From positions 10,405-74,404 of the forward strand of contig CAZZHK010000014.1 in assembly GCA_964653725.1 (NCBI GenBank): a stretch of DNA of 64,000 nucleotides. Direction: 5' to 3'. This document shows positions 1 to 64,000 of the stretch, one piece after another. Below the pieces are notes generated by a model. It made no database searches. It was not told where the DNA came from and saw nothing but the letters and a program-made list of their open reading frames with translations. The stretch is from an uncultured Planctomycetales bacterium (lineage in GTDB: Bacteria; Planctomycetota; UBA1135; CAZZHK01). Made by a program: the position numbers and the translations under genes. How positions within the stretch are numbered: the stretch's first letter is position 1; the number at the start of each line of letters is the position of its first letter.

Positions 1-1
1 G

Positions 2-3000
2 CTCGTCGTGCTGACCGCAAAGGGCCGCGCCCAGCGCACCCTCTCGACCGCGCGCTCCTGCCCCGATTGTGCGGTCGGACTTCCCGAGATGGAGCCGCGG
101 CTCTTCTCCTTCAACGGCACCGAAGGCGCCTGTTCGTCCTGTGGGGGACTCGGCTCCCGCTGGACCGCCCGGGAGGACCGGGTGGTCGTGGACCCGTCCG
201 CCACCATCGCCGAAGGCGCCCTCAAGCCCATGTCGCGGGAAGGCCGCATGGCCTTCACGCGGATGACCCTCGATGCGGTCGACCAGGTCGCGCAGCGGTA
301 CGGGTTCGACGTCCACACTCCATGGGACCAGCTCACGGCGGACCAGCGCCACGTCATCCTGCGGGGCACGTCAGAGGACATCGAGATCGAATGGACCTGG
401 GTGGGGAAGGGGCACACCTCAAGCGGCCGTGACCGACGACCGGTCAAGGGCCTCCTGACCGCGATCGAGGAAGCGGCACAGGGGCCCAAACGGAAGGCCG
501 CCGAACGTTATCTGGCCTTCCGTCCCTGCGACCATTGCAGGGGCAGCCGACTGAACGGCTTTGCCCGGGGCGTCCTCTTCAGGGAACGCTCGCTGGCCGA
601 TCTCGTCCACCTCTCCATCGATGACCTCGCATCGTGGCTGGACACGGTCGAACTGGATGACCGGGAGGACATCGTCGGCCAGGACATCTTCAGGGAACTC
701 CACCAGCGTCTGCACTTCCTGGGTGATGTCGGAGTCGGGTACCTGTCCCTGGGACGGAGCGGGGCCACGCTGGCCGGAGGCGAGGCCCAGCGGCTGCGTC
801 TGGCCGCCCAGCTGGGAGCCGGACTTCGAGGCGTGCTCTACGTTCTCGATGAACCCTCCATCGGCCTGCACCCCCGCGATCAGGCGCGCCTGATCAAGGC
901 CCTCAAGCGTCTCCGGGACCGCGGCAACAGCGTGATCGTCGTCGAGCATGATGCGGCCACCACCCTGGCGTCCGACTGGGTGATCGAGATCGGGCCGGGT
1001 CCGGGAAGGGAGGGCGGCCGCCTGGTCGACGAGGGTCACCCCGCCCTGGTGATGGCGAACGGTAGGGGCGCCACGGCCAGGGCACTGAGGGGCGAGATCG
1101 GCGTCCAGGTGCCCGACCAGCGGCGGCCGACCGACGGTCCCATGCTGGTCGTCAGGGGGGCGCGGGAGAACAACCTCAAGGGGATCGACGCTGCATTCCC
1201 GCTAGGATGCCTTACCTGCGTGACCGGTGTGTCAGGGTCGGGCAAGTCCAGCCTGGTCGACATGGTTCTGAAGCGCGCCCTCGCCCAGTCCATGCAGGGA
1301 GCCCTGGACCTGCCCGGAGACCATGACCGCATAGAGGGCGCGGAGACCCTCACCGCAGTGGTCGAGATCGACCAGAAGCCGGTCGGCCGCACCCCGCGAT
1401 CCAACCCGGCCACCTACAGCCAGGTCATGGGGCCCATTCGCGACCTGTTCTCGTCGTTGCCGGCCGCCCGTGTGCGCGGCTACGGCAAGGAGCGGTTTTC
1501 CTTCAACGTGTCCGCATCCAAGGGCGGTGGGCGGTGCGAAGCATGCAAGGGCGGCGGCTTTATCCAGGTCGAACTGCAGTTCCTGGCCCCGGTGACCGTC
1601 GCCTGTGAAGAGTGCGGCGGACGCCGCTACACCGCTGAGACCCTGGAGATCGAGTTCAAGGGTTCGTCGATCGCCGATGTCCTCGAGTCCACCGTGGACG
1701 AGGCCCTGCAGCTGTTCGCGGCGATTCCGCCCATCGCCCGCACCCTGGGGATCCTGAGCGAGGTGGGTCTGGGCTACCTCCCCCTCGGCCAGCCGTCGAC
1801 AACGCTGTCGGGGGGCGAGGCGCAGCGAGTCAAGCTGGCCCGGGAACTCAGGAAGGGGAGGCGCGGCAGCACCCTGTACCTGCTGGATGAACCGACCACC
1901 GGTCTGCACGCGGCGGACGTCGAGCGCCTGGTGGGTGCGCTCCAGAGGCTCGTCGACGCGGGCCACACGGTCGTTGTGGTGGAGCACGACCCCGACGTCA
2001 TCAAGGTTGCCGACCACGTCCTGGACCTCGGACCCGAAGGCGGCGAGGCCGGCGGACACATCGTGGCCCAAGGGACGCCGGAGTCCGTGTCAGCCTCGCC
2101 TGGCAGCTACACCGGCAAGGCCCTCGCGAGCCACCTGCGCGCGACCAGGCGCCGCCCCCCCTCCTCGAAGCCGAAAAAGGCCCTGGCGCGGCGCCCCAGC
2201 CCGCAGCTCGTCGTGCGTGGCGCACGAACCCACAACCTGCAGTCCATCGATGCACGCATTCCGCACGGGTCGCTGTGCGTCGTTACCGGCGTCTCCGGGT
2301 CGGGCAAGACGTCCCTGGCCCTGGACACGCTGTTCGCCGAGGGCCGGCGCCGTTTTGTCGACAGCCTCTCAACCTACGCCAGGCGCTTCCTTGGACGCTG
2401 GGAACGCGCGCCCGTCGACAGCATCAGCGGTCTGTCGCCCAGCATCGCCATTCGGGCCGACATCGGCGCCCGATCGCCGCGCAGCACGGTCGCCACGACC
2501 ACCGAGGTGCACGACTACCTTCGTGTGCTCTACGCCAGGATCGGGATCCCTCACTGCCCGCATTGCGGAGCGCTCCTGCAGCAGTGGTCCGCCTCGGCCC
2601 TGGCCCGTCGCATCATCGCGGACCACGACGGGGAGGACGCCTGGATTCTCGCGCCGCTGTGGGCCAAGGGAGAACGAACAGACTCATCCACCGAACTGCA
2701 GCGACGCCGTGGGCTGCTGCGAAAAGAGGGCTTCCTGCGCGTCCTGGTCGACGGCAAGGAGCACCGTCTCGACGAGGGCCGCATCCCGATCCCCGCCAGG
2801 AGCACGCCGGCAGTCGACCTCGTGATCGACCGCTTGAGTGTTGCAGGCAGCATCCGGAGCCGGATGGTCGAGGCGGTGGAGGTCGCCATCCGCTTCGGAG
2901 GCGGCGTGGTCGCGGTTCAAACCCGGCGCGGCACTCGCCGTGACTGGGCTTCCCACGGCGGCTGCACGGACTGCTCCTTCCACCTCGAAGGGGATCTGAC

Positions 3001-5056
3001 CCCCCAGGGATTCTCGTTCAACACGCACGCGGGGGCATGCCCCGACTGCCATGGGGTGGGGGAGCGGCACGCTCTCGATCCCGCCCTGCTGGTGGACCGC
3101 CCGGACCGCAGCCTGGGCGACGGCGCGATGAGTTCGCGCCCGGCGCGGCAGCTTGTGCGACGCCGCGGCTATTACCGCCGCGTCTGGAGGAAGTTGTTCG
3201 AACAGCGCGGCTGGGACCCGGACGCGGCCTGGTCGGACCTGGCTCCGGCCGCCCGCCGTCTCTTCCTGGAAGGAATCGGGGACCGCCGCGTCGAGGTCAC
3301 CTTCCGGTCAGCCAAGCGCGGATCCGAGAGGAGCTGGACATTCCAGGCTCGCTGGCCCGGAGCGATCCGGGTCCTGGAGGAGTGGTACGAGCGGGGAGAA
3401 CAGGCGCCCTGGGCCGCCGACCTGGCCGAACTCATGGATCGCCGCACCTGCCAGGGCTGCGACGGTCGCCGGCTCAGGCCCGAGGCCCTCGCCGTGCGCG
3501 TGGGAGGCCGGGGCATCGCCGAGGTGAACGCCATGACCGTCCACGAGGCCCTTCACGCCTTCCGGAAGCTGAGGCTCCCAAAGTCCGACGCGACGGTGGC
3601 GGAGCGCGTCATTCGGGAGATCCGCGGCCGCCTGAAAGTGCTGGACGACGTGGGGCTCGGCACCATGTCGCTGGACCGGCAGACGTCCACCCTTTCCGGC
3701 GGCGAGGCCCGCAGGATCCGGTTGGCCGCCGCCCTCGGGTCGGGGCTTGTGGGTGTCCTCTATGTCCTCGACGAACCGACTGTCGGCCTCCATCCCAGGG
3801 ACACGGGGCGCCTTCTGGACACGCTCAGGGGGCTACAGGCACACGGCAACACCGTGGTGCTGGTGGAGCACGACGAGGACTGCATACGAGCGGCGGACTG
3901 GGTCCTGGACATCGGTCCCGGCGCCGGACGCCGCGGCGGCCGCCTGGTCGTCCAGGGGTCGCCGGAACGGGTCGCCCGCTCACGACGGTCCGCCACGGGA
4001 GCCCTGCTGCGCGGCGAACTGCGCCTGGAGCGATCCGGCGACCGGGACCCTCGCCCTGCTGAGGAGTGGATCGAGGTGACCGGCGCGGCTACCCACAACC
4101 TGAGGGACCTCACCGCACGCTTCCCTACCGGATGCTTCACCGTGGTGACGGGCCCCTCGGGGGCGGGCAAATCAAGCCTTGTCATGCACACCCTTGTGCC
4201 TGCCCTGCAGGGAAAAACTGGACCCTGGACATCCACCACCGGTCTGGGGACATTGGAGCGCTTGGTTGTTGTGGACCAATCCCCGATCGGCAAGACGCCC
4301 GCCTCGAATCCCGCGACGGCGACGCGCGTCTTCACGCCGATGCGGCGCCTGTTCGCGGAGACCCGCGAGGCGCGGGCCAAGGGTTTCGGCCCGGCCCGAT
4401 TCTCCTTCAACCGGGCCGAGGGCCGCTGCCCCGCCTGCGAAGGCAGGGGGGCGCTGCGGATCGAGATGCACTTCCTGGCCGACGTCTGGCTCACCTGCGA
4501 AGAATGCCGCGGACGCCGCTACAACGAGGAGACGCTCCAGATCCTCTGGAAGGGACGTTCTATTGCGGACGTGCTGGACCTCGAGGTGGGGGAGGCACTC
4601 GAGTTCTTCGGTCGGGTCGAGGAGATCCGGCGCCCGCTTCAGATGCTGGCGGACGTGGGACTGGACTACCTGCCCCTTGGGCAGCCGGCCAACACCCTTT
4701 CCGGCGGCGAAGCGCAGCGCCTTCGCCTCGCCACGGAATTGCAGAGGCGGACCGGAACAAGAAGGGACAAGCATGCACTTCTGGTGCTGGACGAACCCAC
4801 GACCGGCCTCCACATGCAGGACGTCGTGCAGTTGACCGGCGTCCTCCAGCGGCTGGTGGACGCGGGCGACACCGTCATCGTCGTGGAGCACCACATGGAC
4901 ATGGCCGCCCAGGCCGACTGGGTCATCGACATGGGCCCCGACGGAGGCGCCAAGGGCGGGCGCATCGTCTCCCAGGGGCGACCGGAGCATGTCGCGCGGA
5001 GCCGGCGCTCCGCGACAGCACCGTTTCTTGCCTCCCGTCTTGAGGTGCTGCAGTGA
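2..5056 (+). CDS. uvrA: Tandem (single-chain double) UvrA-family excinuclease ABC subunit A; 5' end lies outside the window
   Basis: The frame is open to the window edge. The first visible residues match the mid-UvrA zinc module (CPDC...EPRLFSFN...CSSCGGLG). Unit 1 then shows LSGGEAQRLRLAAQLG, a second Walker A (GVSGSGKSS), a C-terminal Zn finger (CEACKGGG...CEECGGRRY) and LSGGEAQRVKLA...LLDEPTTGLH. A basic linker follows, and a second complete UvrA unit starts near 2204 (LVVRGARTHNL...GVSGSGKTSL). That unit has both ABC modules, all Zn modules and a region the length of a UvrB-binding domain. There is no in-frame stop between the units. Confidence 0.9.
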   Translation, partial: LVVLTAKGRAQRTLSTARSCPDCAVGLPEMEPRLFSFNGTEGACSSCGGLGSRWTAREDRVVVDPSATIAEGALKPMSREGRMAFTRMTLDAVDQVAQRYGFDVHTPWDQLTADQRHVILRGTSEDIEIEWTWVGKGHTSSGRDRRPVKGLLTAIEEAAQGPKRKAAERYLAFRPCDHCRGSRLNGFARGVLFRERSLADLVHLSIDDLASWLDTVELDDREDIVGQDIFRELHQRLHFLGDVGVGYLSLGRSGATLAGGEAQRLRLAAQLGAGLRGVLYVLDEPSIGLHPRDQARLIKALKRLRDRGNSVIVVEHDAATTLASDWVIEIGPGPGREGGRLVDEGHPALVMANGRGATARALRGEIGVQVPDQRRPTDGPMLVVRGARENNLKGIDAAFPLGCLTCVTGVSGSGKSSLVDMVLKRALAQSMQGALDLPGDHDRIEGAETLTAVVEIDQKPVGRTPRSNPATYSQVMGPIRDLFSSLPAARVRGYGKERFSFNVSASKGGGRCEACKGGGFIQVELQFLAPVTVACEECGGRRYTAETLEIEFKGSSIADVLESTVDEALQLFAAIPPIARTLGILSEVGLGYLPLGQPSTTLSGGEAQRVKLARELRKGRRGSTLYLLDEPTTGLHAADVERLVGALQRLVDAGHTVVVVEHDPDVIKVADHVLDLGPEGGEAGGHIVAQGTPESVSASPGSYTGKALASHLRATRRRPPSSKPKKALARRPSPQLVVRGARTHNLQSIDARIPHGSLCVVTGVSGSGKTSLALDTLFAEGRRRFVDSLSTYARRFLGRWERAPVDSISGLSPSIAIRADIGARSPRSTVATTTEVHDYLRVLYARIGIPHCPHCGALLQQWSASALARRIIADHDGEDAWILAPLWAKGERTDSSTELQRRRGLLRKEGFLRVLVDGKEHRLDEGRIPIPARSTPAVDLVIDRLSVAGSIRSRMVEAVEVAIRFGGGVVAVQTRRGTRRDWASHGGCTDCSFHLEGDLTPQGFSFNTHAGACPDCHGVGERHALDPALLVDRPDRSLGDGAMSSRPARQLVRRRGYYRRVWRKLFEQRGWDPDAAWSDLAPAARRLFLEGIGDRRVEVTFRSAKRGSERSWTFQARWPGAIRVLEEWYERGEQAPWAADLAELMDRRTCQGCDGRRLRPEALAVRVGGRGIAEVNAMTVHEALHAFRKLRLPKSDATVAERVIREIRGRLKVLDDVGLGTMSLDRQTSTLSGGEARRIRLAAALGSGLVGVLYVLDEPTVGLHPRDTGRLLDTLRGLQAHGNTVVLVEHDEDCIRAADWVLDIGPGAGRRGGRLVVQGSPERVARSRRSATGALLRGELRLERSGDRDPRPAEEWIEVTGAATHNLRDLTARFPTGCFTVVTGPSGAGKSSLVMHTLVPALQGKTGPWTSTTGLGTLERLVVVDQSPIGKTPASNPATATRVFTPMRRLFAETREARAKGFGPARFSFNRAEGRCPACEGRGALRIEMHFLADVWLTCEECRGRRYNEETLQILWKGRSIADVLDLEVGEALEFFGRVEEIRRPLQMLADVGLDYLPLGQPANTLSGGEAQRLRLATELQRRTGTRRDKHALLVLDEPTTGLHMQDVVQLTGVLQRLVDAGDTVIVVEHHMDMAAQADWVIDMGPDGGAKGGRIVSQGRPEHVARSRRSATAPFLASRLEVLQ

Positions 5057-6735
5057 ACCAGGTGCGCCCCCAGGCGCCGCTGATCGTCCAGGGTGACCGG
5101 ACCATCACGGTCGAGGTCTACCACCCGCGGTACGAGGAGATCCGGGACCAGCTCAACCGGTTCGCCGAACTGGTGAAGTCCCCCGAGCACCTGCACACCT
5201 ACCGCATGACTCCGGTTTCGATCTGGAATGCCGCCGCACTGGGCGAATCCGCGTCGGCCATCCGGGAGTTCCTGCTGAAGGAGAGCCGCTACCCGGTTGC
5301 ACCCGCGGTGCTGGACGAGATGGAGTCATGGCTGGGTCGGTACGGGCTCCTGCGCCTGGAACGGGTGGACGGCACGCTCCAGTTGGCGTGTGACGACAGC
5401 GCCGTCCTGCAGGAGGTCCTGAAATTCCATGACGTCGCGGACCTGGTGGGCGAGTCCTCGAATGGCCCTGCTTCCGTCACGGTGCCGGAGGACCACCGAG
5501 GCCTGGTCAAGCAGGCCCTGATCGCCCTGGAGTATCCGGTCGAGGACCTGGCCGGATACCGCGAAGGCGCCCCCCTTTCCTTTGCCCTGCGGACCGAGAC
5601 GGCAGGCCGTGCACCCTTCACCGTCAGGCCCTACCAGGCGGACGCGACCTCCGCGTTCCACCGGGACGGGGGGCCGGTAGGTGGCAACGGCGTCGTCGTC
5701 CTGCCCTGCGGAGCGGGCAAGACCATCGTCGGCATGAGCGTCATGGAGAAACTCCAGACACGGACCCTCATCCTCACCACGAACCAGGTCGCGGTAGGCC
5801 AGTGGCGTGCGGAACTGCTCGACAAGACCACCCTGCAGCCCGACCAGGTGGGCACCTATACCGCAGAGCACAAGACGGTCTGCCCCGTCACCATCACCAC
5901 CTACCAGATGATGACGTGGCGCCGCAGCCGGGAGGGTGAATTCGAGCACATGGCGCTGTTCAACGAGCACGACTGGGGCCTCATCATCTACGACGAGGTG
6001 CATCTGCTGCCGGCCCCCGTTTTCCGGGCAACGGCTGACATCCAGGCGCGCCGCCGCCTCGGTCTGACCGCCACACTGGTGCGGGAGGACGAGAAGGAGG
6101 ACGAGGTCTTCTGCCTGATCGGTCCCAAGCGCGCGGACATCCCCTGGAAGGTCCTCGAGTCCCAGGGCTGGATCGCCAGCGTCCGGTGCGTGGAAGTGCG
6201 CGTTCCATTCTCCGGCGAACTCAAGCGCGTGTATGCCGCTTCACAAAACCGGCAGCGGTTCCGTCTCGCTTCAGAGAACGAGGCCAAGGACGATGCAGTG
6301 GAGCGCCTAGTGGCACTGCACGAGGACGACCAGATCCTCGTGATCGGCCAATACCTGGATCAGCTTCGCCGTCTGCGCGACAGACTGGACGTACCCATGA
6401 TCAGCGGGCGCACCCCGAATGAGGAGCGCGAACGCCTCTACAAGGAGTTTCGCGAGCGGCGGGTCAACACGCTCATCGTCAGCAAGGTGGGCAATTTCGC
6501 CGTCGACCTGCCCGATGCCAATGTCGCCATCCAGGTCTCGGGAACCTACGGGTCGCGGCAGGAAGAGGCCCAGAGGCTGGGACGGATCCTGCGGCCCAAG
6601 GAGGACGGCGCCGGCGCCACCTTCTACACCCTGGTGACCGAGGACAGCCGCGAGGGGAGCTTCGCCCAGAAGAGGCAGAGATTCCTCACCGAACAGGGAT
6701 ATGCCTACGAGATCCGCTCGGAGAGGCCGGAGTGA
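5053..6735 (+). CDS. xpb: XPB/Rad25/ERCC3-type SF2 DNA helicase (bacterial XPB homologue)
   Basis: Helicase motifs are LPCGAGKT (motif I), YDEVHLLPA (DEVH, motif II) and an RED motif in TATLVREDEKEDE, followed by a C-terminal RecA-like lobe (SKVGNFAVDLPDANV...SRQEEAQRLGR). The N-terminal ~130 aa resemble the XPB damage-recognition-like domain. The GTG start overlaps the uvrA stop (GTGA at 5053-5056). Confidence 0.9.
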   Translation: MNQVRPQAPLIVQGDRTITVEVYHPRYEEIRDQLNRFAELVKSPEHLHTYRMTPVSIWNAAALGESASAIREFLLKESRYPVAPAVLDEMESWLGRYGLLRLERVDGTLQLACDDSAVLQEVLKFHDVADLVGESSNGPASVTVPEDHRGLVKQALIALEYPVEDLAGYREGAPLSFALRTETAGRAPFTVRPYQADATSAFHRDGGPVGGNGVVVLPCGAGKTIVGMSVMEKLQTRTLILTTNQVAVGQWRAELLDKTTLQPDQVGTYTAEHKTVCPVTITTYQMMTWRRSREGEFEHMALFNEHDWGLIIYDEVHLLPAPVFRATADIQARRRLGLTATLVREDEKEDEVFCLIGPKRADIPWKVLESQGWIASVRCVEVRVPFSGELKRVYAASQNRQRFRLASENEAKDDAVERLVALHEDDQILVIGQYLDQLRRLRDRLDVPMISGRTPNEERERLYKEFRERRVNTLIVSKVGNFAVDLPDANVAIQVSGTYGSRQEEAQRLGRILRPKEDGAGATFYTLVTEDSREGSFAQKRQRFLTEQGYAYEIRSERPE

Positions 6736-8711
6736 GATCACCCCTGGCCGATCTGCTGTCCTCACTGCCGGACGAGGCAGTCAAGGATCTGCACGCATTC
6801 TGGTGTCCCGAGGGGGAGGAAGGCCGAGGTCCGCTCCTGGGTGCGATGACGAACGCCGGCTCGGTGGCCACCCGCTGGAACGACCTGGGCAGGAAACTGG
6901 TCCAGCTCATGGGCCATTTCCTGCGCGAGCCCGGCTACACGAACTCCACCAGCGCCCTCAAGCGATCGCGCTCCTTCGCGTTCCTCACCCCCTACGAGAT
7001 CGAGGCGGCCCTCGCCGCGCTGGCGCGCCGGGGCTTCCTGTTTCCGGTCGATTCCGCACCCTGGGGCGACGCGGGAACTGACGCGTTTGCCGTTCCCGAG
7101 GAGCTGGGCGTGATGCTGACCGATCTGCTGCGGCGCGAGAACGCCGGCGTGGCGGCATGCCTGGACATCCAGTCCTACCTGAAGACCCGCGACATCGCCT
7201 CCAACGGCACCTCTGAGGCGGCCGTCCGCCTCCTGGGGCGTCCCACGGCGGTTCTTTCCAGGCTGGAGACGACCACGCACCCGCTGGACGATCTGGTCCA
7301 CCGGACCGCCAGCGACTTCGGAGGCATCCTGACCCGCGCCATGTTCGACCCCCTCCACATGGAGTCTCCCGTCTGGGAGGACTCGGCGTGGAGGGCCGAT
7401 CTCGAGGACAAGTATCTCGGCGCGGTCACCGACCTGGCCCTGGAGCGATTCGGCATCCGATGCAACGAAGAGGCCCTGGTGCTGTTCCGCGAAACCATGG
7501 AGGCCATTTCCGGCACCGAGCCCCCGGTGCCCGAGCCGCAGAGCGTGGCCGAGGTGGGGATCGACCTGCTCAGCAACGTCTCGCGCTTTCTGACCTACCA
7601 TCAGGAGCACAGCGTCCGGTTCACCGCGAAGGGGTCCATCTTCAGGACCACTGCGCAGCGCATCGCCTCCAAGCTGCTGCCTGTCGCGGACGGAGAGATC
7701 GCCGACCTGGAAGTACTTGACCTGATCCGGCGCTTCTCGCTTTCGACGCGCCTGATCGCGAGAACAGCCGAACGCACCTACAGGGTGGGGCCGGAAGCGG
7801 TGGGGTGGGACAACCTGGATGTGGAAGAGAAGGCGCGCCGGTTTCTCCAGGCCATCGTCGAGGACCAGGACCTGCCCGGGGAGTACTTCCACCAGATCCG
7901 TCTTCGCCGCCTGCTCCTCGGCGAGCTGGCCGCGCTCGAAGACGGCGAGTGGGTCCCCGTCATGCGTCCCATGTTCGCAGCCCGCAATCGTTACCTGGCC
8001 CGCCTCGAGGAGTCTGAAGCAGGCGACTTCTTCGCCTCGCGATTCCGATACGCCCACTACATCCCCCTCGAGACGCCCCAGCAGATGGCATGGAACCTCC
8101 TGGACTGGGTCCGTCGCCGCCTCCACCCCCTCGGGCTTGTCGACCTGGGTTACGACGGCGCCGGCCGTCCCTGCGCACTTAGGCTGAGCACGCTGGGGGC
8201 CCGGGTGCTCCAGGGCCAGGGTGCGCAGGTCGACATCGCAGGCCACCTGGTCGTGAATCCCGATTTCGAGGTCGTGCTGTTTCCTGCCGGGGACGACCTC
8301 GACCTGACCCATGCCCTGGACCGTTTCTGCGAGCGCACCAAGACGGACGTCCTGCTGCACTACCTGGTCACAGAGGAAAGCGTGCTGCGCGGCATGGCCG
8401 AGGGCATGTCGCTGGACCACATGCTGGCCACCCTCAGCGGACACAGCCGCGTCGCGGTGCCGCAGAACGTCCTGTTCTCGCTCGAGTCCTGGTGCGAGCC
8501 CAGGGGGCGGCTCCGGATCGGCGGCGGAGGACACCTGAGCTGCGACCACGCCGAGACCCTCGACCGCGTGATGGGCCAGCCACCCCTGCGCGAACTCATC
8601 GAGGAGCGGACCGGCCCGGTCACGGTCCGGATCAAGAAGGACATCCCGGCGGCTCGCCTCCGGTCCCGGCTGTGCAAGGCCGGCTTCACCGTCGAGAAGA
8701 ATGGAGGATGA
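6732..8711 (+). CDS. XPB-associated protein; its C-terminal domain is homologous to the XPB N-terminal domain (p52/Tfb2-like partner candidate)
   Basis: Amino-acid composition is normal, unlike the R/G/P-rich antisense ORF 6762-8549. The GTG start overlaps the xpb stop (GTGA at 6732-6735). Residues ~506-625 align by eye with XPB residues ~10-135 (see findings). As I recall, a comparable conserved gene sits next to XPB in actinobacteria. Confidence 0.7.
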   Translation: MRSPLADLLSSLPDEAVKDLHAFWCPEGEEGRGPLLGAMTNAGSVATRWNDLGRKLVQLMGHFLREPGYTNSTSALKRSRSFAFLTPYEIEAALAALARRGFLFPVDSAPWGDAGTDAFAVPEELGVMLTDLLRRENAGVAACLDIQSYLKTRDIASNGTSEAAVRLLGRPTAVLSRLETTTHPLDDLVHRTASDFGGILTRAMFDPLHMESPVWEDSAWRADLEDKYLGAVTDLALERFGIRCNEEALVLFRETMEAISGTEPPVPEPQSVAEVGIDLLSNVSRFLTYHQEHSVRFTAKGSIFRTTAQRIASKLLPVADGEIADLEVLDLIRRFSLSTRLIARTAERTYRVGPEAVGWDNLDVEEKARRFLQAIVEDQDLPGEYFHQIRLRRLLLGELAALEDGEWVPVMRPMFAARNRYLARLEESEAGDFFASRFRYAHYIPLETPQQMAWNLLDWVRRRLHPLGLVDLGYDGAGRPCALRLSTLGARVLQGQGAQVDIAGHLVVNPDFEVVLFPAGDDLDLTHALDRFCERTKTDVLLHYLVTEESVLRGMAEGMSLDHMLATLSGHSRVAVPQNVLFSLESWCEPRGRLRIGGGGHLSCDHAETLDRVMGQPPLRELIEERTGPVTVRIKKDIPAARLRSRLCKAGFTVEKNGG

Positions 8712-9247
8712 GAGCCCCCGCGCACTGCATCCAGATCACTGACGATCCGGCTGCAGGGGCGGTCCTGGCGGAGCGGCGGGGAGCCGATGGGCTCATGTTC
8801 AGGTGCCCCGGCCCCATGGACGCGGGCAAGGTGCTGGCCGCCCTTTCGCGGATCCGGGCGGACCACCCCCAGTGGTGGATCTGCGTGAATGAACGCCTGG
8901 ATCTCGCGTTGGCGCTGCCGGCGGACGCACTTCATGTCGGCTTCCGGGGTCCCCGCCTGCCCGATCTTCGCCGCATCTGGAACCGACCGGTCGGGATGTC
9001 CGTCCATGACGCCGACGAGGCCGGACAGGCACAGGCGGCCGACTACCTGCTGTACGGCCCGGTCCGCGACACTCCCTCCAAGACGGGCATCCTGGAGCCA
9101 CGGGGCATGGATGGTCTCGAGGAGGCCTGCCGAGGGGCTCGATGCCCGGTCCTCGCCGTGGGGGGCATGGGCCCTGCCGACCTGGACACGGTCCGTGCCC
9201 GTGGAGCGCATGGCGTGGCGTTCATCCGGGGAGGGGGGCAGCCGTGA
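8708..9247 (+). CDS. thiE: Thiamine-phosphate synthase-like (ThiE/TenI family)
   Basis: ThiE-family features include ADALHVGF, SVHDADEA...AADYLLYGPV..TPSK and PVLAVGGMG. The internal ATG at 8708 overlaps the upstream stop (ATGA). The ORF-track extension back to 8492 is probably not translated. Confidence 0.7.
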   Translation: MRAPAHCIQITDDPAAGAVLAERRGADGLMFRCPGPMDAGKVLAALSRIRADHPQWWICVNERLDLALALPADALHVGFRGPRLPDLRRIWNRPVGMSVHDADEAGQAQAADYLLYGPVRDTPSKTGILEPRGMDGLEEACRGARCPVLAVGGMGPADLDTVRARGAHGVAFIRGGGQP

Positions 9248-10137
9248 GCGGACGGACCGAGGACCAGTGGGTGGAGTGGATGGCCGGCGTCGCAGGTCCC
9301 TGCCTGGGGGATGACGCGGCGGTCCTTGAGGTCACTGCCAGCCACCAGGTGGTCGCCTCCGACATGCTGGTCGAGGGCCGTCACTTCACCGTTCCCCCCT
9401 TCCGGCCGACGGACGTCGGCGCCAAGGCCGTGCTTCGGACCCTCTCGGACATGGCGGCCATGGGAGCTCGACCGCAATGGGTCCTGCTGTCGCTGGCATT
9501 GCCAGGCAGCTGGTCTGGCCAGGCGTTCCGCGCCCTGTTCCGAGGCGCGGTCCGCGCTGCCGAGGACCACGGCGCACGGCTGGTCGGCGGCGACACCTCC
9601 GACACATCCGGCCCGCTGGTGGTGGACGTGTCCGCAGGCGGCGTTCCCGGAGGCCCGGCAGCCGTCACACGGTCCGGGGCACGACCCGGCGATGTCCTGG
9701 TGGTGACGGGTGCCCTGGGGGGCCAGGGAATGAACGGGTGGCGGTCGCCGCGGGCCCGCATCGAGGAGGGCGTCAGTCTGGCGGCGAAGTACGGTGCCCG
9801 CGCCATGATTGACCTGTCGGACGGGCTGGCCGCGGATCTGCCCCGCATGTGCACAGCCTCGGGTGTCGGAGCCATGATCGAGAACCTGCCCATCGCGCCG
9901 GCCGCCCGCAGGGCCGCAGCCGCCGACGGCAGGACGCCTCTTGCCCATGCCCTGGAGGACGGCGAGGACTATGAACTCCTGGCAGCGCTGCCGCCCGATG
10001 CCTGGGAGCGGGCTCTCGAGAACCCTCTGCTGGATCTCGTCCGGATTGGAAACGTCACCAGGGACCCGGCCCTGAACCTGCTGCAGGACGGGGCACGCAT
10101 GCCGTTTCCCCACGGGGGCCATGTCCGTCGATTCTGA
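9244..10137 (+). CDS. thiL: Thiamine-monophosphate kinase (AIR-synthase-related fold)
   Basis: ThiL-type motifs are LGDDAAVL, SDMLVEGRHF, KAVLRTLSDMAAMGA, GGDTS and DLSDGL. The GTG start at 9244 overlaps the thiE stop (GTGA). Confidence 0.85.
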   Translation: MSGRTEDQWVEWMAGVAGPCLGDDAAVLEVTASHQVVASDMLVEGRHFTVPPFRPTDVGAKAVLRTLSDMAAMGARPQWVLLSLALPGSWSGQAFRALFRGAVRAAEDHGARLVGGDTSDTSGPLVVDVSAGGVPGGPAAVTRSGARPGDVLVVTGALGGQGMNGWRSPRARIEEGVSLAAKYGARAMIDLSDGLAADLPRMCTASGVGAMIENLPIAPAARRAAAADGRTPLAHALEDGEDYELLAALPPDAWERALENPLLDLVRIGNVTRDPALNLLQDGARMPFPHGGHVRRF

Positions 10138-10600
10138 GCGGGCGGTGAACTGCGTCTCACAAGAGGCCACCCGGGAGCTGGGCCGCTGCCTGGGGGCCGC
10201 TGCGCGGCCGGGCGACCTGATCGCGGTCGTCGGCCCCCTGGGCGCCGGCAAGACGGTCCTGGCCCGGGGCGTGGCCGCTGGACTCGGTGTCGATGGGTTC
10301 ATTCCCTCTCCGTCTTTCCACATCTGCCTCGAGCATCCTGGCCCCGTCCCGATGCGCCATGTGGACGCCTACCTCTCGGACAAGCTGGACGCGTTTCTCG
10401 ACGAGGGCCTCGGGGACTGGCTCGACGACGATGGCTCATGCGTCCTGATCGAGTGGGCCGACCGCCTCGCCGGCCTGCTCCCTGCAGACCGGCTCGAGGT
10501 CCGCATCGAGGTCGTGGGAGAGGAGGAGCGGACCGTTCTTCTGAGAGCCCACGGCCCTGGCTCGCTGCGGCACCTGGCAGAGGCGGTGCCTGCCCCGTGA
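10121..10600 (+). CDS. tsaE: tRNA t6A37 biosynthesis ATPase TsaE (YjeE)
   Basis: It has a P-loop (GPLGAGKTVLARG), SPSF and HVDAYL, and its ~159-aa size is typical of TsaE. It overlaps the thiL 3' end by 17 nt. Confidence 0.8.
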   Translation: MSVDSERAVNCVSQEATRELGRCLGAAARPGDLIAVVGPLGAGKTVLARGVAAGLGVDGFIPSPSFHICLEHPGPVPMRHVDAYLSDKLDAFLDEGLGDWLDDDGSCVLIEWADRLAGLLPADRLEVRIEVVGEEERTVLLRAHGPGSLRHLAEAVPAP

Positions 10601-11208
10601 ACCCCGGCGTCGAGGGGCCCGTTCAGGGGGATGAGCATGAACAGCACACCGATCCTCTGGCCCGCTTCCGGGACGGGGACGAGTCCGCCTTCCAGGAGAT
10701 CCTGGACGACTGGGGACCCGTCCTGCTTGGGTTCTTCGAACGGCGCACGCGTGACCCCGGTCTGGCCGAGGACCTTTCCCAGGAGACCTTCTTCCGCCTG
10801 TTCCGCCATGCGCACGCCTATCGGCCCCGGGGCACGTTCGGCGCTTTCCTGTTCCAGGTGGCGCGCAACCTCTGGATCGACTCCTACCGCAGCCGCCGGG
10901 CCCGCATCCAGCCAACCAGTCTGGACCGAACGAACCCACGCACCGACATACCGATCGGCGACACGGTGGCGTCTCCAGTGCCCGACCCTGCGCATGAATC
11001 GGTCCAGGCCGAGCAGACCAGGCGTCTGCACGCTCTTGTGGACAGGCTCCCCGAGAACCAGCGCCTGTGCGTCGAATTGGCCGTCTTCGGACACCTCCCC
11101 TATGACCGGGTCGGAGTGCTGCTTGGCGTCCCGGAGGGCACAGTGAAGAGCCGCATGCACTACGCCATGCGCCGATTGCGCGAACTCGCCGAGGGCATGG
11201 ACCTGTGA
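10597..11208 (+). CDS. ECF-type RNA polymerase sigma-70 factor
   Basis: Region 2 reads DLSQETFFRLFRHAHAYR...FLFQVARNLWIDSYR. Region 4 reads LPENQRLCVELAVFGHLPYDRVGVLLGVPEGTVKSRMHYAMRRLRE. The GTG start at 10597 overlaps the tsaE stop. Confidence 0.85.
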   Translation: MNPGVEGPVQGDEHEQHTDPLARFRDGDESAFQEILDDWGPVLLGFFERRTRDPGLAEDLSQETFFRLFRHAHAYRPRGTFGAFLFQVARNLWIDSYRSRRARIQPTSLDRTNPRTDIPIGDTVASPVPDPAHESVQAEQTRRLHALVDRLPENQRLCVELAVFGHLPYDRVGVLLGVPEGTVKSRMHYAMRRLRELAEGMDL

Positions 11209-12272
11209 CGCGGCTGTCCGACGCTGACCTGCTCGATCGGCTTCGCGCCGAAGCACCGGCCCTGAGACCCCTGCCCGGGGGTTTTGCCGACAAGCTCCGG
11301 CAGAGGCTGGCCGCTGTGGAAACCCCGCCGGCAGGCCGAGTGCTGGCCATGGCAATCCGCCGCAGCGGCTGGATTCGGTTGGCAGCGGCCTCGCTCGTGC
11401 TGCACGTCTGTGCGGTCGGAGCGGTCGGGTGGCTCGTCTTCCAGGAGGCCCGCGAGGAGCACGTCATTCGTATCCTGCCGGACGATCCTGTTGCTGGCCT
11501 GCTGCCGCAGACGGCAGAGGAGGAGCCGGTGGTCCTCGCACCTCCCGCTCCGCCGGACCCGGAGGTGGTGGAGACGTCCTTCGATGGACTGCGGTCGGAG
11601 ACCCATTCCGTTGAACGCTTCCTGCGGCGGGCTCGCGGATCGCATCGCCTTCGTCAGGCCGTGGCCCTCGAACCCGGTGGACAAGGGGTCCTGGCCGCCC
11701 TCGACCTGTCCCTGGACTCCGCCGGTTCCGGGCCGCTGGCAATGCTCGCCCGCCACTTCGCCGAGGGCTCCCAGCTCCCACTTTCTCCCTCGGACGACGA
11801 CCCGGTCCTCTGGTGGGGCCAGTGGGAGGCCTCCTATGCCGGAGCCCACTCAGCCGCGCCCGGCCCCGGCCCGGTGATCGACCTGGACGCCTTCGCGGCC
11901 CAGGCACTGATGGCCTGGGGCCACCGCCTCGCCCTTCAGTCCGGCTCCCCTGCCCACGCGGGGACCACCGCTTCGCTGGAGACCCTCTATGCGGTCACCC
12001 CAGACGATCTGCCGGAACGGAAGGCGCTCCTGGCGGCCTGCCTGCTGTTCGCCGGCGAGAACCGTCCGTCCCTGATTCGCGAGGCAACCTGGGATCCAGA
12101 GTCCATCAGGGGACTCTCCCCCGTCGAGATGGTGGTCGCCGCCCACGCGCTGGCCCGCACCGACCGCCGCCATGGCGTGCAGTTCTGCCGTCTGGTGATC
12201 GGCATCACGGGGATCAGCGCCGAGTGGCGCGCCGTGATCCTGTCGGCCGTCGTGGCCTACGACACGCCCTGA
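11205..12272 (+). CDS. Putative anti-sigma factor (single-pass membrane protein)
   Basis: It is GTGA-coupled directly downstream of the ECF sigma gene and has one hydrophobic span (IRLAAASLVLHVCAVGAVGWLVF) after a ~55-aa cytoplasmic head. I see no recognisable zinc-binding anti-sigma motif, so the function rests on position only. Confidence 0.45.
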   Translation: MTRLSDADLLDRLRAEAPALRPLPGGFADKLRQRLAAVETPPAGRVLAMAIRRSGWIRLAAASLVLHVCAVGAVGWLVFQEAREEHVIRILPDDPVAGLLPQTAEEEPVVLAPPAPPDPEVVETSFDGLRSETHSVERFLRRARGSHRLRQAVALEPGGQGVLAALDLSLDSAGSGPLAMLARHFAEGSQLPLSPSDDDPVLWWGQWEASYAGAHSAAPGPGPVIDLDAFAAQALMAWGHRLALQSGSPAHAGTTASLETLYAVTPDDLPERKALLAACLLFAGENRPSLIREATWDPESIRGLSPVEMVVAAHALARTDRRHGVQFCRLVIGITGISAEWRAVILSAVVAYDTP

Positions 12273-12341
12273 CCCGTCGGGCGATACGCTGGGGCCGACC
12301 GGCCCGCAGGGCCTGCACACCTTCACATCAGGACGATCACC

Positions 12342-13829
12342 ATGCATCTGCAAGCTCTCCTCTGTTCGCTGGCAGCCCTCAGCGGCGGCACGGATCTGGA
12401 CACACCGGATCCGCGCCGGCTGGAACTCTCCCTGGACGAGGCCGTCCTCATGGCGCGCGGCTCGGCCACCGCGCTGCAGCTGGCCACCCTCGACCGGACC
12501 GCCGCGCGCGAGGCCGTCATGGCCGAGGCGGCCGCCTTCGACCCCGCTTTCTACATGGACACCTCTGCCGGCAACCGCAAGACGCCCAACTCGTTCTTCG
12601 CTTCCAGCGGTCTTGGCGCGCTTGACCAGGAGTCCCGTTCGTTCAACTACCAGACCGGCATTCGAGAGGCCACGACCTTCGGGGGGTCCTTCTCGGTCGG
12701 CTTCGACTACAGCCGCTGGCGCACCATCGGCACGTCGTTCTTCGGGGGGCCCAGCGACTCGGTCTCTCACGACTACGGTTTTGCCGCGTCGTTCACCCAG
12801 CCGCTGCTGCGCGGCGGAGGACGGACCGCCGGGCTGAGCGCCCTGCGGACCGCCCAGCATCAACGTGACCAGACCCAGGCGGCGGGGCGCGACACCACCT
12901 CGGCCACGATTCTCCTGGTGCACGAGGCCTACTGGGGCCTGGTGGCCGCCCGCCAGCAGCTCGAGGTGGCGCGTGTCTCGCTCGGAAGGGCGGACCGCCT
13001 TAGGGAGGTCAATCTCGCCAAACTGGAACAGGGGCTCATTGCCGAGGTGGAACTGCTGCAGGCCGAAACCGATGTCGCGACGCGTCAGGAGCAGGTGTCA
13101 GCCGCGTCAAAGGGAATCGCCGACGCCCAGGACGTCCTCCTGCGCCTGATCACGGACCCCGGCGATTACCAATCCTGGGATGGGCAGGTGGTCCCGACGA
13201 CGGAACCGGCTGCAGGTGAACCGGTCCCGGTGCCGAACTGGCGCGAGGCGGCCCAGGTGGCTTTCGGGCAGCGGCCCGATCTCGAGAGGCTGCACAGCGA
13301 ACTGGCAGAGCGCGAGAACGACCTCGCCGTGTCCCTCAATGCCGGCCGCATGAAGCTGGATTTGACCAGCAGCGTCGGATCCGGATCCGCCCTGCCTGGC
13401 TCCGCCGGTCCCGAGGAGACATTTAGGTTCGACTTTCCTGAGTTCAGCGTGGCGATCAATCTTGAGGTTCCGCTGGGCAACCGCGCGGCCAGCGCCCGCA
13501 CGAGGGCGGCCCACAGCCAGGTCGCACGTGCGCGCCGCGCCCTTGACGATGGTCGCGCACAGTCCATCCAGGAAGTCAAGGCGGCCGTCCGCGACCTGGC
13601 CTACCTGGTCCAAAGGCGGGAGGCCACGGACCTTGCAGTCCGGCTGGCGGAGAGGCAGCTGGCGGGCGAGGAGCGCAAGTACCAAGTCGGCTTGAGCACC
13701 AACTTCGAGGTGCTGGCACTGCAGGAGGACCTGGCTGCTGCCGAGTCCAACCGGGTCGCGGCCGTCACCGACTACGCCCAGGCCCTGGCCCAGCTGCGCC
13801 ACGTCCAGGGCACCCTGGACCGCACTTGA
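12342..13829 (+). CDS. TolC-family outer-membrane efflux protein
   Basis: It has a signal peptide and two repeated halves with the typical OEP pattern (PLLRGGG..., long QL.VA...L..A..L alpha-helical coiled segments, and C-terminal YQVGLSTNFEVL.LQEDL..AE...V.A..DY..ALAQL). Confidence 0.7.
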   Translation: MHLQALLCSLAALSGGTDLDTPDPRRLELSLDEAVLMARGSATALQLATLDRTAAREAVMAEAAAFDPAFYMDTSAGNRKTPNSFFASSGLGALDQESRSFNYQTGIREATTFGGSFSVGFDYSRWRTIGTSFFGGPSDSVSHDYGFAASFTQPLLRGGGRTAGLSALRTAQHQRDQTQAAGRDTTSATILLVHEAYWGLVAARQQLEVARVSLGRADRLREVNLAKLEQGLIAEVELLQAETDVATRQEQVSAASKGIADAQDVLLRLITDPGDYQSWDGQVVPTTEPAAGEPVPVPNWREAAQVAFGQRPDLERLHSELAERENDLAVSLNAGRMKLDLTSSVGSGSALPGSAGPEETFRFDFPEFSVAINLEVPLGNRAASARTRAAHSQVARARRALDDGRAQSIQEVKAAVRDLAYLVQRREATDLAVRLAERQLAGEERKYQVGLSTNFEVLALQEDLAAAESNRVAAVTDYAQALAQLRHVQGTLDRT

Positions 13830-15379
13830 ATAGGCTGCTCACCACCGCAGTCCTCTGCCTTGCCGCGGCCTGCTCGGGCGGAGCGGACCCTTCGCCGGCA
13901 GTCTACGCGCCTGCCCCCGAGCCGCCGTGTGACCGTCCTGCATGGGAAGGGTTGGACAAGGACCCGCTGGATCTGCTCGCGAGACACCTGCTCCGTGGCT
14001 CCAGCAGGGCCAGGCACTTCGCTGCAGCCCGGCTGGCGGAAGGCGGCCGTGCTGCCGTCACCGCGCTCGAATCCCTGCGCGCGGACAGCGGCTCCTCCCC
14101 TTCCGGCAGGCTTGTGGATGCCAACATCTGCGACGCGCTCGCCCTCATGGATCCGAACCCACAGAGTCTCGCCCTGTTGCGGGACCTGGTTCGTTCACCG
14201 ATCGGCCTGGTCCAGATCAAGGCATCGCGCGCACTGGCGGTCCAGGGTGTGCCCGGGGACGCCGCACTCCTGGCGGAGGTTCTCGAGAGTGCCGACGGCA
14301 CCCACCGGCGCGCCCTGATGGGGGCCCTGGCACTGGCCGGAAACCCGGCCGCCCCTGCACTCGAGAGAATCCTTGCCCGCCCCGCGGACCAGGATCTGCA
14401 CGCCGAGGCCCTCCTCCTGCTGGCCGGTCTGGAGGTGGGCAGGGACTCAAAAACGGTCCTCGACCATGTAGGTGGCCTCGATCTGCTCTCGGTGAGGGTC
14501 ACCAGCATCCTTGCCGGGGCGGGCCATCCGCGCGCCGTCGAATGGTTGACCATGCACGCGCAGGACGCCGCTCCGGAAGTGCGAACGGCGGCAGCACTGG
14601 GGCTCTATGGGCGGGGAGACGTCTGGGACGACGTGGCCCGATCGAAGGAGACCACGGTCAAGCGCGCCTGTCTGGCGGCTTGGCCCGAGGGCGACCCGGC
14701 CCCGGAGGTGCTCAGGTCCTACCTCTACGACCCGGATCCGGGATTCAGGAGGGAGGCGATGAAGGCATTCGCCATGCACGGGGATCCGGAGTTCATGGAA
14801 TCCCTTCTGGAGCGCCTGCGGGCTCCCGGTCTCACCCCGCGCACGCTGAATGATCTGGTGGCGCTGCTGGCGGACCCGCAGGTCAAGGAGACCCGGGCCC
14901 TCGACGTGTTGGAGAAAATGGCATCACGCCCCGGCTTCCGGAATCAGCTGACCGTCTGGCAGGCGCTTTCCTCGCTGGGTGGAGGTCGGGCGGCGCAGGC
15001 GTTTGCCGACGCCATCATGGAGCCCGGACTTGTGGTGTCCGGCAGGGCGGCCAACGAGGTGCTGCCCGCCCTGGCCGTCGGTGTCGGCGAGGACGGGGTT
15101 GCCGTCTACCTGGCCGCCGCATCCGGCACGGACGACTCTGCCCTTCGGGCGCTGCTTCTCGCGTCCGCCGTAGGGTGCGGCGGCGATGCGGCGGCCGCAC
15201 TACTCCTGGACAGGGTCCTGGACGAGACCGAATCACCGGCACTGCGGGCACGCCTCATCGCAAGGTGGCCCGCTGTCTGCAGAGGCAGGGGACTGAAGGA
15301 CCTGGCAGCCGCCCTGCCGCTCATGGCCGACCCCGAGGTCCAGCAGCACTTGAACTGCCTCCTCTGGGAGTACTACTAG
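13826..15379 (+). CDS. HEAT-repeat lipoprotein
   Basis: A lipobox-like signal (LCLAAAC) is followed by repeated HEAT-like helix pairs (..VR..AA.AL...G....). The TTG start overlaps the tolC-like stop (TTGA). Function is unknown. Confidence 0.6.
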   Translation: MNRLLTTAVLCLAAACSGGADPSPAVYAPAPEPPCDRPAWEGLDKDPLDLLARHLLRGSSRARHFAAARLAEGGRAAVTALESLRADSGSSPSGRLVDANICDALALMDPNPQSLALLRDLVRSPIGLVQIKASRALAVQGVPGDAALLAEVLESADGTHRRALMGALALAGNPAAPALERILARPADQDLHAEALLLLAGLEVGRDSKTVLDHVGGLDLLSVRVTSILAGAGHPRAVEWLTMHAQDAAPEVRTAAALGLYGRGDVWDDVARSKETTVKRACLAAWPEGDPAPEVLRSYLYDPDPGFRREAMKAFAMHGDPEFMESLLERLRAPGLTPRTLNDLVALLADPQVKETRALDVLEKMASRPGFRNQLTVWQALSSLGGGRAAQAFADAIMEPGLVVSGRAANEVLPALAVGVGEDGVAVYLAAASGTDDSALRALLLASAVGCGGDAAAALLLDRVLDETESPALRARLIARWPAVCRGRGLKDLAAALPLMADPEVQQHLNCLLWEYY

Positions 15380-15873
15380 CGGCCGTTCATCGCCGCCCAG
15401 CGCTGCCCATCGCGTCCGAATCCAGGGCGGTCCGGCCAGGGATCGGCGGCATCCATGGCAGGCGCCAGGACCCGCCCTGAATAGCGCTTCACTACGTTGC
15501 GCGTCCCTCTGAGGCCGAAGTCAGGCGGATCCATGGCCCAGGCGGCCATCCCGGTGCTCCCATAGGCCACAGGCCAGGCATGGACCGTCCCGGCATCCAT
15601 CCGGAACAGTGTTCCGTCCACCTCCATCAGTCCGTCACGTCCCGGCTCAGGAAGGCCGTGCAGCGCAAACAGGTCTGCGGGCCACTGGTCCCAGTTCCCG
15701 TTCGCCTTGAAGGCCTTTCCGGCCTCTCCTATTCTCGACATCGTGGACTGCGCCGTTCGTTCCCATCCGGCCGACCGGTGGGCCGCCGTCGCGTCGAGAA
15801 GGGGACCTGCCGCAAGGGCGGCGAAGCCGGCCGCCGTGAAGACCAGACCCATGAGCCCTGAGAGGGTGCGCAT
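15376..15873 (-). CDS. Hypothetical secreted protein
   Basis: The internal ATG at 15873 gives a signal-peptide-like N-terminus (MRTLSGLMGLVFTAAGFAALAAG). The upstream part of the 280-aa ORF is R/G/P-rich and overlaps cca. I recognise no family. Confidence 0.5.
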   Translation of the reverse strand: MRTLSGLMGLVFTAAGFAALAAGPLLDATAAHRSAGWERTAQSTMSRIGEAGKAFKANGNWDQWPADLFALHGLPEPGRDGLMEVDGTLFRMDAGTVHAWPVAYGSTGMAAWAMDPPDFGLRGTRNVVKRYSGRVLAPAMDAADPWPDRPGFGRDGQRWAAMNGR

Positions 15874-15885
15874 CGCACGTTCATT

Positions 15886-17253
15886 GTGACCGGCACGGCA
15901 GCACAATCCCACGTCGTCCGGATCGATTCGGAATTGATTCCGGACGCCGTCAAGCGGGCCGCGGGCATCCTCGAGCAGGCCGGCTGGACAACCCGTCTGG
16001 CCGGCGGCGCAGTCCGGGACCTCCTGCTGGGGGAGGCGCCCCACGACTGGGACCTGGCCACTGCCGCGCGTCCCGACGATGTGGGACGGCTGTTCGATGT
16101 GGCGCACGACGTGGGCGCCGCCTTCGGGACCACCCAGGTGGTGGTGGGGGAGCTGCCTATGCAGGTCACCACCTTCCGGAAGGAGACCGGGTATTCGGAT
16201 CGCCGCCACCCCGACCATGTCGTCTACGCCGACTCACCCGAGGAGGACGCACGGCGGCGTGACTTCACCGTCAATGCCCTGTTCGCAGACCCCGCGGACG
16301 GCCGGGTGCTCGATCTCACTGGCGGCCTGGAGGACTTGGAGCATGGACGCATCCGGGCGGTGGGGGATCCGAGCGACCGGATGGCCGAAGACGCCCTGCG
16401 CGTCCTGAGGGGTGTCCGCTTCTGTGCCCAGCTGGGCTTCGTGATGGACCCCGCCACCGCCCAGGCGGTGCGCGCCGAGGCAGGCAGCCTGGCCATGGTC
16501 AGCACAGAGCGGGTCTTCGAGGAGCTGAGCCGCATCCTCACCGGACCCCGGCCCCTGGAGGGCATCGCCCAGGCGGAAGCCCTGGGCGTCTTGGCGGTCG
16601 TCCTCCCCGAGGCATCCGCCATGCGCGGTGTAGGGCAGGACGCCGGATTCCATCCCGAAGGCGGGGTCGGGGCCCACACCCTGATGACCCTGGGACAATT
16701 GCCGCCGAACCCATCGCTGCGGCTTGCCTGGGCCGCCCTGCTTCACGACATCGGCAAGCCCCCGACCCGGTTCGAGACTGACCGTGCGCGCTTTCACGGC
16801 CATGAGGTTGTAGGCGTTGAGATGGCCGCCGGGGTGATGGACCGAATGAGGGCGCCGCGGCGGCTGGCCAAGGACGTGTCCTGGCTGATCGAAAAGCACC
16901 TATGGATCGCGCGCCTTCCGGAGATGCGCGTGGGCAAGCGGCGGGCCTTCCTGCTGCGGGACGACGCCGACGACCTCTTGGCCCTCTACCGCGCAGACTC
17001 CATGGCGAGCCACGGCCTGATCGGCGTGCTGGACTTTGCGGCCGAGGAGCGTGCGGCCATGGCCGAGCAGCACGTTCCTGACACCCATCTCTTGTCCGGC
17101 CGCGACGTAATTGACGCGGGCATGGCGCCGGGTCCGCCGGTGGGGGAGGTGCTGGCGGAGGCACGACTCCTGGAACTGGAGGGCACCTGGCGAGACCGCG
17201 AGGCGGCGCTGCGCTGGCTGAGTGAGAAGGTGGCGGATCAGGTCGGCGAGTAA
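15886..17253 (+). CDS. cca: tRNA nucleotidyltransferase (CCA-adding enzyme) with HD domain
   Basis: Motifs are GGAVRDLLLG, DWDLAT, TFR...Y.D.RHP, RRDFTVNAL and an HD-domain segment (LLHDIGKP...HGHE). The GTG start at 15886 is uncertain; an in-frame TTG a few codons downstream is possible. Confidence 0.85.
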   Translation: MTGTAAQSHVVRIDSELIPDAVKRAAGILEQAGWTTRLAGGAVRDLLLGEAPHDWDLATAARPDDVGRLFDVAHDVGAAFGTTQVVVGELPMQVTTFRKETGYSDRRHPDHVVYADSPEEDARRRDFTVNALFADPADGRVLDLTGGLEDLEHGRIRAVGDPSDRMAEDALRVLRGVRFCAQLGFVMDPATAQAVRAEAGSLAMVSTERVFEELSRILTGPRPLEGIAQAEALGVLAVVLPEASAMRGVGQDAGFHPEGGVGAHTLMTLGQLPPNPSLRLAWAALLHDIGKPPTRFETDRARFHGHEVVGVEMAAGVMDRMRAPRRLAKDVSWLIEKHLWIARLPEMRVGKRRAFLLRDDADDLLALYRADSMASHGLIGVLDFAAEERAAMAEQHVPDTHLLSGRDVIDAGMAPGPPVGEVLAEARLLELEGTWRDREAALRWLSEKVADQVGE

Positions 17254-18116
17254 CGCCGGCCCACAGCCCGCGAAACCAGCCAAGCAATTCCGCCTGCGGC
17301 AGCCCATACCGGACCTCCGCCGATGCCAGCCGCCGCCGTGTCCAGCAGGCAGATACCGCCGAGGAGGCTGCCCACGGCGGCCTGGGGCCGGCTGCCCACG
17401 ATCCGGACCGCTCGCCCCACGATCACCAGCAGGACCACGCAGGCCCCCGCCGCAGCCAAGTGTCCCGGTCCGCGCCCAGGATCCGTCAGAACCAGGAAGA
17501 GCATGGTTCCCACCGGCGGGCCTGCAGCCGCCAGCACGGCCGGGTGCCAGGGACGCGCCGGACCGGTTTCCCCGGCCGCCACCAGCGACAGGGCCAGCAC
17601 GTAGGGTGCCATGACGTAGACCGCGTAGGGGGCGGCAGGCACATCGGCCCATGAGGCGAACACCTCGACGGCCCCCGACGCTGCCGTCGCACCGAGCAGC
17701 ACGTTGCAGCCGCGGATCGCGGCCAAGCACAGAGGACCCGATCCCCATCGGAAGACGGGCAGCAGGTCATAGAACATGATCAGTCCGGCCATCACCGCCG
17801 CCATCAGCCGGGCCCCTTCACCGCAGGGAATGACGGCAACCTGGGCCAGCACCAGCACCAGGAGACCGGTCAGGAAGGCGGTGCGGCGAGTCATCTCACC
17901 GGAGGGAATCGGTCGATCGGGCCGCTGCACCGCATCTTCCGCAGCATCCGCCGCATCGTTGAGGATCATGCCTCCCGCGTAGAGCAGGACGGATGCCAGG
18001 CAGGCCCACAGGGTCCGGCTGTTCACGGCGCCGGTGGCCAGCAGGGCCCCGGCCCCCACGTTGCACAGGACGCTCGGCAGCCCTGCGGGCCGCACCATGC
18101 GAAACAGGGGGCTCAA
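17238..18116 (-). CDS. UbiA-family prenyltransferase
   Basis: This polytopic membrane protein carries NDAADAAEDAVQRPDRPIPSG (the NDxxDxxxD ... RPxPSG signature). Its substrate is unknown. Confidence 0.75.
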   Translation of the reverse strand: MSPLFRMVRPAGLPSVLCNVGAGALLATGAVNSRTLWACLASVLLYAGGMILNDAADAAEDAVQRPDRPIPSGEMTRRTAFLTGLLVLVLAQVAVIPCGEGARLMAAVMAGLIMFYDLLPVFRWGSGPLCLAAIRGCNVLLGATAASGAVEVFASWADVPAAPYAVYVMAPYVLALSLVAAGETGPARPWHPAVLAAAGPPVGTMLFLVLTDPGRGPGHLAAAGACVVLLVIVGRAVRIVGSRPQAAVGSLLGGICLLDTAAAGIGGGPVWAAAGGIAWLVSRAVGRRYSPT

Positions 18117-18129
18117 CCCGCGCGCATCC

Positions 18130-19977
18130 CTAGAAGGGGAAGCTGGGCAGGATCCACTTCTTGAAATCGCTGTAGGTCACGAATGCGATCAGGCTCAGCA
18201 GCAGCATGAGACCGATCATCTGGGTGGCGCCCATGACGCGCTGACTTAGCGGCTTGCCCTTGATCTTCTCGATCAGCAGGAAGACAAGGTGGCCCCCGTC
18301 GAGGATGGGCACAGGCAGCGCATTGAGCAGAGCCAGGTGCACGGACAGGATTGCCAGGAAGAACAGCAGCTTCACCAGGCCACTGCGGGAGTGCCCGTAT
18401 GAGACGACACCGATCGTGATGATGCCGCCCAGGTTGTCGGCGCTGATCTCGCGCCCGATCACCTTCTTCAGGCTGATGGCCGCGTCCTGGAGCATGTGGA
18501 GGCTGGAGCGCCAGCCCTGGGCGATCGCTGCCACCATGCCTTCCTTGCGCACGATGGTCTGGTCCAGGCGCAGGCCCAGCCCGTAGAGCAGCTGGCGCGG
18601 GGGCCGCGGCGCCACCGTCACCGTGAAAACGCCCTCTCGTCCGGGCCGATGCACAAGCAGGTCCAGCGTCGGATTCAGGCTCGCCACCGCATGCAGCCGA
18701 TCCCGCAGATCGTTCCAGGAAGCGACCACTTCGCCGTTCACCTGGCGGATCTCGTCGCCGTCACGCAGTCCTGCGCCCTCGGCCGGTGCGCCCGGTGTGG
18801 CCGAGACCCTGGTGGAGGCGGCCGCCATGCCGAGTGCCACCGTGTCCAGCGTGCGAAGGGCCGCCCCTGCAGGCAGCAGCACCATGCGCACCGTGCCGTC
18901 TTCTCCTCTGACCGACAACTCGGTCGGACTGCCATCGGACTCCGTCAGGGCGGCTCGGAAGTCCGCGGGATCCAGGGTCGTCCGGCCGGCCGCGGTCAGT
19001 ATCTCGTCGCCCACCAGCAAGCCGGCCGCCTGAGCTGGGCTGCCGCCATCGGGAAACGCTGTGACCAGCGCCACCGAGGCACCCACACCGACCTCGAAGT
19101 CGCCGCGGACCGCCTTCTCCTCGGGCGTCACCCGGGTCGGTGCAAGGACGCGGCCGTCCCGCTCGACAACCACATCGATGGGCTCGCCATGTGCTGTCGC
19201 CAAACCCCACAGACGCCGGGCATTGCGAACGTCCAGCGCGGCCCCATTGATGGAGACCAGACGGTCCCCGGTCGCCAGACCCGCCTGGTCCGCCGGCTGC
19301 TCCGGCGTGATGTCCAGAGGCAGGCCGGCTGCCAGCGAGGGCCGGATGCCGGGGTCGGGGATGCCGCCTGAAAGGTCTTCCGGACCGAACCGGAGAAACA
19401 GGGGCTCGAGGCCTCCTTCCGGCTTCCTCAACAGCAGCTGGACCCCTTCCGATGAAGCGAGGGCCATGGCGGATCGGAGTTCCAGGAACCCCTGGACCTC
19501 CTTGCCGTTGATTTCGACGATCGTCGACCCCACCGGAACGCCGGCCCGCCACGCCGCCCCTCCCGGAACCGTGTCGCCCACGGAGGGAGAAATGAAGGGC
19601 ACCCCGATCCGGAACAGGATCGGCAGCAGGATCAGCGCCAGCAGCAGATTGGCAAGCACCCCGGCCGAGAAGATCCAGAACCTGGCGCCGACGGACTTGT
19701 TCGGCAACGCTCCTTCGTCGTCAGGGTCAACCCCGTCCTCGCCCTCTCCGGCCATCTTCACATAGCCTCCCAGGGGAATGGCGCTGATCCGGTATTCCGT
19801 GTCCCCGCGCGTGCGCTGGACCAGACACGGCCCGAAGCCCAGGGAGAAGACCTCGACGCGGACTCCGAACTTGCGGGCCATCAGGAAGTGGCCCAGCTCG
19901 TGGAAGAAGATCAGGAAGCCCACGCCGACGACGACCTGGGTCACTCCCCACGCTCCGCTCCAACTGAGGGCGATCAC
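18130..19977 (-). CDS. rseP: RseP-type site-2 (M50) zinc metalloprotease with four PDZ-like modules
   Basis: HELGHF lies in the first TM helix. The C-terminal segment reads NLGGIITIG...LNALPVPILDGGH. Four G.x.GD.I..xNG PDZ-like segments lie between them. It is GTGA-coupled to dxr, the usual dxr-rseP neighbourhood. Confidence 0.85.
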   Translation of the reverse strand: MIALSWSGAWGVTQVVVGVGFLIFFHELGHFLMARKFGVRVEVFSLGFGPCLVQRTRGDTEYRISAIPLGGYVKMAGEGEDGVDPDDEGALPNKSVGARFWIFSAGVLANLLLALILLPILFRIGVPFISPSVGDTVPGGAAWRAGVPVGSTIVEINGKEVQGFLELRSAMALASSEGVQLLLRKPEGGLEPLFLRFGPEDLSGGIPDPGIRPSLAAGLPLDITPEQPADQAGLATGDRLVSINGAALDVRNARRLWGLATAHGEPIDVVVERDGRVLAPTRVTPEEKAVRGDFEVGVGASVALVTAFPDGGSPAQAAGLLVGDEILTAAGRTTLDPADFRAALTESDGSPTELSVRGEDGTVRMVLLPAGAALRTLDTVALGMAAASTRVSATPGAPAEGAGLRDGDEIRQVNGEVVASWNDLRDRLHAVASLNPTLDLLVHRPGREGVFTVTVAPRPPRQLLYGLGLRLDQTIVRKEGMVAAIAQGWRSSLHMLQDAAISLKKVIGREISADNLGGIITIGVVSYGHSRSGLVKLLFFLAILSVHLALLNALPVPILDGGHLVFLLIEKIKGKPLSQRVMGATQMIGLMLLLSLIAFVTYSDFKKWILPSFPF

Positions 19978-21116
19978 AGCGCCGCCTCCTCACGGGCCCA
20001 TGCGTCGGCATGGAACAGCGAGGCCCGGTCCAGCTGCTGAACCTCGGGCCTGCGGTCCAGCAGATCGCTGCATCGGCGCGTAATCATCGGGTACGAAATC
20101 TGACCATCCAGGAAGCGTCCTACAAGGACTTCATCGGCTGCATTCAGCACAGCACCTGAGGTTCCTCCCTCCTCGATGCAGCGAAACCCCAGGTCGATCG
20201 CCGGAAACAGGTCCCGGTCCGGCTCCTCGAACGTCAGGTTGCTGAAGGCCTCGAGGTCGAACCCCCGAAGGCCTGTGTCCACCCGGCCAGGATGACCCAG
20301 CGCACCAGCAATGGCCACGCGCATGTCCGGGACGCCCATCTGCGCCATGACGGAACCGTCCACGAACTCGACCATCCCGTGGACGATGCTCTGGCGGTGG
20401 ACCACGACCTCGATCTGCCCGGGATCGAAGCCGAACAGGTAGTGCGCCTCCATGATCTCGAGGGCCTTGTTCATCATGGTGGCCGAATCCACCAGGATCC
20501 TCGGCCCCATGTCCCACGTCGGATGATTGAGGGCCTGCTCGGGCGTGACCGACTCGAGATCTGCCGGATCGTGGTCCCGGAACGGTCCGCCGCTGGCTGT
20601 CAGGATCATGCGCCGGACCTTTGAACGGTCTTCGCCGCGCAGACACTGGAAGATGGCGGCGTGCTCTGAATCCACAGGCACGATCGGGACGCCGGCCTCT
20701 TCCGCCTGCCGGCACAGCAGGGGTCCCGCCGCCACTACGGATTCCTTGTTCGCCAGGGCCAGGGGTCGGCCCCGTTCAACGACCGCAAACGTGGGCTTGA
20801 TGCCCGCGGCACCTGTAATCCCGTGCAGGGCGATGTCGAAGTCGCATTCGGCGATCATCTGGAGCAGGCCTTCCTCCCCCTCATGCACGTGCACCGCCGG
20901 ATCCACGACCGCGCGGAGCCTGTCCGCCGCCTCGGTGTCCGCCAGGCATGCGTGCCTGGCCCCTGTGGCTGCCACCTGTTCGGCCAGCAGTTCCCAGCGC
21001 GTACCGGCAGCCAGCGCACTCACGGCAAACGCTCCTCCCGAACGCTGGACCACGTCCAGCGTCTGCACCCCTACGGACCCGGTGCTCCCCAGCACCAGAA
21101 GACTGCGCATGTCCAT
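19974..21116 (-). CDS. dxr: 1-deoxy-D-xylulose-5-phosphate reductoisomerase
   Basis: The N-terminus reads M(D)MRSLLVLGSTGSVGVQTLDVV, with LANKESVV, VDSEHAAIFQCL, ILTASGGPFR, ALNHPTWDMGPRILVDSATMMNKALE further in. I prefer the internal start at 21116 or 21110. The 649-aa ORF extension is antisense to purM. Confidence 0.9.
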   Translation of the reverse strand: MDMRSLLVLGSTGSVGVQTLDVVQRSGGAFAVSALAAGTRWELLAEQVAATGARHACLADTEAADRLRAVVDPAVHVHEGEEGLLQMIAECDFDIALHGITGAAGIKPTFAVVERGRPLALANKESVVAAGPLLCRQAEEAGVPIVPVDSEHAAIFQCLRGEDRSKVRRMILTASGGPFRDHDPADLESVTPEQALNHPTWDMGPRILVDSATMMNKALEIMEAHYLFGFDPGQIEVVVHRQSIVHGMVEFVDGSVMAQMGVPDMRVAIAGALGHPGRVDTGLRGFDLEAFSNLTFEEPDRDLFPAIDLGFRCIEEGGTSGAVLNAADEVLVGRFLDGQISYPMITRRCSDLLDRRPEVQQLDRASLFHADAWAREEAAL

Positions 21117-21176
21117 ATCGATCGGTACTCTAGGACGAATCATGACGGACACAAGGTGCGCGAAAAAAACCGCCGG

Positions 21177-22211
21177 ATGACAGGCAACCCCATCTCCTAC
21201 AAGGACGCAGGCGTCAACATCGATGCCGCCGAGGCTGCCCTCGAGGACGCTCGCTCGAAGATCAGGGCCACGTTCACGGAGGGGGTCGTGGGGGACGTCG
21301 GCGCCTTTGCAGGTCTCTTCCGGCCCGACTTCTCGGGCATGCAGGATCCGCTCATCGCCGGTTCCGCCGACGGTGTCGGCACCAAGCTGCTGGTGGCCCT
21401 CGCGGCGGGGCGCCACGACTCCATCGGCCGCGACCTGGTCAACCATTGCGTCGATGACATCCTGGTGCAGGGCGCCCGCCCCCTGTTCTTTTTCGACTAC
21501 ATCGGGACCGGCAGGCTGGACCCGGTCGTTTTCGACCAGGTACTCGACGGATTGGCCGAGGCCTGCAAGGAGAACGGCTGCGCTCTGCTCGGCGGCGAGA
21601 CCGCGGAGATGCCCGGCGTGTACCCGGGCGACGAGTACGACCTGGTCGGCTTCATCGTCGGCATGGTGGACCGGGAGAGCATCCTGGACGGCACAAAGGT
21701 CTCCGTCGGCGACCGCCTCCTGGCCCTGCCCTCCACCGGACTGCACACAAACGGCTACAGCCTGGCCCGGCGCATCGTGTTCGAGCGGTTGGCACTCGGC
21801 GTGGACGACGAGATGCCCGGCACGGGGCGGACCGTGGCCGACGCCCTGCTTGAGCCGCATCGCTCCTATCTGGATGCGGTCAGCCCCCTTCTGGCCGATC
21901 CGGGGCTGCACGCCATGGCCCACATCACCGGCGGCGGCCTGCCCGGCAACCTGGTCCGTCCCCTGCCCGAGGGCCTGGGCGCGCGGGTCGACCGGTCCAC
22001 ATGGACCGTGCCCGGCCTCTTCCGCACGCTTGTCGATGGGGGCCAGGTGCCCGACGAGGACGCCTGGCGCACATTCAACATGGGTGTCGGCCTGGTGCTG
22101 ATCGTGGCCGAGGATGCCGCCGACCGGATCGCCGATGCACTGAGTGCATCAGGGGAGGAGCCTTGGGACCTCGGAACCGTCGAGGCGGGCAAGGGACTGT
22201 CCTGGGCATGA
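21177..22211 (+). CDS. purM: Phosphoribosylformylglycinamidine cyclo-ligase (AIR synthetase)
   Basis: The sequence MTGNPISYKDAGVNIDAAEA...GAFAGLF...GSADGVGTKL...DLVNHCVDDILVQGARPLFFFDY...GGETAEMPGVY is a clear PurM match. The internal ATG at 21177 fits the conserved N-terminus. Confidence 0.9.
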   Translation: MTGNPISYKDAGVNIDAAEAALEDARSKIRATFTEGVVGDVGAFAGLFRPDFSGMQDPLIAGSADGVGTKLLVALAAGRHDSIGRDLVNHCVDDILVQGARPLFFFDYIGTGRLDPVVFDQVLDGLAEACKENGCALLGGETAEMPGVYPGDEYDLVGFIVGMVDRESILDGTKVSVGDRLLALPSTGLHTNGYSLARRIVFERLALGVDDEMPGTGRTVADALLEPHRSYLDAVSPLLADPGLHAMAHITGGGLPGNLVRPLPEGLGARVDRSTWTVPGLFRTLVDGGQVPDEDAWRTFNMGVGLVLIVAEDAADRIADALSASGEEPWDLGTVEAGKGLSWA

Positions 22212-22660
22212 TCCTGCTGGCCGCCGCCATGGCCCTCCTGGGCCAGGACGCCTCCTCTGATGCTGTCCTGCTGGAACGCGGGAAGCGGTTGCTGCTCTCC
22301 GGCCGGGTCGAAGGCGTGGCCTGGATACGCCACGTGAAGGGCCCCGGGGCACCCCGCTCCCTCGCCCTGGCGCTGCGCCAGGCTGGCCGGACCGGCGAGG
22401 CATTGTCGATCTACGCGACCCTTCCCGGCGCCGACGTCGACCGGGGACTCTGCCTGCAGGGGGTCGGACGCTGGCCCGAGGCGATCGCCGCCTTCCGCTC
22501 TGACGCCGCAGGACCGTGGGGATCGGTGAACCTGCGATGGATCGCGCTCCACCGGCCAGACGCCCCGGTGGGCGACACGGGGCCCGCCGCGGCTGCACCC
22601 GGATGGGAAAGGCGGCTATGGGCCCTGGAGCGGCTTTCCGCCCCCCCGCGCCACGACTAG
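22208..22660 (+). CDS. Hypothetical exported protein (TPR-like?)
   Basis: The ATG at 22208 overlaps the purM stop (ATGA). It has a hydrophobic N-terminus (MILLAAAMALLG). I recognise no family. Confidence 0.4.
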   Translation: MILLAAAMALLGQDASSDAVLLERGKRLLLSGRVEGVAWIRHVKGPGAPRSLALALRQAGRTGEALSIYATLPGADVDRGLCLQGVGRWPEAIAAFRSDAAGPWGSVNLRWIALHRPDAPVGDTGPAAAAPGWERRLWALERLSAPPRHD

Positions 22661-22672
22661 GATCCACCGCGG

Positions 22673-23899
22673 ATGAAGCCTCTCCTCGCCCTCCTTCTCC
22701 TCGCTGTGCCCCTGGACCAGGCTGACCCGGTCCTGTCCTCGAGGGAGACTCAGCAACTGGGCAAGGCCATCGCAGGCTACTTCACCTCGCTGGACGAGGA
22801 CGAGGGCAGCATCAAGGCCCTGGACGGGGTGTTCAAGGTCATGAAATCGCTCCAGAAGAAGCACAAGGTCGACGACCTGCTGTCTCTTCCCTACGACTGG
22901 CAGGGCGCCTTCGAGCTGGCCATGCCGTATGCGAAGACGGGCCTGCGCAAGGCGCGGGTCGTGGAAGGCGAGATGGAAGGATCGCAGGTCTTCGGCTATC
23001 AGGTGCGCCTGCCCAAGTCCTACAAGGCCGACAAGGCCTGGCCCCTGGTCCTCTACCTGGTCCCCAACTCCGCCTACACCGATCTGAAGGATTCGCTGGG
23101 GCAGGCTGCCAAGGAAACCGACGCCTTCGAGGAATTGATCCTCATTGCACCCAGGCTGTCCGATGAGTCGGAATGGACCGAGTCCATCGCATTGGGCTCC
23201 GCCCTGTCCCCCCTGGGCTCAGCCCTGATGGCGTACCACGCGGACCACGACCGGATCCACGTGGTTGCAGCTCCGGGCACCGGGGTCCTGGCCATGCGCC
23301 TTGCGGTCCTGTTCCCGGGGCGGTTTGCCTCCGTTTCGTTCATGGAAGAGCCCGGGGACTGCGCCAGTCCCGCCAACCTGTCCAATCTGGCTGTGCTGGC
23401 CGGCGGGGCCGGCGCGGCTGCCCTCGAAGGACAGATGGGCGAAGCCGCAGGCCGTCTGGAAGTGCGGGACGATCCGCCAGCGGACCTGGCCGCCGTCTGG
23501 TCCTGGGCCGTCACCCAGGTGCGCAACTCGTATCCGACCCGCGTCACCTATCGCATGGCGGAGCCAGTCGGACGGGAGGCCTTCTGGGTGCGTGCCGCCT
23601 CGTTCGACTGGCGGGAGGACGCCGAAGTCTCTGAGCGGCCCGGGCTGACCGCCGAAGTAATCGACCGCAGCCGCATTGTCCTGGACTGCCAGGGGATCAC
23701 AGCCGTCAACGTCTATCTGTCCGACGCGCTCCTGGACCTCGACAAACCGATCACCATCGAGGCCAACGGCTCCGTGTGGACGGGCCAGGTCGAGCGCAAT
23801 GTCGAGAAGGCCCTGCAGCTGGTGTACCGCTCGAACGACACGCGGTTCGTCTACGCCAACAGCCAGTACATCGAGGTCCCGGAGAAGAGCGACGATTGA
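22673..23899 (+). CDS. Hypothetical secreted protein, alpha/beta-hydrolase-like core lacking the GxSxG nucleophile
   Basis: It has a signal peptide (MKPLLALLLLAVPL). An esterase-like strand pattern is present (PLVLYLVPNSAY ... IHVVAAPGTGVLAMRLAV), with AAPGTG where GxSxG is expected. Confidence 0.5.
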   Translation: MKPLLALLLLAVPLDQADPVLSSRETQQLGKAIAGYFTSLDEDEGSIKALDGVFKVMKSLQKKHKVDDLLSLPYDWQGAFELAMPYAKTGLRKARVVEGEMEGSQVFGYQVRLPKSYKADKAWPLVLYLVPNSAYTDLKDSLGQAAKETDAFEELILIAPRLSDESEWTESIALGSALSPLGSALMAYHADHDRIHVVAAPGTGVLAMRLAVLFPGRFASVSFMEEPGDCASPANLSNLAVLAGGAGAAALEGQMGEAAGRLEVRDDPPADLAAVWSWAVTQVRNSYPTRVTYRMAEPVGREAFWVRAASFDWREDAEVSERPGLTAEVIDRSRIVLDCQGITAVNVYLSDALLDLDKPITIEANGSVWTGQVERNVEKALQLVYRSNDTRFVYANSQYIEVPEKSDD

Positions 23900-23909
23900 C
23901 GCGGGACCG

Positions 23910-25385
23910 GTGAACCGCACCGGCGTCGCGCTCGGCCTGGTCGTCTTCGTGGGAGGCTTTGCCTCCCTGGCCTTCGAACTGCTCGCGGTCAGGCTGATGG
24001 CGCCGTATTTCGGCACCACCCCCGCGATCTGGACCAACGTGATCGCCGTGGTTCTGGGCGCCCTGGCGCTGGGCTACGCCGTGGGTGGTCGTATGGCTCC
24101 CTCCACCGGGATGCTCGTGCACGTGACCATGGGCGCCGCCGTGCTGGCCGCCTTGGCCCCTCCAGGGATCGTCTGGCTGGCTCCCTTCTTCCTGCCTGAG
24201 GGGCTCATGCTCGAGGACGCGTCCCGCATCCTCTCCGGCGGATCCCTGTCCGCCTCCTGTCTGCTCTTCGGACCCCCGGTGTTCCTGCTCGGCTGGATCG
24301 CTCCGGTCGCGATCCGCCTGGAGCCATCTGCATCGGCCGCAGGACGCGTCCTGGCCCTGTCCACGCTCGGCGGACTGCTGGCGGTTTTCGTGATCAACCG
24401 TTGGCTGGTGCCCCAGTGGGGCAGCCGGACCACCTTGTACGCCACCTCCGCGGTGCTGGCCGGGTCTTCACTCTGCCTGCGCTTCTCTCCGGGTTCCATC
24501 GCCTGCGTCACGGCATTGGCCGTGGCAGGCTTCCTGGCACCGGCGGTCACCGGCACCACCCCGCCCCCCGGAGGACGGATCGCGGCGGCGGTGGAGACCC
24601 CCGTCCAGTTCGCGCGGGTCATCGAATTCGAGGACGGCCGCCGGTGGCTGCAGGTCAACGAGGCCCTCGATTCGTTCCAGTCCGTCCAATCCGGGGCAGC
24701 GACGACCGGCGGCCTCTACTACGACGCCTTGGCGGTGGCAGCGGGGCTGACAGGCGCATCATCTCCACGGGTGGTCATTCTCGGCCTGGGCGCAGGAAGC
24801 GTTGTCCCCGCACTGCACGCCGCATGGGGGGCCCGCGTCACCGGCATCGAGATCGACAAGGGGCTGCTCAACCTCGCTCGCCGCGAGATGGGGCTCGCGG
24901 AACTCGAGGCGGCCGGCCTCCAGGTCGTCGGAGGATGGGACGCACGCGTCTTCCTGGACAGGGCGGCCGGCCTGAACCACTGGGACGTGGTCCTGTTCGA
25001 CGCCTACCGCAATCAGGTCGACATCCCCTGGACCCTGGTCTCCGGCGAGGCGTTCCAGGCAGCGAAGGCCGCTCTCGCACCGGGCGGCGTACTCGCCCTG
25101 AACATCGGCGCACTGGGACCGGCAGACCCGGTCCTCGCCGCCGTCGCATCCACAGCACGCTCCGTCTTCGGGTCGGTGGCGGCCTACGCGGTGCGCGACC
25201 AGAGAAACGTCCTCCTCGTCGCACCGGACCGCGACCTCCGCCAGGTCGCCGACGGCACGCCCCTGGAGGCCGCCGCCCGGAATCTGCGGCGGCTCCACCT
25301 GGTCCCTGGACCCATCCTCCGGGACGACCAGCCGATCCTGGAGACTCTGCAGGCGGAGTCGATGCGCAGGGGCCGCGACGGATGA
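23910..25385 (+). CDS. Polytopic membrane protein fused to a spermidine-synthase-like methyltransferase domain
   Basis: The N-terminus has ~7 hydrophobic spans (GLVVFVGGFASLAFELLAVRLMAPYFG...). The C-terminal Rossmann region reads VVILGLGAGSV...TGIEID....DVVLFDAY...IPW.L.S.EAF. I chose the GTG start at 23910; the ORF upstream of it overlaps the previous gene. Confidence 0.7.
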   Translation: MNRTGVALGLVVFVGGFASLAFELLAVRLMAPYFGTTPAIWTNVIAVVLGALALGYAVGGRMAPSTGMLVHVTMGAAVLAALAPPGIVWLAPFFLPEGLMLEDASRILSGGSLSASCLLFGPPVFLLGWIAPVAIRLEPSASAAGRVLALSTLGGLLAVFVINRWLVPQWGSRTTLYATSAVLAGSSLCLRFSPGSIACVTALAVAGFLAPAVTGTTPPPGGRIAAAVETPVQFARVIEFEDGRRWLQVNEALDSFQSVQSGAATTGGLYYDALAVAAGLTGASSPRVVILGLGAGSVVPALHAAWGARVTGIEIDKGLLNLARREMGLAELEAAGLQVVGGWDARVFLDRAAGLNHWDVVLFDAYRNQVDIPWTLVSGEAFQAAKAALAPGGVLALNIGALGPADPVLAAVASTARSVFGSVAAYAVRDQRNVLLVAPDRDLRQVADGTPLEAAARNLRRLHLVPGPILRDDQPILETLQAESMRRGRDG

Positions 25386-25804
25386 CCGGGGTGGTGCTCG
25401 CCTTGCTCCTGTACATCCCGGTGGGGGGGCAGGACACCCAGGACTGGCAGCGCCTGGCCCTCCAGGCCGTCGAGGAAAGGGACACGGAGGGCTTCGAGCA
25501 GGCCGCCCGGCAGATCCGCACGGTCGAGGGCGATCCGCCCTGGCTCCGAATCGCGGAAGGTGACCTGCACTGGTGGACCGGACGGCATCACGATGCCATG
25601 GACGCCTGGGAGGCCGCCGCCGCCACAGCCGGACCGCGGCTGGCAGCCGGGCTCGAAGAGCGTGCGCGCATGGCTGCCGAGCGACGCGCCTATGAGCAGC
25701 GTCTGCATACGGCAAGGCGACGGGCCCGGGCAGGATCTGCCTGCGCCGGTGCCGTCCTCGTGCTGCCGTGGCTTGCCTTGACGCGGAGGCGCCACCGGTC
25801 CTGA
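25382..25804 (+). CDS. Hypothetical small membrane-anchored protein
   Basis: It overlaps the preceding gene by ATGA and has hydrophobic segments at both the N- and C-terminus. I recognise no family. Confidence 0.4.
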   Translation: MTGVVLALLLYIPVGGQDTQDWQRLALQAVEERDTEGFEQAARQIRTVEGDPPWLRIAEGDLHWWTGRHHDAMDAWEAAAATAGPRLAAGLEERARMAAERRAYEQRLHTARRRARAGSACAGAVLVLPWLALTRRRHRS

Positions 25805-25807
25805 AAC

Positions 25808-25847
25808 GGAGAACGGGCGCCCCGGCCTGAGCCGGAACGCCCGCTCC
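25808..25847. terminator. GC-rich bipartite hairpin between convergent genes (possible bidirectional terminator)
   Basis: GGAG(aa)CGGGCG pairs with CGCCCGCTCC, and an inner CCGGC-ctga-GCCGG stem-loop sits between them. It lies between a + gene ending at 25804 and a - gene ending at 25864. There is no U-tract. Confidence 0.35.
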
Positions 25848-25863
25848 TTGTCTGGTCTCCGGT

Positions 25864-27810
25864 TTAGAGGATGTCCAGGATGCCGGCGCCCTCGCCGGTC
25901 AGCGTGCCGACCGAGGACAGGTAGTTCATGCCGACCTTGATCGGCGTGTTCCACGGCAGGTCATCCTTGTCGGAGACGATTCCGAGAGCCACGGCCGCGA
26001 ACCCGCGTGCCAGATCCACCTTCTCGGTGTCCTCCATCATCGCCACCAGGGGCGTGATGGACCGCGAGTCGCCGATGAAGCCCAATGCACCGGCGCAGGC
26101 CGCCTGGACCGCGACGGAACTCGCCTCGTCCAGCATGTCCAGCAGGACCGGGACCACCGTCTTGTCGCCGAGCAGCCCCAGGCCGATGGCGGCCTGCTGC
26201 AGCAGCTCCGGACGGCGCTTGGAGTCCTTGACCAGCTTTTGGATGGTGTCCAGCGTGGCCCGCGCGTCCATGAGGCCGAGCGACAGGGACAGGTAGCCCC
26301 GCGCATCGTCATCGTTCAGGGACAGGAGCTGCTTCTTGATCAGGTCCTTGGCTCCCTGGTCCTTGAGCAGGCCCAGCGAGACCCCGAAGCAGCCCAGGAA
26401 GGAGGGGTTCTTCATTTCCTCCAGCTGTTCGCGGATCTTCTCGGCCATGATTCGCGGCGGCGTCTGGCCAGCGTCGGCCATTTCGTAGCCGAGGATGCCC
26501 AGACTCAGGGCCGCCCAGGGCTTGAACATGTCCCGCCCGCGGGTGACCTGGCGCAGGAGGTAGTCCTGGCAGTCCTGGCCGCCGATGCGGCCCAGCGCGA
26601 TCGCAGCGAAGTTCTTGACCTCGTTGCGGCCCTTTTCGAACTCATGCTGCAGGCTGCCGACAATCTCCGCCCGCAGTTTCGGGTCGGTGTTCTCATCGGT
26701 CAGCTGTCCCAGCGCGATCGCACAGGACTGCTTGACGTACTGGTTGGTCTTCTTCGACTCCAGCAGTTCGTGCAGCACGGGCAACTTCGAGGAATCGCCG
26801 ATCCGCGCCATGGCAATGGGCACCTGGGCCCGCATCCACTGGTCGCCCTTGCGGTCCTCGAGCAGCGCCATGAGGACCGGGTCCGTCTCCACGCCTTCCC
26901 CGCCGACCAGGCCCCACGCGATCACCGCCGCAATGCGCGTGTCGCGGTTGGGGGACTTGTCGGTCTCGATGACCTCGAGGAGCACCTTGCGGATGTTCGC
27001 CTTCTCCTCCACGTCGGCAATCCGACGCCCGATCAGGCCCAGCCCGTAGGCCGCGAATGCCCGGGTGCGGAAGGGGACCCTGGTGCGGTCGCACGCAACC
27101 GCCCCGTCATCGTCATCCATCACCAGGTGCGTCAGCAGCGGGATGGCCACCGGGTCGCCCAGGATGCCAAGCGACACGGCCGCTGATTCCGAGATCTCCT
27201 GGTTGGAGGCCTTCAGCTTCTCGGCGATCAGCGGGCCGACCGTCTTCGGCTCCCAGCCAATCTTGCCGAGCGCGACCAGGACCGAGGAGACCACGTCCAT
27301 GGCCTCTTCCGTCTCCAGCGTTCTCAGCAGGGCGGGGATGACCTCGCCCTCGATCTGCTTCTTGGACGGACGCAGGGTGTCGCGGGCATCGCTCTTCTCT
27401 CCGCGTCCCATCCAGAAGTTCGCGTCGCCCGTCACGGGGCGGTCGGAGTGGATGTGCGCCTTCAGCTGCAGGAACGGATCCTGGTTGAAGCCCCACCAGA
27501 ACTCCCAGCGAGTCAGGTCCGGTCCGGAGATCATCGCGCCGCCCGTGGTCGGGCCCTTGGCCGCCGGACCGGCGGTGGGGGGACCGCTCGGACCAGGCGT
27601 GGTCGGGCCGGAGGGACCCGGCGTGGTCGGACCGCTCGGGCCGGGAGTGACCGGACCGGTGGGACCCGGCGTGACGGGGCCGGGACCGCCGCCACCGGGG
27701 GGAACCACGTCGCCCGGACCCTTGTAGGTGCCCCCGTGGGCCGCTGCAGGCATGGTCAGCGTGCAGCACAGGAGGGCGAGAACCGACAGCGAAGCGAGGA
27801 TACGTTTCAT
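25864..27810 (-). CDS. Secreted HEAT-repeat protein with a Pro/Gly/Thr octapeptide-repeat linker
   Basis: A signal peptide (MKRILASLSVLALLCCTLTMPAAAHG) is followed by the tandem repeat TPGP(S/T)GP(V/T). The remaining ~550 aa are HEAT-like repeats (..R..AA.ALG.IGD...V..L...L.D). Confidence 0.7.
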   Translation of the reverse strand: MKRILASLSVLALLCCTLTMPAAAHGGTYKGPGDVVPPGGGGPGPVTPGPTGPVTPGPSGPTTPGPSGPTTPGPSGPPTAGPAAKGPTTGGAMISGPDLTRWEFWWGFNQDPFLQLKAHIHSDRPVTGDANFWMGRGEKSDARDTLRPSKKQIEGEVIPALLRTLETEEAMDVVSSVLVALGKIGWEPKTVGPLIAEKLKASNQEISESAAVSLGILGDPVAIPLLTHLVMDDDDGAVACDRTRVPFRTRAFAAYGLGLIGRRIADVEEKANIRKVLLEVIETDKSPNRDTRIAAVIAWGLVGGEGVETDPVLMALLEDRKGDQWMRAQVPIAMARIGDSSKLPVLHELLESKKTNQYVKQSCAIALGQLTDENTDPKLRAEIVGSLQHEFEKGRNEVKNFAAIALGRIGGQDCQDYLLRQVTRGRDMFKPWAALSLGILGYEMADAGQTPPRIMAEKIREQLEEMKNPSFLGCFGVSLGLLKDQGAKDLIKKQLLSLNDDDARGYLSLSLGLMDARATLDTIQKLVKDSKRRPELLQQAAIGLGLLGDKTVVPVLLDMLDEASSVAVQAACAGALGFIGDSRSITPLVAMMEDTEKVDLARGFAAVALGIVSDKDDLPWNTPIKVGMNYLSSVGTLTGEGAGILDIL

Positions 27811-27978
27811 GGGGTCATCTTACGCAAGCGGCGTACCAGGTGTGAGAAACAGGAAGAAGATCTGCCAACCCCACTATCCCATTGGTGCGTCTGGGTTTCC
27901 GTCGGATGCTGCAAGTCTAGACAAGCCGGCATGGACACCGATGGGGGGGGACGCCGTCCACCGCAGGCAACACCCCGC

Positions 27979-28767
27979 TCATGCCTCCCGCGCCGATGCC
28001 TCCAGCAGGGTCCTCACCACGCCAGGATGGGCGGCCAGGAACCGCTGCTCGCGCGTCTCCGGGTGAAGCGGCCGGAGACGCCCAGGGCCGTCCAGGGCGG
28101 CGATCCGGAACCCTGATTCGCGCAGCAGGCAGGACACAGCGGCCAGATCCCACGGCCATCCGCCGTCGACGATCGCTCCGAGGCGCCCCAGCAGCAGCTC
28201 GCCGGCCGCGCTCACCACAGACCCCAGGGCCCGAATCTTGACCGGCAACCCGGTCAGGGTCGCCAGCAACGGGGGCAGCGGCTCCCGGCCGTACAAATGG
28301 AAGCCCACCGGCGTCGCCGGCGCCAGCGGCCCCCGAACGGCGGCCAGCTGCCGACGCCCGCACCAGGCACCGCCGCCCTTCCACCCGAACAGCGTCGCGT
28401 CCGAGGCATGCAGATGGACCGCACCAAGGATGCTTCGGCCATCTTCCACCAGACCGATGGACGTGCCCCAGAGCGGCAGCCCGGCCGCGAAGTTCGAGGT
28501 CCCGTCTATGGGATCCACCATCCAAATGCGGCCGCTGGTTCCCTCGTGAAACCCGTGCTCCTCGCCCAGACGACCGTCCCCTGGAAACCGCCGCGAAATG
28601 CGCGCCATCACCAGGTCCTCGACCGCCAGGTCAGCATCGGTCACGACGGACGCGTCGGCCTTGGAACGAATGCCGCGGGCGCCAACCCTGACCGCATGGC
28701 GAGCCCCCTCGCGCGCCAGACGCGCGGCCCACCTGGCGTCCGCCTCCGGACCGTCAGGAGCGGCCAA
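27979..28767 (-). CDS. Inositol monophosphatase family protein (SuhB-like)
   Basis: It carries the IMPase signatures LGEE, WMVDPIDGTSNF and WDLAA. The TTG start is uncertain, and the gene overlaps the sdhB 3' end. Confidence 0.8.
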   Translation of the reverse strand: MAAPDGPEADARWAARLAREGARHAVRVGARGIRSKADASVVTDADLAVEDLVMARISRRFPGDGRLGEEHGFHEGTSGRIWMVDPIDGTSNFAAGLPLWGTSIGLVEDGRSILGAVHLHASDATLFGWKGGGAWCGRRQLAAVRGPLAPATPVGFHLYGREPLPPLLATLTGLPVKIRALGSVVSAAGELLLGRLGAIVDGGWPWDLAAVSCLLRESGFRIAALDGPGRLRPLHPETREQRFLAAHPGVVRTLLEASAREA

Positions 28768-29491
28768 ACCAGCCCGCCACCATTCGCGCCAGGATCCTGA
28801 CAGGGTCGTAGAACCGGTCGGCTACACGTTCCTTCAGGGGGATGATCGCGTTGTCGGTGATCTTGATCCCCTCGGGACAGACCTCGGTGCAGCACTTGGT
28901 GATGTTGCAGTAGCCGATGCCGGCCTCGCTCCGCAGCCATTCCAGGCGGTCGTCCTCGTCGAGCGGATTCATTTCCAGCGCCGCTGCGAATGTGAACATC
29001 GCCGGTCCCGCGAACTTGTCCTGCAGGTCGTGCTCGCGCAGGACGTGGCATACGTCGTTGCAGAGGAAGCACTGGATGCACTTGCGGAACTCCTGCGACC
29101 GGTCGACGTCCATCTGCTGGACGTTGCGCCTGTCGGGCGCTACTGCCCGCATGGCGGGTACCGACGCATGGAACTGGAACGTGCGGCTGGTGTCGCTGAC
29201 CAGGTCCTTGACGTTCGGATAGGCCTTCATGGGGGCCACCGTGATCGGTTCCCCGGGCTCGCAGTCCTCCAGGCGCGTCATGCACATCAAGCGAGGCTGG
29301 CCATTGATCTCCGCGCTGCAGGAGCCGCACTTGCCGGCCTTGCAGTTCCAGCGCACCGCCAAGTCGGGCGCCTCAGTGTCCTGGATCCGGTGGACCGCGT
29401 CGAGAACCACCCAGCCCACTCCGGCCTCGACGTCGTAGTCGCGGTATTCGCCCGCATCCCCGTTCCCGCGCCAGATCTTCAGGTTCGCCAT
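28754..29491 (-). CDS. sdhB: Succinate dehydrogenase/fumarate reductase iron-sulfur subunit
   Basis: A 2Fe-2S motif (CKAGKCGSCSAEING) is followed by Cys clusters (CIQCFLCNDVC ... YCNITKCCTEVCP). The start at 29491 shares 1 nt with the sdhA stop. Confidence 0.9.
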   Translation of the reverse strand: MANLKIWRGNGDAGEYRDYDVEAGVGWVVLDAVHRIQDTEAPDLAVRWNCKAGKCGSCSAEINGQPRLMCMTRLEDCEPGEPITVAPMKAYPNVKDLVSDTSRTFQFHASVPAMRAVAPDRRNVQQMDVDRSQEFRKCIQCFLCNDVCHVLREHDLQDKFAGPAMFTFAAALEMNPLDEDDRLEWLRSEAGIGYCNITKCCTEVCPEGIKITDNAIIPLKERVADRFYDPVRILARMVAGWFGRS

Positions 29492-31299
29492 CAGTGCTGC
29501 CCTCCGGTTCGGCCCAGCGAGATCTCCTCGGCCACCTCGGCCGGCACCGGCTGGTGGGGGACCTCCTCGAGAAGGATCGCCTGGCCGTCCCACCGACAGA
29601 CGTTGTGGAACGTCTCGCCCTTGGCCTCGGTGTCCTGGAAGTCGGTCCGCGTATGGGCGCCGCGGCTTTCCCTGCGGTTCAATGCGGATGTGACGATGGC
29701 GTCCGCCACCAGGATCTGGTTTTCGAGGGCCAGCGCCTGGTGCCAGCCCGGGTTGTAGACCGGCCCGCCCGGGGCCGAGCAGTCCTGCGCCCGCTCTCGC
29801 ATTCGGACGAGCCCCGCCTTGGCCGCCTGCATGCCCTCCGCGTCCCGGACGATGCCGCAGTTCTCCTCCATGAGCGCCTGCAATTCGTGGGTCAGCGCAT
29901 AGGGGTTCTCACCGTCCGCCCGGTTCAGAGGCGCTGACGCGTCGCGCACCGCGGCCTCCACCAGGCCTGCGTCCAGGGTTCCTGTCACCGAACCGGCCGC
30001 CTCCGCAGCCTCCGCGCCGGACCGCCGCCCGAAGACCAGCAGGTCGGTCAACGAGTTGCCGCCCAGGCGGTTGGCGCCGTGCAGCCCGGCGGCTGCCTCG
30101 CCGCAGGCGTACAGTCCGGCCACCGTCGTCGCCGTCGTTTCGGGGTCCACAAGCAGCCCGCCCATCGTGTAGTGGCAGGTCGGGCCGACCTCGAAGGGGT
30201 CCCGGGTGATGTCCACGCCGCCCAGCTCGCGCAGCTGGTGGACCATGGCGGGCAGTCGGCGCTCGATGTCAGCCGTGGTCCGCATCGAGGCCACGTCGAG
30301 CCAGGCGCCGCCATGGGGGCTCCCGCGGCCGGCGTGGACCTCGGAACGGATCGCCTTGGCCACCACGTCCCGGGTCAGCAGTTCGGGCGGCCGCCTGGCT
30401 CCCTCCTTGCCTGCCAGCCAGTCCCGGGCCTCCTGCTCGGTGTCCGCCGTGTCCTCCCGGAACAGGTCCGGGATGTAGTCGAACATGAACCGCTTGCCCT
30501 CGCTGTTCTTGAGGATGCCGCCTTCGCCGCGCACACCCTCGGTGACCAGGATGCCCTGGACGCTGGGAGGCCAGCACATGCCGGTCGGGTGGAACTGGAC
30601 GAATTCGGAGTCGAGCAGTTTCGCGCCGGCCCGTGCAGCCAGCGCCAGCCCGTCCCCGGTGCACTCCCAGGAATTCGAGGTGGTCTTGTAGATCTTGCCC
30701 AGCCCGCCCGACGCGATGACCACCGCCCCGGCCCGGATGGCATGGAACGAACCGTCGCCGCGCAGGTAGCCCACGGCCCCGACCACACGGTCCCCGTCCC
30801 GAACAAGGGAAGTGATGGTCAGCTCGGGCAGGACATCGATGCCGGAGTGGATTCCCTTGTCCTGCAGTGCGCGGATCAGTTCCAGACCGGTCCGGTCCCC
30901 GACGTGCACCAGCCGGGTGAAGGTGTGGCCGCCGAAGTCGCGCTGGCTCATCTGTCCCGCCTTCGTGCGGTCGAAGACGGCGCCCCATTCCTCCAGCTCA
31001 TGGATGCGGTCCGGCGCCTCTTGGGCGTGGATCCGGGCCATGCGCCAGTTGTTCAGGAACTTGCCGCCGCGCAGCGTGTCGCGCATGTGGACCATCCAGT
31101 TGTCGTCCGAGTTCACGTGCCCCATGGCGGCCGCGGCGCCGCCCTCGGCCATTACCGTGTGGGCCTTGCCCAGCAGCGACTTGGTGACGATGGCCGTTCG
31201 CGCACCCGACCTGGAGGCCTCGATGGCGGCCCGCAAGCCTGCGCCGCCGGCGCCGACGACCAGGACGTCGCATTCGTGGTTCGTGATCTCGGCGCTCAC
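29491..31299 (-). CDS. sdhA: Succinate dehydrogenase/fumarate reductase flavoprotein subunit
   Basis: Motifs are DVLVVGAGGAGLRAAIE, SHTVMAEGG (FAD-histidyl region), FVQFHPTG and GLYACGEAA..LHGANRLGGNSL. I prefer the GTG start at 31299, which overlaps the sdhC stop. Confidence 0.9.
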   Translation of the reverse strand: MSAEITNHECDVLVVGAGGAGLRAAIEASRSGARTAIVTKSLLGKAHTVMAEGGAAAAMGHVNSDDNWMVHMRDTLRGGKFLNNWRMARIHAQEAPDRIHELEEWGAVFDRTKAGQMSQRDFGGHTFTRLVHVGDRTGLELIRALQDKGIHSGIDVLPELTITSLVRDGDRVVGAVGYLRGDGSFHAIRAGAVVIASGGLGKIYKTTSNSWECTGDGLALAARAGAKLLDSEFVQFHPTGMCWPPSVQGILVTEGVRGEGGILKNSEGKRFMFDYIPDLFREDTADTEQEARDWLAGKEGARRPPELLTRDVVAKAIRSEVHAGRGSPHGGAWLDVASMRTTADIERRLPAMVHQLRELGGVDITRDPFEVGPTCHYTMGGLLVDPETTATTVAGLYACGEAAAGLHGANRLGGNSLTDLLVFGRRSGAEAAEAAGSVTGTLDAGLVEAAVRDASAPLNRADGENPYALTHELQALMEENCGIVRDAEGMQAAKAGLVRMRERAQDCSAPGGPVYNPGWHQALALENQILVADAIVTSALNRRESRGAHTRTDFQDTEAKGETFHNVCRWDGQAILLEEVPHQPVPAEVAEEISLGRTGGQH

Positions 31300-32114
31300 A
31301 GCAGCCTCAGGTCCGTCCAGAGACCCATTGAGCACAACCGCACGTAGACGTCCGCGAAACCGACCCCGAACAGGCTGACCCAGGCCCAGCCCTGGTGGTG
31401 GGCATTGAGGGCGGAAACGCCCTTCCAGGCACCATGGCGGGCGCGGCCCGTCGGGCATTCCGAGAAGCACGACAGCCCGCCGCCGACCAGATGCCGGAAC
31501 GAGTGGCAGGAAAGCGTATAGCCGCTCAGGAACGTGGTGTTCGCGAACAGCACGAGTGTGCCCACGCCGATGCCGAACTGCGTTCCGCCAGTCTCATTCT
31601 CGAACCACAGCGCCTTCCAGACGTCGTGCCACAGCACGAACAGGAATGCGAGGGCCAGATACATGAAGAACCGATGCAGGTTCTGGATCAGCAGCAGCTT
31701 CGTCTCGCCCTTGTAGGCGTGGCTGCCCGATTCGCCCACGGCGCAGGCCGCCGGATGCTGGACGAAGGACCGATAGTAGGCCTTGCGGTAGTAGTAGCAG
31801 GTGAAGCGGAAACCGCCCGGTGCCCAGAGGATCAGCAGCGCCGGAGAGAATGGCAGCCACCAAGGCCAGGCCGAAGGCACTTCGCCGAGCCACGCATGCC
31901 CGGTCTCGACGCCGGCCGCGTGAAACAGCTCGGGCGAGTAGAACGGCGACAGGTAGGGACCGAACGAGTAGTGGGTCCCCTGGAAAGCCGCCCAGGTCGA
32001 ATAGACCACGAACGCCGACAACGCCACGACCGTGAACAAGGGCTGGATCCACCAGCGGTCGCGTCGCTGGGTGGCGGCGAATCCCTGGGTGTGCGCTGCG
32101 CTGGCCGTCGTCAT
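31296..32114 (-). CDS. sdhC: Succinate dehydrogenase cytochrome b subunit (single-subunit, b558-type anchor)
   Basis: It lies directly upstream of sdhA and sdhB. It has about five hydrophobic helices with conserved His residues. The start could be 32114 or 32180. Confidence 0.7.
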   Translation of the reverse strand: MTTASAAHTQGFAATQRRDRWWIQPLFTVVALSAFVVYSTWAAFQGTHYSFGPYLSPFYSPELFHAAGVETGHAWLGEVPSAWPWWLPFSPALLILWAPGGFRFTCYYYRKAYYRSFVQHPAACAVGESGSHAYKGETKLLLIQNLHRFFMYLALAFLFVLWHDVWKALWFENETGGTQFGIGVGTLVLFANTTFLSGYTLSCHSFRHLVGGGLSCFSECPTGRARHGAWKGVSALNAHHQGWAWVSLFGVGFADVYVRLCSMGLWTDLRLL

Positions 32115-32200
32115 GGGGGAGTGAGTTTCGCGGACCGCCCGCATCGGATCCACTCTGCAGAGTCTGGATTCACCCTGCATCCCCTGTCAAGAATCAGCCC

Positions 32201-32845
32201 ATGCAGCTCCACGCGGACTCCACACTCGTCCTGGCCTGCCGTCACGCCAGGGTGGCGGACGAGTGGGACGGGAAGATCTACGGGGACTTGGAAGTCCCCC
32301 TGTCGCCCGACGGCCTCGCGGCATCCCGCGACCTGCCGGCAAGGCTGCCCCCCGGCCTGTCCCTGGACGCCGTTATCTCGAGCCCGCTGGCCAGGGCCCG
32401 GGCGGGAGCCGATGCGGTGGGGGAGGCCACAGGGCTGAGCGTCATACCCGAGCCCGACGTGCGGGAGGTCCACCGCGCCTCCTGGCGCGGCCTGGGCTGG
32501 GACGAAGTCGGCCGCCAGGAACGCGACGCCTACCTGGCTGCGCCCGGCTCCTTCCGGGGACACGGCGGCGAGACCATGGAGGAGCTGCGCGCCCGGGCGA
32601 CCGCCGCCGTCCGCAGACACGCCGCCTCCCAAGCGGGCGGCACCATCCTGGTCGTCGCGCACCGCTGGGCGTGCAGTTCCCTGGCTCTCGAGGCCCTGGG
32701 CGCCTCCACTGACCGGATCCTCAACCTGACCCTGGATCCCCTGGGCCTCTCCGCATTCCTTGTGGACCCCCAGGGAGGCTTCACAATGCTCTGCTGGAAC
32801 CATCCCGGCCGATTGCCGCGCTTGGAGCCGTCAGCACTTACCTGA
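32201..32845 (+). CDS. Histidine phosphatase family protein (phosphoglycerate-mutase-like)
   Basis: An N-terminal RHA motif (LACRHARV) occupies the place of RHG. Other features are LSPDGL..., ISSPLARAR, GGETMEEL and VVAHR. Confidence 0.7.
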   Translation: MQLHADSTLVLACRHARVADEWDGKIYGDLEVPLSPDGLAASRDLPARLPPGLSLDAVISSPLARARAGADAVGEATGLSVIPEPDVREVHRASWRGLGWDEVGRQERDAYLAAPGSFRGHGGETMEELRARATAAVRRHAASQAGGTILVVAHRWACSSLALEALGASTDRILNLTLDPLGLSAFLVDPQGGFTMLCWNHPGRLPRLEPSALT

Positions 32846-32912
32846 CATAATCCCCGTTATGGGACGCCACAGCTGAGATGAGGAGGGGCCCCCTACGCAC
32901 CAATCGACCCCT

Positions 32913-34523
32913 CTATCCGGGCACTTCGCAGTTCACGACGTCCGCCGCGCCCAGCCCGGCCCTGCGCGCTACGCCCACACCAAACCGCAGCACCTCCATC
33001 TGTCCCGGGGCATGGGCGTCCGAGCTGATGGTGACGCGGCAGCCCGCCGCGACGGCCGCCTCGGCGTCCTCGGCGGACAGATCCAGCCGCGACGGCTGCG
33101 CGTTGATCTCCAGTGCCACTCCGTGTTCGGCGCATGCAGCAAAGACCTTGTCGCGGTCGAAATCCGACGCCTTTCGCCGGCACAGGATCCTCCCCGTAGG
33201 GTGGCCGACCACGTCGATCCTGCCGCTGGACACCGCACGCACGAGCCTCTTCGTCATCTCGCCGCTCTTCTGCCGCAACGCCGCGTGCACCGATCCCACC
33301 CGCCAATCCAAGGTGCCCAGAAGGTCGTCGGGCAGGTCCAGGGCGCCATCCGCCAGAATGTCGACCTCCACTCCCGCCAGCACCCGGAAGCCGTCGGGGG
33401 CCTTCGCGCCACGGATCCGGTCACGGTGGGCCGCCGCCCGGTCCGCATCCATGCCGTTGGCCACCGTGGTCGACACCGAGTGATCGGTGACCGCCAGCCC
33501 TGACAAGCCTCGACGGACCGCCTCCGCAACCATGTCCTCCACCGTTGAGGTGCCGTCCGTCTCCTGCGTGTGGCAGTGCAGGTCCACCACCAAGTCAGCC
33601 AGCTCCACCAGATGGCCGTGGTCCTCCCCTAGCACGTCGCTTTTGTGTCGCCTTTCCGGCGGCACGTAGGGCACTCCGGCCGCGGCGAACAGCGCCGACT
33701 CGTCCTCCGCCTTCCCGCCCCACGCCTTCCCGCAGCGTTCAGCCAGATCCCGAACAAACTCCTCAGGTCCTGTCGCTTCCAGCAGCGCCCTCCCGAAGGA
33801 CTTTTCGGCCACCAGAACCACCTCCATCGGCAGCCCGGAGCCCAGGTCCTTCGTCCATCGACCTTCGGACCCCGGCGCCCAGCCTTCCGACTCCAGACGC
33901 CCCCCATCCGCGCCTCGGTCCCTGCTGCGCGCCACCACCGCCGCGTCCCTGACGGTGTCCTCGAATCGGCGTGCACCACCGGCAAGCACCAGCCCTTCTT
34001 CGCGGCCCAGGACCGCGGCCGTCTCGCGCCACGCAGCCCAGGCCTCCGTCAGGAGCCAACGCCCGTCGAACTCCCTCAGGTCCCCGATGCCGCACAGGAT
34101 CTTCGCGGCCGATCGCTCCCCGAATCCCTTCATTTCCGCCACTCTCCCGGTGCGGCACGCGGCTTCCAGGTCGTGGAGCGTCTCCACGCCGAGTCCTTGC
34201 CACATGCGCCGCGCACTCTTGGGGCCCACCCCTTCGACCCGCAGCACATCCATGAGGCCCGCGGGCACCTCAAGCAGGGCCTCCGCCGCGGTCCGCGACG
34301 CCCCCGTCTCGATGATCTCTGCCACTTCGCCCGCGATGCCCTTGCCCACGCCGTCCAGGTCCGTGAGCGTGCCGGCGGCGGAGCGCTCCTCCAGGACCCC
34401 CTCCTTGGCCAACGGACGAAGCGCGCGCGCTCCGCGCCGGAAGGCGTTCACCCGGAACGGATTGGCCCCGGCAATTTCCAGCAGGTCCGCGGCCTGGTGA
34501 AGGGCGGCCAGGATGTCGGTCAT
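32913..34523 (-). CDS. polX: Family X DNA polymerase with C-terminal PHP phosphoesterase domain (PolX)
   Basis: The N-terminal helix-hairpin-helix/Pol-beta-like region reads LLEIAGANPFRVNAFRRGARAL ... GVGKGIAG...I ... VEGVGPKSA. The PHP domain reads DLHCHTQETDG...AVTDHS...G.EVDI...V.GSVH...HPTGR. The ATG at 34523 overlaps the upstream stop (ATGA). Confidence 0.85.
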   Translation of the reverse strand: MTDILAALHQAADLLEIAGANPFRVNAFRRGARALRPLAKEGVLEERSAAGTLTDLDGVGKGIAGEVAEIIETGASRTAAEALLEVPAGLMDVLRVEGVGPKSARRMWQGLGVETLHDLEAACRTGRVAEMKGFGERSAAKILCGIGDLREFDGRWLLTEAWAAWRETAAVLGREEGLVLAGGARRFEDTVRDAAVVARSRDRGADGGRLESEGWAPGSEGRWTKDLGSGLPMEVVLVAEKSFGRALLEATGPEEFVRDLAERCGKAWGGKAEDESALFAAAGVPYVPPERRHKSDVLGEDHGHLVELADLVVDLHCHTQETDGTSTVEDMVAEAVRRGLSGLAVTDHSVSTTVANGMDADRAAAHRDRIRGAKAPDGFRVLAGVEVDILADGALDLPDDLLGTLDWRVGSVHAALRQKSGEMTKRLVRAVSSGRIDVVGHPTGRILCRRKASDFDRDKVFAACAEHGVALEINAQPSRLDLSAEDAEAAVAAGCRVTISSDAHAPGQMEVLRFGVGVARRAGLGAADVVNCEVPG

Positions 34524-36487
34524 CGGTTCGCCTCCAGGGCCACCAGGCACGGCTGGATGAAGTGCCACTGCTTCTTCGACTTGACCCAGTCTCTCAATTC
34601 ATCCCGAACGGGTTCCCAGCCCTTGCGGGCAGCCTCGAGGTAGCCGCGGCCCGGCAGCATGCCGTCCGCCAGGACCAGCGCCGGCGGGATCCAGCAGTTG
34701 GTGCCGCGCAGCGACGGTTCACGGAGCACCACGCCCGAGCCGTCAGTCGCCACCGCCTTGTAGAAGCGACTGCTGTCCTCGTCCCAGCCAGGACCGGCAA
34801 TGAAGTCTGCGAACAGTCCTGCCATGCGAGGGATGCGCTGGTCGGCAGGCAGCCATTCGGAGGCCTCGGCCAGCCCGTAGATGACGATGGCGTGCTGCCA
34901 CGGCAGCGTGTAGCGGTGGTCGGGAATCTGGCGTGCGTTGCCCTTGTTGTCGTTCAGCCAGCCCTTGCCGTGGCTCTTCTCGAGGCCGTCCATGTGCTTG
35001 ATCAGGAGTCCCATCGCACGCACATACCCGGCCCCGTCCCCGAGCGAGGCGCAATGGGCGAGAGTCCTGAGCGCCCAGCCGCTGCCGCGGACGCTGCCGG
35101 GCGCCCGGTCGTCCTTCGCGAAATGCCAGGTCAGGAGCGACTCCCCCACCGCCTGGATTTCGCGCTCCATCCAGCGCGATCCTGTGACGGCGTAAAGGGC
35201 CCACAACCGGTCCACGGTCAGGTGCTCGATGTCGTAGCCCGTCCAGCCGTTCCATTCCGCCAGCCATCCCTCAGGCTCGGGACCACGCAGCACGCGCAGG
35301 GCAGGATCAAGACGGTTGCGGCCCAGCTTGTCGTGCGAGCCGTGATGAGGCAGGCCCTCGGCCAGGAAGGCCCGGGGAACCGCATCCGCATCAAGCTCCC
35401 TCATGAGGGGCCGGAGCGCGTGCTGGTAGGTGGTCGGCAGTGCGACCGAGAGGAACGCCGGGTCGCGGGTCTGGGCCCACCGGAGCATGGCCTCGTCGAA
35501 CAGGCCGTTCCGCGGGGAGCCTGTCGTGTGGGTGTTTTTCACTTCGCCCCAGGCCGCATTCCAGCCGGGCTTCCAGGTCTGCCTCAGCCGCTTGATCACC
35601 TGGGAATTTCCGCGTTCCGCGCCGGCCGGCGCCTGGGCATAGGACCCGAACGCGCCGGTGTCGCGCATCTCGCCCGTCGGAACCAGGGTCACCGGGTTCT
35701 CGAGCAGCCGCCGGTCGGTGTCCGTCGGAGGCCGCCGGCCCGCCCACAGCCTCCATGTCTTGGTCTGGCCGTCCCCCAGCAGGCTGGACGCTCCTTCCGG
35801 CAGCAGAACGACCCGGTCCCCGCCATCCTTCTCCACACGCAGACCGTTGTCCCCACGCCAGGCCACGGTCCCATGCCAACCACGTGGGAGCTGCAGGTGC
35901 GCACCACGCACCAGAATCCTTCCCGGAGGATCATGGATGGGATCGTTGCGGAGCGTCACCTCCCCCACCCAGACCTCCTCCGCCATGCGCCGCCAGAACA
36001 CGTCCCACGACAGCAGCGTGGACCCTGGATCCAGAGAGTGCTCCAGCACTCCGACGGCCTTCCAGGTCGACAGCGGTCCCGGCACGGCCGTTCCGGCCGC
36101 GCCCTCCATCCGCTCGTCGTCCGCCGCGATCACGCGCATGTGCAGCGCCGGAGGGCGGCCCTGGTCCAGAAACAGGGCGGGGCCCTCCTCCTCGAGCACC
36201 CTGACCGCCAACCCGCCTCTCATGCGTACCTCTGCCTCCATCGCCCTCAAGCGCAGGAACAGCCACCGCACGGATCCGTCGGGCCAGAGGATTGACGGCT
36301 CTGCCCGGCAGGCCGTTCCGGCCAGCACAATTCCGACGTCCTGGCCCGGATCCAGGACGCCCCTCGCAATCGGCACCCCGCCCTCCGCCACCCATCCCCG
36401 GGGCACCCCCGCAGGCATGGTCACCCGGCCCACCACCTGGACCAGGGAGAACGCGGCCACTGCCACGAAAGGACTCATGAACCCCAT
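34520..36487 (-). CDS. Hypothetical signal-peptide protein (655 aa), family not recognised
   Basis: Amino-acid composition is normal (W/Y/K/H-rich), whereas the antisense ORF is R/P/G-rich. It has a hydrophobic N-terminus (MSPFVAVAAFSLVQVVG). The C-terminal half could be an alpha/alpha-toroid hydrolase or lyase, but that is speculation. Confidence 0.6.
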   Translation of the reverse strand: MGFMSPFVAVAAFSLVQVVGRVTMPAGVPRGWVAEGGVPIARGVLDPGQDVGIVLAGTACRAEPSILWPDGSVRWLFLRLRAMEAEVRMRGGLAVRVLEEEGPALFLDQGRPPALHMRVIAADDERMEGAAGTAVPGPLSTWKAVGVLEHSLDPGSTLLSWDVFWRRMAEEVWVGEVTLRNDPIHDPPGRILVRGAHLQLPRGWHGTVAWRGDNGLRVEKDGGDRVVLLPEGASSLLGDGQTKTWRLWAGRRPPTDTDRRLLENPVTLVPTGEMRDTGAFGSYAQAPAGAERGNSQVIKRLRQTWKPGWNAAWGEVKNTHTTGSPRNGLFDEAMLRWAQTRDPAFLSVALPTTYQHALRPLMRELDADAVPRAFLAEGLPHHGSHDKLGRNRLDPALRVLRGPEPEGWLAEWNGWTGYDIEHLTVDRLWALYAVTGSRWMEREIQAVGESLLTWHFAKDDRAPGSVRGSGWALRTLAHCASLGDGAGYVRAMGLLIKHMDGLEKSHGKGWLNDNKGNARQIPDHRYTLPWQHAIVIYGLAEASEWLPADQRIPRMAGLFADFIAGPGWDEDSSRFYKAVATDGSGVVLREPSLRGTNCWIPPALVLADGMLPGRGYLEAARKGWEPVRDELRDWVKSKKQWHFIQPCLVALEANR

Positions 36488-36525
36488 TCTGGGTCGTGCG
36501 CTCCCGTCCGACTAGCATCCAGACC

Positions 36526-37083
36526 ATGTGGGAATCCGTCTTGAGTGCGCTCACCGAAATCGGGGGATGGGACCTGCTGGGAATCTTCCTGTGCGCCTTC
36601 TTCGCGATCCTCGGGCTCATTCGTGGATTCGTTTGGCAGGCGGGCCGCCTGGTGGCCCTTTGGTGCGCGATCCTTGCGGCCCAGGTCCTGGCACCCCTTG
36701 GCGCCGTGTCCCTCCAGGCGGTCCTTTCCGGCGTCCCCGATCAAGTCGCAGACGGCAGCGCCTATGTCGTCGTGTTCTGCGGCGTCCTGTTCGCCGTGTC
36801 CCTGGCAACCCGGCTGGCGCGCAAACTGGTCCGATCCTCCCCCCTGTCGATGGCCGACCGGGTCCTGGGCCTGGCCCTGGGACTGCTCACGGGATTCTGC
36901 ATCCACGCCGTGGTGATCCTGGTCATGACCGCCTTTTTCAGCGAAACACTCGGCGCGGGACTCGCTCGGTCCCATACCGTCGCCTGGACAAGGGCCGCCA
37001 CCGAGGCGATCGCGCCGATGGCGACCCAGACCCTGCGCGAGCACCTCGGCACTGTGCTCGACGCCCTGCCCCACGGCCGCTAG
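36526..37083 (+). CDS. cvpA: CvpA-family membrane protein
   Basis: The sequence WDLLGIFLCAFFAILGLIRGFVWQAGRLVALW... and four hydrophobic helices of the right size are typical of CvpA. I chose the ATG at 36526. Confidence 0.7.
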   Translation: MWESVLSALTEIGGWDLLGIFLCAFFAILGLIRGFVWQAGRLVALWCAILAAQVLAPLGAVSLQAVLSGVPDQVADGSAYVVVFCGVLFAVSLATRLARKLVRSSPLSMADRVLGLALGLLTGFCIHAVVILVMTAFFSETLGAGLARSHTVAWTRAATEAIAPMATQTLREHLGTVLDALPHGR

Positions 37084-39092
37084 CCGCCCAGGCGGGCCAG
37101 CAGTTCGCGCCAGCGCACGTTCCCCGGGTCCAGGCTCACCGCCATGCGGGCCTCCTGGCGCGCCCGCTCCTGGTCGCTGCCCTCCAGCCCCATCGCCAGG
37201 GCCGCCCGGTAGGCCGGCTCGGTGCCGTCCCAGGCGACTTCGCGCTCCATGAAAGCGACGCAGTCCGTGCGCCGCCCCTGCAGCACAAGGGCTCTCGCCA
37301 GGGCCAGGACCGCCTCGGGATCATGGGCTTGGCGCTCCAGGACAGCGCGGGCCGCCGCCTCGGCACCGGGCCCGTCTGCCAGCGACAGATGCGCCCTGAG
37401 CAGCAGCCGCTGCGCGAGACCGTCGCCGGCCGCCGCAGGGCCGGCCAATTCGTCGACTGCGTCGCCGTAGGTGGCCTGCATCGTCGGCGTCCGCGGATCG
37501 ATCGGAGGACAAGACACACGGGGGACATAGCGCTCCGGATCGAAGCGCGGACTGTGGTCCTTGTTGTGGCAGCGGACGCAGTCCATTCCCACGGAGGGTC
37601 CGACAATCGTTCCCGGATCCAGGTGCGCGGCAGCGGAGGCGATATGGGTGGATCCCGGGCCGTGGCACACCTCGCAGGAGACGTTTCGGTAGCGGCCCGG
37701 TTCGGCGGGCATCGCGAACCCACCTGGCTGCCGCCATCCGGTGACGTGGCAGCGGAAGCAGTCCACGTCCATTTCCTGACGGGTCGCCTCCAGCGTCGCA
37801 TAGGCCCTGGCGTGGCTGGTCTGTTGCCAGAACGCCGCCTGCTCCACATGGCAAGCCTCGCACGATCCGGGTCCACGAAAGGCCGGCGCACCCTCCATTT
37901 CCAGAACCGTCCGATGTTCCGGATCCGACGGCATGGACCGCCACAAGGCCGCGACCTGGTCCCGGTATCGGTCGACGATTCCGGCTGCAGTCGCGCTCTC
38001 CGGCACCCAGGGGTGCATCGAGGGCACACTCACCGCAAAGCGGCCGCCGGTGCCGTCCTCAAGCCCGGTCAGGCGTTCTTGGGCCAATGCCAGCGCGTTG
38101 CGCCGGTGGGCCAGAGTCGTCCGGCTGTCTTCCGCCCCGTCCCCCTCGTAACCGGCCTCATAGGCGGCCAGGGTGACATTCAGGTCGCCGACCCTGTCAC
38201 GGACCTGAGCGATCTCGGAATCGTCGCCCCATGACGCCGGCACCTGACCTCCATCCAGGAACACGTCAATGCGAAGGACCCGCGTCCCCTTCAGTGCACC
38301 TGTGGCAACCAGGGTGCCCCCGACACGGCGCACCGGCGCCGCCGGTTCGCCGTGCGGCGGGGCGATCACGAGGTCGATGCCCTCAACTTCAGCAAGCAGC
38401 TTGTCGACCTGACCCGACGTCATATGGGCCAGCAGCACCACCATGTCCGCCCCATCCGCCCGCAGGGCCGCCGCTTCGCGACGGGCCGCCTCGGCAGCCG
38501 GCTTGACCACCAGACCCCACTCGTCGAACAGGAGTTTGGCGGAGAACACCGTGGACTTGACCTGCTCGGGCCGGTCGAAGCGGATCCCTGTCACGGACGT
38601 AACGCCGATCTTCAGCCCGGCCGCCTGGAGCATCACACGTCGCCCGCCGGGCGCCGAGGCGCCTGATCCGGGAGCGGCCGCCACATTGGCCGACAGCACC
38701 GGGAAGGACCGGTTCGCTGCCCATCGCAGCAGCAAGTCCACGCCCAGCGCCAGGTCGGACTCGCCCAGTGCCATGGCCCGGCAGCCGGCCGCATCCAGGA
38801 AGGCCCCCAGCGCTTCGGCGCGCACCGGCCACTGGATGCGCTCCACCTCGCCGTGGTGGCGGTGCTCGCTGAGCAGGTCCCCCGCATCCAACACCAGGAC
38901 CGGCTGGCCCTCGGCGCGGATCGCCTCCACCGAACCCAGCTGCCTCTTGATGCCGCCGAACTGACCCGTGACGCACCCGCACGGCTCGACGTTGCCGAGC
39001 AGCGAATTGGTGGCGACGATCGTCAGATCAGGCCGCGGCACCTCCTGGGCGCAGGCGGATGCCAGCAGCGCCACGCAAGCCAAGCGCTTCAT
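37080..39092 (-). CDS. Secreted fusion protein: degenerate UshA/5'-nucleotidase-like metallophosphatase fold + tetrahaem c-type cytochrome module + TPR-like tail
   Basis: It has a signal peptide (MKRLACVALLASACA). It is collinear with the UshA motifs, but the metal ligands are replaced (TNSLLGNVEPCGC for TNDxHG; GESDLA for GNHEFD). Four CxxCH motifs are present (CEACH, CFRCH, CEVCH, CVRCH; nt 37566-37862). The C-terminus is a helical repeat. Confidence 0.75.
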   Translation of the reverse strand: MKRLACVALLASACAQEVPRPDLTIVATNSLLGNVEPCGCVTGQFGGIKRQLGSVEAIRAEGQPVLVLDAGDLLSEHRHHGEVERIQWPVRAEALGAFLDAAGCRAMALGESDLALGVDLLLRWAANRSFPVLSANVAAAPGSGASAPGGRRVMLQAAGLKIGVTSVTGIRFDRPEQVKSTVFSAKLLFDEWGLVVKPAAEAARREAAALRADGADMVVLLAHMTSGQVDKLLAEVEGIDLVIAPPHGEPAAPVRRVGGTLVATGALKGTRVLRIDVFLDGGQVPASWGDDSEIAQVRDRVGDLNVTLAAYEAGYEGDGAEDSRTTLAHRRNALALAQERLTGLEDGTGGRFAVSVPSMHPWVPESATAAGIVDRYRDQVAALWRSMPSDPEHRTVLEMEGAPAFRGPGSCEACHVEQAAFWQQTSHARAYATLEATRQEMDVDCFRCHVTGWRQPGGFAMPAEPGRYRNVSCEVCHGPGSTHIASAAAHLDPGTIVGPSVGMDCVRCHNKDHSPRFDPERYVPRVSCPPIDPRTPTMQATYGDAVDELAGPAAAGDGLAQRLLLRAHLSLADGPGAEAAARAVLERQAHDPEAVLALARALVLQGRRTDCVAFMEREVAWDGTEPAYRAALAMGLEGSDQERARQEARMAVSLDPGNVRWRELLARLGG

Positions 39093-42120
<3,028 letters not shown>

Positions 42121-42288
42121 TGCTCCAGTGGCTGTGCATGACTGCACCTTGCGGCCGTCGTCCCCGCATACAGCGGCGGCTCCGCGACGGACTCTCACCG
42201 TCTTCCCGGATGCCGGACGAGGTCCCGGATTGTGAATCGCCCGGAGACAGCCCCCGGACGGACCTCCATGCTAGCCTCGGACAAAGAG

Positions 42289-42375
42289 TGGTACCAGGGG
42301 AGGGACTCGAACCCTCACGCCCTTGCGGGCAACGGATTTTGAATCCGTCGCGTCTGCCGATTCCGCCACCCTGGT
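42289..42375 (-). tRNA. tRNA-Leu (anticodon CAA), type II with long variable arm, CCA encoded
   Basis: I folded the cloverleaf by hand. The acceptor stem is ACCAGGG/CCCUGGU. The anticodon stem ACGGA/UCCGU carries the loop UUCAAAA. The variable arm is UGCCCGCAAGGGCG. The T arm is GAGGG-UUCGAGU-CCCUC, and the 3' end is ACCA. Confidence 0.9.
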
Positions 42376-42389
42376 GCGGGGCCGCCAGT

Positions 42390-43373
42390 CTAGCCCCCCG
42401 CCGCCTCCAGAATCGAAAGGAGCAGGCGTTCGAATGGAATCCCGACGCCCGCCGCCGACTGAGGCAGCAGGGACCGGTCGGTCAGACCGGGAATCGTGTT
42501 GACCTCCAGGAACACGGGCCCCTCCGGACCGACAATGAAATCGGCACGCGACATGCCGCGGAGTTCCATGCCCGCGTGGACGGCAAGGGCCAGACGGCGA
42601 ACCTCTTCGACAACCCGGGGAGCCAGTGACTCCGGAGGACAGAGCTCAACCGCACCGTCCGTTCGGTATTTCTCTTCGGTGGTGAAGAACCCGCCCCGCC
42701 GGGGACGGATCTCCACCGGCATCAGGGCCCGTGGCTGGCCTGGTTCACCCTCCAGGACCCCGCAGGACACCTCCACACCCTCCACAGCCGCCTCCACAAG
42801 CACTCGGTCTCCTTCCGCGAGTGCGGTGTCGATCGCCGCGGAGATCGCCTTTTCATTGGTGGCCAGAGTGACGCCCACGGAGGACCCGGAGCAGACCGGC
42901 TTGACGAACACGGCGCCCAGGCACTCCTTCCGGACATGCGCGACCACCTCGTCGCGTGAGACAGTCCAGGCAGCGCGGTCCACCACGAGGCCCTCAGCAA
43001 CCCGGAGGCCTAGCCCCGTGGCCGCCTTGCGGGCAGACTCCTTGTCGAACGCCCGCCTCGAGGCGGACGGACCGGAACCCGTGTAGTCAATGCCAGCATC
43101 CTCGAGTCTGGCCTGGAGGTCGCCGTTCTCGCCCTCGCCCCCATGCAGGGCGAGAAAGCCGACTGCGCGGTCCGGCCACGCGTCCATCCCCTGGGACTCG
43201 GTCATGGGACCCGATCCGCTGTCCCAGCAGCCGTCCCGGTCGATCACCACCGATGCCGTCTGCAGGCCGGCCGACTCGAGGGCTCGCATGACCGCCGCGC
43301 CCGACAGCAAGGAGACCTGATGCTCGGGCGAGACCCCGCCCATGATCACGACCACGGGCCGGTTTCCGGCCAT
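42390..43373 (-). CDS. ddl: D-alanine--D-alanine ligase
   Basis: Motifs are VVIMGGVSPEHQVSLLSG, LHGGEGENG, an ATP-grasp core (FVKP...GSSVGV) and LEVNTIPGLT. The start shares 1 nt with the upstream stop. Confidence 0.9.
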   Translation of the reverse strand: MAGNRPVVVIMGGVSPEHQVSLLSGAAVMRALESAGLQTASVVIDRDGCWDSGSGPMTESQGMDAWPDRAVGFLALHGGEGENGDLQARLEDAGIDYTGSGPSASRRAFDKESARKAATGLGLRVAEGLVVDRAAWTVSRDEVVAHVRKECLGAVFVKPVCSGSSVGVTLATNEKAISAAIDTALAEGDRVLVEAAVEGVEVSCGVLEGEPGQPRALMPVEIRPRRGGFFTTEEKYRTDGAVELCPPESLAPRVVEEVRRLALAVHAGMELRGMSRADFIVGPEGPVFLEVNTIPGLTDRSLLPQSAAGVGIPFERLLLSILEAAGG

Positions 43374-44785
43374 CAGGTCGCCTCGATCAGGACGCTCCCG
43401 GCGCCAATTTCGGGTGCCCGGCCCACTCCGACGTCCCGCTCCCAGGCCTCCTTGAAGTCCTCCGCGCTGGTTGCATAGAGCGGGCTCACCTCGACAGGCG
43501 GGAACCCGGCCGATCCGTCAGGGGGCACAGGCAGGCCCGCCTTCTCGAGCCAGCGGACATGGCGCGCCGCCAGTGCCGCCCGCACCACGTCCGGGGAATT
43601 CGGACCCTCCGCGTCCTTCAGCGGGCAGAACTCGCGCGACCGATCAATTTCCAGGGTCACTGACCGCTCCGCCCATTGCAGGGCGTCGAACACGAAGGTC
43701 TCGAACTTGACCGCGTCCAGGGCCACGGAGGAGCCCTCTTCATCGAGGCCGTCAACCTGCTTGCGAGCCAGGTGGAGCGGCAGGACCCATGCCTCGTTCT
43801 CAACGACGCGGCGGACAAAGTCGGTCCGGTAGAGATGCATGGCGACATTGCCGGCACGGAAGCGCAGACGGCCCTCCTCGTCGCGGGCTTCTGCCTGCTC
43901 CGAAGGCAGGTCGGAGTACTCGAGGCAGCCGACCTTCCCGTCGATCAGCGCGATCAGCCCGACCTTCTCGTCCGGCTGCTCCTTGGCCACCGCCTTGCTG
44001 GACATCTCCGCACCCTGGCTGTCGTGGAGGCCGAGGAACAACGGATCCAGGGGGTTCACCATTGGGTTGTCGACCTGGAAGTGGAACAGGTGGTCCACGC
44101 CCCTGGCGGACGCGTCGTCCAGGCAGCCTGCGTCGGACAGGGCCTGGAATACGCCCCCATGCCCATTGGCCGCCAGCAGCAGCCGGGACTTAGATTCCAT
44201 GACCAGGCGGCCCTGGGCATCGAGGACCGGCAAGTGGCCCTGGCGAAACAAGGTCACGCCGTCCTGAGACAGACCGAACCAGTCGTTCTCTTCGAAGAAC
44301 TGCTGGGTGGCTTCGTGCGTGTCGGCGCTGGTCATGACATACAACGGCAGCTGCCGCCCCACCCTCCTGGACAGGGCACGAATCCTCAGGCAGTGCCACT
44401 CGAACAGCGAGCGCTGGGACACCGGTCCGATCGGGAACAGTCCCTTGGGCGCGTGATAGCCAAGCCGCGTGCCCGCACCGCCCGCCACCAGGACGAATCC
44501 AAGGCGCCCTTCCTGCTGCAGCCGGCGCCCATGCTCCTCCGCTGCGGCCGCCTCCTTCCTCTGCTCCGTCGACCTCTGCAGCGGAAAGAGCAGGGGCGGC
44601 TCCAGGGCGCCCACCGCCGCCGCACTCGACTCCAATGCGGCGACCAGCGGTGTCAGAAGCGCAGGGGTGACTCCTTCGAGCTGCCGGCCCAGCACCTCGC
44701 GCTCCTCCACCTCGAGCTGATCGACCCACGCCAGAACATGGGCCTGCCCCATCTCCTCGAACCGAAACTCAAGCGGCCGGTCCAT
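43373..44785 (-). CDS. UDPGP-family nucleotide-sugar pyrophosphorylase (eukaryote-type UDP-GlcNAc/UDP-sugar pyrophosphorylase-like)
   Basis: LVAGGAGTRLGYHAPKGLFPIG corresponds to the LAGGQGTRLG...PKG signature. Further matches are MTS..TH..T..FF, ANGHGG, HFQVDNP and CLEYSDL. Confidence 0.8.
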   Translation of the reverse strand: MDRPLEFRFEEMGQAHVLAWVDQLEVEEREVLGRQLEGVTPALLTPLVAALESSAAAVGALEPPLLFPLQRSTEQRKEAAAAEEHGRRLQQEGRLGFVLVAGGAGTRLGYHAPKGLFPIGPVSQRSLFEWHCLRIRALSRRVGRQLPLYVMTSADTHEATQQFFEENDWFGLSQDGVTLFRQGHLPVLDAQGRLVMESKSRLLLAANGHGGVFQALSDAGCLDDASARGVDHLFHFQVDNPMVNPLDPLFLGLHDSQGAEMSSKAVAKEQPDEKVGLIALIDGKVGCLEYSDLPSEQAEARDEEGRLRFRAGNVAMHLYRTDFVRRVVENEAWVLPLHLARKQVDGLDEEGSSVALDAVKFETFVFDALQWAERSVTLEIDRSREFCPLKDAEGPNSPDVVRAALAARHVRWLEKAGLPVPPDGSAGFPPVEVSPLYATSAEDFKEAWERDVGVGRAPEIGAGSVLIEAT

Positions 44786-44800
44786 GCCTTCTCCCTCCCC

Positions 44801-46036
44801 CTACTTCCCGAACACGAGGCAGACGTTGTGCCCGCCAAAGCCGAGACTGTTGGAGATCGCGTTGCGGACGGTCAGTTCCCTGGGATCGCCGGCGATCACA
44901 TCCACCGGGCATTCCGGGTCGGGCGTCTCGTAGTTCCTGGAGGCGTGACAGACATCCTGGGAAACGGACAGGGCCACGGCAAACGCCTCGATGGCAGCCG
45001 ACGCACCCAGCAGGTGCCCCACCAGCGACTTGGTGGAGGAAACGCCAAGGGCGTCGCACCGGTCCCCAAACACGCGGCGCAGAGCGCGGGATTCGGTCCT
45101 GTCGTTGTAGAGCGTGGAAGTGCCGTGCGCGTTCACGTAGTCAACATCGTCCGTGGCCACCCCGGCATCCGACAATGCCTGTTCGATGGCCCGCGTCGGG
45201 CCGTCGCCGGTCTCCTCGGGGGCGGTGATGTGGAACGCGTCGTCAGTCGAACCGAAGCCCTTCACCTCGCAGTAGATCACCGCTCCCCGGGCCATCGCCC
45301 GCTCCCGCTCCTCGAAGACCAGCACCGCCGCACCTTCGCCCATGACGAATCCGTCACGGTCGGCGTCGAAAGGCCGGCATGCGCGCTCCGGCTCCTCGTT
45401 CCGCGTCGACAGGGCCTTCGCCGCGCAGAACCCGGCCAGTCCCAGCGGAGTAGTCGTGGACTCGGCCCCACCGGTCAGGCAAACCTCGACCTCGCCCCGA
45501 CGCACCGCCTGGAGCGCCATTCCCATCGCATGGCCGGACGCGGCGCACGCGGAACAGGTCACGAAGTTGGTGCCGCGAAGACCGTGGCGAATGGCCACCT
45601 GGCCGGACACTGCGTTGCTCATGATCCGCGGGATGAAATGGGGACTCACCCTCCGAGGGCCACGCTCCAGCAGCACCGTGTGCTGGTCCTCCAGCCCCAC
45701 CATCCCGCCGATGCCGCTGCCCATGATGCAGCCGAATCGGTCCCGGTCCTCCGCCTCCAGGTCCAGGCCGCTGTCCTCCATCGCGCCGTCCGACGCGATC
45801 AGCCCGTACATGGTGAAGGGGTCCAGCTTGCGCTGCAGATTCCCGGGAAAATGCTCGTCCTTGTCCAGGCACGTGACCTCGCCTGCGATGCGTGTCGAGT
45901 GGCCCGACGCGTCGAACCGCTCGATGGGCACAATCCCGTTCCGGCCATCCAGCATTCCCTGCCAGATGGCATCTTTCTCCATGCCGAGGGCGCACACCGC
46001 CCCCAGCCCCGTCACGACGACGCGTCGATCGGTCAC
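44801..46036 (-). CDS. fabF: Beta-ketoacyl-ACP synthase II
   Basis: Motifs are RRVVVTGLG, the active-site region TCSACAASGHA, NAHGTST..ND and SLGFGGHN. The GTG start at 46036 lies 13 nt after the acpP stop. Confidence 0.9.
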   Translation of the reverse strand: MTDRRVVVTGLGAVCALGMEKDAIWQGMLDGRNGIVPIERFDASGHSTRIAGEVTCLDKDEHFPGNLQRKLDPFTMYGLIASDGAMEDSGLDLEAEDRDRFGCIMGSGIGGMVGLEDQHTVLLERGPRRVSPHFIPRIMSNAVSGQVAIRHGLRGTNFVTCSACAASGHAMGMALQAVRRGEVEVCLTGGAESTTTPLGLAGFCAAKALSTRNEEPERACRPFDADRDGFVMGEGAAVLVFEERERAMARGAVIYCEVKGFGSTDDAFHITAPEETGDGPTRAIEQALSDAGVATDDVDYVNAHGTSTLYNDRTESRALRRVFGDRCDALGVSSTKSLVGHLLGASAAIEAFAVALSVSQDVCHASRNYETPDPECPVDVIAGDPRELTVRNAISNSLGFGGHNVCLVFGK

Positions 46037-46049
46037 GGGACCTGGGGGC

Positions 46050-46301
46050 CTAGGAAACGTGCTCGGTGATGTAGGAGCAGGCTGCACCCACGGTCTGGAT
46101 GGTCTCGGCGTCCTCGTCCGGGATCGTGATCTCGAACGCGTCTTCCAGTTCCATCACCAACTCGACGGTGTCCAGGGAGTCGGCTCCCAGGTCGTTCACG
46201 AAGGACGTTTCCTGCGTGATCTTGTCCATCGTCGTACCCATCTGGGTGCAGATGATTTCCATCACCCGCTCGTCCAGCGTCTTCTCAGGGACCTCGCTCA
46301 C
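46050..46301 (-). CDS. acpP: Acyl carrier protein
   Basis: It carries the DLGADSLDTVELVMELE phosphopantetheine attachment motif and is 83 aa long. Confidence 0.95.
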   Translation of the reverse strand: MSEVPEKTLDERVMEIICTQMGTTMDKITQETSFVNDLGADSLDTVELVMELEDAFEITIPDEDAETIQTVGAACSYITEHVS

Positions 46302-46321
46302 TTCTCAGATGCCTCCCGGGC

Positions 46322-47068
46322 TCACAGGGACAATCCGCCGTCTACGCACAGGCACGCGCCCGTCACATACTCGGCGGCATCAGAAGCCAGGAAGGACACC
46401 ACGTGGGCGACCTCCTCCGGCGTACCTGCGCGCCCCAACGGGACGCGCGACAACATCGTCTCTTGCACGGCCTCGGAAAGCGAGTCCGTCATATCGGTGC
46501 CTATGTAACCCGGTGCGACCACGTTCGCGGTCACATTCCTTGCCGCCAATTCCTGGGCCAGCGACTTGGCCAGACCAAGGAGGCCCGCCTTGCTCGCTGC
46601 GTAATTGGCCTGCCCGGCGTTGCCGGTCAGTCCCACCACCGAGCTCACATAGATCAATCGGCCCCATCGCGCCTTCATCATCGGGCGCACGCAGGCCTTG
46701 GAAAAATTGAACGCCCCCTTGAGGTTGACGTCGATCACCTGGTCCCAGTCCTCCTCGTCGAGACGCGGAAGGATGTTGTCACGGGTCACTCCGGCGTTGT
46801 TCACCAGCACCACAGGCGGCCCCATTTCGGAGGTGATCGTCTCGACCACCGCACCCACGCCGTCGTGATCGGCCACATCCACGCCGTAGGCGGATGCGGT
46901 GCCCCCTGCCTCCCGGATCGCCTCCACGGCGGGGCCAGCCGACTCGACGCAGGTGGCCACAACTGCCACCGCGAGACCGTCTGCAGCCAGACGCTCGCCG
47001 ATGGAGCGCCCGATGCCCCGGGAACCGCCTGTGACGAGGGCGACGCGCTGTTCGCTGGAATCGGCCAT
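46322..47068 (-). CDS. fabG: 3-oxoacyl-ACP reductase
   Basis: It is an SDR with VTGGSRGIG, NNAG, YAASKAG and PGYIGTDM, and it sits within the fab cluster. Confidence 0.9.
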   Translation of the reverse strand: MADSSEQRVALVTGGSRGIGRSIGERLAADGLAVAVVATCVESAGPAVEAIREAGGTASAYGVDVADHDGVGAVVETITSEMGPPVVLVNNAGVTRDNILPRLDEEDWDQVIDVNLKGAFNFSKACVRPMMKARWGRLIYVSSVVGLTGNAGQANYAASKAGLLGLAKSLAQELAARNVTANVVAPGYIGTDMTDSLSEAVQETMLSRVPLGRAGTPEEVAHVVSFLASDAAEYVTGACLCVDGGLSL

Positions 47069-47080
47069 GGGCTCAGGATC

Positions 47081-48007
47081 TCACTGATCGCCGCCCGCCG
47101 GGTCAAGCGAAGCGGTGGAACAAGCCGCCGATACTTCCGTCTCCCTGTCGATCTTCCGCATGAGTCCGCCCAGCACCTGGCCCGGCGGGAACTCGGTGAA
47201 GGACGTGACGCCCGACGCAATCGCCGCGCGCATCGAGTCCTCCCAGAGGACAGGCGAGCACACCTGCTCGCTGAGGTTGGAGCGAATCTCGTCCGGACCC
47301 GAAACCGGCCGCCCAGTCACGTTCGAGATGACAGAGAACGCCGGCTCCCGGATGTCCACGTCGACCAGGACCTCCGCCAGGCCGCGGGCGGCCTCGCGCA
47401 TGACCTCGGAATGAAAGGCGCCTGCGACGCTCAGGGGGATCACCCGCCTGGCTCCGGCAGCAGCGCAGGCATCCGCAGCCCGGTCCAGCGCCTCCCGTTC
47501 CCCGGATATCACGACCTGGCCCGGCGCGTTCAGGTTGGCCACCGACACCAGGCCCCCGGCCTGTTCGCAGGCCGCTTCGCACGCCTCACGGTCGAGCCCC
47601 ATGACGCTCGTCATCGAGGAGTCGCACGCCCGTGACGCTTCCTGCATCAGCTCGCCGCGACAGCGCACCAACCGAAGGGCGTCATCAAAGGACAGCGATC
47701 CAGCGGCATGCAGCGCCGTGTACTCACCCAGTGACAGTCCCGCCGCCATCACTGGCTCCTCGAGGCGGTCCTCTTCCCGCAGCACCGCCAAGGCGGCCGC
47801 CGACACCAGGAAGATGCCCGGCTGCGCAATGTCCGTCGCGGTGACATCCTCCTCGCTGCCGTGCAGCAGCGTCGACGCAAGCGGCAGGCCAAGCAGCTCG
47901 TCGGCTCGGTCGAAGAGACCGGCCGCGGCAGCGCTGGCATTCACCCAGTCCAGGCCCATGCCGGCGAACTGGGCTCCCTGGCCCGGAAACAGAAGACCGT
48001 GCGACAT
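47081..48007 (-). CDS. fabD: Malonyl-CoA:ACP transacylase
   Basis: Motifs are LFPGQGAQFAGMG, GLSLGEYTAL and AGAFHS. I chose the internal ATG at 48007. Confidence 0.9.
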   Translation of the reverse strand: MSHGLLFPGQGAQFAGMGLDWVNASAAAAGLFDRADELLGLPLASTLLHGSEEDVTATDIAQPGIFLVSAAALAVLREEDRLEEPVMAAGLSLGEYTALHAAGSLSFDDALRLVRCRGELMQEASRACDSSMTSVMGLDREACEAACEQAGGLVSVANLNAPGQVVISGEREALDRAADACAAAGARRVIPLSVAGAFHSEVMREAARGLAEVLVDVDIREPAFSVISNVTGRPVSGPDEIRSNLSEQVCSPVLWEDSMRAAIASGVTSFTEFPPGQVLGGLMRKIDRETEVSAACSTASLDPAGGDQ

Positions 48008-48009
48008 GC

Positions 48010-48999
48010 CTACCAGCGCAGCAGCGCCCCGCCCCAGTTCAGGCCGGCGCCGAACGCGCACATTGCGACAAGTTCGCCGGATACGAGCCGGTCATCGCGT
48101 CGTGCCTCGTCGAACGCCATCGGCACCGAGCCGGCGGAGGTGTTCCCGAAGCGGTCGATGTTCACAACGATCCGGTCGTCGGGCAGACCCAGACGCTCCT
48201 GGGCAGCACGGATGATCCTCAGATTGACCTGGTGAGGGATCACCAGGCCGAGCGGCTCGTCCTCGCCCTCCATCAGTTCCTCGATCACGCCGCACATGCG
48301 TGAAACCGCAAACTTGAAGACCTCGCGGCCCTTCAAGTGAATCATGTGCTCCTTGGCTGCCAGGCGCTCCTCATTCATGGGAGCCAGCGATCCGCCCGCA
48401 GGCGCCCAGATCAGATCCCAACCCGAACCGTCCGAACCCAGCGTGGTCTTCAGCACCTCGCCCTGGCGGCACGTCTCCCAAGGCTGCAGAACCACCGCCC
48501 CCGCGCCGTCCCCGAAGATGATGCAGGAATTCCGGTCCTCGTAGTTCACGAAGCGCGACAGCGCCTCGGCCCCGATCACCAGAACGTTGTCATAGGTTCC
48601 GCAGGCGATGAACTGCGTCCCGGTGACCAGGCCCTGGACGAAACCGGTGCAGGCGCCGGCCAGGTCGAAAGCGGCAGCGTCCGTCATTCCGAGCCGGTCC
48701 TGGATCAACGGCGCGTTGGCCGGCAGCAGGTAGTCCGCCGTGACCGTCCCCACCAGGACCAGGTCAATTTCTTCGGGCTCGACTCCCGCATCCTCCATGG
48801 CCTGCTCCGCCGCCTGCACGCACAGGTGGGAACACGCCTCGCCCTCGCCCACCAGACGCCGTTCCTTGATTCCCGTCCGGCTGGTGATCCACTCGTCAGT
48901 GGTGTCGATCATCTGCTCCAGATCGGCGTTCGTCAGCACGCCCTCCGGTGCATACGCGCCCGTTCCGGCGACTCCCACCCTGCGGACCTCGGCAGCCAT
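48010..48999 (-). CDS. fabH: Beta-ketoacyl-ACP synthase III
   Basis: Motifs are DEWITSRTGIKERR, AGACTGF, HQVNLRI and GNTSAGS. The ATG at 48999 shares 1 nt with the plsX stop. Confidence 0.9.
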   Translation of the reverse strand: MAAEVRRVGVAGTGAYAPEGVLTNADLEQMIDTTDEWITSRTGIKERRLVGEGEACSHLCVQAAEQAMEDAGVEPEEIDLVLVGTVTADYLLPANAPLIQDRLGMTDAAAFDLAGACTGFVQGLVTGTQFIACGTYDNVLVIGAEALSRFVNYEDRNSCIIFGDGAGAVVLQPWETCRQGEVLKTTLGSDGSGWDLIWAPAGGSLAPMNEERLAAKEHMIHLKGREVFKFAVSRMCGVIEELMEGEDEPLGLVIPHQVNLRIIRAAQERLGLPDDRIVVNIDRFGNTSAGSVPMAFDEARRDDRLVSGELVAMCAFGAGLNWGGALLRW

Positions 49000-49994
49000 C
49001 AGACCCCCTCGGCCGCCGCGGCCACTCCCTCGGTGATGGCATCCTGGACGCCGCCTTCCACGTATCGGCGCGCCTGGTCCAGCATCGAGCAGACGCCGCG
49101 TCCGTCCGTTGCCCCGTGACCGATGATGACCGCTCCGTTCACACCGAGCAGCAGCGCCCCACCGTAGGTCGCCACATCGCTCCAATCACGCAGAGCCCGC
49201 ATCACGGCATCCGTGCTCTCAGGAGCATGTTCGGCCACCAGCCGGGCGAACGTGTCCACCAGGTGGCTGGACAGGCCTTCGGCCGTCTTCAGGAGCACGT
49301 TGCCCATGAAGCCCTCACACACCACCACGTCAGCGGCGCCCCGAAACAGGCCGGTTCCTTCGACGTTGCCGATGAACTGCACCGGCGCAGTAGCGAACAG
49401 ATCGTGGGTCTCCTTCGCCAGGGCGTTGCCCTTGCCCGCCTCTTCGCCCACGTTCAGCAGGCCTACGCGGGGTTCCGCCACGTCCAGGAGGATGCGGGAC
49501 ACCTCGGCGCCCATGATCCCGTAGGCGAGCAGGTGCTCGGGCTTCGGATGGACGTTCGCGCCTACGTCCACCAGCACGAAATGGCCCTTGTCGCCTTCCG
49601 GCAGGCAGGCCAGCCCCGGGCGCCTCACCCCGTCCAGAGTCCGCAGGCCCACGGTCGCCGCCGCCACAGCAGCACCTGTATGGCCGACGCTGACCAGGAT
49701 GTCCGCATGACCGTCACGGACGGCTCCGACCCCAGCGGCGACCGAGGAATCCGGCTTCGAGCGCAGTGCATCGACCGCGGAGTCCTGCATGTCCACCACC
49801 TGACTCGCGTGCAGGATCTCGAATTCGTCCCCGCCGCCGCCTACCCGACGCACCTCCTCACGAAGCGCAGATTCATCACCGACCAGCACGATCTCGGCTG
49901 CAGCCTCCGGTCTCCGGGCCGCATAGGCCCATGCGCCGTCCACCGTGGACGTCGGTGCGCCGTCGCCGCCCATCGCATCCAGGGCAATGCGCAT
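48999..49994 (-). CDS. plsX: Phosphate acyltransferase PlsX
   Basis: The sequence MRIALDAMGGDGAP..., GHTGA, LLNVGEE and FIGNVEG match PlsX, and the gene sits between rpmF and fabH. Confidence 0.9.
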   Translation of the reverse strand: MRIALDAMGGDGAPTSTVDGAWAYAARRPEAAAEIVLVGDESALREEVRRVGGGGDEFEILHASQVVDMQDSAVDALRSKPDSSVAAGVGAVRDGHADILVSVGHTGAAVAAATVGLRTLDGVRRPGLACLPEGDKGHFVLVDVGANVHPKPEHLLAYGIMGAEVSRILLDVAEPRVGLLNVGEEAGKGNALAKETHDLFATAPVQFIGNVEGTGLFRGAADVVVCEGFMGNVLLKTAEGLSSHLVDTFARLVAEHAPESTDAVMRALRDWSDVATYGGALLLGVNGAVIIGHGATDGRGVCSMLDQARRYVEGGVQDAITEGVAAAAEGV

Positions 49995-50006
49995 GCGGTG
50001 TTCCCC

Positions 50007-50195
50007 CTAGATCTCTGCGGTGTCCCGGTCGATGACCTGGACATCGCGGTACCACCCGCAGTTCGGGCACACCCTGTGGGGGCGCACCGACGCGTCGCAC
50101 TTTGAGCAACGGGCCAGCTGCGGTTCCTTCCATGCAAGGTGGCTGCGGTGCATGCCCTGCCTCGACCTGGATTTTCTTCGCTTCGGATGAGCCAT
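50007..50195 (-). CDS. rpmF: 50S ribosomal protein L32
   Basis: The sequence MAHPKRRKSRSRQGMHRSH...C.KC......HRVCPNCG.Y is an L32 match. I chose the internal ATG at 50195. Confidence 0.9.
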   Translation of the reverse strand: MAHPKRRKSRSRQGMHRSHLAWKEPQLARCSKCDASVRPHRVCPNCGWYRDVQVIDRDTAEI

Positions 50196-50271
50196 GACTG
50201 TGGTGGGAGGGGTGCGTTCGTGCCAGGGAGACAGGCAGGGGGCCCTGCAGGGCGCGAACGAGCCCGGAAAA

Positions 50272-52935
50272 CTAGTCCCGAGGACCACCCTGGTCAATAG
50301 AGGAAGCACCCTCCAGGGACCCCTTGAGAGCATTCCAGCCCTCTTCCACGCTCCCGCCGTCGGCCAGCTTGCCCTGCGCCATTCGCCCACGGCCTCCGCC
50401 ACGGCCGCCCGTCTTGTCCAGCAGGACGCGCGTCAGGGTGCCCGCATCCAGACCTGCTTCGCGGGCCGATCCGCCCAGAGCCACCACGAACGGCACGTCC
50501 TCGTCCCCCTCGGACACCGCCAGGATCACGCAGGCCCCATCGCCGGTCCGGATCCCGTCCGCGATCTCCCTCAGTTCGTCGTGCCCGCACCCTTCGGGGG
50601 CGCGCGCAAGGAACACCTCCACGTCGCCGACGGTCTCACCGGTACTGTGCGCGGCCGCGGCCAGGGCGGCGGTATCGGCCATTGGCTGCGCAGCTTGCCC
50701 TGAGCGGGCGGCCTCCTTGAGCGCCGCCACCTTCTGCGGAACCTCCGCAGCAGGGACACCCAGCAGACGGGCCGTCTCCCCCAGCACACACCGATCGCTT
50801 GCCGCTGCGGCCGCCGCAACGGCGCCGCACACTGCCTCGATGCGTCGGATGCCTGCGCTGCTCGAGGACTCGCTCACGATCCTCAGCGGTCCGACCGCGC
50901 CAGCGCTTGCCACGTGGGTTCCGCCGCACACTTCGGTCGAGAAGTCCCCGACGGTGACGACACGCACCTGGCTGCCGTATTTTTCACCGAACAGGGCCTC
51001 CGCTCCACCCGCCCTGGCCTCGTCCAGGGTCTGGATGTCGGTGACCACCACGGGCGACGCCAGAACGGCGTCCAGGACCAGGCCCTCGACGCGTGCGATC
51101 TCGACGGGGGTCAGCGCACGCGGAAAGTTGAAGTCGAAGCGCAGCCGGGCAGGCCCGACATGGCTGCCGGCCTGGCGTACGTCGTCCCCCAGAACCATCT
51201 TCAGGGCCTGGTGCAGCAGGTGCGTGCCGGTGTGGTGCCGTGCCGTGGCGGCCCGCGCATCCGCGTCCACCGCCAGATCCACCTGTGTGGACTCCGCCAA
51301 GGTGCCATCGCGAACCACGCATGTGTGCAGGTGGTAGCCGCCCGCACTCCTGCACGACTCGACCTCCGCCGCGCCGCCCTCCCAGGTCACCAGACCGCAG
51401 TCGCCGATCTGGCCGCCCCCCTCCGCATAGAACGGCGTCGCATCGACGGCGAAGGACCCGGTGTCGTCCTGGCCCAGTGACTCGACGGCGGCCCCTTCCG
51501 CGTCGAACAGACCGACAACTGTTGCGCGGCCCTCCAGACCCTCGTAGCCCTCGAATTCCGTCGGGGCCACCTCCCTGTCCATCAGCAGTCCGGCGGGTCC
51601 CTCGGAGAACACCGCTCCTCCGTGGCTCGATCCCGCCCGGGCCCGGTCGCGCTGTTCGGCCATGGCCGCTGCAAATCCGTCCTCATCGACTTCGAACCCG
51701 CGTTCCCCGAGGATCAGCCTTGTCAGGTCCAGGGGGAACCCGTAGGTGTCGTGCAGCAGGAAGGCGGTGGCCCCGTCCAGCAGACCGCCCTCGTCGAGTC
51801 CGCCCACCGCATCCTCGAGGACTCCCATGCCCCGGTCATAGGTGCGCCGGAAGGCCTCCTCCTCCGCCTCCATCACGCTTTGCACCGCCGGCAGGGCATC
51901 GGCCACCTCCGGGTAAACGTCAGCCATGACTTCCGGCACGATGGCGGCCATCTCGAACAGGAACGGTTCGGCGATGCCGAGTTCGTAGCCGTCCCGGACG
52001 GCGCGGCGCAGGATCTTGCGCACCACGTAGCCGCGGCCTTCGTTGCCGGGCAGCGCACCATCCGTGATGCAGAACACGACCGCCCGCAGGTGGTCAGCGA
52101 TGCGGCGCATCCGCACATCGCCGTCGGGCGTCGCCCCGTAGGCCACCCCGGAACGGGCGGCCACCCCCTGGATGTAGGGCTGGAAGAGATCGGTGTCGTA
52201 GTCGTTGTCCACCCCCTGCAGGACGGCGGTGATCCGCTCGAGCCCGCACCCCACATCGATGTTGCGCTGCGGGAGCGGCACCAGTTCGCCGCCGTCCCGC
52301 CGGTCGAATTGCGTGAACACGAAGTTGCCGAGTTCGGTGAACCGGTCCTCGGGCAGTTCCTCCAGACCCTCGTCGGCCGGCAGGGACTCGTCCGGACGGT
52401 GGTCGTAGTAGATCTCCGAGCATGGGCCGCATGGTCCGTTGGGCCCCTCCGACGGAGCGCTTGCTGGCCAGAAGTTCTCCCCCTCGCCGAAGTGGTAGAT
52501 CCGCTCCCGGTCCAGCCCCACCACCCCCGTCCAGATGTCCTCCGAGTCCTGGTCCTCGCGGTAGACCGAGATGACCAGGTGCTCCTCCTTGATCCCCAGG
52601 ACCTCGGTGAAGAACACCCACTCCCACGGAATCGTCTCCTCCTTGAAGTAGTCCCCGAAGGAGAAGTTGCCGAGCATCTCGAAGAACGTGTGGTGGCGCG
52701 GGGTCCGTCCCACATTCTCCAAGTCGGGTGCGCGCAGGCACTTCTGACATGTGGTGACGCGGCGGTTGGGGATTTCCCCCCGCCCCAGGAACCAGTCCTT
52801 GAACTGGTTCATCCCGGCCCCTGTGAACAAGAGCGTGTCGTCACCGGCAGGCACGAGCCCGTCCGATGTCATGCGCACGTGGCCGCGCTCCTCGAAGAAG
52901 GAGAGGAACGCTTCTCGGACCTCCGGACCGTTCAT
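50272..52935 (-). CDS. alaS: Alanine--tRNA ligase
   Basis: The match to AlaS runs the full length (FLSFFEERGH, FTGAGMNQFK, RHHTFFEMLGNFSFGDYFK, the editing-domain HTGTHLL and CGGTHV, and a C-terminal DHHA1-like end). Confidence 0.95.
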   Translation of the reverse strand: MNGPEVREAFLSFFEERGHVRMTSDGLVPAGDDTLLFTGAGMNQFKDWFLGRGEIPNRRVTTCQKCLRAPDLENVGRTPRHHTFFEMLGNFSFGDYFKEETIPWEWVFFTEVLGIKEEHLVISVYREDQDSEDIWTGVVGLDRERIYHFGEGENFWPASAPSEGPNGPCGPCSEIYYDHRPDESLPADEGLEELPEDRFTELGNFVFTQFDRRDGGELVPLPQRNIDVGCGLERITAVLQGVDNDYDTDLFQPYIQGVAARSGVAYGATPDGDVRMRRIADHLRAVVFCITDGALPGNEGRGYVVRKILRRAVRDGYELGIAEPFLFEMAAIVPEVMADVYPEVADALPAVQSVMEAEEEAFRRTYDRGMGVLEDAVGGLDEGGLLDGATAFLLHDTYGFPLDLTRLILGERGFEVDEDGFAAAMAEQRDRARAGSSHGGAVFSEGPAGLLMDREVAPTEFEGYEGLEGRATVVGLFDAEGAAVESLGQDDTGSFAVDATPFYAEGGGQIGDCGLVTWEGGAAEVESCRSAGGYHLHTCVVRDGTLAESTQVDLAVDADARAATARHHTGTHLLHQALKMVLGDDVRQAGSHVGPARLRFDFNFPRALTPVEIARVEGLVLDAVLASPVVVTDIQTLDEARAGGAEALFGEKYGSQVRVVTVGDFSTEVCGGTHVASAGAVGPLRIVSESSSSAGIRRIEAVCGAVAAAAAASDRCVLGETARLLGVPAAEVPQKVAALKEAARSGQAAQPMADTAALAAAAHSTGETVGDVEVFLARAPEGCGHDELREIADGIRTGDGACVILAVSEGDEDVPFVVALGGSAREAGLDAGTLTRVLLDKTGGRGGGRGRMAQGKLADGGSVEEGWNALKGSLEGASSIDQGGPRD

Positions 52936-52960
52936 GATGGCCGCGGAGTCTACCGGGCGG

Positions 52961-54097
52961 TCAGCCGGTCGAGACCGGTTCGGCGGCCTCCTCGGTGACT
53001 GCCTCCTCGGTGACTGCCTCCTCGGCCACCTCCTCCGCCACTTCCTCCGTTGCCTCCGGCTCCTTGTCTTCCTCGCCGATGCCCAGGGACTTCCGGATCG
53101 CCGCTTCGACGGAGGCGGACAGGTCCGGATTGTCCTTCAGCATGGTGCGGGCGGCCTCGCGGCCCTGCCCCAGACGGATCGGATCGGCACCTTCCTTGTC
53201 GATGCATGAGAACCAGGCGCCGGACTTCATCACCACGCCGTGTTCGATGCCGAGGTCGATCAGGTCCCCCTCGGTCGAGATGCCCAGCCCGAACAGGATG
53301 TCGAATTCGACCCGCCGGAACGGCGGCGCCATCTTGTTCTTCACCACGGTTGCCTTGGTCCGGTTGCCAATATTGTTCTCCCCGTCCTTGATCTGGCCGA
53401 TCCGGCGCACGTCGATCCGCACCGACGCGTAGAACTTCAGCGCCCGGCCGCCGGTCGTGGTCTCGGGACTGCCGAACATGACGCCGATCTTCTCCCGAAT
53501 CTGGTTGATGAAGATGACCGTGGTCTTGGACTTGGCGATGCTGCCGGTCAGTTTGCGCAGGGCCTGGCTCATGAGCCTGGCATGGAGGCCCACGAAATGG
53601 TCGCCCATTTCGCCTTCCAGCTCGGCGCGCGGCACCAGGGCAGCCACCGAATCGATCACGATGACGTCCACGCCGCTCGACCGCACAAGGGTCTCGGCGA
53701 TGTCCAGGGCCTGTTCGCCGCAGTCCGGCTGGCTGATCAGCAAATCGTCCGTGTTGACTCCCAGACGGCGTGCGTAGACCGGATCGATTGCATGTTCCGC
53801 ATCGATGAAGGCGGCAATGCCGCCCTGCTTCTGCGCGTCGGCGACGATCTGCAGGCTCAGGGTCGTCTTCCCGGAGGCCTCGGGTCCGTAGATCTCGACC
53901 ACACGCCCACGCGGGATGCCCGTGCCCCCCAGCGCGATGTCCAGCGACAGGCAACCGGTCGAGATGCCGTCCGGCACCGTGAACTGGTCCTCCCCGAGAC
54001 GCATGATCGCGCCCTTGTCGTACTTCTGCTCGATCTCCTTGAGCGCGGCCGCAAGGGCCTTCTCGCCCGTCTTCTCTGCTTTCTTGCGTGTTGCCAT
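52961..54097 (-). CDS. recA: Recombinase RecA with repeat-containing acidic C-terminal tail
   Basis: Motifs are [32 protein letters not shown] and [24 protein letters not shown] chose the ATG at 54097 (MATRKKAEK...). Confidence 0.95.
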
Positions 54098-54166
54098 GTG
54101 TTCACCCGTGATCGTAGCAATCGGTCCCATGCCATTACCACGAACGAGATCGCCGGAGTTGCGCTT

Positions 54167-54703
54167 TCAGTCGGCGAAAAACGGCGCACGTGCCACCACC
54201 GGATAACGGCCGCCCCCCGTGCTCTCGAACAGGCACAGTTCCCGCACCGTCCACGCCAGATCCACCACCGGCCAGGCCGCAGGCTGCACGGTCCTGCCGC
54301 GTCCGCAGCGCCCGGTCGTCACGTGGCCTCGGAACGCCCGCCTCGATCCCAGCGCCCGCGCCAGATCCGCCATCACGCCGTCCGGATCTGCCGCACCGGT
54401 CCAGAGGGCTCGCGCCCGCACCGGCCCCGGAAAGCATCCCGGCGCCCCCAGGCGGACGTCGAAGGGAACCGTGTCCCGCGCCGCCCGGCCCAGGCGCTGC
54501 GCCCAGCGCTCCACCTCCTCTTCGCGAATCCGGCCCACGAAATGGAGGGTCACATGGAAGGACTCCTCGCGCACCCACCGGACGCCCTCGTCCGCCGCGC
54601 GCGCGCCTGCCCAGGCGTCCCACAGATCGCCGCGAACGGAGTCCGGCAGGTCGAGGCCGCAGAACACGCGGCGCTCGCCGGTCCGCTGGCCCTGGGCGGT
54701 CAA
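54167..54703 (-). CDS. thpR: RNA 2',3'-cyclic phosphodiesterase (2H phosphoesterase, ThpR/LigT-like)
   Basis: It has two HxT motifs (FHVTLHFVG and GHVTTGR) and is ~178 aa long. The TTG start overlaps the upstream stop. Confidence 0.75.
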   Translation of the reverse strand: MTAQGQRTGERRVFCGLDLPDSVRGDLWDAWAGARAADEGVRWVREESFHVTLHFVGRIREEEVERWAQRLGRAARDTVPFDVRLGAPGCFPGPVRARALWTGAADPDGVMADLARALGSRRAFRGHVTTGRCGRGRTVQPAAWPVVDLAWTVRELCLFESTGGGRYPVVARAPFFAD

Positions 54704-55599
54704 CCCAGGGAGGCGAAACGCCGAAAGGCGGCGCGCCGGCTCTCCAGGTCGGACTCGACCCGGCCCAGGCCCTCCGTCGAGAAGCCCTCGACCGTGAAGC
54801 TGGCCAGCAGCGTGCCGTCCACCACGCCGCGCCGCACGGCGTCGGCGCCCGCATTGCCGGCCTGCGCGAGCGCTCCCATGAGGCCGCCTGCGAACGAATC
54901 CCCGGCACCGGTCGGGTCAACCACCTCGCCTGTGGGGAACGCGGGCACCGCACCGAGCTCGCTGCCGACCGCGAACAGCGCTCCGTGCTCGCCGCGCTTC
55001 ACTACGACTACCTCGGGACCCATGCCCTGGATGGCCCGGGCCGCGTTGACGATCGAGTTCTCGCCAGTCAGCGCCCGCGCCTCCTCGTCGTTGACCACGA
55101 TGCCGTCCACCCGGCCGATGACGCCGCGCAGTTCGTCGGGCATGTTGTCGATCCAGAGGTCCATGGTGTCCAGCAGCGTGAACACGGGATCGGTCATCTG
55201 GTCGAGCACCTGGGCCTGGATCGGCGGTGCCCCGTTGGCCAGGAACACGAAGGGGGTGCCCCGCCATTCCTCCGGGACCTTGGGTTCGAAGTGCTCGAAG
55301 ACGCCCAGGCAGGTGGAGAGCGTCTCGCGCTGGTTCATGTCGTCCAGGTAGCGCCCGGCCCACCGGAAAGTCTCGCCCGGCACCACCTCGAGGCCGTCCA
55401 GTTCGACGCCTCCTGCCTCAAGGTCCTCCAGTAGACCGCGGTCGAAGTCCTCTCCCACCACACCCACCAGCCGGACCGGCCCCAGATGGCGAGCGGCGGC
55501 GGCGAAGTAGACGGCGGAGCCGCCGAGGGCCTCGTCCCTGCTCTCGGTGGGCGTCTCAACGGAGTCGAACGCGACGGTTCCCACGACCAGGACGGACAT
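54700..55599 (-). CDS. PfkB-family carbohydrate/nucleoside kinase
   Basis: It carries GGSAVYFA and the C-terminal DPTGAGDSFAGG signature of the ribokinase/PfkB family. Confidence 0.75.
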   Translation of the reverse strand: MSVLVVGTVAFDSVETPTESRDEALGGSAVYFAAAARHLGPVRLVGVVGEDFDRGLLEDLEAGGVELDGLEVVPGETFRWAGRYLDDMNQRETLSTCLGVFEHFEPKVPEEWRGTPFVFLANGAPPIQAQVLDQMTDPVFTLLDTMDLWIDNMPDELRGVIGRVDGIVVNDEEARALTGENSIVNAARAIQGMGPEVVVVKRGEHGALFAVGSELGAVPAFPTGEVVDPTGAGDSFAGGLMGALAQAGNAGADAVRRGVVDGTLLASFTVEGFSTEGLGRVESDLESRRAAFRRFASLG

Positions 55600-55608
55600 C
55601 GTTCCAGA

Positions 55609-56619
55609 CTACCCCGCTGTCCCGGCGGCGATCGGCGGCGCCTTCCTCTTCCACACCGCCATGATCACCGCGCCGGGCAGCGACGAGACGATGGCGTTGA
55701 CGCGATAGAGAACCGACGCGGTGATCCCCAGGGTGTAGCGGACAGCCGGGGTGGCACCGGCTGCGTAGGTCTCGAAGGCCCATCCAAACATGGACTCGCC
55801 CACGCCCCAGCCGGCTGGGGCGATCGGCAGGCCCGAGACCATCTGGACGATCGGCATCACCGCCAAGAAGAAGGACGGCGGGCTCCCGTCGCCCAGCGAG
55901 CGGGCGAAGAGCCCGATGCAGGCCAGGATCGACAGGTGGTTGACTACGCTGAGGCAGGTCGCCATCAGCACGGCGCCCGGACGGTGACGATAGGCCAGGA
56001 ACGCCTCGTCCAGCGACGACAGGGCGTCGCGCAGCGGCAGCCGGTCCATGATCCACTTGACCGGTCCCCACTTCCGCAGACCCGGATGCGCGTAGCAGAA
56101 CACGCCCATTGCGCCCACGGCAGCCACCCCACCCAACTGCAGGGCAATGGTGCGGAACCCCGGCTGCAGCGACGACGCCACCAGGGCCAGCAGCAGCAGG
56201 GTCCCCAGCCCTATGACGCGATCCATGACCAAGGAGGCCACCGCCCGGGCCCGGTGATCCGTCTCCTTCATCATCAGGCCAATGATCACAAGGTCACCGC
56301 CGGTCAGGCCGGGGATCACCTGGCTGAAGGTCAGGCTGATCCACTTCAGCCCCAGGGCTCGCCGAAACGGGATGTGGACATCGACCGCCCGGAGCAGGAT
56401 CCACCACCGCCACGACGTCGTAAGTATGGACACGTGGTAGAGAGCCCAGGCGCCCAGGATCAGATCCAGACGGGCATCCGACAGCAGGGTGCGCAGCCCC
56501 TGCTGCGTGGCCCCGTCCTCTCCCACCCAGTCGTCCACGTGCACCCGGCTGGCCACGAAGGCCAGCAGACCGATGGCCACCAGGACGCGGAGCGCCCCCA
56601 TCAGGATCTTGCCTTTCAC
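55609..56619 (-). CDS. Flippase-like (lysylphosphatidylglycerol-synthase TM-region/UPF0104-like) membrane protein
   Basis: It has about 8 hydrophobic helices, PGLTGGD, and a C-terminal LPIAPAGWGVGE motif. The GTG start at 56619 overlaps the upstream stop (GTGA). Confidence 0.6.
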   Translation of the reverse strand: MKGKILMGALRVLVAIGLLAFVASRVHVDDWVGEDGATQQGLRTLLSDARLDLILGAWALYHVSILTTSWRWWILLRAVDVHIPFRRALGLKWISLTFSQVIPGLTGGDLVIIGLMMKETDHRARAVASLVMDRVIGLGTLLLLALVASSLQPGFRTIALQLGGVAAVGAMGVFCYAHPGLRKWGPVKWIMDRLPLRDALSSLDEAFLAYRHRPGAVLMATCLSVVNHLSILACIGLFARSLGDGSPPSFFLAVMPIVQMVSGLPIAPAGWGVGESMFGWAFETYAAGATPAVRYTLGITASVLYRVNAIVSSLPGAVIMAVWKRKAPPIAAGTAG

Positions 56620-57668
56620 TTGACAGCCGCCGGCCGGTCCGCCCACCAGGCCTGCCAGACGGCCGGCCGCAGCGAGGTCGATGCCCCCGTCAAGTCGGCC
56701 AGCGCGCCCATCGCGGCCGTCGCCACCTCGGGCTCCACGTCGGCGCTCAGGCGGACCAGCAGCCGCAGCACATCGTCCCCGGCCCCTTGCTGTCCCGCCC
56801 CCAGCAGACGCGCCGTCCTCATGCGGAGCGGCGGCTCATGGGACCCGGCCGCTTGTTCGGCCAGACTCAGCGCCAGCTCGGGGTCGGCCACCAGAGGCAG
56901 CAGCCCGCCCAGGACGCGCGCCTGGACCAGCGGATGGGGATCGCGCATGCCCGACTCGAGGGCGGGCCCCACGGCCAGGGCCGCCAGTGCCAGCAGGGAG
57001 GCGTCCTGGGCGTCGCTCGAGGGCCGGTCCCCCAGTGCTGCCAGGGCCACACCGAGCAGGCTCGGGGCGAGGCGCGGCGACTGGGCAGCCAGACGCGCCG
57101 CCAGCCCCGGCACCTCCGCGGTTCCCGGGCCGCGAACAAGATTCAGGAGTTCGTCGGCGGCCGCAATGGCCTCCTCGTCGGGCGCTTCTGCACCAGGCTC
57201 GGCAGGAGCGTTCAGCAGCCCACCCATGTTCGCCAGCAGGTCCGCCGCGGCAGCGCGGACCACCGTGGACGGATCGCCCTCAAGGAGCCGCCCGGCCCAG
57301 CGCACCGTATGCGCCTGTTCCAGCGCGCTCCCTGCCGGTCCGCGACGCGCCAGCACGGCGAGCCGCTTCATGCACCACTGCGAGGGGCTGCCCAGGGCTT
57401 CCTCGTCCCCGCCGCCCATCCAGGACGGCAGTTCCCGCATGATCCCGGCGGTCCGGGTCAGGGAACGCTTGTGAGTGAAGGGCTCGGCGCCTCCTCCCTC
57501 GTGCACCAGGGCCAGGTCGGCCACCGCTTCCTCGAAGGTCAGGCTGAAGGGGTTCTTGATCGCCACGCGCTGGTGGGCCAACTGCCGCACCCACGGCACC
57601 CTTGACTGCTCGAAGGAAGCGCACGAGGCCGCCACCGCAGCCACCACCCACCCAAGGACCTGCCTCAC
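56616..57668 (-). CDS. Hypothetical lipoprotein with HEAT/ARM-like helical repeats
   Basis: The N-terminus is lipobox-like (VVAAVAASCAS). It is Ala/Leu-rich with repeated helices (..VRAAAADLLANMG.., ..VQARVLGGLLPLV.., ..VATAAMGALADL..). The family call is low confidence. Confidence 0.5.
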   Translation of the reverse strand: MRQVLGWVVAAVAASCASFEQSRVPWVRQLAHQRVAIKNPFSLTFEEAVADLALVHEGGGAEPFTHKRSLTRTAGIMRELPSWMGGGDEEALGSPSQWCMKRLAVLARRGPAGSALEQAHTVRWAGRLLEGDPSTVVRAAAADLLANMGGLLNAPAEPGAEAPDEEAIAAADELLNLVRGPGTAEVPGLAARLAAQSPRLAPSLLGVALAALGDRPSSDAQDASLLALAALAVGPALESGMRDPHPLVQARVLGGLLPLVADPELALSLAEQAAGSHEPPLRMRTARLLGAGQQGAGDDVLRLLVRLSADVEPEVATAAMGALADLTGASTSLRPAVWQAWWADRPAAVK

Positions 57669-57692
57669 CCCCCTTTTCTACCGTTGGCGCCC

Positions 57693-59522
57693 CTACCGGG
57701 ACACCGCTTCCCTCCGCGCGGCGCGCTTGCGCTCGACCTCGGACAGGGTGGTCTTGCGCATTCGAAGCGCCGTCGGCGTCACCTCGAGCAATTCGTCGTC
57801 CTCGATGTACTCCAGGCATTCCTCCAGCGAACGCACCTGGGCCGGGGGCAGCTTGACGTTGTCGTCGCGGCCCGAGGCCCGCATGTTGGACATCTTCTTG
57901 GCCCGGCAGATGTTGACGACCAGGTCACCGACGCGCGCCTGCTCCCCCACCACCATGCCCTCGTAGACCTCTACGCCCGGATGCACGAAGAAGGAGCCGC
58001 GGTCCAGCAGGCCGAAGATCGCGTAAGGCACGGCCACCCCGGAACGGTCCGCCACCAGGACACCGTTGGTGCGGCGCGGGATCCGGCCCCCGTCGGGCCG
58101 CCACCCGCAGAACACGTGGCTCAGGACCGCCTCGCCCTGCGACAGCGTGAGCAGCGAGGTCCGGGCCCCGACCAGCCCACGGGCCGGGATCAGGAATTCA
58201 ACCTTGGCAAGGTCTCCCAGGCGCTCCAGGTGGGCCATCTCACCTCGGCGGCTGCCCAGGTATTCGATGATGCGGCCGGCGTGCTCGGACGGGACCTCCA
58301 CCGTGGCGCGCTCCCACGGCTCGCAGAGATGGCCGTCGACCTCGCGGATGATCACGTGCGGCTTGCCGACGCAGAACTCGTAGCCCTCGCGCCGCATCTC
58401 CTCGACCAGCACGCCCAGGTGCATGACGCCGCGGCCCTTCACGATGAAGCGGTCGCCCGTCTCCTCGATGGTCAGCGCCACGTCGCGGTCGGCCGCGCGC
58501 TGCAGCCGCGACAGGATCTGGCGGCTGGTCACGAACTTCCCCTCCTGGCCGGCCAGCGGCGAGGTGGAGACCTGGAACGACATGGTGATGGTCGGCTCGT
58601 CGACTGCGATGGCCGGCAGCGGATCCGTATGGTCCGGGTGGCACAGAGTGTCGCCGATCGACAGTTCCTCGATGCCGCTGACGACGGCGATGTCGCCGCA
58701 CTCGACCGCCTCCACGGCCACGCGCTTCAGACCCTCGTAGCGGCGCAGGTCCTTCACCACGCACGCCTCCTCCTTGTCGCGATCGGGGTGGCACACGGCG
58801 TAGCGCTGCCCGGTCACTAGACGCCCGCGGCTCACGCGCCCCACCGCGATGCGGCCCATGTGAGGGTCGTGATCCAGGCTGGCGGCCTGGAATTGCAGGG
58901 GTCCGTCCGGGTCCAGAGGCGGCGGCGGGATCTCCTCGAGCATCATCTCGAACAGCGGCTCCAGATCCCCGCCGGGGACCGCATCCTCCGCCTCGCGAGC
59001 TGCGTAGCCGTCGCGGCCGGACCCGTAGACCACCGGGAAGTCCAGTTGGGCGCCTTCCGCGCCCAGTTCCACGAACAGGTCGAACACCTCGTCCAGCACG
59101 CCGTCGGGGCGCGCATCCCTGCGGTCGATCTTGTTGATCATGACCAGTGCCCGGAGGCCGTGTTCGAACGCCTTGCCCAGCACGAACCGTGTCTGGGGCA
59201 TGGGCCCCTCGAAGGCGTCCACCAGAAGCAGCACCGCGTCGGCCATCCGCAGCGTGCGTTCCACCTGGCCGCCGAAGTCGGCGTGCCCCGGCGTATCGAC
59301 GATGTTGATGCGCACGCCGCGGAACTCGATGGCTGTGTTCTTCGCCAGGATCGTGATGCCGCGCTCGCGCTCCTGGTCCTCGGTGTCGAGCGCCCGCTCC
59401 TGGATGTCCTGGTGCGAGCGCACCGTCCCGGCATGGCGGAACATCGAGTCCACCAGGGTCGTCTTGCCGTGGTCCACGTGCGCCACGATGGCCACGTTCC
59501 GGATCTCCGTTTGAGCACTCAT
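57693..59522 (-). CDS. typA: Translational GTPase TypA/BipA
   Basis: Motifs are [33 protein letters not shown]-like and NKIDR. The EF-G-like domains run the full length, and the 609-aa size fits. Confidence 0.95.
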
Positions 59523-59577
59523 CTCGCCTGGTCCAATCCCCCACCGTACCCGCCCCCGCAGGCAGGCGGGAACCCCG

Positions 59578-60444
59578 TCAGGGGGACAGAGTGAGCGGGA
59601 CCGCGTTGCTGGCCATCGTCGGTACCAGGCTGCCCGAGGTCAGGTCGAACGCCATGAAGGCGTGGTGGACCTGGAGTCCGGCGAGCCACGGATCGTTCAG
59701 GGGCGGGAGCACCAGGGCCGCGGTGCCCCGTCCAGCCGCGTCCAGGACGCCGAGGGAACCCGGCAGCACCGCGGTGCCGGCATTCATGAGCGTGAACCCG
59801 AACCAGGGGTCGGGCACGTTGAGCGGCAGGAGCGCTGCACCCACGGGCAGGCCCGGATCCGTTCCCGACATCGAGCCCATCAGCAGATAGGTGTCGCCGG
59901 CGCTCGCCGGGCCCGCATTGAGCGTGAACTGGACCGACGCACCGCCCGCCAGCGGCGCTTCCATCACATCCGCCTCCAGGCTCAATTTGCTCAACGTGAA
60001 ATCGGTGATGAAGTCGATCGACAGGTTGGCGAACTTCATGCCGCTCGCCGGCGGAGTGGAAGGCACCAGCTCGTAGAGCTGCTGCACGGACGGCCGCCAC
60101 AGGCGCAGCCGGACCGGATTGGACGTCTGCCAGCCGGGCGTGCACGAATCCGCGCCCATGGCGGCGACTGTCAGCCCCTGGCCCAGCGTGGTCGTCGTTG
60201 CCTTTGTGGCGCCGGCCACGACTTCGGCGACCTCGCAGCCCCATCCCCTGCCCTTCCCGTCGACCACCGCGATCTCGTCGTCCAGCATCAGGTCCGGGTG
60301 GTCCGGCTGGAAGATGGCGAAATACTGCTGGGTGGACTGCGGCGGCACCTGAGGCCAGTGCGGCGTTCCCTGCGTCTGCGCCGCCGCCAGGCCCGCCAGC
60401 GCCATCCACATCCCTGCGGCCACGGTCCATTTCACACGCTCCAT
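59578..60444 (-). CDS. Hypothetical secreted protein
   Basis: The internal ATG at 60444 gives a signal peptide (MERVKWTVAAGMWMALAGLAAAQ). I recognise no family. Confidence 0.5.
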   Translation of the reverse strand: MERVKWTVAAGMWMALAGLAAAQTQGTPHWPQVPPQSTQQYFAIFQPDHPDLMLDDEIAVVDGKGRGWGCEVAEVVAGATKATTTTLGQGLTVAAMGADSCTPGWQTSNPVRLRLWRPSVQQLYELVPSTPPASGMKFANLSIDFITDFTLSKLSLEADVMEAPLAGGASVQFTLNAGPASAGDTYLLMGSMSGTDPGLPVGAALLPLNVPDPWFGFTLMNAGTAVLPGSLGVLDAAGRGTAALVLPPLNDPWLAGLQVHHAFMAFDLTSGSLVPTMASNAVPLTLSP

Positions 60445-60445
60445 C

Positions 60446-60991
60446 CTACTTCGATTCCTCCGGCTCAACCTCCACACGCCGGCGCTCCAGCGTCCCCTCC
60501 AGCAGACTCTTTCCGGCCAGGTCCGTGACCACGAGCGCGGTCGTGAACTCGTCCTCACCGTCGAACCGGTCCTCCATGGTTCCCTTGATGACCCCGAAGT
60601 CGAATGCCCACTGCATCACTTCGGCCTTCTTGTCCCACTCGCCGGTCCAGTAGCTGGTCTCCCCTTTGGCATCGAAGGACCACCGCTGCGCCGCCCCGGT
60701 CTTCGGATCGACCCGCAGGATTTCGAGAGAGTCCCCCTGTTCGCTCTCGACCGCGCCCTCCAGGAACTGGCCGTCCAGGATCCAGCTGAACCTCTCCCGC
60801 GACACATACCGCTGCCGCGTAGGGACCCATACCGAAGGCTGAAGATCGACGCGGGTCTCCCACGAGCCGACCCAGCGGTCCAGCACGCTCTTGTCCCTCT
60901 GGACCGGGGCGGCCTGCCCGCCAAGCGCGTTGGCCCCCCAAGCAGCCGTACCGGCCAGCGCAGCGGATAGAAGGATGGTCTGGGTCTTCAT
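60446..60991 (-). CDS. Hypothetical secreted protein (small beta-rich, DUF1579-like impression)
   Basis: It has a signal peptide (MKTQTILLSAALAGTAAWGANA) and a W/F/G-rich ~150-aa body. The family assignment is only an impression. Confidence 0.5.
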   Translation of the reverse strand: MKTQTILLSAALAGTAAWGANALGGQAAPVQRDKSVLDRWVGSWETRVDLQPSVWVPTRQRYVSRERFSWILDGQFLEGAVESEQGDSLEILRVDPKTGAAQRWSFDAKGETSYWTGEWDKKAEVMQWAFDFGVIKGTMEDRFDGEDEFTTALVVTDLAGKSLLEGTLERRRVEVEPEESK

Positions 60992-61068
60992 CGAATGGCT
61001 CCTCGTTGGGCCGGTGATTCAAGATTGCACTAGGATGGCCATCCCATTCAACACCACGAGGAAATGCC

Positions 61069-61947
61069 ATGACACAGGAACGTACGATTGCGCTGAAGAG
61101 CGGTTGGACCATGCTGCTGGCCTGGGTGGGCTACCTGGTCCTGGGGGCCGCCCTCGCTGGTGTATCCGAGGAGATCGGCGGCGGCTTCGACTTCGTTTTT
61201 GGCCTCACGGCCGTCTGTGTCTTCGCCTGGAGCCTCATTCTCCTGCCGTTCGGCTTCTTCACGCTGCAGCCCAACGAGGCGCGCGTGGTGGTCCTGTTCG
61301 GCACCTACAAGGGCACGGTGCGCAAGGAGGGCTTCCACTGGGGCAATCCGTTCTATTCGCGCGACAAGACCAAGATCTCCCTGCGCCTGCGCAACCTGAA
61401 CGGTGAGCAGCTCAAGGTGAATGACAAGCGCGGCAACCCCATCGAGATCGCTGCGGTCGTCGTTTGGAAGGTCAACGACACAGCCGAGGCCCGATTCGAT
61501 GTCGACGACTACGAGGAGTACGTGACGGTCCAGAGCGAGTCGGCGGTGCGGCATCTGGCCAGCGCCTACGAATACGACCACTCGGAGGACGGCGGACCGA
61601 CCCTGCGGTCCAACATCGACGAGGTGTCCGTGGCGCTGCAGGACGAACTTCAGGAGCGCCTCGGCAAGGCCGGGATCCTGGTCGAGGAGGCGCGGCTCGC
61701 GCACCTCGCCTACGCGCCCGAGATCGCCAGCGCGATGCTGCGCCGCCAGCAGGCCGAGGCGATCATCGCCGCACGCACGAAGATCGTGGAGGGCGCGGTC
61801 GGAATGGTCGACATGGCCCTGCGCCAGCTCGGTGAAAAGGACCTGCTGCGGCTCGACGACGAGAAGCAGGCCGCGCTGGTCAGCAACCTGCTGGTTGTCC
61901 TGTGCGGCGAGACCGAGGCGCAGCCGGTCATCCACACCGGCGTCTAG
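61069..61947 (+). CDS. SPFH/Band-7 (stomatin/prohibitin-like) membrane protein
   Basis: Two N-terminal hydrophobic helices are followed by [22 protein letters not shown]...G.H....F........SLR......[15 protein letters not shown]. The C-terminus is a coiled A/Q/E-rich region. Confidence 0.85.
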
Positions 61948-61968
61948 ACCCGGTCCGCGACCTCTTAC

Positions 61969-62034
61969 GCAGCTGCTGGCCGTTTACCTCCCCGGCCCCC
62001 CCTCTACAGCCTCTCTCGAGGCCCCTTTTTCCGC
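61969..62034. repeat. Intergenic direct repeat, copy 1
   Basis: The sequence is gcagctgctggccgtttacctccccggccccccctctacagcctctctcgaggcccctttttccgc. It is nearly identical to copy 2, which starts 79 bp downstream. Confidence 0.85.
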
Positions 62035-62047
62035 TTAAGCACCAGCA

Positions 62048-62114
62048 GCAGCTGCTGGCCGTTTACCCCCCCGGCCCCCCCTTTACAGCCTCTCTCGAGG
62101 CCCTCTTTTTCGCC
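62048..62114. repeat. Intergenic direct repeat, copy 2
   Basis: The sequence is gcagctgctggccgtttacccccccggccccccctttacagcctctctcgaggccctctttttcgcc. By eye it differs from copy 1 by 2 substitutions and 1 indel. Confidence 0.85.
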
Positions 62115-62156
62115 AAAACGCCAGCAGGTGCAGTCCGGCGCCTGCGGGTTCGACCG

Positions 62157-63887
62157 TCAGGAACGGGGACCGACCTGCAGGGTGCGGGCGGTCGTGTGGT
62201 CTGCGCGGATCGCCTTGATGGCGTTCTCGAGGTGGATGTCGGCCGAGTCTTCGGGCGCGTGGCCCTGGGCGCCCTCCTCGATCAGGCGGTCTCGGATCTC
62301 GCGGTAGATCTCGTCCCAGCCCTCGAACAGTTTCGCCTCCTCGCTGCGAGGCATCCAGCGCCGCGACGTGCGCGCACGCAGGGAATGCCCGACGCTGCGC
62401 AGCCCGTTGCGGAACGCGGTCTGCAGGCGCGAGTTCTGGTTCTTCGAGAACAGCACGCCCAGCGCCCGCTTCCAGAACGCGAACACGCCTCGCTCGAGTG
62501 CGCCCTCCGGCCCGGTTCCGTAGAACGCGGCCCAGAAGCGCAGTTTCCAGCGCATCAGCGTGAAGCGGCTGAGCGACTCGTTGTAGGACACCTTGGGCCA
62601 CAGGGCCTGGGCGTCGAGGATGTGCGCGAAGTAGTCGCGGTCCACCTTGATCTTGCCGGTCTCGTAGAGGCTCCTGAAGATCTCCGTGCCCGGAAGGGCC
62701 ATGTAGAAGGCAACGCCGATGTCGGTCACCCCCAGCTGCGAGACCTCGCGGATCATCGGCAGGCTGGCCTCGAAGTCCTCCTCCTTGTCATGCGGGAAGC
62801 CGAGGATCGCGAAGGTGGTGACGTAGAGGTCCGCAGCCACCGCCGACTTGATGCTCGAAAGCAGCTCGTCGGTGGCCATCCGCTTCTTGATGAGCTTGCG
62901 GGTCCGCTCCGACCACGACTCGGGCGCGTAGGCGAGGTTGACCATGCCGGTGCGGCGCAGCAGGAGCGCGACCTCGTCGTCGATCGCCTCGGACCGCGTG
63001 CCGGAGGGGAACTGCCAGGTGATGTCGAGCTTGCGGTCGAGGATCTCGTTGCAGAACGTGACGATCCAGTCCTTGCGGATGATCGCGGTCAGGTCCTGGA
63101 ACGGGAACGAGCGCGCGCCGTAGTCGTTCACGTAGCGCTCGATCTCGTCGACAACCTGGACCGGGTCGCGCGGGATCCAGCGCGGCACCCACATGTTGGG
63201 CGCGGAACAGAAGGTGCACTGGTAGGGGCAGCCTCGAGTGGCCAGGATCGGGATCGAGATGGCGTCCACATCGATGCCGCCCATGTAGCCGTAGCGGCTG
63301 TAGGTGGCGAAGTCGATCCGGTCCCAGGCCGGGGGCGGGATGTCGTCGACGTCGGTGCGGCGCTCGCGCCGGCAGTTGATCCTGATCGAGTCTCCGTCAC
63401 GGAAGCCGATGCCGGCCACCTGGTCGAGCGGGCCGTCCTCGTCGAAAGCGTCCAGCAGCTCGATGAAGGTCTCCTCGCCCTCCCCCATCACCAGCACGTC
63501 CGCCTTCGACGTCGCCAGGCTGAACTCCGGCATCGCCGTCACGTGCTCGCCCCCCAGGACGATCTTGACGTCCGGCCGCGCCGCGCGGATCAGGTCGACC
63601 AGCCGGACCGCCTGCGGCCACTCGTGGGTGAAGATGACGGTCAGCCCCACCACCGTCGCATCCACGGGGATCCTCTCCACGATCTGCTCGAGCCGCAGTC
63701 CCAGCGAATAGCCCTTGTAGTGCGGGGTCATCACCGTCGGACCCTCGGCCACCGCGTCCACCACCTCGAACCGGCGCCCCGCCGCCAGCAGCGACCCCGC
63801 CACGTAGGCCAGCCCCAGGGGCATGCACACGACGGTGGACGAGAAACGCAGGGACTCCACGGCCGGGGGACGAATCAGGCAGATCAT
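62157..63887 (-). CDS. B12-binding-domain radical SAM protein
   Basis: The N-terminal cobalamin-binding-like Rossmann segment reads MICLIRPP...PLGLAYVAGSL...VVGLTVIF...IVLGGEH. The radical-SAM cluster motif is ATRGCPYQCTFCS. An alternative upstream ATG lies at 63938. Confidence 0.8.
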   Translation of the reverse strand: MICLIRPPAVESLRFSSTVVCMPLGLAYVAGSLLAAGRRFEVVDAVAEGPTVMTPHYKGYSLGLRLEQIVERIPVDATVVGLTVIFTHEWPQAVRLVDLIRAARPDVKIVLGGEHVTAMPEFSLATSKADVLVMGEGEETFIELLDAFDEDGPLDQVAGIGFRDGDSIRINCRRERRTDVDDIPPPAWDRIDFATYSRYGYMGGIDVDAISIPILATRGCPYQCTFCSAPNMWVPRWIPRDPVQVVDEIERYVNDYGARSFPFQDLTAIIRKDWIVTFCNEILDRKLDITWQFPSGTRSEAIDDEVALLLRRTGMVNLAYAPESWSERTRKLIKKRMATDELLSSIKSAVAADLYVTTFAILGFPHDKEEDFEASLPMIREVSQLGVTDIGVAFYMALPGTEIFRSLYETGKIKVDRDYFAHILDAQALWPKVSYNESLSRFTLMRWKLRFWAAFYGTGPEGALERGVFAFWKRALGVLFSKNQNSRLQTAFRNGLRSVGHSLRARTSRRWMPRSEEAKLFEGWDEIYREIRDRLIEEGAQGHAPEDSADIHLENAIKAIRADHTTARTLQVGPRS

Positions 63888-64000
63888 CGGGGGGAGGGAC
63901 GCATCCCGGGCACTGCTGCTCAGCGGACGGTCACGCACCTAGTTTACAGAGGAAATCCCCTGGGCGGCGGAAATCGAGCCGGCCATCGGCTGAATTGCGT

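Follow-up and report, generated by a model that had tools for sequence, protein, structure and literature searches.

A single planctomycete gene encoding two complete UvrA units, translationally coupled to genes for an XPB helicase and a predicted p52-like protein

UvrA works as a homodimer. Double-length forms are also on record: the NCBIfam model NF001885 (PRK00635) is a curated "excinuclease ABC subunit A" of 1,809 positions, which we take to be the chlamydial UvrA of ~1,786 aa, and a search of a limited literature collection for "class III UvrA" or a chlamydial fused UvrA found nothing. Fused proteins of ~1.8 to 1.9 kaa, with two UvrA units per chain and annotated as UvrA, occur in Fibrobacterota (Chitinispirillum alkaliphilum), Verrucomicrobiia, Kiritimatiellae, Nitrospinae, Nitrospiria, Spirochaetia and other groups. 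For Planctomycetes, a fused uvrA has been published (Seeger et al. 2021, PMC8567305, Fig. 13), and UvrABCD proteins have been detected by published proteomics in another planctomycete than the one studied here. The fused UvrAs of Tuwongella immobilis and Fimbriiglobus ruber P0041 resemble ours in having two units per gene, both with a UvrB-binding and an insertion domain.

We analyzed a 64-kb stretch of DNA (the window), in which bases 2 to 5056 make up the 3′ 88% of a single gene with no stop codon in frame. The first-pass annotation had described this region as two UvrA units fused in one polypeptide and joined by a basic linker, and had asked for the upstream sequence that would hold the true N terminus. 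The full-length gene, found via its downstream gene in public assemblies, bears this description out: it encodes 1,925 aa (L001:4227-10004, where L001 base 4949 is window base 1, with 99.99% identity between the two sequences), and it adds 241 residues 5′ of the window. The junction (window 2050 to 2300) is byte-identical in the assemblies of two independent runs, SRR5007147 (ENA and Logan assemblies) and SRR15461853 (Logan assembly), with neither a stop nor a frameshift near nt 2100 to 2210, where one had been suggested as the outcome that would overturn the fusion; furthermore, a contig from SRR2981515 begins at about window 2079 and crosses the linker uninterrupted. All of these sources are short-read metagenome assemblies. 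GC3 is even over the whole gene (0.81 to 0.88). The window holds no second uvrA, the neighboring genes are housekeeping genes, and neither uvrB nor uvrC was seen within the 64 kb. The features of the gene are given below in window coordinates; unit 1 motifs from Walker B I onward were placed by a motif alignment of 120 members, and those of unit 2 likewise by motif alignment.

Upstream of the window, forward strand: first 241 residues of UvrA unit 1, recovered in L001:4227-10004
Residues 143-246, just upstream of the window: unit 1 UvrB-binding domain (UvrA_inter), 86.7 bits
2-2125, forward strand: UvrA unit 1, residues 242-949 of 1,925 aa (from the translation)
173-478, forward strand: unit 1 insertion domain (UvrA_DNA-bind), unit 1 residues 299-400, 60.6 bits
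767-793, forward strand: unit 1 ABC signature I, TLAGGEAQR (family consensus TLSGGEAQR; lineage-specific Ser-to-Ala change)
836-871, forward strand: unit 1 Walker B I
932-952, forward strand: unit 1 H-loop I
1226-1252, forward strand: unit 1 Walker A II (second nucleotide-binding domain), GVSGSGKSS
1535-1615, forward strand: unit 1 Zn3
1802-1840, forward strand: unit 1 signature II
1874-1909, forward strand: unit 1 Walker B II
1970-1990, forward strand: unit 1 H-loop II
2126-2206, forward strand: inter-unit linker ASHLRATRRRPPSSKPKKALARRPSPQ, 27 aa, basic and Pro-rich, measured between conserved landmarks
2155-2161, forward strand: C7 homopolymer in the linker (read from the DNA)
2207-5056, forward strand: UvrA unit 2, complete, residues 977-1925 plus stop codon
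2288-2314, forward strand: unit 2 Walker A I, GVSGSGKTS
2447-2464, forward strand: unit 2 AIRADI (AIDQKT in the family), conserved Gln lost
2591-2923, forward strand: unit 2 UvrB-binding domain (UvrA_inter), 61.3 bits
3077-3397, forward strand: unit 2 insertion domain (UvrA_DNA-bind), 44.5 bits
3689-3715, forward strand: unit 2 signature I
3758-3793, forward strand: unit 2 Walker B I
3854-3874, forward strand: unit 2 H-loop I
4151-4177, forward strand: unit 2 Walker A II
4427-4507, forward strand: unit 2 Zn3
4694-4732, forward strand: unit 2 signature II
4778-4813, forward strand: unit 2 Walker B II
4874-4894, forward strand: unit 2 H-loop II

Judged by sequence, both units are complete class I UvrAs. 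Against the UvrA equivalog model TIGR00630 (curated cutoff, 729.8 bits), unit 2 scored 1,046 bits and the window-truncated unit 1 scored 826 bits, and the whole 1,925-aa protein reached 2,177 bits in two stretches (class I equivalogs TIGR00630/PRK00349). Unit 2 aligned end to end with solved UvrAs (9gxk_A, E = 5.5 × 10−251; 2r6f_A, E = 1.5 × 10−248). Each unit shares the full domain set of the class I homodimer and can be aligned over its entire length with the solved structures (2r6f, 3pih, 3zqj and 9gxk; E of about 10−250); what sets our protein apart is the covalent link between its "protomers," which share 42% identity over 956 aa. Both accessory domains exceeded their Pfam cutoffs in both units (23.3 bits for UvrA_inter and 23.2 bits for UvrA_DNA-bind), so that the segment of UvrB-binding-domain length first noticed in unit 2 is a genuine UvrA_inter domain. 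All four ATPase sites are present, each with Walker A, signature, Walker B and H-loop; these include the fourth site, previously only presumed to lie upstream (Walker A GRSGSGKSS at residue 41 of unit 1). Each unit also has three zinc modules, among them the C-terminal zinc finger, six in total, with all CxxC pairs present and conserved across the family, and the motif alignment of 120 relatives showed that catalytic and zinc motifs are kept in both units. The earlier statement that all motifs are intact holds for their presence but not for every residue: unit 1 has LAGGE instead of LSGGE, and unit 2 lacks the Gln of IDQK, which each group conserves in roughly 8-9 of 9 tenths of its sequences, making our unit 2 exceptional. 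These two changes might make two of the four ATPase sites less effective.

Other double-length and UvrA-like proteins compare less closely. Class II UvrAs (Deinococcus radiodurans UvrA2, 2vf7; Ecm16, 7sh1) have the UvrA-type tandem ATPase core in common with our protein but lack the UvrB-binding domain that ours has in both units. The match to PRK00635 is collinear across the junction (our residues 14 to 1262 against model positions 6 to 1216), and membership in this equivalog was ruled out because the score, 1,250 bits, falls short of the cutoff of 3,054. The fused UvrAs of other phyla, unlike ours, have no insertion-domain region in the second unit; moreover, their N-units group with ordinary single UvrAs while their C-units branch deep, which indicates that they are a second type, fused independently. 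Among planctomycete proteins, ours belongs to the ~1.9-kaa group and does not have the ~350-aa C-terminal tail of the ~2.3-kaa fused UvrAs of Gemmataceae and Isosphaeraceae; it is coupled to XPB, whereas the Fimbriiglobus protein is not.

We then considered the family and the age of the fusion. All of the best 120 database relatives have two units and are annotated plainly as UvrA, and most of them come from Planctomycetota; including ours, 121 of 121 members have exactly two units arranged head to tail. Identity between our protein and any relative is only 43 to 53%, and the named relatives and syntenic MAGs carry the Planctomycetota label. In a neighbor-joining tree of the split halves, each half groups with the matching half of other members of the ~1.9-kaa group, with bootstrap values of 94 to 97% for the N-unit clade and 98 to 100% for the C-unit clade; within each group, support for these clades lies between 94 and 100%, and the deep nodes (12 to 62%) are compatible with one or two fusions in the phylum. 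The separate clades of N-units and C-units show that this widespread fusion is ancient, as originally proposed from the divergence of the halves. A recent tandem duplication was ruled out by these clades together with the 42% protein identity, and DNA identity between the units of just 65 to 70%, in patches only, means that the gene is neither a collapsed nor a recent duplication. The novelty implied by the first-pass annotation did not survive: the fused UvrA is genuine, already published as the normal form in Planctomycetes and routinely annotated as UvrA.

The two halves are modestly asymmetric. Both accessory domains score lower in unit 2 than in unit 1 (61.3 versus 86.7 bits for UvrA_inter and 44.5 versus 60.6 bits for UvrA_DNA-bind), within-clade identity of the UvrB-binding domain is 0.37 in unit 2 versus 0.51 in unit 1, and the insertion domain of unit 2 is deleted in some relatives. 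We infer that unit 1 is nearer to canonical UvrA and that unit 2, above all its UvrB-binding domain, is slightly more derived. Specialization of the halves is supported to this extent; the specific proposal that one half serves DNA and the other a partner is not supported, since across 120 relatives both halves retain their complete set of domains and none of the four ATPase sites is missing, which leaves no clean division of labor.

Taken together, we read the open reading frame as a tandem UvrA of 1,925 residues, the single-chain version typical of Planctomycetota, that serves as the housekeeping damage sensor for bacterial nucleotide excision repair, with a probability of roughly 80%. By analogy with the UvrA2 dimer, units 1 and 2 would fold against each other within the chain as a pseudo-dimer, with a flexible basic linker of 23 to 43 aa spanning the distance from the C terminus of unit 1 to the N terminus of unit 2, and DNA scanning, lesion sensing and UvrB loading would proceed as in UvrA2. 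Loading of UvrB by UvrA is stepwise and asymmetric, with opening of the dimer interface (PMC11985968); the tether would modify both this opening and UvrB loading. Since they are tethered, the halves would not separate when the interface opens and would be free to diverge. Linkers across the family are 23 to 43 aa long (median 29, n = 120) and rich in R, A, K and P, with an unconserved sequence. Length is constrained and sequence free, which fits an intramolecular pseudo-dimer. It is unlikely, in our estimate, that the units instead avoid pairing in the chain, so that two chains form a four-unit assembly or swap units between them. Linkers of 23 aa or more are long enough for such intermolecular pairing as well; however, high local concentration favors pairing within the chain, a fixed intramolecular span explains the narrow range of linker lengths more easily, and a defined 1:1 pairing is suggested by asymmetric variants, in which one insertion domain is missing.

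The linker is also where one open reading frame could give two subunits of ~100 kDa, by cleavage or by internal initiation, that form an obligate heterodimer. The basic, Pro-rich and probably disordered linker would be accessible to proteases, GTG codons are present where unit 2 starts, and the published proteomics identifies the protein while giving no intact size. We nevertheless consider this outcome improbable: the junction region has no promoter-like site, the 120 family linkers have no conserved cleavage motif, and their narrow length range is expected of a tether and not of a cleavage site. Moreover, the fusion has been kept across the phylum, even though a heterodimer could just as well be made from two separate genes.

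Two further genes follow the tandem uvrA.

5053-6735, forward strand: bacterial XPB helicase (NCBIfam repair_heli_XPB, 826.7 bits; cutoff, 610)
6732-8711, forward strand: XPB partner, 659 aa, with a C-terminal XPB-NTD-like domain (Helicase_C_3, Pfam)

The linkage to these genes is a by-product of the analysis of the fused uvrA and its most interesting result. The GTG start of XPB overlaps the TGA stop of uvrA (GTGA), relatives are arranged likewise, and, counted from aligned-region coordinates, fused uvrA is followed by bacterial XPB in all 46 informative loci of the clade, while XPB and its partner are adjacent in 67 of 67. In this clade, uvrA is translationally coupled to XPB and the p52-like gene. 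The AlphaFold2 model of the partner (pLDDT, 84) returned TFIIH p52/Tfb2 chains as all of its top 15 Foldseek matches (E down to 1.8 × 10−9, probability 1.00), with TM-scores of only 0.2 to 0.3. The overall predicted fold is p52-like, with a helical/winged-helix N-terminal region followed by a "clutch" domain that shares the fold of the XPB N-terminal domain (E = 3.5 × 10−5 for the partner's C-terminal domain). At the sequence level the resemblance is faint: comparison with TFB2 chains gave E = 0.12, and the Pfam Tfb2 model did not match our partner and matched 2 of 17 relatives (best E = 3 × 10−4). The partner is predicted to have a TFIIH p52/Tfb2-like fold. A "UvrA-UvrA-XPB triple fusion" (P0081), considered as Rosetta-stone evidence, was downgraded, as it reflects read-through on one MAG contig, where XPB retains its own ATG.

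XPB and the p52-like protein probably act with the fused UvrA or downstream of it. A tentative extension, which we hold to be possible but doubtful, is that in this clade a hybrid repair module relies on the single-chain UvrA to sense damage, together with a bacterial XPB translocase and a previously unrecognized bacterial counterpart of TFIIH p52/Tfb2. The derived unit 2, or relatives without UvrB-binding features, may have shifted from UvrB toward this XPB/p52-like module. In one sub-lineage, XPB is still linked to a UvrA-like gene that no longer carries either the UvrB-binding or the insertion domain. This sub-lineage, the coupling to XPB and its partner in 46 of 46 informative loci and matches of the PADLOC mad3 and mad8 models to the ATPase domains are what one would cite for a specialized paralog outside canonical UvrABC, be it a sensor serving only the XPB/p52-like module or a drug-resistance or defense ATPase like class II UvrA, Ecm16 or MADS. 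That the gene is such a paralog is very unlikely, given that both units score above the UvrA equivalog cutoffs and carry a UvrB-binding as well as an insertion domain, that relatives L086 and L087 carry the same fused gene without XPB, that the context is housekeeping and syntenic, and that the literature regards the fused gene as the planctomycete UvrA. A class II/III-type paralog or defense ATPase in particular was ruled out: each unit is a full class I UvrA, and generic ABC homology accounts for the PADLOC matches. Finally, the notion that two neighboring uvrA genes were misjoined through a missed stop or indel, to which the C7 run and the exclusive use of short-read metagenome assemblies might lend some color, is effectively refuted by assemblies of two or more independent runs that share the junction, by a third contig that crosses it, by 120 relatives with unrelated linker sequences all fused in frame, by uniform GC3 and by the fusion published for cultured planctomycetes.

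The fusion being already documented, its confirmation here chiefly clears a false lead. A natural single-chain UvrA "dimer" allows each ATPase site, UvrB-binding domain or insertion domain to be mutated individually, which is impossible in a homodimer, and bears on the roles of proximal versus distal sites and on the passage from a symmetric UvrA2UvrB2 to an asymmetric pre-incision complex (PMC6486640, PMC11985968). The function of bacterial XPB is still called "elusive" in reviews, and according to a 2012 study no bacterial homolog of p52 had been found. If the hybrid module is real, the XPB-p52 pair, the core of eukaryotic TFIIH, would have a bacterial equivalent wired to UvrA. The strictly conserved trio of tandem uvrA, XPB and p52-like genes offers a concrete, testable repair context for bacterial XPB.

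We found the two-unit UvrA ORF to be genuine. Translation of window 2-5056 gave 1,684 uninterrupted codons followed by a stop, with the ORF open at the window's 5′ edge, and the junction between the units (window 2050-2300) showed no difference among the ENA and Logan assemblies of SRR5007147 and the Logan assembly of SRR15461853, which bears out the claim of the first-pass annotation that no stop or frameshift separates them. A contig from SRR2981515 starts near window 2079, and the gene called on it continues across the linker. The sole spot for a possible indel error is a C7 homopolymer in the linker (window 2155-2161), where independent assemblies concur. GC3 is even over the whole gene (0.81-0.88), and nucleotide identity between unit 1 and unit 2 is only 65-70% and patchy. 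The upstream sequence, which the annotation had proposed to recover, was obtained from public assemblies through a look-up of the downstream gene: a contig 99.99% identical to the window (L001, in which base 4949 is window base 1) carries the full gene at 4227-10004, encoding 1,925 aa, and the identical protein sequence is present in NCBI, ENA, and Logan.

Each unit separately exceeded the curated UvrA equivalog cutoffs, and the two shared 42% identity over 956 aligned residues; unit 2 aligned over its whole length with solved UvrA structures (E value about 1e-250). Both carried the UvrB-binding domain (Pfam UvrA_inter, 86.7 bits in unit 1 and 61.3 bits in unit 2) and the insertion domain (UvrA_DNA-bind, 60.6 and 44.5 bits), indicating that both are class I units and not of the class II type, which lacks UvrB binding. 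All four sets of Walker A, signature, Walker B, and H-loop motifs were present, as were all six zinc modules, with the recovered N terminus supplying the fourth ATPase site that had previously been presumed. The earlier description of all motifs as intact needs two qualifications: signature I of unit 1 reads LAGGE versus LSGGE in the family, and unit 2 has AIRADI versus AIDQKT, with loss of a highly conserved Gln, both changes being lineage specific. Two PADLOC models for the MADS defense system, mad3 (534 bits) and mad8 (217 bits), also matched the UvrA ATPase domains (protein P0001, residues 629-951 and 1605-1874); we read these matches as common ABC/UvrA-like ancestry and not as a sign of a defense role here.

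Next, we searched with the full protein. The best 120 matches were all 1,783 to 2,512 aa long, nearly all at about 99% query coverage and 43-53% identity, and the named ones among them were annotated as excinuclease ABC subunit UvrA from Planctomycetota, Gemmataceae, Isosphaeraceae, or the cultured Fimbriiglobus ruber. A single-unit HMM found exactly two head-to-tail units in 121 of 121 proteins, which split into a group of about 1.9 kaa, including the window's protein, and one of about 2.3 kaa with an additional C-terminal tail of about 350 aa. This tail follows unit 2 in the Gemmataceae/Isosphaeraceae-type proteins of about 2.1 to 2.4 kaa (among P0002-P0076; e.g., P0041 from F. ruber). Planctomycete-type fused UvrAs also occurred in MAGs under unexpected labels, P0004 under "Asgard group archaeon" and L005, a contig of 8 kb, under "uncultured Enterobacterales"; both cases are probably binning errors. 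The fused UvrA is a phylum-typical form that has already been described (Seeger et al., PMC8567305), in a study that found UvrA, B, C, and D by LC-MS/MS in Tuwongella immobilis. The curated double-length model NCBIfam PRK00635 (1,809 positions) matched the window's protein collinearly across the junction, but its score of 1,250 bits fell short of the 3,054-bit cutoff, so that the architecture is held in common without membership. A second fused type of about 1.8 to 1.9 kaa differs in that its second unit lacks the insertion-domain region (L006, L023, L010; P0140-P0259). It is widespread (Fibrobacterota, Verrucomicrobiia, Kiritimatiellae, Nitrospinae, Nitrospiria, Spirochaetia, "Deltaproteobacteria," and other groups), which makes fused UvrAs ordinary in sequence databases. 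The named groups share 60-64% identity, unusually high for a comparison across phyla and suggestive of horizontal transfer or strong constraint.

We then halved 48 fused proteins and placed the halves, 12 single UvrAs of class I, and 6 class II paralogs in neighbor-joining trees (903 columns, 200 bootstraps). The N-units and C-units of the 1.9-kaa group formed separate clades (bootstrap, 94-97% and 98-100%, respectively), as did those of the 2.3-kaa group (100% for both). These results indicate that the fusion is older than the diversification of the 1.9-kaa group, in agreement with the earlier proposal of an old fusion. In fused proteins of Chitinispirillales and Lentisphaerae, the N-units grouped with ordinary single UvrAs and the C-units branched deep, a split placement that indicates a separate origin. 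The deeper nodes had bootstrap values of 12-62% and favor neither one nor two fusions within the Planctomycetota.

Between the final conserved motif at the C terminus of unit 1 and the first strand of unit 2, the linker spanned 23 to 43 aa (median, 29; 120 proteins); its sequence was not conserved and contained many R, A, K, and P residues. Limited length combined with free sequence is expected of a tether across a fixed distance, and this pattern supports the inferred intramolecular pairing of the units; an intramolecular pseudo-dimer is a plausible mechanism. Recent cryo-EM work on canonical UvrA2 reports that UvrB loads stepwise and asymmetrically and that the dimer interface opens when a second UvrB binds (PMC11985968); with a tether, the halves would stay joined during this opening, and the two UvrB-loading sides could differ. 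In the 1.9-kaa group, the UvrB-binding domain of unit 1 was more conserved than that of unit 2, both within the clade (identity, 0.51 and 0.37) and relative to single UvrAs (0.32 and 0.26); the ATPase cores were about equally conserved, and some relatives have deleted the insertion domain of unit 2 (P0048, P0114). Judged by per-domain conservation, the asymmetry is modest, and the suggestion that one half serves DNA and the other a partner was not borne out, as both halves keep all domains.

The gene downstream of uvrA begins in a GTGA overlap with the uvrA stop and encodes a bacterial XPB helicase (826.7 bits; cutoff, 610); after it comes the gene for an uncharacterized 659-aa partner protein. 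The remainder of the window holds the usual chromosomal housekeeping genes.

Features of the window (positions, strand where noted, description)
5053-8711, +, XPB and partner genes, also in L088-L091 and L092-L171 (loci from public assemblies), with a 4-nt ATGA/GTGA stop/start overlap of uvrA and XPB
23661-25385, +, large high-GC3 ORF, 574 aa, no Pfam match
34520-36511, -, large high-GC3 ORF, 663 aa, no Pfam match
37080-39092, cytochrome c554-like protein, after the long ORF
39093-40652, thiC, after the long ORF
about 40624-42050, long ORF downstream of the riboswitch, no Pfam match
42050-42272 and 42289-42375, -, cobalamin riboswitch (83 bits) and adjoining tRNA-Leu(CAA)

The gene order uvrA-uvrA, XPB, partner, thiE, thiL, tsaE recurs in L088, L089, L090, and L091, and in L085 as a read-through. 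There, a single ORF in a Planctomycetota MAG joins UvrA, UvrA, and XPB (L085:6001-13539; P0081, 2,512 aa), without a uvrA/XPB stop and with the ATG of XPB retained; as the arrangement comes from one contig, either a true fusion or a lost-stop error would explain it. In L086 the same backbone lacks XPB and the partner, which therefore resemble a cassette, located between uvrA and thiE, that was gained or lost; no XPB was found near the fused uvrA of Fimbriiglobus. Scanning metagenome contigs with the partner alignment yielded 80 loci. XPB lay immediately upstream of the partner in all 67 that retained upstream sequence, and a UvrA-type gene lay immediately upstream of XPB in all 46 of those reaching further. 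Both UvrA units were visible in 30 of the 46, which were long enough, and most of the others end at contig edges. In five loci (L151, L153, L155, L159, and L167; about 3600-8300, +), what precedes XPB is UvrA-like but degenerate, about 1,350 to 1,550 aa in length: the UvrB-binding and insertion region is gone, the signature has become LSLGE, and no Walker A remains in the decayed second half. The linkage to XPB and the partner is kept in all five.

The sole Pfam match of the partner (window 6732-8711, +) is a C-terminal Helicase_C_3 domain, which has the fold of the XPB N-terminal domain. At the sequence level, p52/Tfb2 is weakly indicated: the C-terminal domain matched the N-terminal domain of XPB with an E value of 3.5e-5, TFB2 chains matched the partner only at an E value of 0.12, and Pfam Tfb2 matched 2 of 17 relatives (best E value, 3e-4). 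An AlphaFold2 model built with 17 homologs was confident (pLDDT, 84; pTM, 0.68), and its top 15 Foldseek matches in the PDB were all TFIIH p52/Tfb2 chains (E values to 1.8e-9, probability 1.00, 430 to 680 columns), with TM-scores of only 0.2 to 0.3, as expected for a flexible multidomain protein. In eukaryotic TFIIH, the XPB-binding subunit p52 brings in XPB via a "clutch" domain with the XPB N-terminal-domain fold, after winged-helix domains (PMC6422496), a layout shared by the bacterial partner. A 2012 paper stated that a p52 homolog had yet to be found in bacteria, and a 2026 review termed bacterial XPB function "elusive" (PMC13024598). We found no description of an XPB/p52-like pairing in bacteria in the literature searched, whose coverage was incomplete, and we therefore offer the pairing as a lead and not as a claim of novelty. 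The strictly conserved operon that couples the fused UvrA with bacterial XPB and a p52-like partner is more interesting than the fusion itself.
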